From assembly GCA_000002435.2 (NCBI GenBank), contig CM018790.1: DNA of 64,000 bases; one strand, given 5' to 3'. Positions 1-64,000 of this stretch are shown here, one piece after another (position 1 is the stretch's first letter; the number at the start of each line of letters is the position of its first letter). This stretch comes from Giardia intestinalis (Eukaryota). Made by a program: the position numbers and the translations under genes. The notes beneath the pieces were generated by a model that saw only the letters and a program-made list of their open reading frames with translations, was not told the origin of the DNA and did no database searches.

Positions 1-43
1 AGAGGTCTGCCTCTTCACGAGTACACACAGCCCTGTCTGTCCT

Positions 44-313
44 ATGCGTCGCGTACATGTGCTCGTAAGCAGCCCAGCGCGGTGGAACGCAGAAGTCTTG
101 GTAACTCAGTCCAACTCCTCGGCAGACATATCCCTTCGGCACGGTTACATGACGCAATCCAACTTCAAACTTTATTCTGCGTGTAATGATAAATTGCGAC
201 GCAGGGTCGAGGCCATAGAACTGGATTTCTGCTGGAGCAAGATACCGGTAGTACTTTGGCATTTTAATTATTCAAAGCGTCTACTTTCTGCTGAGATCTA
301 CTGGCACTGTTGA
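44..313 (+). CDS. Possible 3' end of a gene that begins upstream of the window, product unknown
   Basis: The frame stays open from nucleotide 2 through the stop at 311-313. The ORF-track ATG is at 44. It overlaps the 3' end of the convergent kinase gene by ~50 nt. No recognisable motifs. Confidence 0.15.
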   Translation: MRRVHVLVSSPARWNAEVLVTQSNSSADISLRHGYMTQSNFKLYSACNDKLRRRVEAIELDFCWSKIPVVLWHFNYSKRLLSAEIYWHC

Positions 314-1163
314 CCAGTCGCTCAAGTGCTATCTTAATTTCACAGTTTGTAAGCAGATCCTTCGCAGATGGTCGTATGACAGGGTCAAAGATAAGGCATC
401 TATGAATGAAACGACTGAGCTGAAAAGAGAAATCCTTTATAAAGACCTGAGGTGTTCCCATAATTTCTCGGGGGTCAAATGGCGGAAGCTTCATAGTCGC
501 TACTTCCAGCAGTACACACCCGAGAGACCAGATGTCGATCTTCGTGGTGTATGTCGCCCCCTGTTCCCCTTGAGCCATTTCCGGAGCCATGTGGTATGAG
601 CTCCCGATAGCTAGAAAGCCACGAGTGAACGAAGGGCCTGTCTTCGCGTGCTCAAAGCCTCCGAGCTTTACATTACCTGACGAGTCAAAGTAAATGCAGC
701 TAGGATTAATGTTATGATGTACGATAGGAGAGTGCATAGACTCTGCTTCGGGAGCACTTTGGTCCGACGGCTCCGGATGGTGCAAGTACTCCAGAGCCTT
801 TAGCAGTTGAGCAGCGATCTCCCAGATGAGGTTTTCTGTGATGGGCATCTGTGCAAGACCGTTGCGCTGGTCGGCAAGAAGTTGCTCAAGGGTCCCGTTG
901 GCACAGTCCTCAGACTCTAAGATCACCGTCGATTTCTCTTCTAGTATTCGCGTGTACCTTCTGATGAAGGGACAGCTGAGTTGGGAGCAAAAGCGGTAGT
1001 CCCTGGAAACGTTCTCCAGAGCCTCGTCATCTATGGTTTCGAGGTCAATCCGGTACAGAATACATGGGCGTGCATTGCCTATGGAAACAGCCCTGTAGAC
1101 GTCCCCGCAGTAAAACTTGCGAAGGAAAACTGTATCGCTGTAGCCTTCAAAGGTGCAGATCAT
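264..1163 (-). CDS. NEK-like protein kinase, probably a catalytically inactive pseudokinase
   Basis: The kinase fold is recognisable (hinge ...VILESEDCANGTLEQLL, APE motif SYHMAPE, subdomain IX DIWSLGCVLLE). The catalytic loop reads HHNINPS in place of HRDLKPxN, and DFG is replaced by LGGFEHA. The ORF-track start at 1253 overlaps the upstream gene by ~85 nt. The in-frame ATG at 1161-1163 lies 4 nt past that gene's stop and is preceded by the A/T-rich leader taagtaaatatATG typical of Giardia. Confidence 0.6.
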   Translation of the reverse strand: MICTFEGYSDTVFLRKFYCGDVYRAVSIGNARPCILYRIDLETIDDEALENVSRDYRFCSQLSCPFIRRYTRILEEKSTVILESEDCANGTLEQLLADQRNGLAQMPITENLIWEIAAQLLKALEYLHHPEPSDQSAPEAESMHSPIVHHNINPSCIYFDSSGNVKLGGFEHAKTGPSFTRGFLAIGSSYHMAPEMAQGEQGATYTTKIDIWSLGCVLLEVATMKLPPFDPREIMGTPQVFIKDFSFQLSRFIHRCLIFDPVIRPSAKDLLTNCEIKIALERLVNSASRSQQKVDALNN

Positions 1164-1167
1164 ATAT

Positions 1168-1980
1168 TTACTTAAGATTGGAACTATAGGCTGCTGTAAG
1201 GGCAGGGTTAGCAAAGGAAAAAACAAAGCCCTGGAGTTCAAAGGTTGGTGCATCTTTCGGACTATCTGTTAAAAGAGGAAATGCCCGATGAATCTGTTCT
1301 AGTTTCGCTCGCTGGGCTATCTTATCTTCGACCTTACCACGCGTTGTATTCTTTTGCCACCCAGCTGCAAGCTTCTTTAGCGACTGGAGCGTCATGTCTC
1401 CACCCGGCGCCAACTCCACAACAGGGTTGGGGGCGCCGGGTCGTAACTCTGTTAAGGGTTCAACCTTTGGAATAGGTGAGTCGTCCTCCTCAGAACCAGA
1501 TTGCTCACTATTGTGAGAGGACGGTCTGCTGGATGATGTCTGAGAGTCAGCATCTTGAACGGGCCGTTCCTCGCCGCGTATCTGGGTGACCTCTTCAAGT
1601 TTGCTGCGTGCGTCAGCTAAAGCCTGCGCCTCATTACGAAGCAAGGGGATCACAAGCTCTAAGTAAAAGGAGCACTGTATCCTGAAGGAAACGTCGGGCC
1701 CCTTCCTGACAATCCGGGCCGTTCTTTCCTGTGCATTGTCCACGTCAAGGGGGAACCGGGGATGGTACAGAGCCATCCAGCTTCCCAACTTGATGTGCAC
1801 CGCATCCTTATCCACAGTAACATCAAGGCAGCGTGGATCTTCGTTGATCGGAATAGGTACCCGAAGCTTCACCCGAGAGTAGCCCCTGACAGACCCCATG
1901 TCAAGGCGTTCTCCCTCTATGTAGTCACCGTAATCTACTGTCTGTATGTAGCTGACCTTGACCTGCAGAATCTTGGCCAT
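1168..1980 (-). CDS. Hypothetical protein with an N-terminal beta-rich domain, a coiled-coil and an acidic Ser-rich tail
   Basis: ATG start at 1978-1980. 270 aa. Its stop (1168-1170) lies 4 nt upstream of the next gene's ATG. No confident family assignment; the N-terminus may be CS/HSP20-like. Confidence 0.45.
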   Translation of the reverse strand: MAKILQVKVSYIQTVDYGDYIEGERLDMGSVRGYSRVKLRVPIPINEDPRCLDVTVDKDAVHIKLGSWMALYHPRFPLDVDNAQERTARIVRKGPDVSFRIQCSFYLELVIPLLRNEAQALADARSKLEEVTQIRGEERPVQDADSQTSSSRPSSHNSEQSGSEEDDSPIPKVEPLTELRPGAPNPVVELAPGGDMTLQSLKKLAAGWQKNTTRGKVEDKIAQRAKLEQIHRAFPLLTDSPKDAPTFELQGFVFSFANPALTAAYSSNLK

Positions 1981-2140
1981 AGAGTCCTCAAATTTCCATC
2001 AAAAAAGGTGACTCGATAACCCAATGAGTAGCACTGAATGCGCATATCCCGGAACTAACTAGAAGATTACGTTGATGCAGGTGAGCTTAGTGTAATGTAT
2101 AACGCCTGTAAAGATTTATTTCTATCTTCCGGTAAAATTG

Positions 2141-3037
2141 ATGCGCAAGGCCAAAGGTTCAAATGTCAAGGGTTCGAAAACTGGTGCCGTCATGAACTTT
2201 GATGAGAGCATAGACCGGTTACCCACAGAGCAAGGATTTAGCTTATACTCAACTAAGGCTGAACAAAGCTATAGGGAGACCCCCCGCAGAGGTAGTTCTT
2301 CACTCGTGAAGGGCTCTCAGAGTGTCTTCTGTAGTAGTGTCTATAGTGTGGATGAACGACCCACTACAAGAGATAGACTATCCACAGATAGATTTAGGGC
2401 TGTGCACACTCAAAGAAACAGCACAGCAAGAGAGTCATGTTTCGACCCACTGCCGAGGGTAGAGTACGTTGATCTTAATGGCAAGCTTCTCGATCCTGAC
2501 AAACTGCGCAACTCAAACCTGTTGCCCGGGCAGAACAATACAAGAGCTGTTTCCCAGCGTGTCTTCTCGGACTCAGCTCCATACCAGTCTCCTTCTCTAT
2601 ATGCGTCTCCGCTTTTGGAATCAAAGCAAACTTCTGAGCGCGAGCGGAGCCCGCGACCCTCACTGCCCGTATACGCCTTAGAAGAGCCTTATTCTCAAAG
2701 GACCTATAGAGAGGAGCTAGCATATGCAGGAAACATAAGCCATGACATTCAGGAAAAGTATGCTGTTCTGCCTTCAGAATTTACGCAAGTGAAGACACTT
2801 TTCATCCCAGTCTCTTCATCTCGGCAACAATCTTCATATGACCAGCAACAATGTCATCGGACAAGTCCTGCGTCTCCCATTAGATCTCCTATGCACGACA
2901 CTTACGAAGACTCTGCAGACTTGCCTACGAGTTACAGGATCGTTGAGCGACGCGGACGCACGCTGATTAACGACTTGCTGCTGGATCCTGTAACGGGTAT
3001 GCCTGCGCCCGTTCGGATGGCCAACCAAAACCTCTAG
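2141..3037 (+). CDS. Hypothetical Ser/Arg/Pro-rich low-complexity protein
   Basis: The ORF-track start at 2138 is TTG. The first ATG is 2141 (ttgATGcgc), preceded by the A/T-rich aaaattg. 298 aa, no conserved domain recognised. Confidence 0.45.
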   Translation: MRKAKGSNVKGSKTGAVMNFDESIDRLPTEQGFSLYSTKAEQSYRETPRRGSSSLVKGSQSVFCSSVYSVDERPTTRDRLSTDRFRAVHTQRNSTARESCFDPLPRVEYVDLNGKLLDPDKLRNSNLLPGQNNTRAVSQRVFSDSAPYQSPSLYASPLLESKQTSERERSPRPSLPVYALEEPYSQRTYREELAYAGNISHDIQEKYAVLPSEFTQVKTLFIPVSSSRQQSSYDQQQCHRTSPASPIRSPMHDTYEDSADLPTSYRIVERRGRTLINDLLLDPVTGMPAPVRMANQNL

Positions 3038-3090
3038 CCTACCAATCTGTCTGTGAGGTGATGTGCTTTAGCGAGTGTTTTCTATAGTAA

Positions 3091-3738
3091 ATGAATCCAA
3101 GCATCATTGTCCCCGAGTCTGATATAGATTGTATGCTGCTTGTAGCGGACAACTTAGTCAAGCTATCTTCCCATGTTTACAACACTCTAATACGTCGGGT
3201 TAGTATTCTATATCCCACTCCCATAGGAATCCTTCACATCTGGCCCAGGCCTGTACACAAGCGCATCTCTGCACTACTCTATAGAGCACTGAGGGTGTCA
3301 CACGCGCTAACATTTAAGATCCAGCTGGTCACCACTGACGCTCTACTGGAGTCTCTTTTCGACTTGTCGATTGGAGTCACTAGAGCCCCAAGACGCCCAC
3401 CTGATCCCGGCAGAAAGATAGAGACAGTCTTGCAAAATACCATAATGTGCGGGATTTACCAGTTCTTCGCTCTTTGTGTGAAGAGGCTTTCGCATCAAGT
3501 TGAACGATGCCTCCGAGAGGGAATTACCTTTACAAACTTCACAGTCATGGCCACTGCAGGAGGAAAGTGCGTCTTTCCAGTGCAAACGACCATGCTGACA
3601 TCAGGAAGGCGAGAGCCCGTGGCTGCAACCGGTCATCCCGTGGTGTCCAAACGGTCCTCGGGAGAAGTTCTCTTCGTCAAGAGCCTCGTATTCTATGACC
3701 CTCGGTTCTCGGTCTCATTCTTACTTCGATGGCGTTAG
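3091..3738 (+). CDS. Hypothetical protein
   Basis: ATG at 3091 preceded by tctatagtaa. 215-aa ORF with plausible coding codon usage and no recognisable motif. Confidence 0.35.
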   Translation: MNPSIIVPESDIDCMLLVADNLVKLSSHVYNTLIRRVSILYPTPIGILHIWPRPVHKRISALLYRALRVSHALTFKIQLVTTDALLESLFDLSIGVTRAPRRPPDPGRKIETVLQNTIMCGIYQFFALCVKRLSHQVERCLREGITFTNFTVMATAGGKCVFPVQTTMLTSGRREPVAATGHPVVSKRSSGEVLFVKSLVFYDPRFSVSFLLRWR

Positions 3739-3792
3739 GTGGGCACCGTTCAATCACCATTTACACTGGCAGTACACTGGCAAAGCTCCAAA

Positions 3793-4200
3793 CTAGTCTG
3801 CATCGGTGGTCGCGGCAAGAACCGCGTTACCGACGTCTCCTGTTTCACGGAGCAGACGGATTGCCTCGTCCTTTGAGACGTTCCCCTGTTCCATGACCGC
3901 CATGACATCCTCTTCAGAGAAGCCCTCCGGCTCTGGGTTAGTCTCTGCCTCGCCAGGGGCGTTTCCGGACTGTGCCATCTGCGAGTACATCATCTGCATG
4001 TATTGCTTCAGGCTGCTGGCCATTTCGTTACTGCGGGGCTCCCCTCCGACAACATATGTCTTCGTTTTAGGATTGTAGTAAATCTGAAGCCCCTCGTTGA
4101 TGGTGAATTCATGCTTCCCGCGGATAAACACAACCTTGTCGACGCCCTCCACCTTGACGAGCTTGAGCTTTTCCACCAGTGAATCCATAGATCCCGTCAT
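3793..4200 (-). CDS. NACA: Nascent polypeptide-associated complex alpha subunit (alpha-NAC)
   Basis: NAC domain (LVKVEGVDKVVFIRGKHEFTINEGLQIYYNPKTKTYVVGGEPR) followed by a C-terminal UBA-like helix bundle (EEDVMAVMEQGNVSKDEAIRLLRETGDVGNAVLA). ATG at 4198-4200. Confidence 0.85.
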   Translation of the reverse strand: MTGSMDSLVEKLKLVKVEGVDKVVFIRGKHEFTINEGLQIYYNPKTKTYVVGGEPRSNEMASSLKQYMQMMYSQMAQSGNAPGEAETNPEPEGFSEEDVMAVMEQGNVSKDEAIRLLRETGDVGNAVLAATTDAD

Positions 4201-4280
4201 TCAAAAAACTCGGAATTAATGAATGACAAATTAATTTTACTTTTTGTTATTTTTCGTGAAATGTCTCACTGTTGCAGCAT

Positions 4281-7163
4281 TTACTGCATCAGGTTCATTA
4301 TGCTCTCCTTCGAAGGCCCCACAAGATCCATACGGAGACAAACCTTTTTGTCTACAAGGTAGATCTTACATCTAACAAGGGCAACAGACCGCAGAAACAC
4401 TTGGCCTCCGAGGAACAGAGTGATTTCTTCGCTAGTCTCATTAACCTCCAGCAGAGAAAGCCCCAGGAAACTTGGGATTCTATCTGCGGCGTCCTCCTTT
4501 GTTGACAGGTCTGGAAGCTGAAACGTACCAGAAAGCACGTCCTTTGAGTCGGCAAACGAGTCACGAAGTGGTGCGAGCGCTTCAGAAGTGGCATTGCTTA
4601 CTAAATCAAAGCTCGAAGGGCCAAATGACCTCAATCGTACAACATCCGACATCCCATTGATTTCGTAGGTGAGAGTACCCCCGAATATTTCGTAGCAGTC
4701 TGTCTTACTAAGAAGTTCATCGAAACTTTTATACGGTAGCTGTTCGAACGAGAGCCAGAGGTATTTCTTGACTGGACTGGTACTTGACACATCCTCTGCA
4801 AATAAAGACTCAGCTGGACAGGAGAGCTCTGCCTCGTTCATGGTTAGGTGCAGCCGCATCACATCTGCTTTTAAGTCTTTATCCGAGGTCCCCATGGAGA
4901 ACAGTATTAAGACACCCTTGTGCAGAGCAGCATTAACGAAGATATAAGAGGCATCGCACCGTACGTCATAGCTACTGGTGACTATCGGGTGCCATATCCC
5001 GTTAGTAAACAGATAATTTGATAAGGCTCTGGTACCCTTGATGTCTGCCAGGTCGTTCTCTATGGCCTTTATTTCACTATCGTCTAGAATGGCAGACTCA
5101 CATATATGCGTAAAGCAATCTTCAAGAAGCTTATGAACACTAAGTGGAGCAGGCTCTTTAAACTTGGTTGGCTGGACATACTTCTGTGCTGCCAATGACA
5201 CAGTGCGCAAGGATTGTGACTTGGAGCACTCAAGCATCGTGTCTGGTCTGATGGTGGGCTGTGATGACGTCAGCTCTATAGAACTGAGATTTCCTTTGAG
5301 GATCTCCTCTTCTGCGGCAAGGATGCTATTCACGTCCAGGTACATAATGAAGTTACCCGCAGACCTGCTATCCTGTGCATTCTTCTGCTGCTGCAGATGG
5401 CTCATGATATAGTCCTTGACATACTCGTCACTTGCAGCAGTAATGTCTGCCAAGATGTAAAGAACACGTGTACATTCCTGTTGTATGGTGTCTGGACACC
5501 CAGAGTTGACGCTCAAAGAGTAAAGGGCATCTATGACAGCGAGGCGGGTGGATGATGGCTCTAGCCTTGCGCGGTTCCAGAGGAGGCAGACAATGGGAAG
5601 CAGCGCCTTTTCTGCAGCGTCATCAAGGGACAGGGCTGATTGATCTTCAGAGGTGTTGCGGCCTATGTCAGAGGACTCTGAAAAGCTTCCTCTATACATG
5701 TAGTTGGTAACGTCCAGTCTAGAAATCAAGTCACAGATCTTCTTTGTTATGAAGGAGTTAGGTGAGTCCTCGAGTAGCTCCAGTATGACGCGGAGAGACC
5801 GAACAGAGAGTTCAATGGCGCGATCGTTTGACTTGCTTAAAGGTTTTTCTGAAAAATCTATGAGGAGCCCAAATGTTTGAGTTCGTAGAGACGAATCACG
5901 AAGCTCTAAGAACTGTGCAAGAATGGGCAGGGAGGCAGTCACGTCGTGGGGAGAGACCTTGGCATACTCCTTTAGGGTTGAGAGGAAGCCAGACCTCAAA
6001 TTGTTGTTGACATTTGGTAACAGGGAGATTACTGTATTGAGTAGCTTTCCAATGGATGGTTCTGAGCCGCTACTTTCCTTGAATGCTGTATATGCCTGAG
6101 CAAAGGGTGTCCCTGCTATCCAGCAATGCAACTCTATCAAGACTTGCCCAGCAAGAACGGCAACAGCATGCGATGCAAACCCAGCTGCAGCCTCTATAGC
6201 TCCAAGTAACGTAAAGGTGCTAGTATCTGAGCTAGCTGTCTCTAGAGTAAAGCTTTCAAAATATCCACTTTGACTACAAGATCGCAGCAGTGAGTGTGCC
6301 AGATTAAGCCCAACAGTCCGGCTGACAGATCCAACGGCACTGGAGAGGTAGTGTGCAACGCCTAAAATGATGGCCTTCAACTTACGCGAATAGACTGCAT
6401 AAGGAAGAAGGAGGACCGCCTTCAGAGCCTCCAACGGACACATCTGATCGATGAATGAGGTGGAGGCTCCAGAATGACCATCGTACTTCTTCATGGGGGC
6501 AACCTGCTTGGGAAAGTGTTCCATAAGAATCTTCAGCTTCCGCTGATCATCAATCTCCTTGCTGTCTACCAGTCTGCGAATAAGAACCAGCTGCGCATAA
6601 GGGTTTGTTACTTGGCTAAGCTTGTCGACTTTTACATAGCTCGCCAGAAAAGCACCTGCAGGCCCCTTAACAGTCGTGCAGTTAGGAGCAGCCTGATCAG
6701 CTATTGAGACCCCAATCACCGATGCGGCATACCCTGCGGCGGAAACCAGGGTCGGGTCACGGGAATCACTGGCGGCTATGCGGGCCATTTTGGTAGCCTC
6801 TGTTACATTGGCGTCAACTGAGACCTCAGAGAGAAGACGGAGACACAGGGGCTGCAGTGGCTTGGCCTGATCATAAAGCTTGCAAAGAGAGTTGACAATA
6901 AATAACGCAGAGTCCAAGCGGGGAAGAATCGCATGTACGCAGCGCATGGAGAGGATTTGTACTGTCATGGTCGACACAGTGAGGACCTTCGTCAACGATA
7001 TAAACAGGTTCTTGAGATCTGCATCAGACATCACTTTTGTACCCTCTGTGTTAAAGATCCACAGTAAAGCAACGAGAATATCGCATCTGGCCTCTTCTGA
7101 CGTAGAGTGCTCAGCCAGAAAGCGACATTGTTGCAGAGTCTGCCCCTTATCGAAGACAGCCAT
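4281..7163 (-). CDS. HEAT/adaptin-like coat protein, probably coatomer gamma subunit
   Basis: 960 aa. The N-terminus MAVFDKGQ...CDILVALLWIF...TEATKMARIAASDSRDPTL parallels gamma-COP (MLKKFDKK...CAHILTKILYLI...TEATEAFFAMTKLFQSNDPTL). Long helical-repeat body and a C-terminal appendage-like region. ATG at 7161-7163. Confidence 0.5.
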   Translation of the reverse strand: MAVFDKGQTLQQCRFLAEHSTSEEARCDILVALLWIFNTEGTKVMSDADLKNLFISLTKVLTVSTMTVQILSMRCVHAILPRLDSALFIVNSLCKLYDQAKPLQPLCLRLLSEVSVDANVTEATKMARIAASDSRDPTLVSAAGYAASVIGVSIADQAAPNCTTVKGPAGAFLASYVKVDKLSQVTNPYAQLVLIRRLVDSKEIDDQRKLKILMEHFPKQVAPMKKYDGHSGASTSFIDQMCPLEALKAVLLLPYAVYSRKLKAIILGVAHYLSSAVGSVSRTVGLNLAHSLLRSCSQSGYFESFTLETASSDTSTFTLLGAIEAAAGFASHAVAVLAGQVLIELHCWIAGTPFAQAYTAFKESSGSEPSIGKLLNTVISLLPNVNNNLRSGFLSTLKEYAKVSPHDVTASLPILAQFLELRDSSLRTQTFGLLIDFSEKPLSKSNDRAIELSVRSLRVILELLEDSPNSFITKKICDLISRLDVTNYMYRGSFSESSDIGRNTSEDQSALSLDDAAEKALLPIVCLLWNRARLEPSSTRLAVIDALYSLSVNSGCPDTIQQECTRVLYILADITAASDEYVKDYIMSHLQQQKNAQDSRSAGNFIMYLDVNSILAAEEEILKGNLSSIELTSSQPTIRPDTMLECSKSQSLRTVSLAAQKYVQPTKFKEPAPLSVHKLLEDCFTHICESAILDDSEIKAIENDLADIKGTRALSNYLFTNGIWHPIVTSSYDVRCDASYIFVNAALHKGVLILFSMGTSDKDLKADVMRLHLTMNEAELSCPAESLFAEDVSSTSPVKKYLWLSFEQLPYKSFDELLSKTDCYEIFGGTLTYEINGMSDVVRLRSFGPSSFDLVSNATSEALAPLRDSFADSKDVLSGTFQLPDLSTKEDAADRIPSFLGLSLLEVNETSEEITLFLGGQVFLRSVALVRCKIYLVDKKVCLRMDLVGPSKESIMNLMQ

Positions 7164-7589
7164 TCCAAAGGCCTGTAAGTTTTTATTTCATAGTATCAGC
7201 CAGCCAACACGAAGACTACCGGAAGCTCTCCTATGAAACTGCAGAAAGGCGTTTCCTTCACGGGCAATATCTGTCATTATGGCATCGAGTCCTTACCTTA
7301 GTGTGCACGTACTACCATGTGTCTATGAAAGCTCACTAGCAGATTTATTGAAGCATGTTGCAGACCATCAACACGCGTATGTTTCTACTCCCATTTGTAA
7401 TACCACAGGCTCTTCGACTGACGCTACTGGCAGAGAGCATAGTATATGTTGGTAGTTCTTCGTCACTCTTCAAGAGTAACTTAAAGACCCTTTGCTGGGT
7501 AACATTTGCCATTCAACTGTTCAGCCTGAGATCCATTGCAGCTAGTATGCACGGCACGTTCGCCAGACGAGGGCAGAAATATAAAGATA

Positions 7590-9410
7590 ATGCCCCTCAT
7601 ATCATTCTCTGCTGCGCAGGCCATCGTAGCTCAGCTTCTTTCTTCTACTACTGAACCTATGTCTCCAGCTGATCCAGAGACGATTGTTACGTCGCTAGTG
7701 GGGATCTTTGTTGTAGAAAACTACTTTGGCTATCTGCCATCTCCTCGAGATTATAGCGGCCTAGAAGACGATACCCCCTTCGTACACTCTAAGCACCTCC
7801 TTGACCATGCCAAAAAGAGTCTGGTGGAGCTTCCGACCAATCGCGTTGAGCACTGGCAAGGAATAATTGCAGTTTTAGAGTCTGTTTGCCAGCCATATAG
7901 CGTACTACGAAACACTTTCCACAGGTATTTCGGGGCTGTCCACCAGGCGCTGCTACTGATTCAAGATATAGACATGCCCTTGTTGGCTCTAAAGGATGGA
8001 CCAGAAGAAGAGTTGTATAAAGACTATCTGCGTGCTCTCCACACAATTCAGGAGTATCCCCTTTCGTCACAGCTTAATCTTGATAGGCTTACAACACAGC
8101 TTAAATGCCTCCTTGAAAAGGTGCGCCGCGCAGAAGCCGCAGAAGACACCACTCTCTCAGCCAGTCTCCTCGCGTGCTTAGTGGACCTTCTTATTGTCTC
8201 ACACACAATCGAAGACGCAGATTGTGCAGAAAACAATCATAAGGCACTAGTAGCTATCGAAACACACCTGGTAGCACTGTTTCCAGGGGACGATCTGGAG
8301 CGGGCCATCCAATTTGTCTTCTCCACACACCTATTGGGATTTCCCTACTTCATGCTACGCTTTTGCAAACTTCAGCTGTATTTATTCGCATCAGACTACG
8401 CCTCGATTTATCGTGAGCTCTCGCTGATCGGGTGTCATTCCAATGCTCTTGAGTTCTTAATATTAGCTAACCAGGTGGAGATGGCCAAGAGCCTACTACT
8501 CATACGCCTGTCAACGACATTGCAAACACAATATAGTACTACTGAAGGTCTTTTCACAGATTTTCCTGACGCTATACTTAAGAAAAGTGCATACCCTTTG
8601 ATAATGTCCACCTCAGTAAGAGAACCCTTTCTTCATTACCTCCTTCTCCTGGGGGAATTGGCAGATAATCGCCTTGTTATGCGCTTTGTCCTATCTAAAA
8701 CAACTAAGCATAAGTTCAGAGCTGCGTCTGATCTGGGTCTTTGGTACTTAAACAGGTATCAAGAAGCGCACGAAATAAAAGCACTGCATATCTCCTTAAG
8801 GTACTACTTGAAGGCTCTTCGTCAGAATACAACAAACATAGCAGTGAAGGACAGGTGTGGAACGCTCTATCTTTTGTTAGCTCGAAGAACATACAGTGAG
8901 AATAGACGGAATAGATGTTTGGAGAAGGCGTATGAGCTGTGCAAGAGCCTTTGTGAGTCAACTTCGGAGCAGTACAAGTTCTATCACACACTCGGTCTCA
9001 TTACTCTGGAGCAGGGGCACGTTTCCGAGGCGCTTTGTCACTTATATAGCGCTTGCCGTGCGGCCATAAGCTGTGATCAGGTTGATAAGACACCGTTCCT
9101 AACTTATCTCTCAGCAATCAACCGCTTGCCGGGACTCCATTGTCAGAGATTTAATATTGAAGAGCTTTCGCTTGTCATTCAGTTTCTTTGGACGTTTCAA
9201 GAGCGCCAGTCTACGTCTGTGGACGTTCGAAGTTTGATCATCGTCGGAGCGCTGGTCCTTCGGGCTATACGCTTGTTTCCAAGGATAAAGCAATCCATGG
9301 CCTTTGTTGCCTCGTTTTGCCGTTGGGAAGAAATATCCCAGACAACAAAGAACTTGATCCTCCAGTTGCATGTTACTGCTATCAAAAAGGAGCTCGATCT
9401 TATCAGCTAG
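7590..9410 (+). CDS. Hypothetical helical (TPR-like) protein
   Basis: The ORF-track start at 7536 is TTG. The first in-frame ATG is 7590 (ataaagataATGccc). About 606 aa, no confident family. Confidence 0.45.
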   Translation: MPLISFSAAQAIVAQLLSSTTEPMSPADPETIVTSLVGIFVVENYFGYLPSPRDYSGLEDDTPFVHSKHLLDHAKKSLVELPTNRVEHWQGIIAVLESVCQPYSVLRNTFHRYFGAVHQALLLIQDIDMPLLALKDGPEEELYKDYLRALHTIQEYPLSSQLNLDRLTTQLKCLLEKVRRAEAAEDTTLSASLLACLVDLLIVSHTIEDADCAENNHKALVAIETHLVALFPGDDLERAIQFVFSTHLLGFPYFMLRFCKLQLYLFASDYASIYRELSLIGCHSNALEFLILANQVEMAKSLLLIRLSTTLQTQYSTTEGLFTDFPDAILKKSAYPLIMSTSVREPFLHYLLLLGELADNRLVMRFVLSKTTKHKFRAASDLGLWYLNRYQEAHEIKALHISLRYYLKALRQNTTNIAVKDRCGTLYLLLARRTYSENRRNRCLEKAYELCKSLCESTSEQYKFYHTLGLITLEQGHVSEALCHLYSACRAAISCDQVDKTPFLTYLSAINRLPGLHCQRFNIEELSLVIQFLWTFQERQSTSVDVRSLIIVGALVLRAIRLFPRIKQSMAFVASFCRWEEISQTTKNLILQLHVTAIKKELDLIS

Positions 9411-9850
9411 TTGCTCCCAATGATTGTACGAGGATTTACAATTTTCAATCTTGACTAGTTCAACCACATTAAAATAAAATCTTGCAATAAGGGAGTCTCA
9501 CAGCTCATAGACTGCTATGGCCAGCCAGAAGATATATGGTAAAATAAGGAATTGTCTTTCTAACATCCCTTAATCCCTGTTTGTGCAAAGTATATTCCAT
9601 CGGGTTGCTGAGAACTAGGGGAACAGTTTTCGGCAATAAACGCTCTACTATGCTGCTTGGGTACACCTGACTTTCAGATAGTCACAGGAATGCTTTGAGG
9701 GCCCTGCACAACTTTTCCTCAAGAGGTAAGCCAAAACATCAGTATTTGGGATGCTTTTCAATCCTTCCAGCTAAACTGCTTGGCATTCTTGTGCTCATGA
9801 GTAGTTTGACAGCCTGATCTAGAAAAACCAGACCCTTTGAGGACGAGAAT

Positions 9851-9910
9851 AAAATGCAATAATAATCTATTTTAAATTGACTTTACATTTCACTTTTAAA
9901 AGGTCCCCGA
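9851..9910 (+). promoter_or_regulatory. A/T-rich core promoter and initiator region of the EF-1alpha gene
   Basis: aataaaatgcaataataatctattttaaattgactttacatttcacttttaaaaggtccccgaATG. Giardia promoters are short A/T-rich stretches immediately 5' of the ATG. This one sits at a sharp AT-to-GC composition boundary. Confidence 0.4.
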
Positions 9911-11239
9911 ATGGGCAAGGAGAAGAAGCACATCAACCTCGTCGTCATCGGGCACGTCGACAACGGGAAGTCGACGCTGACGGGCCACCTCATCTACAAG
10001 TGCGGCGGGATCGACCAGCGCACGATCGACGAGTACGAGAAGCGCGCGACGGAGATGGGCAAGGGCTCCTTCAAGTACGCGTGGGTCCTCGACCAGCTCA
10101 AGGACGAGCGCGAGCGCGGGATCACGATCAACATCGCGCTCTGGAAGTTTGAGACGAAGAAGTACATCGTCACGATCATCGACGCCCCGGGCCACCGCGA
10201 CTTCATCAAGAACATGATCACGGGGACGTCCCAGGCCGACGTCGCGATCCTCGTCGTCGCGGCGGGCCAGGGCGAGTTCGAGGCCGGGATCTCGAAGGAC
10301 GGCCAGACGCGCGAGCACGCGACCCTTGCGAACACGCTCGGGATCAAGACGATGATCATCTGCGTCAACAAGATGGACGACGGCCAGGTCAAGTACTCGA
10401 AGGAGCGCTACGACGAGATCAAGGGCGAGATGATGAAGCAGCTCAAGAACATCGGCTGGAAGAAGGCCGAGGAGTTCGACTACATCCCGACGTCCGGCTG
10501 GACCGGGGACAACATCATGGAGAAGTCCGACAAGATGCCCTGGTACGAGGGCCCGTGCCTGATCGACGCGATCGACGGGCTCAAGGCCCCGAAGCGCCCG
10601 ACCGACAAGCCCCTCCGCCTCCCGATCCAGGACGTCTACAAGATCTCGGGCGTCGGGACCGTCCCCGCGGGCCGCGTCGAGACGGGCGAGCTCGCGCCCG
10701 GGATGAAGGTCGTCTTCGCCCCGACGTCCCAGGTCTCGGAGGTCAAGTCCGTCGAGATGCACCACGAGGAGCTCAAGAAGGCCGGGCCCGGGGACAACGT
10801 CGGCTTCAACGTCCGCGGGCTCGCCGTCAAGGACCTCAAGAAGGGCTACGTCGTCGGGGACGTGACGAACGACCCGCCCGTCGGCTGCAAGAGCTTCACC
10901 GCCCAGGTCATCGTCATGAACCACCCGAAGAAGATCCAGCCCGGCTACACGCCCGTCATCGACTGCCACACCGCGCACATCGCGTGCCAGTTCCAGCTCT
11001 TCCTCCAGAAGCTCGACAAGCGCACGCTCAAGCCCGAGATGGAGAACCCGCCCGACGCAGGCCGCGGCGACTGCATCATCGTCAAGATGGTCCCCCAGAA
11101 GCCCCTGTGCTGCGAGACGTTCAACGACTACGCGCCCCTCGGCCGCTTCGCCGTCCGCGACATGAAGCGCACCGTCGCCGTCGGGATCATCCAGGAGATC
11201 GACAAGGAGGAGTTCAAGCCCCCCAAGGGCGGCAAGTGA
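9911..11239 (+). CDS. EF1A: Translation elongation factor 1-alpha
   Basis: Full-length 442-aa EF-1alpha with [17 protein letters not shown] and NKMD GTP-binding motifs. Codons end almost exclusively in G/C, the known signature of highly expressed Giardia genes. Confidence 0.97.
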
Positions 11240-11245
11240 GTAAAC
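11239..11245 (+). terminator. Putative polyadenylation signal (AGTAAAC) overlapping the EF-1alpha stop codon
   Basis: ...ggcaagTGAGTAAACg. This matches the Giardia AGTRAAY poly(A) signal, which typically overlaps or closely follows the stop. Confidence 0.45.
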
Positions 11246-11669
11246 GTCTAAGCGCAGGGAGAGATCAGCTGGTCGTTATCTCTCAATGACGGCGTCGGCT
11301 CGCTGCCTTTCCTGGGTGTTTGGTGCACGGACCTGGGGTGTTTACTTCCTTTGCAAGAATCGATAAAAACGTCATAAACGCTGAGAAAGCCGAAATGTAG
11401 TGTAAGTAGAAATCTGAGGGTTGATGGTCATAAATCGAGCAATTCTACGCAGCATACCGTAGGGAGATAATATGGTGGTTTCTGCGATGTGAGCTGAAAC
11501 GCCGATTGGACCTACCTGCAATCTTAAGAGGAAATCTCAGAATTGTTCTCTACAAACAACTGCCCACAAGAATTACAGACAGAGGTGTGGCGTATACTTT
11601 ACTGACAAAAGTCCTAGTTCTGTACTTTTGCAGTATGTAGTTTATTATATTCCGTTGGTTTATATTTAA

Positions 11670-14600
11670 ATGCTTGCGGTCCTTGGTCTGCTGATCGCCT
11701 TTCAAGCAGCGAAGTGTACACACTCCAACCAGGTCAGCGATTGCGCAGAGGACCGTTGCGAGGAGATCAACGGCCACGAGCTGTGCACAGAGTGTAGGAA
11801 TGCTGGCTACATACCCTTCAACGGACACTGCATTAAGTATGATAGCGAGCAACACTCTTCATGCAAGAGTGCAGATGGTACACCCATTGTAAGCGAAAAG
11901 AGGTGCGGGATGTGTACAGACTCCATGTATCTATACAAAGGAGGCTGCTACGCGTGCGGTAATCTTTACCCCGGGAACCTTATATGTAGCGAGTGCGATA
12001 AAGGAGTTTGCAAGTCTTGTACGTCTGGTTTCTTTAGGAACCCTGCAGCGTCGCAAACAGTCGATTCGTGTGTTCGGTGTGATGACACAACAGGAGTGGC
12101 GGACTTTGTAGGAGTTGCCGGTTGCCTGCATTGCCTCTCGCCGTCTAAGTCTAAGGGTCCTGACGTGGCCCTATGTGTCAAGTGTAAGCTCTCGACACAC
12201 AAGCCTAATCCGAACGGAGACATTTGCTACAGATGCGAGATCCCAGACTGCCCTAGGTGTGCGGCTGATGATTCGTGTGCAGTTTGTGGTCGCGGGTATC
12301 TTAAGGGAACAACCAAGCGTGTTTGCGTCTCTCAGTGTGGAGTTGGCTTCTACGTAGCCCCTACTCAGCTGCGACAATGCAAAAAATGCTCTGGTGCGTG
12401 TCAAACCTGCGAAGGACCTAATGAAACAGATTGCACCTCTTGCAATGAATCGGAGGGCTATTTTCTGGCAGCAGAGAATGGAACGGGGAGGTGTGTTTCC
12501 TGTGGAGACGAGCAGGGACACGCTGGATGGAAAGGAGTAGCAAATTGCAAGACCTGCATTCCTCCCAGTACGCCTGGAGTGGTTAAATGCACAACATGCG
12601 AGTTGGGCCATTCGCCTATTAATGGAAAATGCGAAGTAGAGTGTGGCGAGCCATCTGGGTATTGCGAAGAAAATAGCTGTAACGTTGCCTGGAGCGACGA
12701 TCTCCTCTGCTCTCGGTGCATCGAAGGATATGCGCCTATCGAAGGTATGTGTAATGTAGTTACACCCGATCATGGAAGTGGCTGCGTTGCCAATAAGGGA
12801 CGTTGTGAAAAATGTGGTTTGTGGTACTTCCTTTACCAAGGAGGATGTTATAACGTATGGTTGGGATACAATCACTTTGTTTGTTTAGAAGCCGGGGCCA
12901 AACCTGAGGAAATTGGGTTGTGTAAGAGGTGTGCAAGTGGATTTCGGAATGAGAAAGGTATTTGCGTGCGCTGCCGGGACCCGTACTGTAAGACGTGTAT
13001 TCAGGACACAAACACGTGCGAGTCCTGCATCGACGGATACTACGATCCGAGCTTTTGCAAACGATGCCACGATGACTGTGAGACATGCGTAGGAGAAGGT
13101 CCAAGGCGATGCCTCACATGTCCCTCGAAGAAGTACTTATTGCCTATATATAAAAACATCGGAGTTTGTGTGGATGGGTCGCAATGTGGCTACGGGATGT
13201 ATGGAGATATCTCTTCTCAGAAGTGCCTTCCCTGTAGTGCAGGATGTGCTACATGCAGAAGCTCGAGAGATGATGAATGCATATCCTGCTACCTCCGGAC
13301 ACACTTCTTTGTTCCTACTGGGCAGAACCGTGGCAAATGCATCGAATGTGGAGACACAACCAATCCTAAAGGGATTAATGGTTGTAGAGAGTGCGCTATG
13401 GAAAACGATTTGGTTAAGTGTCTTTCTTGTAGGGTCGGCTATATATTGGTCAATGGCAAGTGCCAGTCCCACTGTGAGGACCCCAATTGCGCGGCGGGCT
13501 CGTGCATGGTGGGAATAGGCGAGGAGCTGTACTGTAGCTTGTGCAAGACGGATGGACACGCGCCTGTGGACGGCATTTGCACTGATGTAACAAGCGCACA
13601 CCCCAGCGGTTGCGTGACTGGCGTAGGTTTTGACTCAGCGCGGAGCTGTATTCGGTGTGGTGCGGGGTACTTCCTGTACATGGGCGGTTGCTACCAGGAG
13701 AACAAGGAGCCCGGAAAAAGCATCTGTACCTGGGCAGGTGTTCCTGGTTACGTTAATGGAAACAACTACGGTCTTGGTCTTTGTAATGCATGTGCCGCCG
13801 GCTATGAGAACCAAGACGGAGTCTGCCGCCCCTGTACCACGGTGAATTGCGAGCGGTGCCGGATGGATGACCAGGGGGAGGTGTGCACACACTGCATGGT
13901 CGGGTACGTTCTGGATCAGGCAGGCACATGCACCACCAAGACCATGGGTTCATGCACGGTCCCAGATTGCGCCGAGTGTACTGAGGGCAAGAAGTGTCGG
14001 CGTTGTGGACCCGGGTTCTTCCTCACCAGTGTGGGGACCTGCGTGGACAACTGCAGAAGCATTCCCGGGCACTACGCACTTGATGCCACGGAGAAGAGCC
14101 CCGCAAGGTGCGCTCTGTGTGAGATCCCGAACTGCAAAGAGTGTGGAGCCGGTAAGCTTTGTGCTGTGTGCTCGGACGGGTACTTCTCCGACAACGGAGT
14201 CTGCACTCCTTGCGACAGCACGTGCGCCACCTGCGTAGCTAAGGGCCCCAGTAGCTGCGTGTCTTGCCCGTCGGGCTACGCGGTAACGTCTGAATCGGGG
14301 GTCGGGGAGTGCAAGAAACCGTGTACCCCGTCAGCCGACGGCTGCAAGAGGTGCGACGCGAGCATCGACGGAGCAAGCTACTGCTCTGTATGCAGCGCGC
14401 AGACCGCGTTCCCTCTGAACGGCAAATGCGTCGGGCTCTCCGCACGGGCAGGGTCCGCGTGCGTCTCTGTGGTCGACGGCGCCTGCACGAGTTGTGCAGA
14501 CGGATACTTCCTCCTGTCGGGAGGATGCTACCAGGTGGACACATATCCTGGACGCACCGTCTGCCATGCAGAGGAGAGGGGCGTGTGCACCAAGGGCGCG

Positions 14601-15104
14601 CACGGAAAGATGGTCAGCGAGTCGGGCATCCTTCAAGAGTGCTCGATCGCAAACTGCGCCGAATGTACGGCCGACGCCTGCGTGACATGCAGGCTGGGGT
14701 ATGTGAGCGTGGACGGCCAGTGCCAGAAATGCGCCCAGGGCTGCGTCACCTGCATTGCCCCGGACAATCCGCAGATGTGCACCCTCTGTGACACAGGGTA
14801 CTACCAGTCGACAACTGGATCGGCGTTCACATGCACAGCGTGCGGTGCGGACAACAACGGCATGAAGGGGGTCAACGGATGCACTTGCTGCATGCCTCCT
14901 GAGGGCAAGGTCGGATCCGTCCTCTGCTACTCCTTTGATGCGCTCCCGAGCATCATCCCGACGCCCAAGCCCAGCCCAGATCCAGTCCCGAGCTCGACAA
15001 GGAAGACGGCCTTCATAGCCGGGGTATCTGTGACAGCAGTCCTCCTTGTCACGGGCCTGGTCAGTTTTCTCCTGTGGTGGTTCCTATGTAGACGCAGCAG
15101 GTAA
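11670..15104 (+). CDS. High-cysteine membrane protein (HCMP; VSP-like cysteine-rich surface protein)
   Basis: 1144 aa with pervasive CXXC spacing and four GGCY motifs (YKGGCYACG, YQGGCYNV, YMGGCYQE, LSGGCYQV). N-terminal signal peptide MLAVLGLLIAFQA. Single C-terminal TM helix FIAGVSVTAVLLVTGLVSFLLWWF. The cytoplasmic tail is CRRSR, not the VSP-invariant CRGKA. A/T-rich leader tatatttaaATG. Confidence 0.85.
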   Translation: MLAVLGLLIAFQAAKCTHSNQVSDCAEDRCEEINGHELCTECRNAGYIPFNGHCIKYDSEQHSSCKSADGTPIVSEKRCGMCTDSMYLYKGGCYACGNLYPGNLICSECDKGVCKSCTSGFFRNPAASQTVDSCVRCDDTTGVADFVGVAGCLHCLSPSKSKGPDVALCVKCKLSTHKPNPNGDICYRCEIPDCPRCAADDSCAVCGRGYLKGTTKRVCVSQCGVGFYVAPTQLRQCKKCSGACQTCEGPNETDCTSCNESEGYFLAAENGTGRCVSCGDEQGHAGWKGVANCKTCIPPSTPGVVKCTTCELGHSPINGKCEVECGEPSGYCEENSCNVAWSDDLLCSRCIEGYAPIEGMCNVVTPDHGSGCVANKGRCEKCGLWYFLYQGGCYNVWLGYNHFVCLEAGAKPEEIGLCKRCASGFRNEKGICVRCRDPYCKTCIQDTNTCESCIDGYYDPSFCKRCHDDCETCVGEGPRRCLTCPSKKYLLPIYKNIGVCVDGSQCGYGMYGDISSQKCLPCSAGCATCRSSRDDECISCYLRTHFFVPTGQNRGKCIECGDTTNPKGINGCRECAMENDLVKCLSCRVGYILVNGKCQSHCEDPNCAAGSCMVGIGEELYCSLCKTDGHAPVDGICTDVTSAHPSGCVTGVGFDSARSCIRCGAGYFLYMGGCYQENKEPGKSICTWAGVPGYVNGNNYGLGLCNACAAGYENQDGVCRPCTTVNCERCRMDDQGEVCTHCMVGYVLDQAGTCTTKTMGSCTVPDCAECTEGKKCRRCGPGFFLTSVGTCVDNCRSIPGHYALDATEKSPARCALCEIPNCKECGAGKLCAVCSDGYFSDNGVCTPCDSTCATCVAKGPSSCVSCPSGYAVTSESGVGECKKPCTPSADGCKRCDASIDGASYCSVCSAQTAFPLNGKCVGLSARAGSACVSVVDGACTSCADGYFLLSGGCYQVDTYPGRTVCHAEERGVCTKGAHGKMVSESGILQECSIANCAECTADACVTCRLGYVSVDGQCQKCAQGCVTCIAPDNPQMCTLCDTGYYQSTTGSAFTCTACGADNNGMKGVNGCTCCMPPEGKVGSVLCYSFDALPSIIPTPKPSPDPVPSSTRKTAFIAGVSVTAVLLVTGLVSFLLWWFLCRRSR

Positions 15105-15731
15105 GTGAATTACCCAGGTGGTGAAATTGCTACCTCATACTGTATTGCATTACCCACAAAATCCTCTACTGTGAGGGATCGCTTCTAGATATGGATGGAA
15201 AGTACTAAAATTGAGGTGTTGTTAGTCTACTTGGGATCCCTCGCAGGCTGCTGTAACTACCAAGTCCCCGGGGATAAAGCCGTGCCTCTTTCGAGAGTAT
15301 AGCAAAGTAGGTATCGTATGACAGGAATAAAGGCAGAGCGGCATCAGTTCCAGTAGCCACGCGGTTAACGAGACAGAACGTTCGCAAGCAATGAGATAAT
15401 AGAATGATGGCCTTCATTTCGAGACTAGGCATCGATAAGCACCTCGCAAGGTTGAAGTGTTAGTTGCCTATCATGTTGTAAATCCATAAGCTAAAGTTAG
15501 CAGTCAGATAGGTGGCGTCATTGAATATATCTTCGCATTAGAGCGGGAGCTTTCAATGAAAAAGAAGATGAAGCATGCTTAAGAAAAACTGCCAGTTCTA
15601 ATTCAGTTATCACAGAGTAGGTCACCTTGCACGTAGAAGGGTTATGAGTACTATGACTGTGCCCTGAAACCGGTCTAAAGGCTTAACGAGAGTAATGCAC
15701 GGGAGTTACTATTAAAAAATCCAGAAATAGC

Positions 15732-18700
15732 ATGTCTCCTCCGGTTCTTACGCGCGAGCGTCGACTGAAGAGATTCGGCATCGAGTGCGTCTCTGAGATC
15801 CTCTTCTCTGGGTGGAAGCCTGATGGACGGGTCCACACCCAGAAGCTGACACTCAAGAATACAGGTAAAAGCCTTCAGACGCTTACATATATGCTTCCAC
15901 AAGTCCCTAATTTCTTTGCTCCTTTCCCCGACCCTATACCTCTACCCGTTGGCATGGAGTACTCTATACCCATCTCCTTCAAGCCCACCAGTACCACAGA
16001 GCTTGAGACATACTTAGGCATTCATAGTTCCTTGGCAAATGAAAAGTTTTATATTAAGTTAAGGGCTGAGCTACCAAAGCTTTCTTGTCAGATAGAGCGA
16101 GACCTCGACTTTACGAGGGATCCCACTGCAGTTGCAGAAAAATCTTCTATTACCACACCGTTGCTTAATGACGGTGAAATTCCTTTTCTTTTCACGTTTG
16201 AGTCTCTCCTCCCATTCACTGTTTCGCCCATAACTGGGATAATTTTACCTAATGAGCAGTGTCCGGTGACCTTTTACTTTAACCCTAAAGAAGCCGGCAG
16301 TTTCTCCGGAGAAATTGTACTTTCAATTAAGAAGACGTCTCCCGACCAGCTGGCCAAAGATGAGAAGATCGTCTATGTGGTACATCTGAATGGACTAGCG
16401 CAATACTCATTCATGCGGATAAGCTTTCCCGATCAAGCAGGAACCGTATGCTGCTTTAGGCACACTCCTCTTTTTTCTACTGCATCTAAGTTGGTCTACT
16501 TAGAGAACGACTCCAACGTTCCTTTCTCATTCTCCGTCCACCCTTCTTGGGAGGAACGGGCAGGGTCTGAGGATCACGGAAGAGAGCTATCAGAATATTC
16601 AATAGAGCCCCGTACAGGATTAATTGAAGCTCACGGGAAGACCACTCTCAAGGTAAAGTACACACCTCTATACTGCAATGCATTCTACAATAGCTCGGAC
16701 GTTTACAATGTAGAGTATGTTACCATCGAGGCATTGTCTGGGGTAAAAACGCAGTTTTCAATCGAGGCCTCGTCCTGCCCTGTCCCTTTGGAGCTCTCAG
16801 AAAACAAAATTAATTTAGGAGTTGTATCATTTGGTCATGTCGTCTCCCATACTGTTCAGCTCAAAAATGCAGGCAAGCATCCATGTCCCTTTGAATTCTC
16901 AGCTCCGTTCTTGCGCTCATACAGCACCCCCACGTCATTTGTGGACCCTATAAGTGGGAAGTCTAAATCGGCTAAGGTCATCCTATCTGATAGTAGCGAG
17001 TTTCTAAGTGCAAACCTTCTCATTCCAGATACCGCAGATATAGGACTAACTAACCAGGTAAGGCCGACCAAACGACTCTTGCGTGACCTTCCATGCTACA
17101 TTTCTCCATCTTCCGGGATAGTTCCGGCGGGGATAGCGATTACTCTACAACTACAATTAGACCTGCGGGGGTATACTTCGGAAGTCTCTACATTGGGCTC
17201 CAGAGATGGTGACGGTAAAGGCTTCTTTGCCCCATATCCCTTGGCCGGCTACATCGCGTTGAAAATCCCAGGCGGATCTCCACTCTTTCTTCTTATTTCA
17301 GCTTCTATTCTGCCTGAGAAAGGAATTGATGTTCGTCCCCCGCCTATTACGTTGAGCTATATGGAAAGCTGGCTTGAAATGCGCAGTCGTTACAACATAG
17401 ATGAAGTCTTCTCTCCTCTTACCCCGAGACTTGGAGAGGACCAGCCGCGATACGAACTGTCTCCGTTATTTAATGACTCGGACCTTCCTGAGTTTGCTAT
17501 CAATGAGGCCATGAAGCAATTGAAGGGCATCTGCCAGCCTATCTGTCAGAAGATTAGTGATTATCAACGAACCTCACCTCTTGCTGGTTTTACAAGCGTG
17601 TCAGGAGTAGCAAGCACCTTTCCCTATGCAATGGATCCTTCTATGTCTTTGAACTATGAGCTGTTTGGCTCCCCCGTTACATACTTAAAAGGTGGTGCTG
17701 GAATCAAAGTCTCCCAGCAATACATTGATTTTGGATATGTAGAATATGGTGCTACAGAGATTGCATCCTCATCAGATGCGCGTGAAACCTTCTTTTATAT
17801 CTACAACGACAGCAAGGATGTTAGCCTGATCGTCTCGTGGACCTGCTCCACTATAAGGGGCGGCTTCAAGCTGAGATTTAATGGAATCAGTTCGCAGCCA
17901 GACTACCATCCGTCTATGGCTTACACGATTCCAGAGTTAGACGAGCAGGATGCTGTTGCGGAGTTTATCGCCAGTAAGGGCCCTATTTCTCCAACAATAC
18001 TTACCGAGGATGACGGAGTCTACCTTCCTATCGTGCTAAGTCGAGGCCTCATCTGCAGAATACCTCCTCAGTCATATGGACACTACTCCATTCTCTTCAT
18101 CCCTGATCAATCTGACTCGTTCTATCACACACACTTTACAGCTATTTGTGCTCACGTGCCATTACTACAATACCGAAGCATGCGCCACTGCATCGTAGGC
18201 TCTCCGATTCACACATCAATAAGCGTCACTGGCTGCACGCGTCAACCTCTGAAACCCACGTTAAGTTCTGGAATGCCCGAAATATCTCAGCCTGTTGTAA
18301 CAATGAACAGTCGTTATTACCTGGTAGCGCCTCCGTCCGCTCCCGGCCGTGTTACTCGGACATCTTTTGCACTGACCAATAACACTGAGAGCCATATGAT
18401 ATTCTCGTGCGTCCCTTCTATTTCTTCTGGTCGAGACGCACAGTTTGAACATGCTCATGATCCTACTGCTTCTTTCTTGTTTATTTCACCAAAGATTTTT
18501 GTCATTCCCCCCAATGGTGGAACAAAGATAGTCACTTTTGCCGTCTTTTTCCCCCAGGACGCTATAGAAAATAAGACTAAATACGGTTATGCCAACGTTG
18601 ATAGATCCGCCCTTGGGCTGTCCTCCACTGTGCTCTTCTCTACAGACATTCAGTTCAAGATGAATGGGAGTGAGGAGACGAACATAACCATTAATTTTAG

Positions 18701-21700
18701 CGCTATCTGCTCTGCCCCAAAGCTTATCTTAACCACAGCAAGTGGGCTAAATGAACGGCTTCTTCTTAATTTCGGCATGGGAAGGGATAAGCCGACAAGA
18801 CAAGGAGCCACAACTGCTTTGGGTGATCAGTTCATCAATCACGAGATATTGCAACAGTTAACTCTTCCTCCGCCTCTGTTAGATACTACCGAGCGTAGAT
18901 TTGAAGATACAGAGGGGTTACCAGACGTACCCAACTCCGATACAGTAGACATTGCATTCAGTCCTGTATCAATAGGCTCAGAAGTGCTTCATAATTGTAT
19001 GTTGAAGAATGCATCGGCTGTCCCCGTTGAGGTCCATTTCGACACCAGCTTGTATGTTAGCGAAGCGAAGCAGTGTTATATGCTCATCTCTTCGCCTCAA
19101 GTTACAACGTTACAGCCATACAGCATTTTGCAGCTACAGTTTAAGGTGTTTGCAGATCAGACTTTACTCAGCATAGGAAGATACCAATGGCCCTTTAATG
19201 TTCACGCCTTTATACCCCTAAAGCTCCTCCCTGGCTTCGATTTTGTTACCGCCATCAATCGTGCAGACTTTTATTACGACAGACTGCATAGCTTGTGCTC
19301 TAACACGAATTTAGAAAGAGGCGAGGAAATTGACGGGGACACGCTTATTGCTGTGTCCACAGAGTTGTGGCGTGATGTTTTGAACCATTATACCCAGACA
19401 CCTCTATCAGATATTGTCAGAAGCACTGCCTCCTTTGGGCTCCGTAGCCACAATTACTTTAGAGCAGGGTACGTGGGTGACGCTTATTTGTCAGCCACCA
19501 TACCGCAGCAGTGTATTGGTGTTCCTGAGGTGGCTAGAGCGATGGTAGCAGACACCCTTGTTACAGGAAAGCTTGGTGCCATTATCAGTGTCACACCGCG
19601 ATCTGTAACACTGACACCATCGATACTAAATCTTGGGCCATTTATTCCCGAAACAAGCCACGATATGCACTTTGTGCTTAAAAACAGCAGCAATTGCTCT
19701 ATCTCTTTTGTTATTGAGATACATGAAATAATGCCCAACTTCCCCTTTCTACCCGACCTAGATTCATCAGAGGTATCTCTTAAACGGTATTTATTTGAGC
19801 AAGCGAATGATGGAACAGAATGCTATGTTCCTTCTCTACTCAATAGATTGACGAAGGGTGAATCTGTACTTACAGATAACCAAGTCAAGCGTTGCCCAAC
19901 CTTCTTTGTTCGGACAGGCTCCTGTGGAATTGTTCACTCGAATGCTCAAGCCACGATCACTATTGTGGCAGTTCCTCGACGAGCAGGGTTTATCAAGGGG
20001 CGACTCGTGGTAAAGGTAGTTGAGCTTGTAGGGGCAGTGCTGAGCGAAAATGCTATTTTGGACGAGCTTCGATCAGAATGCATTTACGTTCAGGGCTTAG
20101 CAAAGCAGCTTCTCAGTATACCACTCAAGGAAACGGATACCTTATTCACAAGCAACATTGAAATACGAGCCAATTACCCCAAGTTTTTCATCGCTGATGC
20201 CAGCTGTCCGAAGGTCCCTAGCAGCCAGCTACGTGATATTCTCGACGTTGATTCCCTTAACGAATTTCTATTGGGCGATGTGACGGCTGGAGAACGTGTT
20301 TACAGGAAAAGCCTTCTTATGCGAGAAAAGCTTGCACGAACTATTCTCGATTCGGACCAGCAAGAGAGCGCCGAATCCCGTGTAAGCCAAGTGACACGAA
20401 TGGCTAGGAGCAGGAAAAAATCCGATATAAATGCACAGTCATTGGTCTCCTCTGAAACAACGTCTGTACCGCGTGGAGATAATATTGAAACCACAGTGGA
20501 CATTGAAAATGTGAAGCTTATAAAGTCATTTCCAGTAGTCCTTGGACCAGGTAACAAGCAGACGACAACTTCCAATTACAGAGTCATTCTATCACTGGCT
20601 AATCCCTATGACATCCCTGTTGAGCTATCTCTCACGCTTCCCCACGAGGAACCCAATCTTGAGGCTTGTCCATGGGCTAGAAGTCTTCCCCCAAAGCATG
20701 AGCAGCGAGCCATGGATTTGCTCTCGCGGGGAGTATTTATCATTGCACCAGAGCGTATTTACTTAAAGAAGAATGAGAAGCGTGCATTCATTATAACTTA
20801 CTCTCACGTTGAGGAAGGTGTCCACGAGCTGCAAGTCCAGGTCAGCATAACCAATGGCCGAGTGTTCATTCTGCATCTAATCGGTCAAACGTTAGGTAAA
20901 GACGAGCCAGCCGTTTTAGCACCTATAGAGCAACGCTTCTTGCCAATTGCATTGGGAGAGATCATATCTCCGCGTCAAATTGTAAAACTGACAAATCCGG
21001 GAAAAGTTGGCGTCAATTATGCTTTTCTACGCCCAGAGATGTTTATTTACTCTGCCGAAGGAGAACTAATATTATTAGATCAGGATAGCGATTCTCCACA
21101 ACAGTCGAATCTAGCTCTGCAGGGTTTGCGGTGTTTTTCTGTTGAGAACCATGAAAATTCAGAAGATACATCTGTTGTCGTGCAGAAGGAGCTTACGGTT
21201 CGCCAAAATGTCACGGACATTCTAACATGCTTAAACCCTCGCGGATATTTGGCCCCGAACAGCTCTATTAACATTGTCTTTAGCTTCAGCCCCAAGTGTG
21301 TAGGCTTCCACCACTTCAAGGTGGGGCTAGTAATTTACCCCACTAGCAAGCCCGGGATAAAACTAGAGCGACCACGCAGTCACGGGCTCAAAGAAGTCAC
21401 TGCACCAGGGGCTTCTAACGAGGAAAAAATGGGAGATCATAGTAGTATTAGTCCAATCAATCCCCGTTCCATCAATACAACCTTCACTCATGAATGCGGA
21501 AGTCCTCGTAACGATATTTCCATGCACACAACAGATTTGGAAGCCTATTACGACGCCAATATTTTGGACATCCCAGCGGGCGGCCTTGTGGGATACGGAG
21601 AGTTCGATGATGATGGACTAATAGAAGGCGCTAAGCCTGTTCCGACTAACAAGTTAGCGGAAGTACGCAGGAGTAACACAAATAGTAGAGCAGGAAGTAG

Positions 21701-23120
21701 GTGTAATACCGCTTCATCTGTTGGCAACAGCGGTGTGCGGAGCACAAGGAACTCGTTGCCGAGCAGCGCGATAGTTAAGTCGGCAAGTAGTGTCAACGGG
21801 CCTGCTGCCTCCACTGTGCAAGAGCACGTCGATTCTAGAATATATCAAGTTATTGATCTTGTGGGGTATGTCTTTCTTCCCCACACCCACGTTCCCCAGG
21901 AAATTATTCCGAGCTATGCCCTTGGAGCGGACGCGGATTCTCCCGGCTGTGGGTCTGTTACCATCAAGTCGCAAGACATAGATCCCTCGCTCTTGGCTAA
22001 CACTCAAACTGGTGTAGGACTTTGTTCGCTAAGCTATGGAAGACTAATTCTAGGTGCGCTGCCATGCTTAGGCTATACTAGCACCATTGTAACAATCACG
22101 GGATCCCCCATTGGCAGTACAAGTGTACATCCTTATCTCTCACAATTTAATACTGGACATTATGAATGGTCCTTGATTATGCCTCTGCCAAACCCGAATA
22201 TCCGCATATCCGTTCATCCACAGAATGGGGTACTTGCGCCTGGCGAGACCCAATCTGTACTCATTAACGTATATACAGGAAGCATTCCTATGGTAACCAT
22301 CGAGGACATAGGCTTCAGCGTTATCTTTGTGACAGATAAGTCTGCTCTTATACGTGCAAACACATTTAACTTAGAAAGCCTGAGCTCAAACAATCGCCTT
22401 TCTGTCACTCTGGCCAACACGCAAGCCAGCGCTGCCCGTATTGTGGAGCAAGCGCACCACAAGGGCTTCAACCCACAAGAGATAACCAAGGCTGGTATAG
22501 ATATAGAATCTCGTAAGCATCGTGCCATCTTTCATGGAATATGCTTAAAGGGAGAGGATGACGGAGCAGTCTCCACGCCTCTTAGTCGATACAGTACCCA
22601 CCCCCACGATGATGTCCTCTGGCTAACCCTCATGTGCCACACCCACAGGGCCGCTGATTTGGAGTGTTACACGCATGCGGCATGGGGGCTCAAGCTTGGC
22701 AAAATAGCATGCGAAATGAATGACTTTGGGACCGTTAACTTCAGCAGCAAAGAAGCTAATGAAAAGTATACTGATTTGACCCAAACAGAGACAGAAGAAC
22801 TGGATAAGATCTTAAAGGTTACTCTCCGTGGCGTTGTGAATAGACTCTGCACAGAAGAAACTCCAAAGCAACGATTATCAGATGCAGCAACACGGACTAA
22901 GCGGCGCGTGCTCAATGGAATGAGAAGGGCCAACTTCATAAGTGAGGGATTGGACAATCCTGTCACAATTCTAGATTCAGAAGATGTGGAGCCAGGCGTG
23001 AACTGTGCACCCTTTTTGCAGGCTTTATCGCGTGCAATCTTTTCCTGCTCAACTGAAGACACCTCTCCAGGCAGACACAGATCAACATCAAGTATGCCAG
23101 ATAGTAAGGACGAAACGTAA
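15732..23120 (+). CDS. Giant (2462 aa) protein with multiple ASH/MSP-like Ig-fold domains, probably axoneme-associated (CFAP65/CFAP47/hydin-like)
   Basis: There are at least six recurring units of the type '...L(K/T)N.G.......F......F...P..G.L.PG....(I/V).F.P...'. Examples: LTLKNTGKSLQTL...FFAPFPDPIPLPVGMEYSIPISFKPT; VQLKNAGKHPCPFEF; HFVLKNSSNCSISFVIEI; VKLTNPGKVGVNYAFL. ATG at 15732. Confidence 0.4.
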   Translation: MSPPVLTRERRLKRFGIECVSEILFSGWKPDGRVHTQKLTLKNTGKSLQTLTYMLPQVPNFFAPFPDPIPLPVGMEYSIPISFKPTSTTELETYLGIHSSLANEKFYIKLRAELPKLSCQIERDLDFTRDPTAVAEKSSITTPLLNDGEIPFLFTFESLLPFTVSPITGIILPNEQCPVTFYFNPKEAGSFSGEIVLSIKKTSPDQLAKDEKIVYVVHLNGLAQYSFMRISFPDQAGTVCCFRHTPLFSTASKLVYLENDSNVPFSFSVHPSWEERAGSEDHGRELSEYSIEPRTGLIEAHGKTTLKVKYTPLYCNAFYNSSDVYNVEYVTIEALSGVKTQFSIEASSCPVPLELSENKINLGVVSFGHVVSHTVQLKNAGKHPCPFEFSAPFLRSYSTPTSFVDPISGKSKSAKVILSDSSEFLSANLLIPDTADIGLTNQVRPTKRLLRDLPCYISPSSGIVPAGIAITLQLQLDLRGYTSEVSTLGSRDGDGKGFFAPYPLAGYIALKIPGGSPLFLLISASILPEKGIDVRPPPITLSYMESWLEMRSRYNIDEVFSPLTPRLGEDQPRYELSPLFNDSDLPEFAINEAMKQLKGICQPICQKISDYQRTSPLAGFTSVSGVASTFPYAMDPSMSLNYELFGSPVTYLKGGAGIKVSQQYIDFGYVEYGATEIASSSDARETFFYIYNDSKDVSLIVSWTCSTIRGGFKLRFNGISSQPDYHPSMAYTIPELDEQDAVAEFIASKGPISPTILTEDDGVYLPIVLSRGLICRIPPQSYGHYSILFIPDQSDSFYHTHFTAICAHVPLLQYRSMRHCIVGSPIHTSISVTGCTRQPLKPTLSSGMPEISQPVVTMNSRYYLVAPPSAPGRVTRTSFALTNNTESHMIFSCVPSISSGRDAQFEHAHDPTASFLFISPKIFVIPPNGGTKIVTFAVFFPQDAIENKTKYGYANVDRSALGLSSTVLFSTDIQFKMNGSEETNITINFSAICSAPKLILTTASGLNERLLLNFGMGRDKPTRQGATTALGDQFINHEILQQLTLPPPLLDTTERRFEDTEGLPDVPNSDTVDIAFSPVSIGSEVLHNCMLKNASAVPVEVHFDTSLYVSEAKQCYMLISSPQVTTLQPYSILQLQFKVFADQTLLSIGRYQWPFNVHAFIPLKLLPGFDFVTAINRADFYYDRLHSLCSNTNLERGEEIDGDTLIAVSTELWRDVLNHYTQTPLSDIVRSTASFGLRSHNYFRAGYVGDAYLSATIPQQCIGVPEVARAMVADTLVTGKLGAIISVTPRSVTLTPSILNLGPFIPETSHDMHFVLKNSSNCSISFVIEIHEIMPNFPFLPDLDSSEVSLKRYLFEQANDGTECYVPSLLNRLTKGESVLTDNQVKRCPTFFVRTGSCGIVHSNAQATITIVAVPRRAGFIKGRLVVKVVELVGAVLSENAILDELRSECIYVQGLAKQLLSIPLKETDTLFTSNIEIRANYPKFFIADASCPKVPSSQLRDILDVDSLNEFLLGDVTAGERVYRKSLLMREKLARTILDSDQQESAESRVSQVTRMARSRKKSDINAQSLVSSETTSVPRGDNIETTVDIENVKLIKSFPVVLGPGNKQTTTSNYRVILSLANPYDIPVELSLTLPHEEPNLEACPWARSLPPKHEQRAMDLLSRGVFIIAPERIYLKKNEKRAFIITYSHVEEGVHELQVQVSITNGRVFILHLIGQTLGKDEPAVLAPIEQRFLPIALGEIISPRQIVKLTNPGKVGVNYAFLRPEMFIYSAEGELILLDQDSDSPQQSNLALQGLRCFSVENHENSEDTSVVVQKELTVRQNVTDILTCLNPRGYLAPNSSINIVFSFSPKCVGFHHFKVGLVIYPTSKPGIKLERPRSHGLKEVTAPGASNEEKMGDHSSISPINPRSINTTFTHECGSPRNDISMHTTDLEAYYDANILDIPAGGLVGYGEFDDDGLIEGAKPVPTNKLAEVRRSNTNSRAGSRCNTASSVGNSGVRSTRNSLPSSAIVKSASSVNGPAASTVQEHVDSRIYQVIDLVGYVFLPHTHVPQEIIPSYALGADADSPGCGSVTIKSQDIDPSLLANTQTGVGLCSLSYGRLILGALPCLGYTSTIVTITGSPIGSTSVHPYLSQFNTGHYEWSLIMPLPNPNIRISVHPQNGVLAPGETQSVLINVYTGSIPMVTIEDIGFSVIFVTDKSALIRANTFNLESLSSNNRLSVTLANTQASAARIVEQAHHKGFNPQEITKAGIDIESRKHRAIFHGICLKGEDDGAVSTPLSRYSTHPHDDVLWLTLMCHTHRAADLECYTHAAWGLKLGKIACEMNDFGTVNFSSKEANEKYTDLTQTETEELDKILKVTLRGVVNRLCTEETPKQRLSDAATRTKRRVLNGMRRANFISEGLDNPVTILDSEDVEPGVNCAPFLQALSRAIFSCSTEDTSPGRHRSTSSMPDSKDET

Positions 23121-23291
23121 AAGGTGGTGGACGGCTAATTCCGCTATGGAATATCTGGGTCTTGTTTAGAAGCAGAGATTTATCAAAGCACAGGCATCAG
23201 ATTGCTAATGGCTTCTAACCTATATTCACCGTGCAAAGGCAGAAAGGGATAGAGCCCTTTATGAAGTGCAGATTAAAGTAAATTAAAGGCC

Positions 23292-26003
23292 ATGGCACGC
23301 CTGCTTTGTGGGTCCAGGCGCTTCAGGGCTCACTTTGTAGCGTCCCTGCGACTTGCACTGAGCCTGCGTCTAAAGTTCATTGTTGGGATGGTCATAAACA
23401 TAACTCTTGGCCTCGTTTTCCCACTATTGATGACTATCAGTATATCTAGCACAGCGCCAAAAGAGAAGCTCTCCTTCGATGACATACACCTTGATTCTCC
23501 GTGCCTAAAAGTGGGGACCTGCTATACATTTGCGTGGGGCCCGACAGGAAATAAAGATGTAGAAGCATTTATGTCTGCTGTTTTTGAAGAAGCAAGGACT
23601 GCTATCAGCAGAAACGACGTAAAGGATATCGGCTTCCAGACGTTCGAGGAGCTTTATGGATTTATAACCGGAGAAGGGCTGGGCCATGTTGGTGTCGGTC
23701 TTTTTATAGAGAACTCAACGCGGAAAATACGCTTATATTGCAATAATAAGGTCCCTAACGTGCCACTAATGGCCGATATCTCTCTCGACAGCTCTACCTT
23801 ACTGCAGGTGGTGAGGATTTTGAACACGGTGCATTCGGGCATTTCCGGGTACGACATACAATTCTATAATACCATGAGTCTATTCTTTCAGAGCATAGGT
23901 GCTACGAGCATTTCTATAGTATCAATGACCTTCATAGTATCAGGAATGTACACCCTTTCAAACATAGGGATGATGAAGGGCAATCGCCGCTACGAATACC
24001 TTGTATGCCATGGGCTGCATAGACTTGCATATCAGATAGCAAACGCAGTCGTCACGCTGGGTGAAATTGCCATCGTGCTTGTAGGCACCATCCTTATTTG
24101 CTATTACTTTGGAATAGGGTCAACCAGCAACCGTTGGCTTACTGTGGTAGTGCTCCTCTTATCCATTTTCCCAGTGGCAGCGCAGAATGTGTCATGGTCG
24201 CTGTTTTGCGCCTCAACAATCAGCAGACCCAACACAATGCAGCTTCTCTTTTTCCTTCCATCCATGTTGGTCGCCATAGTCCAAATGATAATTACGTTCA
24301 CCGTGAAACAGGAGTTGCAATCTACGAATAACAGTGGAATACAGTTTCTAATGGCCATCCTGTCTCTTCTATTCCCGCCGTTTGCCAACAGCTCCTACTT
24401 CACAGCTGCAAGCATGGTGTTTGCACATGACTCTTTATACTACTCTACCTTTGGACGAGTAACGTCCATTACTGACGGTCTCACCAAGTCTACTAAGTAT
24501 TACCCCAATCTTTTGCTCCTAGTATTGAGTAGTATTATTTCTGGTCTTGCATATTTTGCACTCGCTGTGTACCAGGAGTACACTAGCCCCGGAAGCGCAG
24601 CTCCCAGGAAGCCACGCAGCTTTCCGATTCATTGGCTCCAGACAAGAAAGACTAGCACTAAGAAAAAGACAGAGGATGATAAGCAGAGTGAGGAACCATC
24701 ATCAATTAACCTGTCGACCTCTCAGCTAATTGAGTCACAGATCCCGTTGCTCAACGGACCCGATCGTGAAAACGTATCAGAGTATGCAATTTCATTAAGA
24801 GACGTCTCAGTCATATTTCCCCTCAAAGGCAGGGCAACAAAAACTGAAAATCCACCTATAGGAGATGTTATATCTGCAAAGTACGTAAGCAACGGATCTC
24901 TATATACGACTGCCCGCGGATACAACGTGAGCGCAAAGGATACAAAGGCACTTTATCATCTGACACTTAACCTGCCATATAATAGCGTTATTGGGTTACT
25001 GGGTGCAAACGGAAGCGGGAAGAGCACGTTACTGAAGGTTCTCTTGGGAATGTATAAGCCAGTGAGTAGTCGGTACCTACCCAACAAGTACGCTGAGGTG
25101 GCCAACGGTAGCGTGTGCCTTCTAGGAACGTACTGTCCTGTCACTGCCGAAGAGGAATTATACAGTGGAAGGCATTTGGCTCTTGTATTGCAAGAAAACG
25201 TGATGTTCCCAAAGGCCACAGTAGGGGAGCAAATTAACATATTTGCAGCCATTGTATTGTACGACTTTCCGCTCGGGGAACGCAGCCAGCTGATCCTGAC
25301 CAGTCTTGAGTGCATGGGGTTGGCTGATAAGCTGAACCAAAAGGTAGAGACTCTATCTGGGGGTCAGAAGAGGCGCCTAAATATTGCCATGACCATACTC
25401 CTCTGTGAGGCGGGCCTTGCTGAACTTCTAATCATGGACGAGCCTGCATGCGGTGTGGACATCGAGTCCCGCACCTTCTTATGGAAGTATCTCAAGAGTT
25501 TACGGATTCGAGCGCAGCAGACAGATAAGCGCTTCTGCGTCCTCCTAACAACGCATCTCTTTGAAGAAGTGGAAGAGCTCTGCGAAACAGTCGTCATGCT
25601 CAGAGATGGAAGGCTTTTAGCTGCAGGAAGTCAGCTCTTTTTCAAAACTGAGTTTGCGGGAGGCTATCAATTGCTACTAGATTGTCCTAACTCAAGAAAA
25701 ATCCTTTTCGATGTGCACAGAAAATTCTTTTATGCACACCCTATCTCTAATGATGATTGTGAGGATGAGCTCTTAAATGTAGTCACAGTAGATCCGTACA
25801 ACCACAATCTCAGCGCTCTGTTTATTAGCTACGCTGACCAAGCAAAGCTTCCAGATGCGCTACAATATCTCGCTGAAAGGGGCATTCCCCAGGAACAATG
25901 TGCTCTGCATACAGCTTTGCTATCGGAAATTTTCATTCAGCAGCAAGAAAAAGAGATGCCGGAAGTGCCTGCTGTAGAGCATGGGTGGTATTGTGAAAAA
26001 TAA
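23292..26003 (+). CDS. ABC transporter, ABCA-like half-transporter (TMD-NBD)
   Basis: An N-terminal ABC-2-type multi-helix membrane domain is followed by an NBD with Walker A (GANGSGKST), ABC signature (LSGGQKRRL) and Walker B (LLIMDEP). 903 aa, ATG at 23292. Confidence 0.8.
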   Translation: MARLLCGSRRFRAHFVASLRLALSLRLKFIVGMVINITLGLVFPLLMTISISSTAPKEKLSFDDIHLDSPCLKVGTCYTFAWGPTGNKDVEAFMSAVFEEARTAISRNDVKDIGFQTFEELYGFITGEGLGHVGVGLFIENSTRKIRLYCNNKVPNVPLMADISLDSSTLLQVVRILNTVHSGISGYDIQFYNTMSLFFQSIGATSISIVSMTFIVSGMYTLSNIGMMKGNRRYEYLVCHGLHRLAYQIANAVVTLGEIAIVLVGTILICYYFGIGSTSNRWLTVVVLLLSIFPVAAQNVSWSLFCASTISRPNTMQLLFFLPSMLVAIVQMIITFTVKQELQSTNNSGIQFLMAILSLLFPPFANSSYFTAASMVFAHDSLYYSTFGRVTSITDGLTKSTKYYPNLLLLVLSSIISGLAYFALAVYQEYTSPGSAAPRKPRSFPIHWLQTRKTSTKKKTEDDKQSEEPSSINLSTSQLIESQIPLLNGPDRENVSEYAISLRDVSVIFPLKGRATKTENPPIGDVISAKYVSNGSLYTTARGYNVSAKDTKALYHLTLNLPYNSVIGLLGANGSGKSTLLKVLLGMYKPVSSRYLPNKYAEVANGSVCLLGTYCPVTAEEELYSGRHLALVLQENVMFPKATVGEQINIFAAIVLYDFPLGERSQLILTSLECMGLADKLNQKVETLSGGQKRRLNIAMTILLCEAGLAELLIMDEPACGVDIESRTFLWKYLKSLRIRAQQTDKRFCVLLTTHLFEEVEELCETVVMLRDGRLLAAGSQLFFKTEFAGGYQLLLDCPNSRKILFDVHRKFFYAHPISNDDCEDELLNVVTVDPYNHNLSALFISYADQAKLPDALQYLAERGIPQEQCALHTALLSEIFIQQQEKEMPEVPAVEHGWYCEK

Positions 26004-26004
26004 A

Positions 26005-26499
26005 ATGGCGCTCAGAAAGCCGCAAGTAACTATGGGCAATAACGTTTTAAAGATACATCTATCCGTACCGATCCAAAATACTGCCGACACCATATCAACC
26101 TTGCATAGGTTCATTGATAGCGTAGAAGATTTGTGCTACAAATCAGACTATGGAACAATAGCTTTAACGATAAAATGCAAGCCGCGCACCTGCCCGCAAA
26201 GTAATTGCTGTACGATTTTCAATAAGATACCAAGGAACAGACAGGTCAACAGTCGAAATCGAAAGCTAAAGTCACACCGTAGATATGTAGCACCTCCCTT
26301 TAGTCCAATGAACGGCAGTAGGCCAGACTGTCCCAAAGACACTAAATCCGTAAAGGCTACTACTCAGAACGAAGCTCTAGCGCATAGCAGTAATTTGAAC
26401 GCGGGCTTTCTGGGGTCTCGTACCAGTGAAACAGGGTGCACCAGCGCCTCTCTCGCTGCAAATGAAATGAGAACCTGTGAAGACCCAATCGATGAATGA
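26005..26499 (+). CDS. Small hypothetical ORF immediately downstream of the ABC transporter gene
   Basis: ATG at 26005 directly follows the ABC gene stop (26001-26003), with gtgaaaaataaaATG upstream. 164 aa, Cys/Ser-rich, no motif recognised. The open frame could be fortuitous. Confidence 0.25.
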   Translation: MALRKPQVTMGNNVLKIHLSVPIQNTADTISTLHRFIDSVEDLCYKSDYGTIALTIKCKPRTCPQSNCCTIFNKIPRNRQVNSRNRKLKSHRRYVAPPFSPMNGSRPDCPKDTKSVKATTQNEALAHSSNLNAGFLGSRTSETGCTSASLAANEMRTCEDPIDE

Positions 26500-26789
26500 T
26501 CGTGAAATCTCTTGTCTAAAGCTACACGCAAATATATCCTCATACGAGCACTTGAATGTCAAGAGCAGACGTTAAATTAAGCACTCATTCGTCAGTAAAC
26601 CAGTATGCTAGATACCACTCTGGTTGAGAAATAGCTTGTTGAGTATGGTTGTTATCAAAAAACGTGCATGACTGGTGAAGCCGACTAGTAGCAAATGCTT
26701 GAAACCGAACAGACACGCCTTGGCGGAAATGGACTATTTCGAATTTTCAAATTTTAGCAAAGCTTTCCGTGTCCGAGTTGTAGCGTGCA

Positions 26790-27686
26790 ATGGGCAAAGT
26801 AATGGCAATGAAGCAAGGAGACAAGCTACCTACGGCCAGAGAGCCTTTGCGCGTCTTTCCTTATGTGTACAAAAGGGATGAACTGGCTAAAATGCGCCGG
26901 GTCTTCGCTTCTGCAATACACATCACAGAGATGGATGCCGTCTCCCTCCATTACACTCACGTCAAAAGGAATATATATGTAGGGTGCAAGCGCCCTAGCG
27001 CGGCACGGAAGACGTTCTGTACTTGTACGTGCAAAGAAGGAACTGGATGTGGGACAAGCTGTGAGCTCAGGAAGGTTCATCTTGAGTGCTACAAAGAGTG
27101 CTGCGCAGGATCGCCATGCTCCAAGCAATTTATAGTCAGACCCTTGTTTGGTAACTCTATAGATCTTCCAAAAGACGCTACGACACTTCATAAAGATAAC
27201 AGTAGGCTTGCCGACTGTGGAAACCAAAGGCTTCAGAGGATGCAGTACGCTCGGACAGCTGTCTATCCGGCTGGGAGGAAAGGCTATGGTCTGTTTGCAC
27301 TTACTAGCATTCAGCGAGGAGCGCTCGTGACAGAATACATAGGTGAGGTTATAACAAGGGAAGAGTGCATGCGGCGGAAGAAGAGCGCGAAGGGGCACTT
27401 GTACTTTCTTGCTTTAGACAGAGAACTCTACATAGACGCTGCCCATAAAGGAAATGAGAGTCGGTTTATCAACCATTCTTGTGACCCTAACTGTGAGGTG
27501 CAGCTATGGTATGTCGGCGAGGAGCCAAGAGCTGCCATAGTTGCCCTACGGAGTATTGCTCCCCATGAAGAGCTTAGCTTCGATTATAAGTTTGACTTTT
27601 ACCCCGGCGTGAAGCCTAAATACCCGTGTTTCTGCGGCTCGCTCTATTGTAGAGGGTACATAGATGCACCAAAGTTAAGGACATGA
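26790..27686 (+). CDS. SET-domain histone-lysine N-methyltransferase (AWS-SET-postSET, Set2-like)
   Basis: Cys-rich AWS/pre-SET (CTCTCKEGTGCGTSCELRKVHLECYKECCAGSPCSKQF). SET core (GYGLFAL..., NHSCDPNC, ELSFDYKFD). Post-SET CFCGSLYCRG. ATG at 26790. Confidence 0.8.
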   Translation: MGKVMAMKQGDKLPTAREPLRVFPYVYKRDELAKMRRVFASAIHITEMDAVSLHYTHVKRNIYVGCKRPSAARKTFCTCTCKEGTGCGTSCELRKVHLECYKECCAGSPCSKQFIVRPLFGNSIDLPKDATTLHKDNSRLADCGNQRLQRMQYARTAVYPAGRKGYGLFALTSIQRGALVTEYIGEVITREECMRRKKSAKGHLYFLALDRELYIDAAHKGNESRFINHSCDPNCEVQLWYVGEEPRAAIVALRSIAPHEELSFDYKFDFYPGVKPKYPCFCGSLYCRGYIDAPKLRT

Positions 27687-27714
27687 CATGATGACTCGCA
27701 TGGATTTACTATCT

Positions 27715-29208
27715 TCACAACGGCGTCTGTGTCCCTGGCAACCGGATACCACGGTCTTGGAAGGACACTTGCGAATATGTAGAAGATGATGTAGACGAAG
27801 TAGCTAACGAGGGCACAGTATACTTTGCAATCCTATCTGAAATAAGATTGGTTGAAAGGTCGTCGGAATTACCAACAGTAACCCTGTTGGGTGTTCCCCC
27901 ATACTGCTTAGCTTGAGCCTGTAGCTCTAGCTGTTTTAGACGGTGCATGATAGGTAGGTTGTTGATTGACGCAGGTTTAGGTGGTATGGAGGCATTTGAC
28001 TGCGTACCATACGTGCTATATGTACTATTTATTCCATACTTAGCTAGGATATTGCGGGCATTTGTACTTCGAGCCCGTGAAATAGTCGTCTGATTGGTGG
28101 AGAGCGAACTTTCTGTGAGATCATCGTCCTTGGAGAATCGAACAGAGGGCATGCCTGGTTGTGGTCTGTCCTCTTGCTTGAGTGGCGTATACTGAATAGA
28201 ATTTGTTGATACTCCAGATAACAATGATCCGTGTGAATCAGATCCATTACCCGAGTCGACCGAAGCTGTTAACATGGTAGATGACGGCCTTATGCCGGTA
28301 TTTAAATCTCTGCTTCCAGTGGTACGGATCTGATTGTCCAGAAGGTTGGTTACCCTGTCCAGTTCTCCACGGAGACGACCAATCTCCTCTGAATACTGCT
28401 GCTCACGACTCTGCAGCAGCGTCTCTAGCTCAGCAATCCTTGCGTTCGCTTTCTGAAGCTCTTCCTCGCTAATATTCATGTGAGACATGTGCATCGCAGA
28501 GTTTGTCTTGGCTGCGGATAGTTCGGCTAGCACATCTGCGAGCTTTGTCTCCACTGACGCCTTTGCTTCCAACGTGGCAAGCTTTTCTCGTTGCAACTCA
28601 GCAAGTTGCGCTTCATAATTTGACGCCAGTTCTTGCATTCGAGCTTCTAGCTGCCTTGTTGATGACTCTGCAAGAGCCAATTTCGATTCTAGGGTGGCCT
28701 TTTCGCTTTCAACCCTACCTATGCGTAGCTGGAATGTGCTGAGCTCAGTGTTGAGCCTCGCTTCTAACTGCGCAGCCACTGTGCTGATATTTCTAGCGAT
28801 AGATCGATCCGAACCCTTACGGAGTTGAACGGAGAAAAATGGAACGCGGAGGCTAGGCCGCACCGTCAGAAACTGCAGCACAGCAGTCTCCATCTGCGCA
28901 TCTGTCTCCAGTATGCAAATGTCTGTCCCCACACTTGCTGCAGATGGTGTACTAGATAAGGTTGGCAATATATCCGAATTAAGCAAACTGGGAAGGCTGC
29001 TGATGTGTAGGAAGTCATAAGAGAAAGTAGTACACACTGTTCGGAAGTCCTCGGCTCCCATGCTTACCTCATATAAGAAGAACATATCATTTGAGTTCGT
29101 CAAAGTCATGTCCACCCTGTCCTGCGTGCTTGAGAGTACACACGACAGACACACTTTCATCTCTGCTTGGCTTCCGTCAAATGTCTTGTGAAGCAGAGTA
29201 AACTCCAT
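27715..29208 (-). CDS. SAS-6 family protein (cartwheel / basal body), short coiled-coil variant
   Basis: The N-terminal head domain matches SAS-6: DMFFLYEVSMGAEDFRTVCTTFSYDFLHISSLP versus human [32 protein letters not shown], and PFFSVQLRKG versus FLLQLV. It is followed by a ~140-aa coiled-coil and an S/T-rich tail. ATG at 29206-29208. Confidence 0.55.
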   Translation of the reverse strand: MEFTLLHKTFDGSQAEMKVCLSCVLSSTQDRVDMTLTNSNDMFFLYEVSMGAEDFRTVCTTFSYDFLHISSLPSLLNSDILPTLSSTPSAASVGTDICILETDAQMETAVLQFLTVRPSLRVPFFSVQLRKGSDRSIARNISTVAAQLEARLNTELSTFQLRIGRVESEKATLESKLALAESSTRQLEARMQELASNYEAQLAELQREKLATLEAKASVETKLADVLAELSAAKTNSAMHMSHMNISEEELQKANARIAELETLLQSREQQYSEEIGRLRGELDRVTNLLDNQIRTTGSRDLNTGIRPSSTMLTASVDSGNGSDSHGSLLSGVSTNSIQYTPLKQEDRPQPGMPSVRFSKDDDLTESSLSTNQTTISRARSTNARNILAKYGINSTYSTYGTQSNASIPPKPASINNLPIMHRLKQLELQAQAKQYGGTPNRVTVGNSDDLSTNLISDRIAKYTVPSLATSSTSSSTYSQVSFQDRGIRLPGTQTPL

Positions 29209-29287
29209 AGGGGGATGGAAGAAGGCAATATTTTAAGTCGATTTTTCTGCCTGAAAGTCCCTGTGCATTCTACTTCCAGCGGAAATA

Positions 29288-30625
29288 ATGGAGCCTCTGC
29301 CCTTTAGAACCATGCTCAATCCAGCCGCAATGGCTCTTTCGGATTCGTCATCCGGGGAGCGGGAAGATTCCCCTTCACCTGTATTTACAACAGAGTGCCC
29401 TCTGGACTATTGTAGCAGAACAAGCATCCAGCTGTCCTTTTCCTCTTGTTCATCAACAGCTGACTGCGCCAGAGCAGTTCCCCTCTTGAAACGTGCTTAT
29501 AAGGCAGTCTTTGGAAACAGGTACTTAGGGGAATCAGAGATGATTCAAAAGTATCTACTTTCTGACAGCTTACTGATCTTACGCGATAGGAACAGCAAAG
29601 ATGTTAAAGGAACAGTTCAAGAGACACAGCCACCTGACCTACAAGTCGCTGACGTCGATGCTGATAAAGGGCTCGATGCTGATATCTACTCACACCGCAC
29701 ATACAAGGACTTTCATCTCATCTTACAGACTATTCAGGAAGGGCTTAGAATGTATGTCTCTGTCTCTGGATCTGCACTCTATGCCAGGCCCTACAGCGTT
29801 ATATTAGATGACCTGTTCCACCTTGCACAACTTCCACAGAAGACCGCCAACGGGTACATAGACAGGCAGCTGCAAAATAACAAGAATGCTATTAAGACTA
29901 TCATTGCCGATATATGTGCATACAGGCGGGCACTTCTCGATTGCTATAAGCACATTTCCAAGCTGCCGTTTGTGGTAGTCTTGGGAAGTAACTTTGAGGC
30001 GCTATTTGGACATTGTGATGCACTGGGTAAGGATGACTTCTGCATGGTGTCGGGCTATCCAGGCATCATCGAGGCCCTTGAACACACCCTCAGACATCAA
30101 TCTTCTAAAGTAGGACAAGCGCTGAAAAATATAGAAGGTGAGCCTCGGTATACCTCATATCACATACATCGTGAAGGGTCATTCATTTATATAGTTGGAA
30201 ATATCACCCTGGTGACAAATTTTTTCCTCTATAGAATTCCACTAAGTATAGGGCTTCATAGCGCTGAAAAGTCTCTCCCTCGGATATATTCTATGAGGTC
30301 GTTTGAATGTAGCTTTCAGAATACAAATATTGCATGCACTGTCAATGAGGATGATAGGCTTTTTTCCATAGATTGCTATATGCCATTCTTTAGTGTGAAG
30401 CAGGTGGTTGAAGGGTTACAAAGGGCGATGGCCGCTGCGTCGAGTGACTGTCAGTTACTTGTCGAGCTGAGTGCACCAACGCAACACAGTAGGAACTTCA
30501 ACTACCCCATCTTAGCCCGTGCAGATGGAGCCTCTGAACCATCTCAAAAGAATAACACATCGAATATACGTGGCTTTCTTAAGCAACTATCTGTTGACGC
30601 CAAAGGCTTTATGTCTTACTATTAA
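29288..30625 (+). CDS. Hypothetical protein
   Basis: 445-aa ORF, ATG at 29288, transcribed divergently from the SAS-6-like gene across an ~80-nt A/T-rich spacer. No conserved domain recognised. Confidence 0.45.
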   Translation: MEPLPFRTMLNPAAMALSDSSSGEREDSPSPVFTTECPLDYCSRTSIQLSFSSCSSTADCARAVPLLKRAYKAVFGNRYLGESEMIQKYLLSDSLLILRDRNSKDVKGTVQETQPPDLQVADVDADKGLDADIYSHRTYKDFHLILQTIQEGLRMYVSVSGSALYARPYSVILDDLFHLAQLPQKTANGYIDRQLQNNKNAIKTIIADICAYRRALLDCYKHISKLPFVVVLGSNFEALFGHCDALGKDDFCMVSGYPGIIEALEHTLRHQSSKVGQALKNIEGEPRYTSYHIHREGSFIYIVGNITLVTNFFLYRIPLSIGLHSAEKSLPRIYSMRSFECSFQNTNIACTVNEDDRLFSIDCYMPFFSVKQVVEGLQRAMAAASSDCQLLVELSAPTQHSRNFNYPILARADGASEPSQKNNTSNIRGFLKQLSVDAKGFMSYY

Positions 30626-31262
30626 GTTCTAGAAAGGATCAAATTAACTTTTCTCTGCTACTAAAGCTCTTCATTTGATAAATATTTACTTAACCTGATT
30701 CGTCGACTGTATAATTGCCTATCGGACTAAATATATGTAATCGCGCGTATCTCGATATCTGTGCTTAAAAGGATTAATTCCATCTGTACTTTTATCTCTT
30801 TTTATCTCCAAAAACTCGCTGCATTCCGCTATTGTCTCTCCAGAAAAGTTTGCAGCTCTCATACAGGCTGCCCTTTCACCAAGCAGTACAACTGATGAGA
30901 GGGCCGCTTTAGGCCTCGAGATTGTCAGCCTCTTGTCCTCTAACGAGGCATATCCATCTGTCCTGGCCAAAGTGTCGTTATTGCCCGATGAACTAGCAAG
31001 TGTTCCTGTTAAGCTTGCGTCTCTTTCTCAAATTCGGCAGATTTTCAATCAATCTCGCTGTCCCCCTGTGCACACTGCTGATGAAATATTCGTGTCACTC
31101 TTCAATACAATTTGTGCAACGCCGGTGCCGTCTCTGCTCTCGGCGTCAGTTGATACTTTTTCGACGGTACTTGCACGCTCTTCTCAGTCACCTTATAACG
31201 TACTACTAGCTGTTTGTGCATCTACTGATAGCGTCTGCGGGATTGTTCTTAGATCAAGGAAC

Positions 31263-34046
31263 ATGACTCCTGCCGTTCTCTTCAGTGCTGAGGCACATGT
31301 CGCTGAGCCAGAACTCTCGGTGCGCATCTTAAAACTTGTTGAATCTATAATAGAGAAGCTATCTGTGCACCACCTCACGTCAGAGAAGAGCCTGGGAACT
31401 AATCTTGACTCGTTTATTTGTTATATGATTGCTGTAACAAGCTACGTTCTTTTCCAATATGGGGACTTATCTGTACTCAGCTCCCTCTTGACGCACGCCT
31501 TATCAATCTTAACTTCGTTAATTCCAGGCACTTGCACTGTTCCACAGAGTATTGTCGAACCTCTTGTAACGGAGATTCTGACACTTGTGGCCAACATCTT
31601 GACCAGTGGCCAGCATGCTACCGCAAATGAAGGATCAGTGTACGCCCTTCTCGCAGGTTCATGGCGCTGCTTATCGCATATCTTCTCTGTCTATCAAATG
31701 GAGTTAGATAGTGCACTAGACACAGCACGGGATCTTGCGTGTAGAACTATATTGACTGATCTGTCGTCGACGGTCACATGTACAGAAGTAGCGACTATCT
31801 GTGGAACCGTAGGTGCTCGTTTTCTAAATGCGTTGCCAAAAGACCCCAGTGGGCCCTTTGGAGCATACATAACAGGCCCCCTATCGATTCTACAAACAAT
31901 TCTGAACCATCGGAACATGCAAACAAGCGACTTGGCCGCTAACTCCTTCTTTTGTAATCAAGCTGTATCTGCCGTGATATCAGACCTGATTATTCACGGT
32001 TGTTGCCTGGACAAGTATGATCTCCACGAGTGGATGACGTCTCCGTTTAACGGGGCCCTCGTAGACGTCTCTGGAGGGAAGACCAATGAGTGTTGTGACT
32101 TCGTGGTTGAGTGTTTCTTTGGTTTCCAAGGACTCCTCATAAAGACTTTCATGACGACGTTTACCACGGCAGTTACGGCCTTCAGCGCTCTTTCAGAGGA
32201 ATCCACAGAGTACTTTGCAGCGTCATTGACCCTAGACAGTGTCTTGACTGTCTTTGGGGCTATATGGCCCAGTCTCACCATAGACGTTGAGCACCTTGGG
32301 GCCGATAGCTATGGGGAAAGAGGTACAGAAAAAGAACATGGGACGCCATTTCTTTTTGAAGACGCATACGGTATCTTTGATTCGTTATTTAGGGTGTGTA
32401 GTCTCGTTCTTAAGAGGCCGCTCTATTGTCCCCTGACAGTAGGTCAGCCGGCGTCACTGGGTAATCTTCTCTTTCTGCGTCGGCTAGCGCTCCTTTTGAC
32501 CTACGTTAGCGCGGCTATTTTGCCCGAGTTTGTCGATTCCTGTTTTAGCCTATTGCTTTGTTTTCTTCAGGCTCCTATGCTCACTACATCGTCACCCACT
32601 GAGGCAGGGCCCCTCGAGGCCTACATGGGACTGCAAGTTCTGGCTGCAAATGCGATTTCTACCATAGTCACAGACATGAGCTCAGCCGATGCACAAAGAG
32701 AGGCGCTGCTGTCAAGTAACCATACTCTTAGTATCTTAATTGCTGGAATAGATATTCTGACTGCTGTATTTTCAGATAGTTCCCGTCTTCCTTCTGATGG
32801 ATACCTTGATGTGCACACAAGATTGGTCGAGAGTCTCCTGTCTTTTCTGAATAGCGAGCAGGATAACATGAAATTGGAGCGGTCGTTTTTCTCTTCATTG
32901 ACCTCATCACTAGGGTCTTTAGTTGTAACAGCATCAAAATTCTTTGACCGGAGCTCAGCGCTTCGCAGATTGCTCAATTGTTACAGAGAGATCTTATTAA
33001 TACACATTTATGCCCTCAATTCAGAGTGCGAGGCTGACCTATCAGCCTCTCTAGAACTTTTTAGACTTATCTACCCTGTGTACATGGATACAATCCTGCC
33101 CCTCATTAACAGTGTCTTAATAGACTCAGCTCTAGAGATCGTTAGGGCTGTTCTGAACCTTCTGAACCTGTTTCCTCTAGTGGACAACTCTAAGGACTGC
33201 CTGGAAGCAACTGCTCTAGTTTTGTTTAAGTTGGTGTCCGTGACAAGGCAATCGGTGAGCTCTAGAGAGCTCGTGTACACACATACAACCGTAACGAATC
33301 TGATTATTACCATGATACAGCTATATCCAAAGTATATGGTGATGGAAGGGCAAGCAGTCACAGCTAGTTTTCTTTCTTACCTCTTTAGCTTCACGGAAGA
33401 TTGTGGAGACATCAATGGCTTTTATCAAGCCTTCTCCATTCTTATAGAGTCACTTGTTGATGTTGGCGAGTTAGCGCAGGTACTCTATAAGGGTGCCCAG
33501 TTCACTAGCGACCTTTCAAGGATTCGACAGTTTATGGATCGATATGCATACCTTCCATCGGATACGCCCCTGATACAGATTGATTCTCTGATAGCCATGG
33601 AGCTTCCTATATCCGCTATCCTTATCTATCTCTCAATTCGCTGTGCTTACACAAGCATCACTGCAGATTCACATCGGGACATATTACTGCGAGCGTACTG
33701 CTATGCTGCCCCCCTTGTTTACGCAACGGATACCTGCGTGAGTGTCCTGGGGAACGCAGATGCCTTCCTTACGGGGCTTTTTGATTTCGTCTGCAATCTG
33801 CTCCCATGTCTTGGCGACGCATTATTTAGTAAGAGGATAGCCACAGTCCTCCAGATATTTATCACCTTAGACAGTTACAACGGGCCTCAGGCATCCAGTA
33901 TTCATACTGTACTCAACCGTTGCATGCCACAGCTCGCACAGACTATTCAGCAGTTCAAGCACTTCAACAGGGATGAAGCAGACCCCACCTACACAGCCAT
34001 CGTGCGGGCCCTGGAAAGTCTGGTCGACAGACGAATGGAAAAGTAA
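31263..34046 (+). CDS. Large hypothetical helical (ARM/HEAT-like) protein; 5' end uncertain
   Basis: The frame is open from 30741, but the ORF-track start at 30933 is TTG and there is no in-frame ATG until 31263. Downstream is a 927-aa Leu/Ser-rich helical protein. Confidence 0.4.
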   Translation: MTPAVLFSAEAHVAEPELSVRILKLVESIIEKLSVHHLTSEKSLGTNLDSFICYMIAVTSYVLFQYGDLSVLSSLLTHALSILTSLIPGTCTVPQSIVEPLVTEILTLVANILTSGQHATANEGSVYALLAGSWRCLSHIFSVYQMELDSALDTARDLACRTILTDLSSTVTCTEVATICGTVGARFLNALPKDPSGPFGAYITGPLSILQTILNHRNMQTSDLAANSFFCNQAVSAVISDLIIHGCCLDKYDLHEWMTSPFNGALVDVSGGKTNECCDFVVECFFGFQGLLIKTFMTTFTTAVTAFSALSEESTEYFAASLTLDSVLTVFGAIWPSLTIDVEHLGADSYGERGTEKEHGTPFLFEDAYGIFDSLFRVCSLVLKRPLYCPLTVGQPASLGNLLFLRRLALLLTYVSAAILPEFVDSCFSLLLCFLQAPMLTTSSPTEAGPLEAYMGLQVLAANAISTIVTDMSSADAQREALLSSNHTLSILIAGIDILTAVFSDSSRLPSDGYLDVHTRLVESLLSFLNSEQDNMKLERSFFSSLTSSLGSLVVTASKFFDRSSALRRLLNCYREILLIHIYALNSECEADLSASLELFRLIYPVYMDTILPLINSVLIDSALEIVRAVLNLLNLFPLVDNSKDCLEATALVLFKLVSVTRQSVSSRELVYTHTTVTNLIITMIQLYPKYMVMEGQAVTASFLSYLFSFTEDCGDINGFYQAFSILIESLVDVGELAQVLYKGAQFTSDLSRIRQFMDRYAYLPSDTPLIQIDSLIAMELPISAILIYLSIRCAYTSITADSHRDILLRAYCYAAPLVYATDTCVSVLGNADAFLTGLFDFVCNLLPCLGDALFSKRIATVLQIFITLDSYNGPQASSIHTVLNRCMPQLAQTIQQFKHFNRDEADPTYTAIVRALESLVDRRMEK

Positions 34047-34071
34047 ACGAGACCGCTGGACCATCCCAGGT

Positions 34072-34662
34072 TTACTTGTTAGTCTTCTCAGTGAATATAC
34101 CCGTCTGGGCGAACGCGAGACGGTTGGCGGCAACCTTCTCTGCTCGCTCCTTGCATCGCTGCTCTGCCTTCTTGCGGCGCTGCTCAAGCTCCTCCTTCTT
34201 CTTCTTCTCGAGCTCCTGCTCCTTCTGCATTCCAACGATGTGCTCCAAGAGAACGCGCTTATTCTTGAACATGTTACCCTTAGCCTTAGCATAGAGGGTC
34301 TCATAAAGGTGCCTATCGATCTTTTCGTCGTCACGGTACCTGCTCAGCAGGCGACGGAGGACACGCTGGCGCTGAATCCAGAGAGTCTTCGAAGGCATAC
34401 GAGCCTCCCTGGTACCGCGGCGCTTACCGTGACCGCTGTGGCGGCCGAGGCGCTTAGCTGCATGGCGCGCACGAATACGACCGCGCGAAGAGCCCTTGAT
34501 GTCCAACTTTGCAATGATCTTTGACTCAATCAGGGATCGGATAGCCTCACGACTCGACGCCTGTTCGATGTACTTCTCATGGGCAGGGTTAAATCGAACG
34601 CGGCGCTTACCACATTTGAGGACGTCTGCCGCCAGGCGCTTCTGCAGCCTCAGATTAGCCAT
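34072..34662 (-). CDS. RPL19: 60S ribosomal protein L19 (eL19)
   Basis: MANLRLQKRLAADVLKCGKRRVRFNPAHE... matches the eL19 N-terminus ([28 protein letters not shown]). Basic K/R-rich C-terminal extension. ATG at 34660-34662. Confidence 0.9.
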   Translation of the reverse strand: MANLRLQKRLAADVLKCGKRRVRFNPAHEKYIEQASSREAIRSLIESKIIAKLDIKGSSRGRIRARHAAKRLGRHSGHGKRRGTREARMPSKTLWIQRQRVLRRLLSRYRDDEKIDRHLYETLYAKAKGNMFKNKRVLLEHIVGMQKEQELEKKKKEELEQRRKKAEQRCKERAEKVAANRLAFAQTGIFTEKTNK

Positions 34663-34794
34663 GTCGGGAGGTCGAAAAAGTTCCGAGAAAAATTCATTTT
34701 AAAATCATTTCAAGTATTTTGTAACGCTTAGCAATTTTTATGGCAACTAAACATAAAATTGAAAAGCTCATTGAAATAGGACCAGGGAATAAAA

Positions 34795-35352
34795 ATGGCT
34801 TGTAAGGACGTTTTGGAATCTTCCGAACTGTGGTACTTTCCTCCGTTCTTCACCCTCCAACAGAAGATTGAGCAGGCGGACGTCTGCACTGAACAGCTCA
34901 AACAGTGGGACGCTCTTTTAATGAAGTGGTGCTATGAAGTAAAGTCCCGCGAGATTCCGAAGGATAACTATCTGGAGAAGGCGATCTTCAAGAACACAAA
35001 GATCAATCGCAAGGTCAGCGATGAGCTTTTCAGAGAGATCATCGATTGGTTTAAACGCAAGGGGCGTCTCGTCGAAATCAACAAGTCCTACTACCTTCTT
35101 TCTGCACCCGAAGATACTATTCCAGATTCCCTTCTCCGGCTCTTGAAAAACAATAACTTTACTGTGGGCTGCATTATTACCGTCTTAGAGTTAAAGAAGA
35201 CCATGGATAAAGACGCATCAGATCTGTTTGCTCTACCAGACCCAGTGCTCAAGAAGGCTCTCGAGGCTTTGCAGAAGAGTGGCAATCTTGCTCTCTATCA
35301 GGAGGGGCCGGTCTTTGGAGACGAAACGGGAATTAAAATCCTGGGCCTATGA
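34795..35352 (+). CDS. VPS25: ESCRT-II subunit Vps25 (EAP20)
   Basis: N-terminal WYFPPFFTLQ motif (Vps25 PPFFTLQ), two winged-helix-sized halves, 185 aa. ATG at 34795 after gggaataaaaATG. Diverges from the eL19 gene across a 133-nt A/T-rich spacer. Confidence 0.75.
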   Translation: MACKDVLESSELWYFPPFFTLQQKIEQADVCTEQLKQWDALLMKWCYEVKSREIPKDNYLEKAIFKNTKINRKVSDELFREIIDWFKRKGRLVEINKSYYLLSAPEDTIPDSLLRLLKNNNFTVGCIITVLELKKTMDKDASDLFALPDPVLKKALEALQKSGNLALYQEGPVFGDETGIKILGL

Positions 35353-35394
35353 CACTCTTGCTATGTTTACATGTGTTATTCTCTACGGCACCTC

Positions 35395-38300
35395 CTAATG
35401 GTTTCGCACAATGAATGCGGAAAGGGCAGCCACGCCTCCACCAAGCACGATACTGGCAGCTTCGCTTTTGGCGTCCATGCAGCAGTCTGTTAGTAAATTT
35501 ATTCCCTGGCGCATGTTGTCTATGGCCCGCTGGGAGTCGTACGCTGAGATGTCACAGGATGCCAGGTTGAGATGGTTGAATACTTTACGTATGGCCTTAA
35601 CAAGCTCCTGCTTTTGTGCTTTCGGTTCCTCTATGTCTGCAGAAGAAAGCTTTTTTGTTGCGATATCTTGTGATAAAGCAACCAATCGTTCATATACTTT
35701 AGATGCCAATTGAATGTTGCGCTTCGCGGGAGTCCCCCGCATGACCTCATCGAGAGTCAAACTACTTATTATAGCATAGCGCCCAAGGCAGTAGCTAAGA
35801 TAAAAATCTATAAAGTTCGCATAGTACATGCGTCGACAAGAAAGATCGTGCACAGCGTCTGCAAGGGCGCAACTCTCAACTGCAGGTTGATCCCCTATCT
35901 CCAACTGAGCAATGACAGAGGTGTCGTCCTTATACTCTACGGAGAAAGCGTAGAACACCTCTGTTACGGAATTGAAGTTGAGCAAAGTAACACATGTATC
36001 ACAGAACTCTCTAAACTTCCCTTCAGTAAGAAAGTTCTCTGTACTAATCTTAGACCAAACAAGGGTCATACTTTCAAAGAGCGAGCGCCTATAGCCACCA
36101 TACGCCACTAATATCATTTGCGAAAGATGTACTATGTCAATGGTATAGGCTTGCTTACTGCGCTGAACCAGCTTGCAACTATAAATGCTCTCGCACAGAC
36201 TGTACCTGCGCTTACTGCTCCAGTTGGGCAGTATGGCTTGTAAAAGCTCAGGTACCTCGACTAAATCCACAGCATCTCTATGAAGCCCACCAAGGGCCCG
36301 CTGGATGTCAAGATATGTGAGGTAAAAGTCAAAGTCTAAGTCACCGAATAGAAAACGCGCAAATAGGTAAATTTCGTTGTTCTCGTATTGATGATAGCAA
36401 ACAGAGACGATCAAGGACCATAAAAGCGATGTGACTATGGCGGTTACGCCATACTTGTTCTTGGCATAATATAGTAAAAAGTGTGGCAAAGACTCTGCCT
36501 CTTGCCGTGAGAGACCACCGTGAACAACGTTGAAGCTAAAAGATCTGCTCCGGGAGTCAGTGCCTTTTGTACTGTCTGCTTTTGTGATGTCTGCTCCACC
36601 TACTCCGTCAGGCACAGGGTCAAGCTCAACCTCGTGATCTCCCCGGCCTTCATCTTTCAGAGAAACTGTCAACACGTGTTCTACGGGTTCCTTGATGGTA
36701 ACGTAGGACTCTTCCATGTTGATCCTGGAACTATATATAGCCCTGATTAGCTTGAGAGTCCATATACTAGACTTTAGATAGGCGTTGGCAATTGGTATTC
36801 TAATATATGTTTTGTGCATTATGTCCACAGCACTTCCCGTCTCTATTGTAAAAAGTTCACAACGGTGAGGAGAGAGCTCTTGAAGTAGTTGTAGAATGGT
36901 CGGAAAGATTGACCTAGATTCATTCTTTCGGACATGTAATGCCGAATGTCTCAGGTACAGCACTGTGTCACCAGGTCTTGGTATCAGCAACTTCGTCTTA
37001 GAGAACTGCTTGGCAGTAATGCGAAAACCGTCCGTCAGGGAATCATTGGGTTTAGTTATATCTTCTTCTGTTATCGTCCTAGAAGGAAGATGCTTTATGG
37101 TCTCCACTAGATATTCAAACGTCTTCTGCATCTTCTGGCGAGTAGCCTGTCTATTCTGAGGCGACTGTTCCTCGCCTTTTGAAGAATTAGAGGAGAAGTC
37201 GTCTACAAGATCAACATTAGAAGAGAGAATACAGGGATAAATAACTTGGCTGTCATCAGAATGAGAATGTGCTAGTTCTAATAGTTCATGCGGGAGCGTA
37301 CAACGATGTCGCTTGAAGGATCCGAACTTTGTAACGAGGGCTTCAAACGTCCCACCAACAAACTGAAGTAATGGCCCTTCTGGTGGTTCAAGGGGATTAC
37401 ATTGGGTGAAGAGGACATTCTGGCCGTGCCTGGGATGGAGCCGCAAGTATGGGTGGCCAGAATGGGATGCAGTCACCGTATAAGATGGACGAGAATCACG
37501 GCCACGTGCATGGAGATACTCGCTATATGTTAGCGCAAGTCCTTGAGGATAAGTGTTGTCCTGTTTTGTTTTGATAAACGTGGTTGAGGAGAGCTGCGGT
37601 TGGAATTGGCCTTGGATATGATGATTGAGAATTTTGTTCTCAAGGCGACGGTTTTGAAGTGCTGTGCGTTCAGTGGTGGATGTAAGAGCTGGTGATTCCT
37701 TGCCAGGACCTAAATTAAACTTACTTTGCTGCTGCGCAAACAGTAGCAAACGTCCACCTCGTGCTTCCTCAGGGGTTAAGCTTTCTATTAAAAGTGACCC
37801 CTCTGCTATGTTATTCTTTTGTCTGATGGTTTCAGAGGCAAATTTATTAGCATCAATGCTTTGTCGCAAGCGTTGGGATGGAAGGGATTTGTGCCGTTGG
37901 GATACAGAAAGGAGCTCGAGAACGGTCTCCTTGTAAGTTCTAGAATTGTTGTCGACAAGATCGTCGTTGGCCATACTTAGAGCCATGTCCTCCCGAGTAC
38001 ATCGTAGAGATGTGTCAAGTGGCTGTGCGATAGAACCAGAAAGGTTACACCCGTCCAGTGGGCTCAACTGTTGAATGGCAGATGGTGACTCCATGTCCGT
38101 GGCAATATCTGCGGTGTCCTTAACATCTGAGTCTGGATTGAACTGCGATTTAGCCATGCTCTTGAGGTATGATGTTATAGGACTACTAGTATTAATTGCC
38201 GTTTTTGGCCGTTCACTAGCAGCTTTTAGATCTAATAAACTTTGTTCTTTGTTATGGAGGTTCCTCTGTTGAACAAGGGGAAGATGGTCTGGTGAGTTGT

Positions 38301-41300
38301 CATCGCTGTATTTTGTAATTCCTGACGGTCCTAGAAGCCCGCGTGTAACTAGGGGCAGACTAGTTGGCAAAGATCTCTGTAAAAGACTGAGCAAGGGGCT
38401 GGTGCGAGTCACAGGGTCATCAGTTTGCTTGATGTCTTTGGGAACTTTGCCCCCACCGTTATTTGCCTGAGAATCATTTTGAGGAATAAGCTGCTCAGTC
38501 ATGTAGATGTCTGGAAAGAGAGGAATATTAGTGAATCGTGACATAGTGAGATCAATGGCATTATCATTGTCTATGGGAATCGAATCGATACGTGTGACAT
38601 CGGCCGGTGTCTGCACAGGGGTTTGCTCCATTTGTAGTGGATCTGCATGCATAGCTGTAAAGAGCTTTTCAATAACAGAAAACGCGTCATTGACCAGGAG
38701 ATCACCGGTTGAAATTATTTCATCCAAGACCATGGGGGTTGTCTGCGTTGCAATAGTAGCGGTCCCAATTGCCATTTTGACTGCACCCGCTAGCTCTTGG
38801 GGAAGAGGGTGTGCCAGAAACATTGCAGATGCATTCTCTATGCATTCTGGTGGAGGTAGCAATGGATTTATAGAGTCGTTGATAAAGAAAATTGTGAGAG
38901 GTATCTGTGCTTTACCTACAGTGTCTTGATTATTCTCAATCAGGATAGTCTCTTGTCTATCAATAGCTGCGCTCAGAGACTTTGGAATATCATCAGGATT
39001 AAATGTAGCAAGGACTACAGAAGTAGGATTTCCTTCCACGTAATAGATATCATTGGTAAGGACTCTATTATCTTTTTCTATGATCGACATCAGTTCAGAT
39101 GTGCCCTTCTTGACTGAAGAGGTATCAACAAAGCTGATAGCCCCGTCACTAGTTTGTACTATGAGCCTTGGCTCCGACTTGTTTGTCTGTTGCATGGGAT
39201 ATCCAGGGTTTAATGGAGACGACAATGGTCTAGTTGCGGACCAACTCTTTCCGCGAATATTCTCAGAAACACGGGCTAAGATATCCTGTGTTGACAAACC
39301 GTAAAAGTGTCGCTTAGAGGGTGAACCGCTTTTTAGACGTGACGAGCTCTGTCTGCTATCAGTGCTTTTTGCAGGAGAGCCTACCCGCTTTGATTGCAGC
39401 AACATTGCGGGTGCCATAGAAGGCAGGTCTGGTACTGGGGGAGTACTGCCCAACGCTATTGTATTGAGATCTACTATACTCCCTATAGCAGGCGAAGACG
39501 TGCCCCGTGTTGGGCAATCTTTAGCAGAAAGTCTGCGCTGTGTAGATGGGCTAAGCTGAAATGATATCCCTTCTGAGTGTGCAGACCTGTCAGTACTAGA
39601 AGGCCGTGATTCATGAAGTGTGTAGCCGTCACCTGAACGGACGATCGAGTGCTTGACTGCGCAAAGGTTCCCACTTGCGTCTTTATAATATAGATATTTC
39701 TCTCCATTATCCATTGGATTAACCTTACCATTAACTGTCAGCAAATTCTGTTCTTCGCAAAGTTGCTCATACTCACAAGAATGGTTAGTCCCATTGACAT
39801 CCTTATCTAACTGAGTTCCTTGAGAACCCATTCTTTGGGTTTGCCGTGCACTTGTACACGCGCTTGGAAGAGGCTTTCGACCCGGAGAAACACCAAGAGC
39901 CCTGGGATTTGATAGCCTTTTATTGGTAGCAGTTAGTCTGGGTGTGGTTTGGTGTTTAATGGCCTTCTTTCTTCGAGCACGCTCTGCTTTGGATCTGATT
40001 TGGTCAACAACCCAATTGATGGTCTCCTTGGTACACATTGATAGATTGGCGTCAAGGAGTACTTCTATACTCGCTTGCTGATTGTCTTTCTGCACTAGCT
40101 CATCAGAAACAGGGCTCCTTTCGTCAAATAAATTATCTAACACTTGGGATAGCTTCAGTATGCCATTTGTCGTCTCGTTTGCCGCCACCGCTTCCGGGGA
40201 ATTAGCTTTATCAGTACTAGCATCAAGATCATTCCCATTCCGTTGTTGCAGAAGTAGTTCTTTCACCTGGTTATTATCCCGAATGAGCCTATTTGCATAC
40301 TCATCAAAAACTTGCAAGATAGAGCTATTGTACTTGGACTTATAAAGGAGATTCTGTAGTAGCAATATAACTTTGTCCTTTTGTTCCTGGGTTGTGGCGA
40401 GAGAAGCGATGGAAGTAATTTTTGCGTTAGCTGCCTTGACAGTCTCTTCGAAGATATCCACGCTATTGATTTGCAAATGTTCTTCATGAGACTCTGCATC
40501 AACAAAGAATTCTGTGCTCTCATCAATAAGCTGTGAGGATGCATACTGACCCCCGAAATCTACAGATTCCATAGATAGGTTTGGAGGTAAAGTCTCACCT
40601 TGCTGCAAGAAGTCCTTCTCGGGAGCAGTAGTGCGCGCACCCGTTTGATCATCGCGAGCTGGGACTGTCTTACTGGGATGCATCGATGGAATTGTACTGC
40701 TGTGATGAGTGCGCTTTTCAAGCTGAGTCGACGCAAATTCCTTGTCCAGAGATCGCGTCAGGAATTCGCCAGATCCATTATCCAACAGTGCATCATCGCC
40801 TTTCGGGGAGCCAAATTGATTAAGATGATCAAAATCCGAATCACATGGAGCCGAAGGACAATCTCCACAAGAAGGTCTTTGGTATACATCATAAGTTGTG
40901 ACTGAGCTTCTCTCATTATATTCTTTCCCTTGATAGTACTCGGCAAGTAATGTCTGTAACTCATTAAAGTCCTTGTCTGAGTCCATTGGCAAATGCTCAT
41001 ATTTATCCCTGTAAATCTGTAGTTGCCGATGCATATTTAGGAGTACATTGTGGGATTTTCTTAGAAGAAGACTGGTCGATGGAGCAGACGCGTCTGTAAA
41101 TTCGTTATCAAAGGAAGTATATATCCTATTTTCTGCTGATCCACTCGGTTCCTCGTTAGGAGCTGCTAAGCGAAGGTTCCTGACGGTGTCCATGACTGCA
41201 TCGGCGGCCTTCTTCTTTCGTTTAGCTTTTGCATCCATTACATAGCTATCTTTCGTCTGTACAGCAATGCCTTTAGCTACAAAGTATGACGAATACTGCC

Positions 41301-43233
41301 CGTGAAGGTGGGTAAGAAATGTGGCCACGTTATCAGAGTTCTTCGCAGCTGTAACAAGCCACATGATGGAAGAAAGGCCATCGTTTGTAATGCCTAGACG
41401 TCGGCACGCAACTCTGGAGTCTTCTGCACACAGGCGCAGAATGGTTGTTGCAGCCAGCTTGGCATGGGGACTCATATCCGTTCTCTTATGTATTTTGTTT
41501 GCTACCCTAACCAGGACCTCAGAGTTAGCTTCGCCGTCCTCTGCCCCTGAAGCGAAGAACATGCCACCACTTGCTAGGGTAGTCTGGAAGTCATTGTTCT
41601 CCATGGTGAGTCGCTCATTCTCAGAGACTAGCGCACCTCTCTCCTTGGCAAATGCTCCTGTAATCGTTGAAAGCTGCTCTTGGAGCATAGCCATCTCTGC
41701 CATCATTGTCTTTTTCTGCTTTTCTAGGTCTAGTATCTGTAACTCGCCATAGTTCGCCTTCCGCTCTGCCTGTGCAGCTCTGTCACCAACGCGCTCTAGG
41801 TTGCTCTTGAATCTGTTTGCCGTTGCAGCAAGGCGCTTAGTCTTATTTCTTTCGTCCAGGAGCTCAGACTTAATCATATCGAGGGTAAAGGACAGCTGGC
41901 TAACTTGGTCCTGTGCCACATTAAGTCGGCGGGTAAGAATAGTCATATCTCTTGCCTGCATCGTATTTTGGCAGACAAGCTCGTCAATGCGCTTCACTGC
42001 TTCTGTATAGTTCCCTTTCAAAGTAGTCAATCTGATTCTTAAGTCCTGATTTTCGTGCGTTGCTTCCTTGAGGTCCCGTACCGTTACCTGGAGCTTGCTA
42101 TCCAATATGTTCGCTGCCTCTTGGTATGCAGCTAGCTGCGTGGGAGTGCTTTTAATCCTTTTGACATAGTATGCTTTGACTCTACTCAAGGTCTGAAGGA
42201 TTTCGGCTATCTGCCCATTTCTATTGTAATTGGATAGATAATCAAGACATGTATCAAATGCTAGACCAAAAATGTCCATTTCGCTAAGACCTTGTTTGTC
42301 TGAAAAGCTCACAATTTGCTTGTCTAATTCCACACTTGGCAACGGGGTCAGCAGGTTACCAATCTTACAAGCGTCTCCTAGGAGGAAATCGTTTATTTCA
42401 CCGTCATGGTCTTGACTAATTATATCATGATCCGGGGGTTTTGAATTTTGAGCTGCATTAGACCGCAAAAAGTGACTAGTATCTGTAGGCTTAGAAAGAG
42501 CGAGTGAGGTTGGAATAGTGGAATGAGTAATAGGCTGAATGGTAGGGTCAGACTTGTTACTGCTTGTGACTGTATCGAAGTTGCTACCTGGATGACTTGA
42601 ATCTTCTGGTTGAAGAATCTCCGTGGTGAACTTAGTAATATCCTCAATTGGCATGTTGCATTCTCCTAGCTCCAGATCTGCCCCTGTATCGGGCCCAAAG
42701 ACAGGGTCAGTCTGTAGTTGGTCTGTAGTCTGAAGCCTAAAGAAAAGCTGTTCTAGGGTAGCTCGAAGAGTTGCGACTCGATCGCGTGCTAACGGATCCA
42801 AAAGAGCTTCAGTACTTGTTGCATCCGAGCTTTTGCGCTGCTGGGTTAGCTCAAGAAACTCTCGGGGCACATTTTCTTGAGAGCCATCTGGAACCCACTC
42901 TCTTGCCCGCACCCTGCTCTGGAACGACTTTTGTGCAGCAAACATTGAAGAACGTATCACTTCAAGGCCAACTAGGTACTGTGGAGAGGTTGAAGAAGAG
43001 CGTTCAGGAGATGACCCGATTTCTTGCCGATCTGAGCCAGAATTATAATCTGCTACCGAAGATGCGCGTGGCCGCATGCTGGCGTATCGGGCTAGCGGGG
43101 ACGGTACCCGTAGCTCTCCATTTGGAAGCCTCGCCAGAGACGCTAACGGAGGATGTAGTGTCATGCCCTTATGCTGAGATGATTTAGGACGCTTTGGTGG
43201 TGGCTTGGATGGTGGCTTTTGTGCCAGCTCCAT
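35395..43233 (-). CDS. Giant (2612 aa) orphan protein with a basic Pro-rich N-terminus, a central coiled-coil, a long S/T/N-rich disordered middle and an ~800-aa structured C-terminal domain
   Basis: Single uninterrupted ORF, ATG at 43231-43233 (MELAQKPPSKPPPKRPK...). Coiled-coil around ...LKEATHENQDLRIRLTTLKGNYTEAVKRIDEL...QEQLSTITGAF. No enzymatic or known domain motif recognised. Confidence 0.5.
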   Translation of the reverse strand: MELAQKPPSKPPPKRPKSSQHKGMTLHPPLASLARLPNGELRVPSPLARYASMRPRASSVADYNSGSDRQEIGSSPERSSSTSPQYLVGLEVIRSSMFAAQKSFQSRVRAREWVPDGSQENVPREFLELTQQRKSSDATSTEALLDPLARDRVATLRATLEQLFFRLQTTDQLQTDPVFGPDTGADLELGECNMPIEDITKFTTEILQPEDSSHPGSNFDTVTSSNKSDPTIQPITHSTIPTSLALSKPTDTSHFLRSNAAQNSKPPDHDIISQDHDGEINDFLLGDACKIGNLLTPLPSVELDKQIVSFSDKQGLSEMDIFGLAFDTCLDYLSNYNRNGQIAEILQTLSRVKAYYVKRIKSTPTQLAAYQEAANILDSKLQVTVRDLKEATHENQDLRIRLTTLKGNYTEAVKRIDELVCQNTMQARDMTILTRRLNVAQDQVSQLSFTLDMIKSELLDERNKTKRLAATANRFKSNLERVGDRAAQAERKANYGELQILDLEKQKKTMMAEMAMLQEQLSTITGAFAKERGALVSENERLTMENNDFQTTLASGGMFFASGAEDGEANSEVLVRVANKIHKRTDMSPHAKLAATTILRLCAEDSRVACRRLGITNDGLSSIMWLVTAAKNSDNVATFLTHLHGQYSSYFVAKGIAVQTKDSYVMDAKAKRKKKAADAVMDTVRNLRLAAPNEEPSGSAENRIYTSFDNEFTDASAPSTSLLLRKSHNVLLNMHRQLQIYRDKYEHLPMDSDKDFNELQTLLAEYYQGKEYNERSSVTTYDVYQRPSCGDCPSAPCDSDFDHLNQFGSPKGDDALLDNGSGEFLTRSLDKEFASTQLEKRTHHSSTIPSMHPSKTVPARDDQTGARTTAPEKDFLQQGETLPPNLSMESVDFGGQYASSQLIDESTEFFVDAESHEEHLQINSVDIFEETVKAANAKITSIASLATTQEQKDKVILLLQNLLYKSKYNSSILQVFDEYANRLIRDNNQVKELLLQQRNGNDLDASTDKANSPEAVAANETTNGILKLSQVLDNLFDERSPVSDELVQKDNQQASIEVLLDANLSMCTKETINWVVDQIRSKAERARRKKAIKHQTTPRLTATNKRLSNPRALGVSPGRKPLPSACTSARQTQRMGSQGTQLDKDVNGTNHSCEYEQLCEEQNLLTVNGKVNPMDNGEKYLYYKDASGNLCAVKHSIVRSGDGYTLHESRPSSTDRSAHSEGISFQLSPSTQRRLSAKDCPTRGTSSPAIGSIVDLNTIALGSTPPVPDLPSMAPAMLLQSKRVGSPAKSTDSRQSSSRLKSGSPSKRHFYGLSTQDILARVSENIRGKSWSATRPLSSPLNPGYPMQQTNKSEPRLIVQTSDGAISFVDTSSVKKGTSELMSIIEKDNRVLTNDIYYVEGNPTSVVLATFNPDDIPKSLSAAIDRQETILIENNQDTVGKAQIPLTIFFINDSINPLLPPPECIENASAMFLAHPLPQELAGAVKMAIGTATIATQTTPMVLDEIISTGDLLVNDAFSVIEKLFTAMHADPLQMEQTPVQTPADVTRIDSIPIDNDNAIDLTMSRFTNIPLFPDIYMTEQLIPQNDSQANNGGGKVPKDIKQTDDPVTRTSPLLSLLQRSLPTSLPLVTRGLLGPSGITKYSDDNSPDHLPLVQQRNLHNKEQSLLDLKAASERPKTAINTSSPITSYLKSMAKSQFNPDSDVKDTADIATDMESPSAIQQLSPLDGCNLSGSIAQPLDTSLRCTREDMALSMANDDLVDNNSRTYKETVLELLSVSQRHKSLPSQRLRQSIDANKFASETIRQKNNIAEGSLLIESLTPEEARGGRLLLFAQQQSKFNLGPGKESPALTSTTERTALQNRRLENKILNHHIQGQFQPQLSSTTFIKTKQDNTYPQGLALTYSEYLHARGRDSRPSYTVTASHSGHPYLRLHPRHGQNVLFTQCNPLEPPEGPLLQFVGGTFEALVTKFGSFKRHRCTLPHELLELAHSHSDDSQVIYPCILSSNVDLVDDFSSNSSKGEEQSPQNRQATRQKMQKTFEYLVETIKHLPSRTITEEDITKPNDSLTDGFRITAKQFSKTKLLIPRPGDTVLYLRHSALHVRKNESRSIFPTILQLLQELSPHRCELFTIETGSAVDIMHKTYIRIPIANAYLKSSIWTLKLIRAIYSSRINMEESYVTIKEPVEHVLTVSLKDEGRGDHEVELDPVPDGVGGADITKADSTKGTDSRSRSFSFNVVHGGLSRQEAESLPHFLLYYAKNKYGVTAIVTSLLWSLIVSVCYHQYENNEIYLFARFLFGDLDFDFYLTYLDIQRALGGLHRDAVDLVEVPELLQAILPNWSSKRRYSLCESIYSCKLVQRSKQAYTIDIVHLSQMILVAYGGYRRSLFESMTLVWSKISTENFLTEGKFREFCDTCVTLLNFNSVTEVFYAFSVEYKDDTSVIAQLEIGDQPAVESCALADAVHDLSCRRMYYANFIDFYLSYCLGRYAIISSLTLDEVMRGTPAKRNIQLASKVYERLVALSQDIATKKLSSADIEEPKAQKQELVKAIRKVFNHLNLASCDISAYDSQRAIDNMRQGINLLTDCCMDAKSEAASIVLGGGVAALSAFIVRNH

Positions 43234-43267
43234 CAGTGATAAATTAAATTTTCAGTACTAAGTTTAA

Positions 43268-43921
43268 CTAGCGCAGAACAGCCACTGCCTCCACAATAGG
43301 TGATCTACAAAGTGGACAAGTGCGTAGTTGTGATGCAATGAAACACTGCTCGCAGACAATAAAGTGTCTGCATGGAAGATACACTATCTCTCGCGGTCTG
43401 TCTAAGCAGATAACACAGGTGTCTATATTGGTAAAAGATTGATTAGTGGTGTGATTGGAAGCTGTACTCTTCTCAAGGTATGTTCTATTCTGCTGTATTA
43501 CATTTTGCTGAAGCTTAGCATTCCAATTCCTTACCTGTTCCAGCTCTGCCTTTGTGTCCAGTAGCTCCGCAAGGAGCGCCAACTGATAGTCCAGATTTGT
43601 GCCTATCTGCAAGCTTAGGTCCTTGTCGTCTTCATCCTTGATGGTCCTTACTTTACGCGGAGGGTCCCGTAGGCAGTCAATAGCCTGGAGAAACCCTATG
43701 CTTTCCGCCAAGAACATAGGTGATATTCCGGCCGGGGTCAAGTAGGCCCTTTCATAGGGAGCCAAGATAACTGTGCACTCTAGCTTTCTACTCAAGATAG
43801 CCCTGTGAAGTGCCGCATATCCGTCAGCATCGCGCGTGCCAGCATATTGAGCTGCATGCTGTACTATCAGATCCAAATCGTTCTCCTCCACCGCCTTAAA
43901 AAGGATGTTTTGTGGTTCCAT
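43268..43921 (-). CDS. Ankyrin-repeat, coiled-coil, C-terminal RING-finger (C3HC4) E3 ubiquitin ligase-like protein
   Basis: One ankyrin repeat (DADGYAALHRAILSRKLECTVIL), a coiled-coil, and a C-terminal RING (CVICLDRPREIVYLPCRHFIVCEQCFIASQLRTCPLCRSPI). Its stop lies 35 nt upstream of the giant gene's ATG. Confidence 0.65.
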   Translation of the reverse strand: MEPQNILFKAVEENDLDLIVQHAAQYAGTRDADGYAALHRAILSRKLECTVILAPYERAYLTPAGISPMFLAESIGFLQAIDCLRDPPRKVRTIKDEDDKDLSLQIGTNLDYQLALLAELLDTKAELEQVRNWNAKLQQNVIQQNRTYLEKSTASNHTTNQSFTNIDTCVICLDRPREIVYLPCRHFIVCEQCFIASQLRTCPLCRSPIVEAVAVLR

Positions 43922-44146
43922 AGCTATCAGGCTTTACCAGGATTATTTATACTCAATCTTTATACTCAGTCGTTGCTCCGAGTCTCGGACGATCTCAATT
44001 GAAAAGTGATGACAACACGATTGACTTAGAGGTAGTCTTGCCAGAAATAGCACAGTAAAACGGGGAGTAAGCAGAAAATGGAAGTTATTTACAACACACA
44101 CTTCAGGCAGAGAAGTCAAGGGATATGTGTAAACGGAATGCTAATG

Positions 44147-44659
44147 CTAATTGGTGCTGACAGGCGTACCTTCGTTAGCTAGCGCCTGCGGAAGAAGCTC
44201 TCGTATGTTTGCAAACTTAACATTGATTAAATTGACTGCGGAGGCAGTTTTCATGGAGTTATTCCACAGGATTAAAGTCTGCACGTTGGACGGATCTGTG
44301 AGATCGGGGACAGTATAGGTGCCGTGCGCTATTGTGTCGAGGAGCTCCTTCTCCTTCGCTGCCATGGCCATAGCAGCCACGGGTGACTTCTTCTTCTCAA
44401 GGAGAACAGGAAGGATCTCTGTCGAGTAGTAGTAAATTATGTAGTCTAGTGCCATCTTGCGAAGCTCTTCTCCAGTGTATTTGTTTCTATCCAAGTCTTT
44501 TCGCAGATGGTCTTGAAACCAACGTAGCTTCAAGAGGACTGGCTGACGCGTGGCAGATCTGTGCTCGAGTTTCTTCGCTGTAACCCGCTTGTCCCGCAGC
44601 ATCTTACCCGCCTCGTATGCAACCTGCCGTGATTTGGGGTGGACAAACTTCTTAGGCAT
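44147..44659 (-). CDS. Translation machinery-associated protein 16 (TMA16)-like
   Basis: MPKKFVHPKSRQ...KLRWFQDHL parallels TMA16 (MPKAPKGK...IHPYSRKA...KLQWFQNHL). 170 aa, ATG at 44657-44659. Confidence 0.5.
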   Translation of the reverse strand: MPKKFVHPKSRQVAYEAGKMLRDKRVTAKKLEHRSATRQPVLLKLRWFQDHLRKDLDRNKYTGEELRKMALDYIIYYYSTEILPVLLEKKKSPVAAMAMAAKEKELLDTIAHGTYTVPDLTDPSNVQTLILWNNSMKTASAVNLINVKFANIRELLPQALANEGTPVSTN

Positions 44660-44672
44660 TGAATGTTTTATT

Positions 44673-46031
44673 TCATTTACTCCTCGAAAGTGTCCCCCGC
44701 TCCAATCTCATTTGAACTGACGTCCCATCTTTTCCTAAAAGAGTAAGCTGCTTACCAGTTCCGTCCCAGTCAATTCTAGTGGGGTGTAGATCCTCAAGGT
44801 GGTATCGCAGAAGGGGTCCAAATTTGTAAGGGAGCTGGCAAATATCGGAGAGCAGAAGAGTAGATTGGTTCGGTAGGTACGTCGCTAGCAACCTTCCATC
44901 TGGATTAACCCCCAGCAATTCTCCCTCGTAGGAAAAGCTCAATGTAGGCGAGAGTGGCTGAGTCTGTAAGAGAGAGGTTACTGAGGCAGAAATGGAAAAG
45001 CTGATATTACCAAGATGATCCAGATGATCGATCTCTACTGGCGTTAACACAAGCATGTCCTGGGATCTCGCATAGATGCAGGAGCCATATGGATGGACAT
45101 GGAACACTTCGGAAGAAACTGTCAGCACTCTCGGAGGAGTGTCTAGGTTAAGAGCCGTAAGTATGTCCTGAAGAATAAGTGTGGAGTCTTGCGCGCTATA
45201 GATGTGGTTACATTGCACAAAGAGTAGTGCTGTGCCGTTGATGGATAAGTGTGTTCCACTCACTTCCAAATAGAGTTTAGATGAAACAGCTATGAAATTA
45301 ACAGGCACTCGATCGCTATTTCCATGAGGTATTTGATAAACGGGCCAGATGCGGTCTAGCTTGATACTGATAGATGGCTTTTGTTCGATAGAAAGCAAGC
45401 TAAAAATGGGGTTCTCTGAGAACATTAGGTGTTTGCGGAGCCTACTTCGGAGCTCTTCTAATGAACCCGAGCTTAACTGGACCGTTGGAGGCAGGGGCAG
45501 TGACGCCCTGATTGCCACAAGTTGTGGGGTATGTCGCTGAATTAGCTCTAATATCTTTGTTGGTGAAGAGGTAGTGGGGCTGGCAACATGCAGATGGGAG
45601 GCTGCGGCTTGATGGCTCGATGTAGCGTCTGGAATATCTGAAGAACACTTTTCCGCCAATTGTTTGCGCAGTCCGTAGTTATCGCTCGCCAGAGAAGACA
45701 CTAGAGATCCAAAGTAATCCAAGACCCCTGAGAGTGCAGAAATGCGCACCTGCTCTAGACTCTCCTCACTGTGAGTGGGTCCATTCTTGAGTGGAATACA
45801 TGCTTCAGGAAGAAGCTCATGGCCGGAGATGCAATTAGCTCGGTCTGCAATACGCTTCTTAGCTACTGACTCTTCGTACACGGCACCACACACAGTGCAC
45901 ACTACCGGGAAGCGGCAGGGGAGGCCAGAAACAGAGCAGAACAGCATTAAAAACCATCTATTTGCTTGAAAGTAGACAGCGAAGACACCAGCCAGAAGGC
46001 TGAAACAGTTATAGTTCATCATTGTATGCAT
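44673..46031 (-). CDS. Hypothetical protein with N-terminal hydrophobic segment and Cys cluster
   Basis: 452 aa, ATG at 46029-46031. The N-terminus is hydrophobic (FSLLAGVFAVYF...LMLFCSVSGLPC). No family recognised. Confidence 0.4.
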   Translation of the reverse strand: MHTMMNYNCFSLLAGVFAVYFQANRWFLMLFCSVSGLPCRFPVVCTVCGAVYEESVAKKRIADRANCISGHELLPEACIPLKNGPTHSEESLEQVRISALSGVLDYFGSLVSSLASDNYGLRKQLAEKCSSDIPDATSSHQAAASHLHVASPTTSSPTKILELIQRHTPQLVAIRASLPLPPTVQLSSGSLEELRSRLRKHLMFSENPIFSLLSIEQKPSISIKLDRIWPVYQIPHGNSDRVPVNFIAVSSKLYLEVSGTHLSINGTALLFVQCNHIYSAQDSTLILQDILTALNLDTPPRVLTVSSEVFHVHPYGSCIYARSQDMLVLTPVEIDHLDHLGNISFSISASVTSLLQTQPLSPTLSFSYEGELLGVNPDGRLLATYLPNQSTLLLSDICQLPYKFGPLLRYHLEDLHPTRIDWDGTGKQLTLLGKDGTSVQMRLERGTLSRSK

Positions 46032-46113
46032 GAAGGCTATGAAGCATTTCGTCCAGGCAATTCAGCAGGCCTATTGGTTCTGCTGCAGAGCCAAATAAAA
46101 TCATTGGGCTCAA

Positions 46114-47631
46114 ATGCCGAGAAGTCTCGTTTATACAGACTTTTCCTACCTATACTCAGGCCCACTTGGTCCAGTCTTCAAAGCCAAGAGAACACATGAC
46201 GGAATGACAGTGCTTTTACGTACCATTTCTTTATCAGAGACACACCGTCTCCTTTGGCCAAGCTATCGAGATGCCGCAAGCCACTGTCTCCACTACCATC
46301 ATCCTAGCATCGCCGTCACTAGTGCTGTATACTTAGATGAGCAAGGCCATCGGTTTCTGACAGAATTTTCAGATCCGTCTGTGTTTACTGAGTTTCCTCT
46401 TCAACTGCTCTGTGAGGCTAATACAAAGCCACTAAATATGTATATTGCGTGGGACATTATCCGCCAGATAACCATGGTCCTTGATTGGCTCCACAACCCT
46501 CCGCCGGGCACCCAGCACAAGCCTGGATTTCATGGTCATTTGTCCCCAGCAAACATTACGTACTGTCTTCTCACAAAGAAGGCTACCATCTACGACGTGG
46601 GATTTTCAATAGTTCCTGGCCCAATGGCCTCCATGGCCGCTGAGTCAGCAGTCCAGATTCATGACGATCGCTTCAAAATTGGTACTCCAGCCGATATGTA
46701 TGCTCTCGGATGTATTATTTCACTCTTAGTAACCCATGTTGATAAGACTAACTCCAATTTTCTGCAGGAAATGATTTCTCTAAAGAAGGCATGTCAGCAT
46801 CCCTGCAATCACGCTCTAATTTCGTTTGGCTATATAATATCAATGTCACAGCACTATATGAATTGCTGCTCGCTTAAGTTTTCAAAGTCAATCGATGAGT
46901 TAACAAAGTCGTTCTTTTTCTCTCCCAAAGACGACCCAACACTCGATGACCGTTTCCAACAGGCCATTGAGGATAATGATTATGAGAGGATATTGGCTAT
47001 TCTGGAAGAAAGCACCCAGAGACAACTTCCTCTCTACGTTCACGTGGCTCGCTCAGCAACTCCTGTTTCGGGAAAGACACCGCTGATGATTGCCGCTGAT
47101 AGAGGAAACGTAGAAGAGATCAAGAAGCAATTCCAGTATCTAGGCCAATCGTATGAAGGTGATACGGCCCTAATGCTTGCGGCCAAACGAGGACATGCAG
47201 ACTGTATCCGTGTTCTGCTGGGGGAACTGGGAATTACTGATTCTAGTGGGTTCACTGCCTTGATGAAGGCAGCAGATCAGCCAGTCGCGCAAAACGCAAT
47301 AGACAGCGGCCTTATATACTTGCTTCCTGAGGCTCGCATGCACGCGCCAAGCGGTTGGACGGCGATGATGTTTGCGTCTAGCGAAGGAAATACATCCTTA
47401 GTCAGTGCTCTAGTGAGCCGAGAGGCTGGAATGCGTAATAGAGATGGCCGTACAGCTTTAATGTATGCAGCGTTTAATGGTCATGACCAAACAGTCAAAG
47501 TCCTCTTGGCAGCAGAGTCCAACCTTGTGGATAGCAAAAGAAAGCGGGCCATAGACTATGCTGTGGAGCAAAACAATATTAAATGTGTTCGAGTGTTGCT
47601 TGGGCGCGAGGTTTTAGTTAATGTGAGTTAA
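46114..47631 (+). CDS. NEK-like pseudokinase with C-terminal ankyrin repeats
   Basis: Degenerate kinase domain: catalytic loop HGHLSPANI in place of HRDLKPxN, DVGFS in place of DFG, and no GxGxxG loop. It is followed by at least five ankyrin repeats (GKTPLMIAADRGN..., GDTALMLAAKRGH..., GFTALMKAA..., GWTAMMFASSEGN..., GRTALMYAAFNGH...). ATG at 46114. Confidence 0.65.
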   Translation: MPRSLVYTDFSYLYSGPLGPVFKAKRTHDGMTVLLRTISLSETHRLLWPSYRDAASHCLHYHHPSIAVTSAVYLDEQGHRFLTEFSDPSVFTEFPLQLLCEANTKPLNMYIAWDIIRQITMVLDWLHNPPPGTQHKPGFHGHLSPANITYCLLTKKATIYDVGFSIVPGPMASMAAESAVQIHDDRFKIGTPADMYALGCIISLLVTHVDKTNSNFLQEMISLKKACQHPCNHALISFGYIISMSQHYMNCCSLKFSKSIDELTKSFFFSPKDDPTLDDRFQQAIEDNDYERILAILEESTQRQLPLYVHVARSATPVSGKTPLMIAADRGNVEEIKKQFQYLGQSYEGDTALMLAAKRGHADCIRVLLGELGITDSSGFTALMKAADQPVAQNAIDSGLIYLLPEARMHAPSGWTAMMFASSEGNTSLVSALVSREAGMRNRDGRTALMYAAFNGHDQTVKVLLAAESNLVDSKRKRAIDYAVEQNNIKCVRVLLGREVLVNVS

Positions 47632-47769
47632 AGAAGATACAGTAAATACATAGCAGCCTGACTCTTGCGTAGGTCTGATGTAGGGCTCGAGTCTCTCCGG
47701 AGAACTCTAACTGAATGACATAACCGACTCAAAATTAAAATTATAACCATTAATCGTGGCCAAGAGCCC

Positions 47770-48810
47770 ATGAGCGCCTCTACATCGCATCCTGAGGACG
47801 GCTTCGTCAGGACACCGCTGGAACTGCGCTCAAAAAAATCTGAATCTATCAGCACGTTGAAGGTGTTCAATTCAGACCGTGTTGCTTCTCCAGTGGATGT
47901 AGAAGATATCTTTACCGATAAGAGCATTGTGCCTGCTGCCAAGAAAGGCAGACTTCTATGCATACCTACCGATACCGAAATTTCCCATCGTAACAAGCAC
48001 GTCACAGCATTCGGGGACAAGCCTTCCGATAACCAGCTCTTAAACGTCCCTGTCTTTGAATTCAGCGACGAAGACAAGGATCTTCCAGAGCTTGAATTGT
48101 CAAAGGTTAAGGTTACCACAAAGATTGACCAGTTTGATCGCAACGAGAAGCTGACAGGTCTAAAGTCAACATACGACTTTAACTCCTACACAATAGATGT
48201 ATCCTCGAAGAAAAGCAAACCAAAAGATTCAGGCGGATTCGATAGCGTCAGAAAACAGCGGCCCAATGTTTCAGCTACCTCATCGCCTCAGTCTAAGGTA
48301 CCCACCTACAAAGTCGGCGACTACATACCGAGGGCTGTGAGAGAGCAGCTTAAAAGTTCTCAGAAGCCGAGCTCTCCTTCGGTGACTACCCCTGAGGTCA
48401 TCACTCCAGTAATTGATACTACAGGAGATACGAGTGATGCAGTCTCTACTGCGTTAAGTGCCAATGAACCCGTTGAGTTCACTATCCAGAACGAAACACA
48501 GTTTCAGCAACTCTTTAAGCCTCAGATTTCTATGGCGTTTACTACTAAACAACAAGCTTTATCAATATCTACATCTAATCTCGAAGCATCTAACAAGACC
48601 ATTAGTATATTAACGAACAATCATTCATGTCCGAGTAACATTTGGACCACCCACCAAGCCAGTGCATGCCCTGTCAGTTTTTCTGATGCGCCCATGTGTA
48701 ACACAAACGCATCTAGTGACAATCAACCACGCCACATTGAATTACAGCCCGGGGATACTGGTTTCATACTGAGTCATTATGCTGCCACTGTACAATCAGA
48801 CAAAGCTTAA
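47770..48810 (+). CDS. Hypothetical S/T-rich protein
   Basis: 346 aa, ATG at 47770. Low complexity, no domain recognised. Confidence 0.4.
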   Translation: MSASTSHPEDGFVRTPLELRSKKSESISTLKVFNSDRVASPVDVEDIFTDKSIVPAAKKGRLLCIPTDTEISHRNKHVTAFGDKPSDNQLLNVPVFEFSDEDKDLPELELSKVKVTTKIDQFDRNEKLTGLKSTYDFNSYTIDVSSKKSKPKDSGGFDSVRKQRPNVSATSSPQSKVPTYKVGDYIPRAVREQLKSSQKPSSPSVTTPEVITPVIDTTGDTSDAVSTALSANEPVEFTIQNETQFQQLFKPQISMAFTTKQQALSISTSNLEASNKTISILTNNHSCPSNIWTTHQASACPVSFSDAPMCNTNASSDNQPRHIELQPGDTGFILSHYAATVQSDKA

Positions 48811-49033
48811 GTCTGATACTTTAATATAATAAGCAGTCTATCATAGATTTGTTGCTTTTTAAGAATTTAATCAATTAATTATACAGCTGTACTAGTGGCA
48901 GGAGGATGGGAATACCTCATTATTTCTGCGTTGAAAGTTTTTAGATTCGTTTGATGACCCTCAATCTCTTTTCCCTACAAATTATGTATCTCTGAATATA
49001 GCTATCAATGAGTGAATTTTTAGATGTGACCCA

Positions 49034-49474
49034 ATGGTCCTGTTTAACATATGCGGCTGCAAGGGGAGTCAGAGGTCACAGTCTCAAACACAATACTCAC
49101 ACATCGTATTGGACGACAGTCTGTCGGACTACCCGTTCGACACCAGCAACAAGCTTGTCGGGGCGAGCAGGGCTCTCGACGCCGACGCCGCCTCGACGGT
49201 TGTCGTCAACGAAAGGCTGACGTCCATCGAGGCCAGAACCCTGTTGGGGCGGGTGCACACCATGGAGCTTCTGCTTGACCAGTCGGCCCACACGATTGGG
49301 GAGCTGCGCCGCGAAAACGCCAGGCTGCAGCGGGTCATCCTGTCCACAGACGCATCAACGCAGAAGATCAGGCAGAGGGAGGTCCCCAAGCAATGCGCAG
49401 CGGAGAGCATATCAGGGAAATTCACTCCAGAACTGCCACAAAGCCCTATTCGTATGCTCCCTCTTTCCTACTGA
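49034..49474 (+). CDS. Small hypothetical coiled-coil protein encoded with strongly GC3-biased codons
   Basis: ATG at 49034. The central ~70 codons are almost all G/C-ending (GAC ACC AGC AAC AAG CTT GTC GGG GCG AGC ...). Predicted helical/coiled-coil (ELLLDQSAHTIGELRRENARLQRVIL). Its 3' end overlaps the convergent ankyrin gene by ~7 nt. Confidence 0.45.
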   Translation: MVLFNICGCKGSQRSQSQTQYSHIVLDDSLSDYPFDTSNKLVGASRALDADAASTVVVNERLTSIEARTLLGRVHTMELLLDQSAHTIGELRRENARLQRVILSTDASTQKIRQREVPKQCAAESISGKFTPELPQSPIRMLPLSY

Positions 49475-50766
49475 CGAATGGCCTTAATCCTCTTAACGAA
49501 CTTTTTGTAGGCGCCATCACTCTTAGCTTTCTTCTCAGCTATACTCAAAGCGTCAGAACCAGGATCGTGGTCAAACCACTTACTAGTATTCCCATCCTTA
49601 GCCGGTATATGTGCTTCCCTATCCAGTAGCAGCTCAGCACAGTCCAATTTACCATGGTGCAGTGCATACATGAGAGCGGTAGCACCCCAAGAATCCTGCA
49701 TACCCCCCTCCTTCTCGAGTAAGAGCTTGACACAGTCTACATAGCCGTTCTCTGCTGCTAGCATGAGGGCGGTCCAACCATAACCACTCCTCATGCCCCC
49801 CTCCTTCTCCAGGAGTAGTCTGACACACTCTTGGTGGCCATTCTGTGCTGCACATATAAGGGCGGTCTTACCAAATTTATCCTTTATACCCCCCTCTTTC
49901 TCTAGGAGCAACTCGACACAGTCTGGGTGACCATTAGCTGCTGCCCACATGAGGGCTGTCTTCCCGTCATGCCTCTGCATGCCTCCCTGCTTCTCCAGGA
50001 GTAGTCTGACACAGTTTGGGTGACCATTCTGTGCTGCTAGCATGAGGGCGGTCCAACCGTAATCACTCCTCATGCCCCCCTCCTTCTCGAGTAGGAGCTT
50101 GACACAGTCTGTATAGCCATTCTGTGCTGCATTCATGAGTGCTGTCCAGCTATTACCATCCTTCTTCCCCGTTTCCTGAAGATTACTCCTAACTGCATCA
50201 GCATCTCCAATGGAAGCAGCATACATAAGGCTCGTCCAGCCCGAGACATCACGTTCACCCTTGTGCTTCACCAGTAGCTTGACACAGTCTGGGTGGCCGT
50301 TCTCTGCTGCTAGCATGAGGGCTGTCTTCCCATCATGCCTCTGCATACCCCCCTCCTTCTCTAGGAGCAACTCGACACAGTCTGGGTGACCATTAGCTGC
50401 TGCACGCATAAGTGCAGTCCAGCCATCCTTGTTTACCATCCTGCTCTCTTTCTTTAATAGGAGTTTGGTGCATTCTGTGTGGCCATTCTGTGCTACCAGC
50501 ATGAGAGCTGTCTTATCATAATTATCCTTCATACCCCCCTCCTTCTCGAGTAAGAGCTTGACACAGTCTACATAGCCGTTCTCTGCTGCCCACATGAGGG
50601 CTGTCCAGCCATACTCATTCTGCTTACGGATTAGATCGGACGTAGCACCCAGCAATTTCTCGACGCATTCAGAGTCACCCCCCTTAGCAGCCCGCATGAG
50701 CTCGGTCATACCACGCAGGGGGCTGTCGGCTTCAACACCCCTGCGATCAACATCGCTCTGCGCCAT
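49468..50766 (-). CDS. Ankyrin-repeat protein (Giardia 'protein 21.1' family)
   Basis: About 12 tandem ankyrin repeats of the form GWTALM(L/W)AA(Q/E)NGH(P/V)DCV(K/E)LLLEKEGG. Preferred start ATG 50764-50766 (MAQSDVD...), preceded by ggagagaaaataaaaATG. The ORF-track start at 50955 is GTG. The next in-frame ATG at 50950 would add 62 non-ankyrin residues and is judged less likely. Confidence 0.75.
   Translation of the reverse strand: MAQSDVDRRGVEADSPLRGMTELMRAAKGGDSECVEKLLGATSDLIRKQNEYGWTALMWAAENGYVDCVKLLLEKEGGMKDNYDKTALMLVAQNGHTECTKLLLKKESRMVNKDGWTALMRAAANGHPDCVELLLEKEGGMQRHDGKTALMLAAENGHPDCVKLLVKHKGERDVSGWTSLMYAASIGDADAVRSNLQETGKKDGNSWTALMNAAQNGYTDCVKLLLEKEGGMRSDYGWTALMLAAQNGHPNCVRLLLEKQGGMQRHDGKTALMWAAANGHPDCVELLLEKEGGIKDKFGKTALICAAQNGHQECVRLLLEKEGGMRSGYGWTALMLAAENGYVDCVKLLLEKEGGMQDSWGATALMYALHHGKLDCAELLLDREAHIPAKDGNTSKWFDHDPGSDALSIAEKKAKSDGAYKKFVKRIKAIRQ
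49600..50650. repeat. Intragenic tandem DNA repeats (ankyrin modules) with near-identical copies
   Basis: Stretches of ~100-130 nt recur with only a few mismatches. Example: ...catgagggctgtcttcccgtcatgcctctgcatgcctccctgcttctccaggag... at ~49950 versus ...catgagggctgtcttcccatcatgcctctgcatacccccctccttctctaggag... at ~50310. Confidence 0.6.
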
Positions 50767-50959
50767 TTTTATTTTCTCTCCTGGCCAAGTGCATGAGACC
50801 GCAATTATTTCGTAATTTACACTACTCCGGGCTGCGACCGGCCGGAGCTCGCCAAGTAGACCAGCCATCTGAGGCAGAGGCGGACACTTATGTAGGAACC
50901 AAGGGCCTTCCCCTCCTGCTCTATAGACGGATGGCCACGAGACGCGGCACATCACCTAC

Positions 50960-53900
50960 TCGTTGGTAGGGGCTTCTCGACGGCAGTGGAACGCTGCTTC
51001 CTTGTGTTGTGTCCGCAGGTGTCGAGCCCAGGTAACAAGCATGTTGCTGTGTCAGGTTCAGGATCAACTTGCAGGGATGGATTCACTCCACCCACCGGTT
51101 ACTTTCAGTGCTGTGCTGCTCCCCCCAGGCGGGTCAGGCATCCACGCTAACCCGCAGACTTGTGAACGCGTCCGGGACAGCCTCCATTGGAGACTTGGGA
51201 CTCCAGCATTGCAATGGCACGCTGGGCAGCCTGTGCCCTGTCCTCTTGCTGTGTCGGGCTCCTCACTAACGATCCCCGCCGGCTAGGAGCAGGACTGACC
51301 CGCTGGTCGGCTCGCCGGTGCCCGCTCCCTGGTCCCATGTAGAAACGGGAGGGCCTCTCGACTGCCTCGCCTGCGATGACGATGCGAAGGGAGCTCTACC
51401 TCTTCAACAGAGCTTGCCTCCGTCTCCGGATATAGCCAAAGATTCTACGGGTTTACTAATGGAATCTTAGATGTCCACAGGCAGAGGACCGGCAACAGCC
51501 AATTATTTCCAGCATTCTTCTGCTGAGCCCACACCTGCATGCGTGGTCCAAGGATCGCGCAGGTAAGCCAACTTCCCGTGCCGCTTGCGTGAAGACGGGG
51601 CAAGTCAGGGCTGGCGGATCTGGGCTCTCCCGTCAACCTTACTTTGAGCCCAAGCTTTTCTGGAGACCTCCGATGACTCCATCCAATCGACACCTGTGCA
51701 CAAGAACACCCGGTGTCTATCCTTTTCATTGTGTTGGGATCACTCTGGCCTTGGTGATTAGTCGTTCTCCTTTCCTCAACTGACATTATCTACTCAGCGG
51801 AGATCACAGGGGTCAGCTGGAAGTGGTCTGGAGGGCAGTGGGCGATTGACTCTCGGGTCCATCTGACGGCCTCATCAGGTGCTCATTCTCACTTGGACAA
51901 CTTTGATGACTGTGGAATAAACTGTCCATTCTGCATGTAATTGGGGGCGCTCCATTTCTATGGGGCTTTACCCTTCCACCGTAACAGTCCATCCGAGGAT
52001 GTTTCCATATTTATCACGTGCACCTACCAACAAGCCGCGAGTTTAGCCTTTGTCTTTGGTTCTGATCGTTGGAATGATTGCGTCTTCCCCTATATTAAAT
52101 TCCCCTGTCAGACGAAGGATAGACATAACAGCCATCCAGTGCTTCGTATCTAGTCCGGTTGCTTGAACAACCCGCAGTGCTGTCTCGCGTTTGTGTCATG
52201 ATCGAACGTGCTTCCTACCGTTCTCCCTTGCAAGCATTCTACGCACCTGCGAGCTGTATGTTGCTGCCCTAGTCGGGGCTGTGTTTCTACAGATGGTAGC
52301 CCTAACCCTATGCAACGAGCTACCTTCTCTTGAAAAAGGTTATAAAAAATAGGTCTTTCATGGGACTTTCAGGCCAGTCTGCAGGCAGGGCCCCAAAAGC
52401 ATTACACTGAACCTATTTGGATGGTGGGATAGGCACGTTCTCAGAGGATTCCGCCAGGTAGCAGGCGCTTTAGTCACACCGAGCGAGTAGACGCGGAACT
52501 ATAACAGGGCCTTAGGTCGTCTTCTCTGGCCGTCTCCCGTCTAGCATTCGTCCAATAGCCAGCACCAGACCGAAGTCTCAGCCTTAGACGGGCAGTCGTC
52601 ACATCGCGCTAGACTCCGGCTTCCTTAATCAAGGGGCCATTCAACGCGGAGCTCTTCCGGATACACAGCCCCCCGGATGGACCAGCTCAACAAGCCTCCT
52701 TGCAGGGGACCTCGTTGGGCATGGCTGGCGGCCGTCGGCTCCTGAGCAGGGGAGCTCATCCATTTCCCGGCGGTGGGCAGTGCACCCCCTCCGGCGCACC
52801 CACTCGTGCCAGGAGGCGTGTACAGGACGATCAGAGATGTAGTTGTGCCTGATGGCCACATCCAGGATGCAGACATGGAGGTAATAGTATACCTGTCAAG
52901 ACAGCACACGACTTCCCTACAGCTCCTTGGCGTGTCGGCGCACGCAGGCAGAGGACCAGCCAGGGTGGACTCCGTGGCTGACCAGCTGCACATCAGCCCT
53001 AGCTCACGGCCCAGAGAGCATTCAGTCGCCTGTTACCGGACGGGCCTGTCTGGTAGATCGTTGGCCCAGACCGCGGTGTTCGAGTCGTCTGCGCACACGG
53101 GAGAGACCTGCCTTCTCCTGCTGTGTGTGGTCTCTTCAACGATGTGTAAGCTGCGTCTGGTGGGCCCTGCGCTGTGCCGTGGTTGAGCATGCTGCACGCT
53201 CTAGGCATGACGGCCTCGCCACTGACCAGGCTCCGGCCATTAGCTGCTCCTACCAACCACTCTTCGCCAACCACCGAGCAAGCCGGGCTCTTCAGTCTTT
53301 AGCCCTTACTGGGGCACGTATCAGCGCACCCAGGCACGCCTCCGTAGCCCACAGGGGGGAAGCATGGCACGCACGCGAAGGCAACGGGCGACCCGAGGAG
53401 ACCCTGGCCCGTCTGGAGCGGGAGGACGCCGGGCCCAGGAACGACCCCGGGCGGGAGGGCGAGGACGAGGCACCCCGGCGCGTGCGGGGGCAGAAGCGCA
53501 GAGACCGCGCCCGGGGCAACAAAGACCGGCCCCCCGACGGGCGGCACCAGCGGAGGCGCGGCGCAACCAAGAACGCAGGGGGGCGGGGGAGAGGCCGCCA
53601 CAGGAGATGCCTCCTCCTCCTGCTTGGCCGCCCTCGGGCCGTATGTGCGGCGCGGCAGCACCACCCCGTGCTCCTCCAGGGCGGCGCGGACGTCCTGGGT
53701 GCGGAGCGCGTTGTTGTACGTCATCCGCAGCTCCTGGCGCGGATACTTCATCCCGAAGCGCTCGTGGACCCTGCGGTAGAAGTCCGGGCCCAGGATGCTC
53801 CGGTCCCTGACCCCGGCGATGATCATCGCCTTGATGGCCCTGCGGTCCTCGCCGGTCATCTTCACGTTGAGGATGCTCCGCGAGTGCGTCTCGCGGTACC

Positions 53901-56730
53901 AGTGGTAGATCCTGCTCCGGTCCTCGGACAGGGCGCGGGCGATCTTCTTCCAGTCGATGGCCGTCCGGAGCACGTGCCGGTGGAGGAGCAGCGGCCGCCG
54001 CACGAGGCTCTCGGCCGTCTCCCCCAGCCGCCGGGCAGCGACGACCTGCTTCGCGAGCTCGAGCAGAACGGAGGCGCGCGTCTCCGCCGTCATTGCCCCA
54101 GAGCCCATCCGATAGAAGCGGCGATAAAACTAAAAACAGACCAACGAATAATGTGAAATTAAATATGTACAGGCCTTGCACAAAAGCTTTAGCGGGTGTT
54201 TGTTGCCTGCCTGCCCCGGTCCGTCGGGCGAGCAGGGCGCCCCCATCCGGGCCATCGCCGCAGTACGAGTTGGCTTAGGCCGCCACACAGAACAGACTGC
54301 TTTACATACAGCGGCGCCGGGGCTGATGTATTGATCGGAGTTTTTTGGTATTGCCGAGGACCCCTGCCCTCGGCCGCTAGGGAGAGCCGCACCCTGCGCA
54401 GCCCCGGTTTGTCTGCATATGCCCAGAGCTCTGCGGAGGCGGGCAGGCTGGGGCCGTCCCCCTCGTTCGGGGCATCGCCGACGACGAGCTGCTGCCTGCG
54501 GCCTGCGAGGTCCTCCGCTCTGAGAGGGGCCACCGAGTGTCGTGGGCCGCAGCGCTCTGCAAGGCCTGCACACGACCAGAGGCTGCCCAGTTTTTTGAGC
54601 AGTTGGCTCTGGCGCGGATTCTGCGGACGCCTGCTGCCGGCCCGGTCTACAGGGGCGCCCGCGTGTCTACTGTGGCCTGGTGTGCGTGCCTGCGCGTCCT
54701 CCTGCGGCGGCTCCCCTTATGGCGCAGAAAGCCCCGCCTGTCCCCTCCCACCGGGTTCTCCCGACGTGCTCTCTACCGCGCCCAGCCGAGTTTCCAGCGA
54801 ACAAAGGAGTGGCATGACCAAATCAGTCGCCAGATTACAGTGTGATCTGCGGCCGCGAATCTTGCTGGCATCTTACGTGACAGTGGCTCTGGGTGTGCCC
54901 GTTCAGCAGCAGCTGCCTTGAACATAGATACTTAACGTGACCCGTATGCTAATATCTGCTCGCTCAATCTGTACAGAAGGATCTAACGGTATGCCGGCTA
55001 GAGCAGTAGGACTCGTCAGGCGAGCACACCGGAATTGCGTGGAGTACGCATCTCTAAAGGCTTGCATGCCTGGATCTGTGCTCGTCTTCTCACTGAGACC
55101 CCAGTACAGCGAAAGCGTTTAATATAAACAGAAAGCCGTGGTGTCGCTAGGGTCTATTCGGGCCGCTCAACTATACCGAATCATTCCTACCGGTAAAGCC
55201 TGACTGCTTGCTACTAAGCAGAAGAAAGCGACTCCATGGCGGCCAAGCGTGGAATCGGTACGCTGTCAAGCCTCTCGATTCAGATGCAGAGTCTGCAATG
55301 TCCACGTGAGTAGCACACCACCTGGTTGCCGCTTGCCTGTTATAGACTGCAAATCGACACGTAGGCTCGCAGGTCGGCTGCATCTTACTCGGAAATACAA
55401 GACGCTGCTCCTGTCTGGATCACAGATGCGAATCGCCGGTCCCGATGCGCACGAGTGTTACAGAGTAACAAGGAGAGCACCCGTCTATGGCACACAGTCA
55501 CAATTCGAGTGGTGTCCAGCTCTCCTGGAGAAGAGGCATGCCACGATCAACGGCATACTGCTTTGAACACCAGTAAGCACACCTACTATGTCTGCGAGGC
55601 CGAGGGCGGCCGTATCCCCAGCTACTACTTGTCACTCGGACGCACATGTGTGACGAGACGTGCGGGCGCCCTTCATAAAGGCCTCCTGATGCGCAACACA
55701 CGGCCCAACCGCCTCTTCTCTGAGAGACAGATGGATTTTGCTTGTAGTGAGCCATGCTAGCGTAACGGACTTCTGAACACGTCCCTCTGTTGAGGATTCA
55801 GCGGCTACGCACTGGGGCTAGACACGCGTGTTCTGTGGCCAACACGGGACTTGGCCGAGCAAAGGAGGTAACGAGTCGGCGCTTCTGGCCCGATGCTCTG
55901 CGTGACTGCGCCAGAGACCAGGCTGCCAACGTGCCGGTTAAGGAGAAGACGCGATGATCCACCATCGAGGACTGCAGTACCTGCGGAGACGGGCAGGAGC
56001 GACTTTTTATGACCACGAGCCTGAGCCCTTTAAGGTCTGTGCCAGGCTCTTCGCATTACACAGCTCCTCCTCGTGTGTGCCCTCAGAGAGAGCGAACATC
56101 CTCTTCGACAAGCACTTCTGTGGACACCACAGCAGGGATGCATAGTTCCGCGCTGACCATGCCTTAGCCCCATTGGGGTTGGTGACAAAACTACGACTTC
56201 CCTGTCACGAGACATTACGCTCTGTACAGAAGAATGCCAGCGAGTCATGCAAGGCCTGTGGATCTGTCCTTCAACCTTCTTCTGACAGATGTGTGTCTTT
56301 TGACATGCAGCTCTGCATTGCATGACGGTTCGCCCTCCAAGTGATGGTCTAGAGGACTCAACGCAGTGGTTCCCAAGATATGTGTCCTGAACAGAAGATT
56401 ATACGATCATATACCTCTGAATGTGCACAACATGATTCAATGCTTGCTTTAACGCCCTGTATTCTGATAGTCATAATTTATTTGCATGCCTTTAAAGAAC
56501 TTATCGTTTAAGCTGTTACCGATTTTGGTGCTGCAACTTATTTGCCGCATCTTATCACAAAAGCTTGATATCAAGATATCTTTCACAGACATGAAATAGT
56601 AACCCATGTGTCAGTTTGAATAAATATAAGCGTCCATAGCCTGGTGCTACCAAACAAGCGACGGTGGATGAGTAAATTGAAATGACAAAAGATATAAGAA
56701 GGAAGAGGTACGGCTAAAGATTTCAAAATT
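50960..56730. other. GC-rich, ORF-poor block of ~5.7 kb, atypical for the compact Giardia genome, containing one embedded GC3-rich gene
   Basis: Apart from 53299-54108 there is no ORF over ~400 nt on either strand. The longest ORFs are Arg/Pro/Gly-rich shadow frames of GC-rich sequence. GC content is visibly higher than the flanks, and 56400-56730 reverts to AT-rich. Confidence 0.5.
53299..54108 (-). CDS. GC3-extreme ORF encoding a putative helix-turn-helix (Myb/SANT-like) DNA-binding protein with a Pro-rich C-terminal tail
   Basis: ATG at 54106-54108, preceded on its own strand by ttttagttttatcgccgcttctatcggATG. The first ~170 codons almost exclusively end in G/C. Myb/SANT-like spacing in ...LRTAIDWKKIARALSEDRSRIYHWYRE... 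and a second helical unit EDRRAIKAMIIAGVRDRSILGPDFYRRVHERFG. The overlapping ORFs 52927-54156 (+) and 53321-54181 (-) are Arg-rich shadows. Confidence 0.45.
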   Translation of the reverse strand: MGSGAMTAETRASVLLELAKQVVAARRLGETAESLVRRPLLLHRHVLRTAIDWKKIARALSEDRSRIYHWYRETHSRSILNVKMTGEDRRAIKAMIIAGVRDRSILGPDFYRRVHERFGMKYPRQELRMTYNNALRTQDVRAALEEHGVVLPRRTYGPRAAKQEEEASPVAASPPPPCVLGCAAPPLVPPVGGPVFVAPGAVSALLPPHAPGCLVLALPPGVVPGPGVLPLQTGQGLLGSPVAFACVPCFPPVGYGGVPGCADTCPSKG

Positions 56731-56733
56731 TTA

Positions 56734-59700
56734 ATGACTAGCGCTGGGAATCAAGCCGGTCCAACCGCTTCCGGAAAGGAAGTTAACATAGCGGTAGTAG
56801 TGCGTGCACGGCCTCTGAACACACGCGAGGTTGCTCACAGTTCTAAGTCGGTGGTCCGGATTAACACGTCTGCTAATGTTATCGAGATCAGTCAGCAAAA
56901 TAGACAGCAAGCAAAGACTTATTTCTTTGACAAAGTATTCGACGAAACCGCCAGCCAAGAGTTCTTTTATAGACAAGTCGTATCTCCAGTAGTCAAGGAC
57001 TTCCTCGATGGATTTAATTGTACTCTCTTTGCTTACGGTCAGACAGGAACAGGGAAAACATATACAATGATAGGTGATCAAGGGCATTTTACGGGGGACC
57101 GGAGGGTAAAATACGTCGATTTTTCCACCATCCCTCACGCAGGCATGATACCCAGGGTAAGTAATGAGATTTTCTCTGTGCTTGATAGTCAAAATGCAGA
57201 TTACCAAGTTCGCGTTTCGCACATGGAGGTCTATTGTGAAGAAATCTATGACTTACTCAAAGATTCATCTGACGAGCGAGAGGCGCTTAAACTTTTCGAA
57301 GAGCGGTCTTCATACGGAGTTACTCCAAAAGGTCATAGAGCAGATGAGGCTAAAGAATCCAAAGACTCTACTGCCCTGCCCTCCACCAACCTTCTTCAAC
57401 CAGGGGACAAAGCAGGTGGAAGACTCGTTATTTTGGGCCTTGAGGAGGTTCTTGTCAAATCTCCTGGGGAGATCATGTCTCTTTTGATTAAGTCGACCGA
57501 GAATCGACGCGTGGCAGAGACTAAGATGAATTCCAGCTCATCACGCTCTCATTCCATCTTCACTATATGTCTAATTGTAAAGGAAACGGCGCCTTCTTCT
57601 AATAACAATACCGATATCGATGTCATACGTATTTCGAAGCTGAACCTTGTGGACTTGGCAGGTAGCGAATCAGCCGGTAAATCGGGTGCATCAGGAGATC
57701 GCCAGCAAGAAGCCAGTAAGATAAATAAGAGCCTTCTTACGCTTGGCCGTGTCATCAACGCTCTCACAGAGACAAAGCAGCATATTCCGTACAGAGAGTC
57801 TAAGCTGACCCGTCTACTACAGGATTCACTCGGTGGCCGAACAAAGACATGCATAATTGCGACCATTACCACAGCAGACCTGGCATTAGACGAAACCACT
57901 AACACCCTAGAGTACATGTCAAGAGCTAAGAAGATCAAAAATCTACCAGAGGTGACCACGAAGATTAGCGGCAAATCCGTATTGAAGGAATACTCCCTGG
58001 AGATAAAGCGCCTACGGGAGCTGCTCTCTGCTCAAAAGGATGCTCAGGGAGGAATCTTTCTTACCGTTGAAAACTATGACGAGATGAATGAGGCGGCGCG
58101 CGTTAACAAGGCCCAGATCGCAGACCTAGAAGCGCGGATACAGCAAGCAACTAAGGAGATGGAGCGAGTCACCGCACTGTTGGTTTCAGGGGAGCAGAAG
58201 GTCGAGAAGCTGAAGCTAGCTTTGAATAAGACGGTAGAAAAGGTGAATGAGCTCCACGAGGAGAAGTGTCGGCTTTATGAGAAGATTGTTCTTGGTCGTG
58301 ATAAAGAAAAGATTAACGCAGCACAGCTGGATCACCTTAGGGCTAACGGGGCCTCTCTCATTCTTGAAAATGTATTTGGTCTAGATTCTCTTCGTCACAT
58401 GATTGATAAGAGCGGGATTTCCTCTGCGATAATAGAGATAGAGAAAACCGTATCTGCTTGCAAGGCAGAGCTCTCACTCTTCTCAAAAGCCCTTACCCAG
58501 GTCCTAGATGAGCATAAGAGGAACTTAGATGGTGGCTTGGAAAAGCTGTTGGAGAAGCTTATGGTTCCTGTTCTCAAAAGCTCTGCAGAAGTGCTTGGTA
58601 CAAGCATTCCAGGACTTTTAGAGACAGACTTATTGGGGAAGTTGTCGTCTGAGATGAAAAGCCATCTTATGGAGGAGGCACGACAAGGATTATCTTCCTT
58701 TATTGTTAATCCTCAAATCGAGCTCCTTCGCAAGCTGACAGAAGGGTCTACTGCATCCCTGGGCTTACTTGATAACTTGTCTAGTGCGCTCGATAAGTCT
58801 TCCGAATCGGTTCAGTTGCTACTGCAAAATATCTTAGCGCAGATTCAGGTTTTTGCTGAGAAGGAAACAGCATTTCTTTCGGGGCTGGATTCATTTCTAG
58901 CAAGAGAAGTGGAGCATCGTACGCACGCACTGGTCTCTAATCTGGAGAAACAGCTGCAAGCCGCGCACAAAAGTGTTCTTTCGGAGTTTACTGAAGTGCT
59001 AAGATCTAGTACTCAGGAGTTGAAGGACAGTCTCGCTAATCAGTGCAATACTCAACATGGTCGGATCGGCGTACTGACAGATACTGTCGACACATGGAGA
59101 GCTAAAGACGTACCTACTGTAGTTGAAAGATACGCAGACATCACTCGACAACTCAGTGAGCTCCGTTCGTCCATGAACCTTTCTCAAGCCATCGTGTCTA
59201 GTCACACAGACTCTGTCAAGGACGCTACGTCTAAGTATGAAGAGCTTCTTGAGAGGTCTTTTGATAAGGAGGTAACAGGAAGTATAGCGGCACCCATTAC
59301 CAAATCCATAAAACAGCTAACACAGATTGGGGAAACATTAATGGACATGATGGATGCCTTCACAGTCCAGCTAGGCAGCATCTCTAATACATCTCATGCT
59401 ACGCTTGTGGAGAGAACTGCGCAACTTTCTCACACATATATTCAGGAAGGTGTTGTAGACAAACTTCTGAGCGGGGCTGTGCTAGATTCTACAATTCGAG
59501 ATAGTGCTCCAGCAATTTCCTTGCTGGCCGCAGATCTTGAGAAGGATTGTTTGGCCACTGCTGACGGTGCCTCAGAGGGCACCTTTGCTATGGTTACCAA
59601 CATGGCCGTGTGCTCCATCTCAGATCTGATCAGTCGCTTTGAGGCTTCTGTAGCGTCTGCATTCTCAACCCTGGTTTCTAATTTCCACCTTACGCCTGTT

Positions 59701-59934
59701 ATTCAGACTGGTGGGTCTTCTTTGCAGACCCCTGCTTTGGCGACACCCAATGTACGGCCCATTTCCCTCGCCCAAACACATACTGAATTTGTCTATGGAG
59801 TAGTTACCCCATCTGTTCCTCTTAATAAGAGCATCTCAAATAAAGAGCCCCTAGCTACTATGCAAAAGCTCAACGAGTCCGGCAATCCAACTCCAACCAA
59901 AGCACCCACAGGAGCGTCACCACCTCAAAAATAA
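56734..59934 (+). CDS. Kinesin-5 (BimC/Eg5 family) motor protein
   Basis: N-terminal motor domain with P-loop FAYGQTGTGKTYTM, switch II LVDLAGSE, and HIPYRESKLTRLLQDSLGGRTKT. The kinesin-5 neck linker IKNLPEVTTKISGKSVLKEYSLEIKRLRELL is present, followed by GIFLTVENY. A long coiled-coil stalk/tail follows. ATG at 56734 after tttcaaaattttaATG. Confidence 0.85.
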   Translation: MTSAGNQAGPTASGKEVNIAVVVRARPLNTREVAHSSKSVVRINTSANVIEISQQNRQQAKTYFFDKVFDETASQEFFYRQVVSPVVKDFLDGFNCTLFAYGQTGTGKTYTMIGDQGHFTGDRRVKYVDFSTIPHAGMIPRVSNEIFSVLDSQNADYQVRVSHMEVYCEEIYDLLKDSSDEREALKLFEERSSYGVTPKGHRADEAKESKDSTALPSTNLLQPGDKAGGRLVILGLEEVLVKSPGEIMSLLIKSTENRRVAETKMNSSSSRSHSIFTICLIVKETAPSSNNNTDIDVIRISKLNLVDLAGSESAGKSGASGDRQQEASKINKSLLTLGRVINALTETKQHIPYRESKLTRLLQDSLGGRTKTCIIATITTADLALDETTNTLEYMSRAKKIKNLPEVTTKISGKSVLKEYSLEIKRLRELLSAQKDAQGGIFLTVENYDEMNEAARVNKAQIADLEARIQQATKEMERVTALLVSGEQKVEKLKLALNKTVEKVNELHEEKCRLYEKIVLGRDKEKINAAQLDHLRANGASLILENVFGLDSLRHMIDKSGISSAIIEIEKTVSACKAELSLFSKALTQVLDEHKRNLDGGLEKLLEKLMVPVLKSSAEVLGTSIPGLLETDLLGKLSSEMKSHLMEEARQGLSSFIVNPQIELLRKLTEGSTASLGLLDNLSSALDKSSESVQLLLQNILAQIQVFAEKETAFLSGLDSFLAREVEHRTHALVSNLEKQLQAAHKSVLSEFTEVLRSSTQELKDSLANQCNTQHGRIGVLTDTVDTWRAKDVPTVVERYADITRQLSELRSSMNLSQAIVSSHTDSVKDATSKYEELLERSFDKEVTGSIAAPITKSIKQLTQIGETLMDMMDAFTVQLGSISNTSHATLVERTAQLSHTYIQEGVVDKLLSGAVLDSTIRDSAPAISLLAADLEKDCLATADGASEGTFAMVTNMAVCSISDLISRFEASVASAFSTLVSNFHLTPVIQTGGSSLQTPALATPNVRPISLAQTHTEFVYGVVTPSVPLNKSISNKEPLATMQKLNESGNPTPTKAPTGASPPQK

Positions 59935-60026
59935 CGCTCACCATGACCATTGAAACACCTGTTATGCCTGGCAGATGTAATAAAAATTCACTCTCAGTGC
60001 CTCGATAGAGACAACAAAGCAATTAG

Positions 60027-60785
60027 TTAGTAGCGACGATTACCGGATGAGTGTCTTCCCGCATATCGATCGGATCCATAGCGATCCTCATCTCTGTGGT
60101 AGTCATCGCGGCGGCGACCGCCATAGCCATCATCATTGCGGCTATCGTAGCGATTGCTACTGCGATCCTGCAGCGCCCTGCGCGTATCATATGCACGATC
60201 GTACTCGTCCCACCCGCCGAACAAGGCATTTTGGTGACTTCGGTCGAAAAGCTCGCGCATGGGCATTTTGCTCATTCTGTCGTCGAAGTCCCGAGTGAAG
60301 GAGTCTACCTCGTGCTCCTTGACATCGTAGAGGTCGCGACTCACGTCTTCACGACCCGTTCTGATGTCCCGCTCACGCTTATTCGATATGTACTTGTCGC
60401 CTATTGCTCTCGTATGCGTTTCTACGTCCTTCCCGTTTGAGACTATGCGCTGCTTAACCTCCTTCACGCCCCCGGGGAGCATGCACATACTGGTGCTGCT
60501 GACATAGTGTGTGCCCTCGGGGTCGTGTCGCGCATCCTCGAACATCTTATCCATGTTTCCAAAAATGCTTCGAGTACTCCCAAAGAAATCGTTCATGTGA
60601 TCCATCATTCGCTGGAACGAGGCCATGGGATTGAAGCCAGCGAGGAAGCCAGGCGGATCTCTCTCATCACGTGCGTCGTCATAGCGTCGTTGCGGCCTCT
60701 CACCAGGCCTTGTAACCTCTTCTGGACGACGAACATTGTATCCGTCAGAGGAGTTAGCGTGCTCAATGTTTGGCGTTCTACTCAT
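60027..60785 (-). CDS. Hypothetical protein with Arg/Asp/Tyr-rich (RD/RY-repeat) C-terminal tail
   Basis: 252 aa, ATG at 60783-60785 after the A/T-rich leader caaaaaataaaaATG. The tail reads DRSSNRYDSRNDDGYGGRRRDDYHRDEDRYGSDRYAGRHSSGNRRY. Confidence 0.45.
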   Translation of the reverse strand: MSRTPNIEHANSSDGYNVRRPEEVTRPGERPQRRYDDARDERDPPGFLAGFNPMASFQRMMDHMNDFFGSTRSIFGNMDKMFEDARHDPEGTHYVSSTSMCMLPGGVKEVKQRIVSNGKDVETHTRAIGDKYISNKRERDIRTGREDVSRDLYDVKEHEVDSFTRDFDDRMSKMPMRELFDRSHQNALFGGWDEYDRAYDTRRALQDRSSNRYDSRNDDGYGGRRRDDYHRDEDRYGSDRYAGRHSSGNRRY

Positions 60786-61011
60786 TTTTATTTTTTGCGT
60801 TGCATCATGGTCATCATGATAGGTTAGTATAGTTGATTCGGAATTGATTTAGACCTTCGTAGCATCTACATACATGGCTACAATAAGACTTCCGCTTGTA
60901 AGTAAACGTATGTCAATCACAATCCTCAGCAACCATTCAGAATCAATTTGTCAATCAGACAAATCTTGGGGTATTTACTACTGGGCTACAGGCTTTCGTC
61001 ATCTTTAAGCT

Positions 61012-62589
61012 TCAATTCTTCTGTGGAGGTGCACAGCTTATTATGCTGTCGACCCTTAGTATCTGTTCTGCAGCCTCTGCCGCGTACAGAACTACGTGTT
61101 GCTTACACATGTAGCTCTCTGTGATCCCAGCATGTCTTACGTTCATGACTGTCCCTGTCCTCATGTCGAGACCAAAGTCTGTCTTTCCTGCGTTGTGGAG
61201 GGCCCTGAGCTTTGACACTAGCTCTTCCCCGTCATAGCCTCCATTGTTTGCAATGATCACAGGAATGCTCCGCAGGGCCTTAGCAAACGCCTCCATTGCG
61301 ATGGACACCTTCCCCTGAGTCTTCATGGCCGCCTTTTCAATAGCATTTGCCATCGCGGTCTCTGCACACCCTGCACCAAGGACCACACGAGAATCACGTG
61401 CAGCAGTCTGCGAGAGTACACAGAGTGCATCGTGGAGGGACCTCTCTGCTTCATCGAGAATGTGCATAGAAGCTCCCCTGAGAACGATGGTGGAGCACGT
61501 CTTCTTAAGGAGTCCAGAAAACTTGATGAGACGATCTTCCCCAATAAGGACTTCCTCAACGCTCTCACAAAAGCCTATCTTGACACTATTGGGGGTATCA
61601 AACGTCGAAACAATGTCTGCATTTAAGACCAAGGAGAGTCTGTCAACGCCGTCAAAGTCTGCGTGTTCAATGACCATGATACCCTTCTTGCTAAGGGCTT
61701 GCATGGGCACATCGTAAATAAGCTGTCTGTTGACAAATACATTGATGTCATGGGCTGCAATTTTATCACACTTGGCAATGATCCTTGCCTTTTCAGCTTC
61801 CTCAATCTCAGCAAGCTTTGTATGAGAATCCACGCGAACTCTGCTGCCCAGGATCTTAATCTTGTCAGAGTCCATGGGAGTGTTCGCAACGAGAACCCTT
61901 GCGTTGGATATCTCTTTGGGGCAAGAGAGACCGATGCGCTTGTCGAGGAGGAAGCCATCATCAACATATGAGTCCAGGAGAGTACCACCGGGCTTCTTGA
62001 TGATCTGGATGTTCTTGAGGTTTGTGTCACCCTCCATATTCAAAACACACTTAACAGCCATTTTGGCGAAGTGCTCCTGCACCGATGTCAGTATCTTAGA
62101 GCTAAGTGTTGTGCGTGCGATGTTAAGTAGGTCTGTGTGGAACGCCGCAGCGTCCTGCTTGTGGTCCACAGCAATAGACTCCAGAGCCTTCAAGGCGACA
62201 TCTGTGGCGGCTCGGAAGCCCTCGATGATGGTCATTGGGTGCATGCGCTTGGCAAGCAGCTGCTGGGCCTGGCGGAGAATCTCTCCGGCAAGGACGCAAA
62301 CAGAGGTCGTTCCGTCGCCAACCGTCTCGTCCTGGACGCGAGATATGTCAATGAGGACGCGTGCCGCAGGGTTGTCGACGACCACAGACTTCAGAATCGT
62401 GGCGCCGTCGTTTGTAATGTTCATCCCTCCAGAAACGCTCTGGAGGATCTTGTCCATCCCCTTGGGGCCCATGGTTGTCTTGACCATATCGCTGATTGCA
62501 ATAGCCCCGACCAAGGTTGACAGGCGTGCATCGTCTCCGCGCTCTTGAGAGCCTCCCTCCTTCAGTATGCGTGACGTCGCCTGTTCCAT
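61012..62589 (-). CDS. CCT2: T-complex protein 1 subunit beta (CCT2 / TCP-1 beta chaperonin)
   Basis: 525 aa, collinear with CCT-beta. Matching stretches: LSTLVGAIAISDMVKTTMGPKGMDKIL, NDGATILKSVVVDNPAARVLIDISRVQDETVGDGTTSV, GSRVRVDS, NRQLIYDVP, IEHADFDGVDRLSLV, ILDEAERSLHDALCVL, ITESYMCKQHVVLYAAEAAEQILRVD. ATG at 62587-62589. Confidence 0.9.
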   Translation of the reverse strand: MEQATSRILKEGGSQERGDDARLSTLVGAIAISDMVKTTMGPKGMDKILQSVSGGMNITNDGATILKSVVVDNPAARVLIDISRVQDETVGDGTTSVCVLAGEILRQAQQLLAKRMHPMTIIEGFRAATDVALKALESIAVDHKQDAAAFHTDLLNIARTTLSSKILTSVQEHFAKMAVKCVLNMEGDTNLKNIQIIKKPGGTLLDSYVDDGFLLDKRIGLSCPKEISNARVLVANTPMDSDKIKILGSRVRVDSHTKLAEIEEAEKARIIAKCDKIAAHDINVFVNRQLIYDVPMQALSKKGIMVIEHADFDGVDRLSLVLNADIVSTFDTPNSVKIGFCESVEEVLIGEDRLIKFSGLLKKTCSTIVLRGASMHILDEAERSLHDALCVLSQTAARDSRVVLGAGCAETAMANAIEKAAMKTQGKVSIAMEAFAKALRSIPVIIANNGGYDGEELVSKLRALHNAGKTDFGLDMRTGTVMNVRHAGITESYMCKQHVVLYAAEAAEQILRVDSIISCAPPQKN

Positions 62590-62820
62590 TCTTTTAGCAA
62601 TTTTTAAATTCCTTTCGTCGCTTTCTTCACCACTCGGTGTCTGCTGCCTCTGGATCCAGACCAGAGAGTGTCAGAGTTCAACGTGCTGGACCATGTCTCT
62701 ACCAGCTCCTGTGTTCCGACCTGGACTCAAGCCATCTTTATGTTGTGCCAAATGTCTCTGCAAAGGGTTTCATTTTCAATTAAATTATTCCAATTTGTAC
62801 TGTTCCACGAAAGATATAAC

Positions 62821-63360
62821 ATGCAAGGTACATCGCTGCCAGAGATTGCCGCGTCTTACTACGCAGAATACAAGACAAAGGTAGAGGCGCATGTCAACCT
62901 TACAATCAAATACAAACTGTACCGATGGCTTGGAGCAGCACTTCTGACTCTTCTGTTTCTCCTGAGGATCATAATCAGTCGCAAGTACTTTATGATCACC
63001 TACTTTCTTTATGTTTACATCCTCGTTGCCTTCGTCGCCTTCATCACCCCGTTCGAAGAGGCAGAAGGAGGGCTACCGATAAACGACACAGAGGACAAGG
63101 GTTATCGGCGTAACTTGCCAGAGTTTGACTTTTGGCGGAAGTACACCACTGCGCATCTCATAGCATTTTTCTCGTCTCTCTTTCCATTCATGGACATACC
63201 CGTCTTTGTCCCGGTTCTCGTCTTTTATGCAGCGATTTTAACTGTCTTCATGCTGTACAACGAACTCCAACGTGGTTTCATGCACCAGCTGTCTGTCAAA
63301 GAGACCATCGACAGGTGGTTCAACATGAAGAAGCCGTCTTACATTGCTGGGCACACGTAG
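62821..63360 (+). CDS. RER1: Rer1 family Golgi-to-ER retrieval receptor
   Basis: YKLYRWLGAALLTLLFLLR..., four hydrophobic helices, and the Rer1 signature YRRNLPEFDFW (compare PFIRRLPEFKFW). The ORF-track start at 62668 is GTG. ATG 62821 follows cacgaaagatataacATG and gives a Rer1-typical 179 aa. Confidence 0.8.
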   Translation: MQGTSLPEIAASYYAEYKTKVEAHVNLTIKYKLYRWLGAALLTLLFLLRIIISRKYFMITYFLYVYILVAFVAFITPFEEAEGGLPINDTEDKGYRRNLPEFDFWRKYTTAHLIAFFSSLFPFMDIPVFVPVLVFYAAILTVFMLYNELQRGFMHQLSVKETIDRWFNMKKPSYIAGHT

Positions 63361-63463
63361 TTCTTCTCATAGCGCTTCACGATCCTGTGCGACTGTGCAA
63401 AGTAAATTTTCAAACTGGCATCTATCTGACGACTGCTTCAGAGCATTAGTGGGGCGGAGGTCT

Positions 63464-64000
63464 ATGCATGACAAAGACAGTGCGGAGAATGACGGCTATC
63501 TGTGGATGAACGCCATAGCTAGCGGGCGCTTGGAGCTGGTCGAGGCGTCAATGACCGAGCGCACCTGTCCCATGCCCAGTGGACGCCCCGCCATTATCAG
63601 TGCCGCAGAGGCCGGCAACACCCCTCTCGTTGCACTTCTGTTGTCTCAGGAAAAAGACCTGTGCGACAATGCTGGAAGAACCGCGCTCATGCACGCAGCC
63701 ATTCACAATCATCTAACCACGGCAAAAGAGTTGTTGTCGTTAGCGGGAAGACAGACCAATGACGGCATTTCTGCGCTCATGTACGCTGCCTGGCGCGGCC
63801 ATCTCCAATTGGTTGAGCTCCTTGCGTGCTTCAAGAATGGCGTGGAGCTTGGGCTACAGCGTGCCAACGGCGAAACGGCTCTCATGACTGCCATCCGAAT
63901 GGGACACAAGAGCTGCGCCTTAGTTCTAATAAAGTCCGACAGGGAGCTCAACAAGCAAATGGCTGACGGAACGACAGCCCTGATGTTAGCGAAGACAAGA
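63464..64000 (+). CDS. Ankyrin-repeat protein (21.1 family), 5' portion; runs off the window end
   Basis: ATG at 63464, open frame to the end of the window. Ankyrin repeats: GNTPLVALLLSQEKDL, GRTALMHAAIHNH, GISALMYAAWRGH, GETALMTAIRMGH, GTTALMLA. Confidence 0.6.
   Translation, partial: MHDKDSAENDGYLWMNAIASGRLELVEASMTERTCPMPSGRPAIISAAEAGNTPLVALLLSQEKDLCDNAGRTALMHAAIHNHLTTAKELLSLAGRQTNDGISALMYAAWRGHLQLVELLACFKNGVELGLQRANGETALMTAIRMGHKSCALVLIKSDRELNKQMADGTTALMLAKTR

Follow-up and report, generated by a model that had tools for sequence, protein, structure and literature searches.

A predicted orthologue of the central-apparatus protein CFAP65/FAP65 in Giardia intestinalis, built from divergent ASH-type Ig-like modules

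Giardia intestinalis has eight 9+2 flagella, and its motility matters for colonisation. Human CFAP65 is an MMAF/infertility gene. Within the central apparatus, FAP65 shares the C2a arm with FAP147 and FAP70 (PMC9113940), and CFAP65 anchors the base of C2a, which disintegrates upon CFAP65 loss (PMC11759756); its C2a partners are CFAP70/FAP70 and MYCBPAP/FAP147 (PMC9113940, PMC11759756). In a cryo-EM map of the central apparatus of Trypanosoma brucei, FAP65 was assigned to C2 and FAP147 was reported as not conserved (PMC12154619). For Giardia, knockdown of PF16 impairs beating (PMC3150270), indicating that its central apparatus is functional. A literature search led to no central-apparatus structure from Giardia and to no publication on Giardia jointly with CFAP65 or FAP65.

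The window analysed here, a stretch of 64,000 nt of G. intestinalis DNA, carries at 15732..23120 on the + strand a complete, intron-less gene with an ATG start and 2462 uninterrupted codons, exactly as the first-pass annotation had claimed. The encoded protein of 2462 aa is byte-identical to GL50803_009134 (GL50803_9134; XP_001707056.1; UniProt A8BH74) of strain WB, which NCBI lists as "hypothetical" and UniProt names after one domain only. An A/T-rich initiator-like stretch, tattaaaaaatccagaaatagc, lies immediately 5' of the ATG. The G. muris orthologue aligns with the protein from end to end (53% identity, 99% coverage), homologue P0043 aligns from residue 3 and homologue P0044 up to residue 2439, and these end-to-end alignments support both the start and the stop. 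An Rfam scan of the whole window gave no matches.

The first-pass annotation had proposed ASH/MSP-like modules and a protein of the CFAP65/CFAP47/hydin class, with exact orthology not resolvable by eye. ASH-type homology was confirmed by Pfam, with PF15780 (ASH) at 31.2 bits against a cut-off of 27 for aa 240-313, PF21310 (OCRL-like ASH) at 34.2 against 27 for aa 355-392 and PF22544 (HYDIN/CFA65/VesB Ig) at 83 against 25.5 (E = 2e-23). The MSP part could not be upheld: PF00635 gave 18.3 bits against 25.9 (E = 0.0022) and covered aa 162-187 only, a resemblance no closer than that between Ig-like families of distant kinship. Models derived from CFAP65 itself also scored above their gathering cut-offs, namely PF24816 ('9th'; 98.4 bits against 24), PF24507 ('4th'; 83.8 against 27), PF24291 (54.0 against 27) and PF25249 ('7th'; 51.4 against 28), and PF25248 ('8th') stayed below (21.8 against 25). 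Members of these Pfam families are also found outside axonemes, namely Cep192, OCRL, TMEM131 and the 'choice-of-anchor D' proteins of bacteria, so that these Ig modules are not restricted to axonemes, as had been supposed for the architecture; the bacterial proteins were among the matches listed in a search with a seven-sequence alignment, as were hydins and CH-domain proteins.

Among solved structures, a PDB search with the single sequence led to FAP65 (7n61_1B; 2.2e-26) and mouse CFAP65 (9ijj_h; 1.9e-23), the stretches being collinear for both and, for FAP65, covering query residues 4-394 (FAP65 20-375) and 1620-1762 (1189-1336). With a profile of five Giardia-lineage homologues as query, 11 of 11 PDB matches were central-apparatus proteins. 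FAP65 (9.1e-46, 158.6 bits) and CFAP65 (7.3e-45, 155.6 bits) scored about 75 bits above hydin (2.1e-22, 81 bits) and about 115 bits above FAP47 (1.9e-10, 41 bits), followed by FAP81 (6e-9, 36.5 bits), CFAP74 (5.7e-8, 33 bits) and CFAP47 (1.2e-5). Profile-profile comparison (hhalign) of the Giardia trio with four CFAP65s gave one single alignment of aa 8-2172 to positions 31-1640 of 1802, with 1500 columns, a probability of 100%, E = 6.7e-42 and 22% identity in aligned columns, a collinearity that spans about 88% of the Giardia protein. The controls reached a score of 52.8 and a probability of 58% for hydin, and at most 11% for CH-domain (CFAP47-like) proteins. A word-indexed search of 5.8 billion proteins with the Giardia protein detected as close homologues single Giardia-lineage orthologues and CFAP65s only, and no Giardia paralogue at E <= 1e-5; aa 1471-1873 used as a query for homologues gave only two Giardia fragments. 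From these sequence comparisons GL50803_009134 is assigned as a full-length CFAP65/FAP65 orthologue, not as hydin or CFAP47, and Pfam, PDB, profile-profile and Foldseek results all point to this answer for the orthology that had been left undecided.

Two other assignments were weighed against these data. The protein might be an orthologue of hydin or CFAP47, or a generic multi-ASH protein lacking a one-to-one orthologue, its CFAP65 match reflecting a shared domain type: the Giardia profile also matches hydin, FAP47, FAP81 and CFAP74, the Ig-domain Pfam families cross-match each other, and the alignment-based database search drew in hydins. We consider this very improbable, given the bit-score differences above and an alignment of 1500 columns obtained with CFAP65 only, as opposed to at most 318-439 columns at a probability <=58% for hydin; in addition, the Pfam scan detected neither Hydin_ADK (PF17213) nor a calponin-homology domain, and 2462 aa is near the length of FAP65 (2257 aa), not of hydin (~4000-5150 aa). 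Hydin was rejected on its score about 75 bits under FAP65, the missing PF17213 match and the length, and CFAP47/FAP47 on its match to one module only, the hhalign probability of <=11% for CH-domain proteins and the missing CH match in Pfam. Even less credible is a role at centrosomes or basal bodies, as an ASH protein resembling Cep192/SPD-2. Cep192_D3 (3.9e-20) and Cep192_D4 (7.9e-14) do score above cut-off on the first module, but these matches are confined to aa 31-113, which aligns equally to the FAP65/CFAP65 N-terminus, none of the 11 PDB sequence matches is a Cep192 chain, and the published localisation is not at basal bodies (PMC13322205).

At least six modules had been claimed from the sequence; the repeat holds and its number rises to 10-11, but the literal motifs proposed for it are scarce. 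Compared with shuffled sequences, '[LV]KN.G' occurs twice (~0.03 expected), as does 'P..G.[LIV].P[GN]' (~0.02 expected), and a relaxed form of the first signature occurs five times (0.37 expected). A relaxed two-part signature (h-x-h-x-N-x-[GSNDP]...h-x-h-x-h, then P/x-x-x-G/x...h-x-h-x-F/Y-x-P), read from the sequence, marks ten modules and a degenerate eleventh. Its ten Asn residues (N43, 146, 259, 379, 692, 883, 1093, 1318, 1624 and 1755) are all invariant in Giardia and the four non-Giardia CFAP65 homologues aligned, a coral, a starfish and two further sequences. Matches above cut-off to Pfam's Ig models for the ASH/HYDIN/CFAP65/Cep192 group lie at six positions (aa 24-113, 130-208, 240-325, 353-392, 1598-1718 and 1724-1873), with sub-threshold matches at aa 1070-1140 and 1292-1332; modules 5-8 and 11 show no significant Pfam match individually. 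Self-comparison of 110-aa windows by hhalign connects repeat segments at probabilities of 80-97% (aa 125-191, 240-318, 293-385, 455-528, 853-990, 1065-1138, 1288-1328/1385-1430, 1599-1697 and 1836-1872). At the sequence level, the recurrent Ig-like module is thus real, its 10-11 copies being divergent and ASH-type.

The N-terminal block is the best defined in the AlphaFold2 (AF2) model of aa 1-1200, which shows beta-sandwiches with a pLDDT mostly of 70-86 over aa 11-390. Module 1 (15780..16070, aa 17-113; this and all following features on the + strand) carries the signature LTLKNTGKSLQTLTY ... PIPLPVGMEYSIPISFKP and is matched by the two Cep192 models named above; it aligns with the FAP65 N-terminus and is modelled as a beta-sandwich (pLDDT 62-81). 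Module 2 (16101..16403, aa 124-224) matches Ig_CFAP65_4th (1.2e-23), HYDIN_VesB_CFA65-like_Ig (2e-23) and Ig_CFAP65_7th (1.2e-13), with a pLDDT of ~66-86 except for a low-confidence loop at 205-210. The ASH match proper belongs to module 3 (16407..16778, aa 226-349; PF15780 2.5e-7 at 240-313, and Ig_CFAP65_4th 4.4e-10 in a segment scan), which self-hhalign connects to module 2 with a probability of 96.9. Module 4 (16782..17312, aa 351-527) is split by a Giardia-specific insertion at ~aa 390-454; its first part matches OCRL-like ASH (3.1e-8 at 355-392), and the C-terminal half, 455-528, matches 289-350 (self-hhalign probability 89.8). According to the model, modules 1-4 have an Ig-like beta-sandwich fold. 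Foldseek with the N-terminal model led first to chain D of the FAP65-containing entry 7SOM (1.2e-48, 1153 columns) and second to mouse CFAP65 (9ijj_h; 4.1e-46), and all of the best 25 matches were Ig-rich central-apparatus chains.

Past ~aa 530 the AF2 confidence is poor. A linker at 17316..17702 (aa 529-657), predicted helical or disordered, shows helices at 541-553, 588-614 and 636-643, all with pLDDT <50, and no Pfam match. Module 5 (17703..18242, aa 658-837, insertion at aa 709-773; signature FYIYNDSKDVSLIVSW) has strands of pLDDT 50-58 only and no Pfam match on its own; it lies within the collinear hhalign alignment, and its N692 and W703 show no variation between Giardia and CFAP65s. Module 6 (18288..18716, aa 853-995; strands of pLDDT ~50-63) is connected to the N-terminal repeats by self-hhalign (114-170 with 853-931, probability 90.2; 144-220 with 881-990, probability 86.2), and an Ig-like fold is predicted for modules 5-6 with moderate confidence. 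Modules 7-11, all with pLDDT <50, are putative in fold, and the AF2 model of aa 1263-2462 (mean pLDDT 34) was used for rough secondary structure only. Module 7 (18927..19211, aa 1066-1160), of low confidence in AF2, pairs by self-hhalign with aa 232-309 (1066-1138, probability 95.5) and matches Ig_CFAP65_7th below threshold (E 0.03). Module 8 (19563..20027, aa 1278-1432, insertion at ~aa 1349-1377) is where the sub-threshold Ig_CFAP65_8th match (21.8 bits against 25) was detected, and self-hhalign pairs 350-389 with 1289-1328 (probability 86) and 1385-1430 with 1830-1869 (probability 82).

The CFAP65 'ninth Ig-like domain', module 9 (20142..20885, aa 1471-1718), contains an insertion rich in Ser, Arg and Glu that breaks it at ~aa 1537-1593; it accounts for the PF24816 match (5.9e-28) and aligns to FAP65 1189-1288 and mouse CFAP65 1119-1217. 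Module 10 (20901..21350, aa 1724-1873, insertion at ~aa 1771-1818) matches Ig_CFAP65 (PF24291, 1.8e-14), its C-terminal half matches Ig_CFAP65_4th (2.3e-8), and it aligns to mouse CFAP65 1218-1309. The following region (21354..22001, aa 1875-2090) is Ser-rich (S 13%, G 9%), has no Pfam match and is modelled by AF2 at low confidence without regular secondary structure; it is probably disordered. A putative module 11 (22020..22331, aa 2097-2200; signature HPQNGVLAPGETQSVLINVY) is weakly indicated by beta strands in the low-confidence model and by the collinear CFAP65 alignment, which ends inside it at aa 2172.

Insertions found only in Giardia total ~570 aa, for example at aa 390-454, 709-773, 1005-1072, 1537-1593 and 1771-1818, and would be located in loops and linkers. 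The protein ends in a lineage-specific C-terminal tail (22332..23117, aa 2201-2462), predicted helical from the low-confidence AF2 model. In an exhaustive phmmer search, matches to this tail were confined to four long proteins, one per lineage and each time at the C-terminus: a Giardia fragment, the G. muris protein, P0043 and P0044. Identity to G. muris is ~64-68% over aa 2100-2400, a block that starts upstream of the tail, and 29% beyond aa 2400. The conserved helical tail probably contacts lineage-specific partners.

With a probability of about 0.7, we read the protein as a Giardia CFAP65 orthologue, a beads-on-a-string chain of 10-11 ASH-type Ig domains with a role in the central apparatus. 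By analogy to solved central-apparatus structures and mouse genetics, the chain would lie at the surface of C2, one of the two central-pair microtubules, and, by homology, would anchor the C2a projection. The projection kept in place in this way is a presumed route for signals from the central apparatus to the radial spokes and dyneins that shape the beating of the eight Giardia flagella. An FAP65 orthologue is ordinary for a flagellate, apart from a tagging result. In the atlas of Hagen et al. 2026 (PMC13322205, Supplementary Table 2), GL50803_009134 is annotated as 'plasma membrane' (GO:0005886), and the previously 'hypothetical' protein was renamed 'plasma membrane protein'. The construct was an episomal C-terminal GFP fusion under the native promoter, and the axonemal proteins RSP3, CFAP53 and CFAP73 did mark flagella in the same work (PMC13322205). 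This entry is the only published tagging experiment and conflicts with an axonemal location; the localisation check proposed with the first-pass annotation came out against flagella (PMC13322205), and the flagellar role is a prediction from homology.

One reading of the conflict is that the CFAP65 descendant acts at the plasma membrane or in the cortex of the cell, instead of or besides the central apparatus, as a peripheral Ig-domain scaffold beneath the membrane or the flagellar membrane. An integral membrane protein was rejected, as neither a signal peptide nor a convincing transmembrane helix was found in the 2462-aa sequence; the most hydrophobic 19-mer (aa 1425-1443, Kyte-Doolittle 1.73) holds K, E, E and N and falls in a predicted beta region, which also speaks against a cortical protein. 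For the cortex speak the 'plasma membrane' score of the native-promoter fusion itself (PMC13322205) and the strongly conserved lineage-specific tail and the ~570 aa of insertions, which could carry a new function. Extra-axonemal CFAP65 pools would also have precedent, as acrosome and mitochondrial-sheath roles of mammalian CFAP65 appear in titles cited in PMC13345628 and IFT interactions were reported (PMC11759756). Against it, the full-length CFAP65 collinearity and all ten signature Asn argue for a retained ancestral role, a tag on the conserved tail of a plasmid-expressed 2462-aa protein would be a likely setting for failed incorporation, and the atlas entry is a single high-throughput observation without comment or follow-up. 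We regard a cortical function as unlikely, at somewhat under one chance in five, and slightly less likely still a redeployment of the scaffold in diplomonads to the cortex under the plasma or flagellar membrane, or a second pool close to the membrane, which the tail could mediate; if true, it would echo the links of mammalian CFAP65 to the acrosome membrane and IFT. For the central-apparatus orthologue preferred here, the 'plasma membrane' signal most likely reflects unincorporated or mis-targeted GFP fusion, though a second, non-axonemal pool may exist.

With the assignment to CFAP65, a 'hypothetical protein' of 2462 aa can be named and given a function open to testing. Should it be the C2a anchor, C2a would be retained in a very divergent eukaryote, and a handle would be at hand on the tuning, by the central apparatus, of four flagellar pairs that each beat differently. 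That tag and homology conflict is a warning on localisation-based renaming of large axonemal proteins.

Among solved structures, FAP65 of Chlamydomonas reinhardtii (PDB 7N61 chain 1B; also in 7SOM) is the best sequence match. Both proteins share a collinear N-terminal block of four modules and the block of the ninth and tenth modules at similar lengths (2257 and 2462 aa), but identity is only ~14-25%, and Giardia has the insertions and a C-terminal tail without detectable counterpart. FAP65 has been seen in the C2a arm; the C2 placement of the Giardia protein is predicted from homology. Mammalian CFAP65 (CCDC108; mouse 9IJJ_h, 1847 aa) is the second-best match in sequence and fold, with a good alignment across its 9th and 10th Ig modules (query 1618-1764 to 1119-1266). 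The Giardia protein is ~600 aa longer, and its tail does not align with the final ~160 residues of the non-Giardia CFAP65 homologues compared; the reported acrosome, manchette and IFT roles of mammalian CFAP65 have no Giardia counterpart. Hydin (C2b) and CFAP47/FAP47 (C1) are giant multi-ASH central-apparatus proteins with the same type of Ig module, but their matches are limited to one or two N-terminal modules (query 21-198, 73-197 and 126-202) and form no long collinear alignment, and hydin is twice as long. T. brucei FAP65, compared by its description (PMC12154619), is a tightly bound C2 protein of Ig folds from a non-opisthokont, non-algal organism. Its retention there supports an ancestral eukaryotic role of FAP65, and as FAP147 is not conserved in T. 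brucei, the set of C2a partners may differ in Giardia too.

As the first-pass annotation had described, the gene at 15732..23120 (+) is one unbroken ORF 2462 codons long. It starts with ATG, and an A/T-rich stretch of the typical Giardia initiator type lies immediately 5' of this codon. Its translation is the same at every residue as GL50803_009134 (XP_001707056.1, UniProt A8BH74; here GL50803_9134) of Giardia intestinalis WB, named 'hypothetical protein' at NCBI and 'CFAP65-like ninth Ig-like domain-containing protein' in UniProt, and both ends are backed by orthologue alignments spanning the entire length. A VSP gene (11670..15104, +; Pfam VSP 1.7e-104) lies directly upstream, beside EF-1alpha (9911..11239, +), both within a local G+C-rich region (0.52-0.58), and an ABC transporter is encoded at 23292..26003. 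The gene neighbours confirm the organism, and no operon-like relationship with GL50803_009134 was seen in the gene content of the window.

The protein had been proposed as a CFAP65/CFAP47/hydin-class candidate whose exact orthology could not be settled; the class was borne out, and four independent comparisons (Pfam, PDB sequence search, hhalign and Foldseek) all led to CFAP65, so that we regard it as a full-length CFAP65 orthologue with a probability of about 0.95. CFAP65-derived Pfam models matched with 98.4 (9th), 83.8 (4th), 54.0 (PF24291) and 51.4 bits (7th), and the sequence 7th-like (aa ~1070), 8th-like (~1292), 9th (1471-1718) and PF24291 (1724-1873) is the CFAP65 order. As the PDB search set (all chains) included the central apparatus of Chlamydomonas and of mouse as complete structures, FAP65, hydin, FAP47, FAP74, FAP81 and FAP221 were compared side by side. 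With the single sequence as query, FAP65 matched at 2.2e-26 and CFAP65 of mouse at 1.9e-23, and a profile of five Giardia-lineage orthologues ranked FAP65 (9.1e-46) and CFAP65 (7.3e-45) above hydin (2.1e-22), FAP47 (1.9e-10), FAP81 (6e-9) and CFAP74 (5.7e-8). Profile-profile comparison of the Giardia trio with four CFAP65s led to one collinear alignment of 1500 columns (probability 100%, E = 6.7e-42), spanning aa 8 to 2172 of Giardia and 31-1640 of 1802 in CFAP65. By the same type of comparison, hydin identity was rejected at no more than 439 columns and 58% probability, and CFAP47 identity at no more than 11% for CH-domain (CFAP47-like) proteins. A Foldseek search of the PDB with the N-terminal model ranked 7som_D first (1.2e-48; a chain of a Chlamydomonas C2 structure whose entry includes FAP65) and mouse CFAP65 (9ijj_h, 4.1e-46) second, followed by other Ig-rich central-apparatus chains. 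TM-scores were low (about 0.2), which is to be expected when a multi-domain chain is flexible and its model is in part of low confidence.

The recurrent module, previously counted at least six times, is real and more extensive than claimed, but the literal motifs are rare, with two matches each. A relaxed two-part signature read from the sequence gave ten modules and a degenerate eleventh, and the Asn of its first part is invariant in all ten (G. intestinalis A and B/E-type, G. muris and four non-Giardia CFAP65 homologues). Pfam profiles of the ASH / HYDIN-VesB-CFA65 / Cep192 / CFAP65 Ig group confirmed the ASH assignment above curated cut-offs at six positions, with two more sub-threshold only; the suggested MSP likeness was not upheld (18.3 bits against a cut-off of 25.9). 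When the 7-sequence alignment was split into 110-aa windows and all windows were compared by hhalign, aa ~125-205, 232-325, 345-392+455-528, 853-990 and 1065-1140, as well as 1288-1430, 1599-1718 and 1830-1872, were joined at 80-97% probability. AlphaFold2 modelling of aa 1-1200, for which the input was a 7-sequence alignment only, predicted four beta-sandwiches in aa 11-390 (pLDDT mostly 70-86), modules of moderate confidence at 455-528, 658-837 and 853-995, and a helical or disordered linker at 529-657. For aa 1263-2462 the modelling was unreliable (mean pLDDT 34) and offers no more than a rough guide to secondary structure, with beta structure around 1278-1432, 1669-1721 and 2097-2200 and helices within 2227-2436. 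Contrary to the earlier claim, the module is not essentially restricted to ciliary proteins, or to eukaryotes: modules of this HYDIN/VesB Ig type form long arrays in bacterial 'choice-of-anchor D domain-containing' proteins (KSB1, Vitiosangium, Archangium), which, among the matches listed, reach 242 bits against the Giardia+CFAP65 profile.

At 2462 aa, the Giardia protein is longer than the compared CFAP65s (1739-2211 aa), and most of the extra length is explained by about 570 aa without an aligned counterpart in the four others, split into about 20 blocks within or between modules (including 390-454, 709-773, 1005-1072, 1537-1593 and 1771-1818). A Ser-rich region (1875-2090), for which the low-confidence model (mean pLDDT 34) showed no regular structure, precedes the last putative Ig module and a tail of the final ~260 residues, helical by prediction in that model. 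Over aa 2100-2400, a stretch that covers most of the tail, identity to G. muris is 64-68%, a level matched by most of the N-terminal Ig block. When 1.84 billion representative proteins were scanned exhaustively by HMMER with aa 2200-2462, only the C-termini of four long proteins matched: one fragment from Giardia, the G. muris protein, and two full-length orthologues of 2398 and 2515 aa (P0043 and P0044; 32-41% identity, Ala/Gly-rich), presumed to come from relatives of Giardia. From this distribution and the G. muris identity, the tail is lineage-specific, within HMMER reach, and under constraint.

Elsewhere the window holds a SET-domain gene, a CCT subunit gene, ankyrin-repeat ('21.1'-like) genes and a kinesin (56734..59934, +; 1066 aa; N-terminal motor domain 3.3e-102), possibly another microtubule or flagellar gene, with nothing suggesting a link to the CFAP65 gene 34 kb away. 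The two ankyrin-repeat proteins are encoded at 46114..47631 (+) and 49468..50955 (-); at its N-terminus the former matches protein kinases weakly (21.1 bits, below cut-off), as in Giardia's NEK/'protein 21.1' families. A second giant ORF (35395..43233, -; 2612 aa), whose large product is a completely unannotatable Giardia protein, gave no match in Pfam (E <= 0.001) or among PDB sequences (E <= 0.01). The segment 50001..56000 is G+C-rich (0.55-0.62 vs about 0.46 in its surroundings), and both of its strands carry overlapping ORFs (52927..54156, +; 53299..54108, -; 53321..54181, -; 54196..54921, +); the two ORFs scanned, both on the plus strand, had no Pfam match, and an Rfam scan of the whole window gave none either.

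The localisation data that the first-pass annotation had named as a check point to the plasma membrane, not the flagella. In the Giardia localisation atlas (Hagen et al., Mol Biol Cell 2026; PMC13322205), full-length ORFs with C-terminal GFP or mNG were expressed episomally with ~200 bp of native upstream sequence, and Supplementary Table 2 lists GL50803_009134 as 'hypothetical protein' with localisation 'plasma membrane' (GO:0005886), renamed 'plasma membrane protein'. As CFAP53 and CFAP73 are named in this table too, and RSP3 is shown there in all flagella (PMC13322205), the system is able to localise axonemal proteins, and the CFAP65 homology went unrecognised. An integral membrane protein is unlikely, because no N-terminal signal peptide was found in the sequence and the sole 19-mer hydrophobic enough to pass the classical threshold (aa 1425-1443, Kyte-Doolittle 1.73) has four residues that are charged or polar and lies inside a predicted strand. 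The scoring of the episomal C-terminal fusion (PMC13322205) would also fit a real cortical pool of the protein, or its redeployment, but this we consider rather improbable. The simplest reconciliation would be that a 2462-aa scaffold, expressed from a plasmid with GFP on its conserved C-terminal tail, fails to be incorporated into the central apparatus.

Databases already have the sequence, with an automatic name taken from one domain; the latest curated annotation is a hypothetical plasma membrane protein (PMC13322205), and our literature search found no paper linking Giardia to CFAP65 or FAP65. With family assignment, domain anatomy and lineage-specific parts demonstrated, the identification of a full-length orthologue is an annotation gain, albeit unsurprising for a flagellate; only the conflict between homology and tag and the conserved lineage-specific tail are unexpected.

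Giardia has eight 9+2 flagella, and GL50803_9134 probably functions there in the central apparatus, at the C2a projection of the C2 microtubule; its place on C2, its partners and its effect on beating we infer from homologues. The C2a arm of Chlamydomonas has FAP147 as its core, with FAP65 and FAP70 (PMC9113940). Mouse CFAP65 is anchored at the C2a base, reaches towards C2e and binds CFAP70, MYCBPAP, SPAG16 and CFAP20, and its loss leads to C2a disintegration, MMAF-type sperm defects and hydrocephalus (PMC11759756). Trypanosoma brucei FAP65 belongs to a small set of proteins assigned on C2 with confidence, and its Ig folds were described as spanning protofilament interfaces (PMC12154619). Therefore, from FAP65/CFAP65 in Chlamydomonas, mouse and T. 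brucei, the best-supported reading is that GL50803_9134 would be the chain of Ig domains that hugs the microtubule, sets the position of the C2a projection and keeps it in place.
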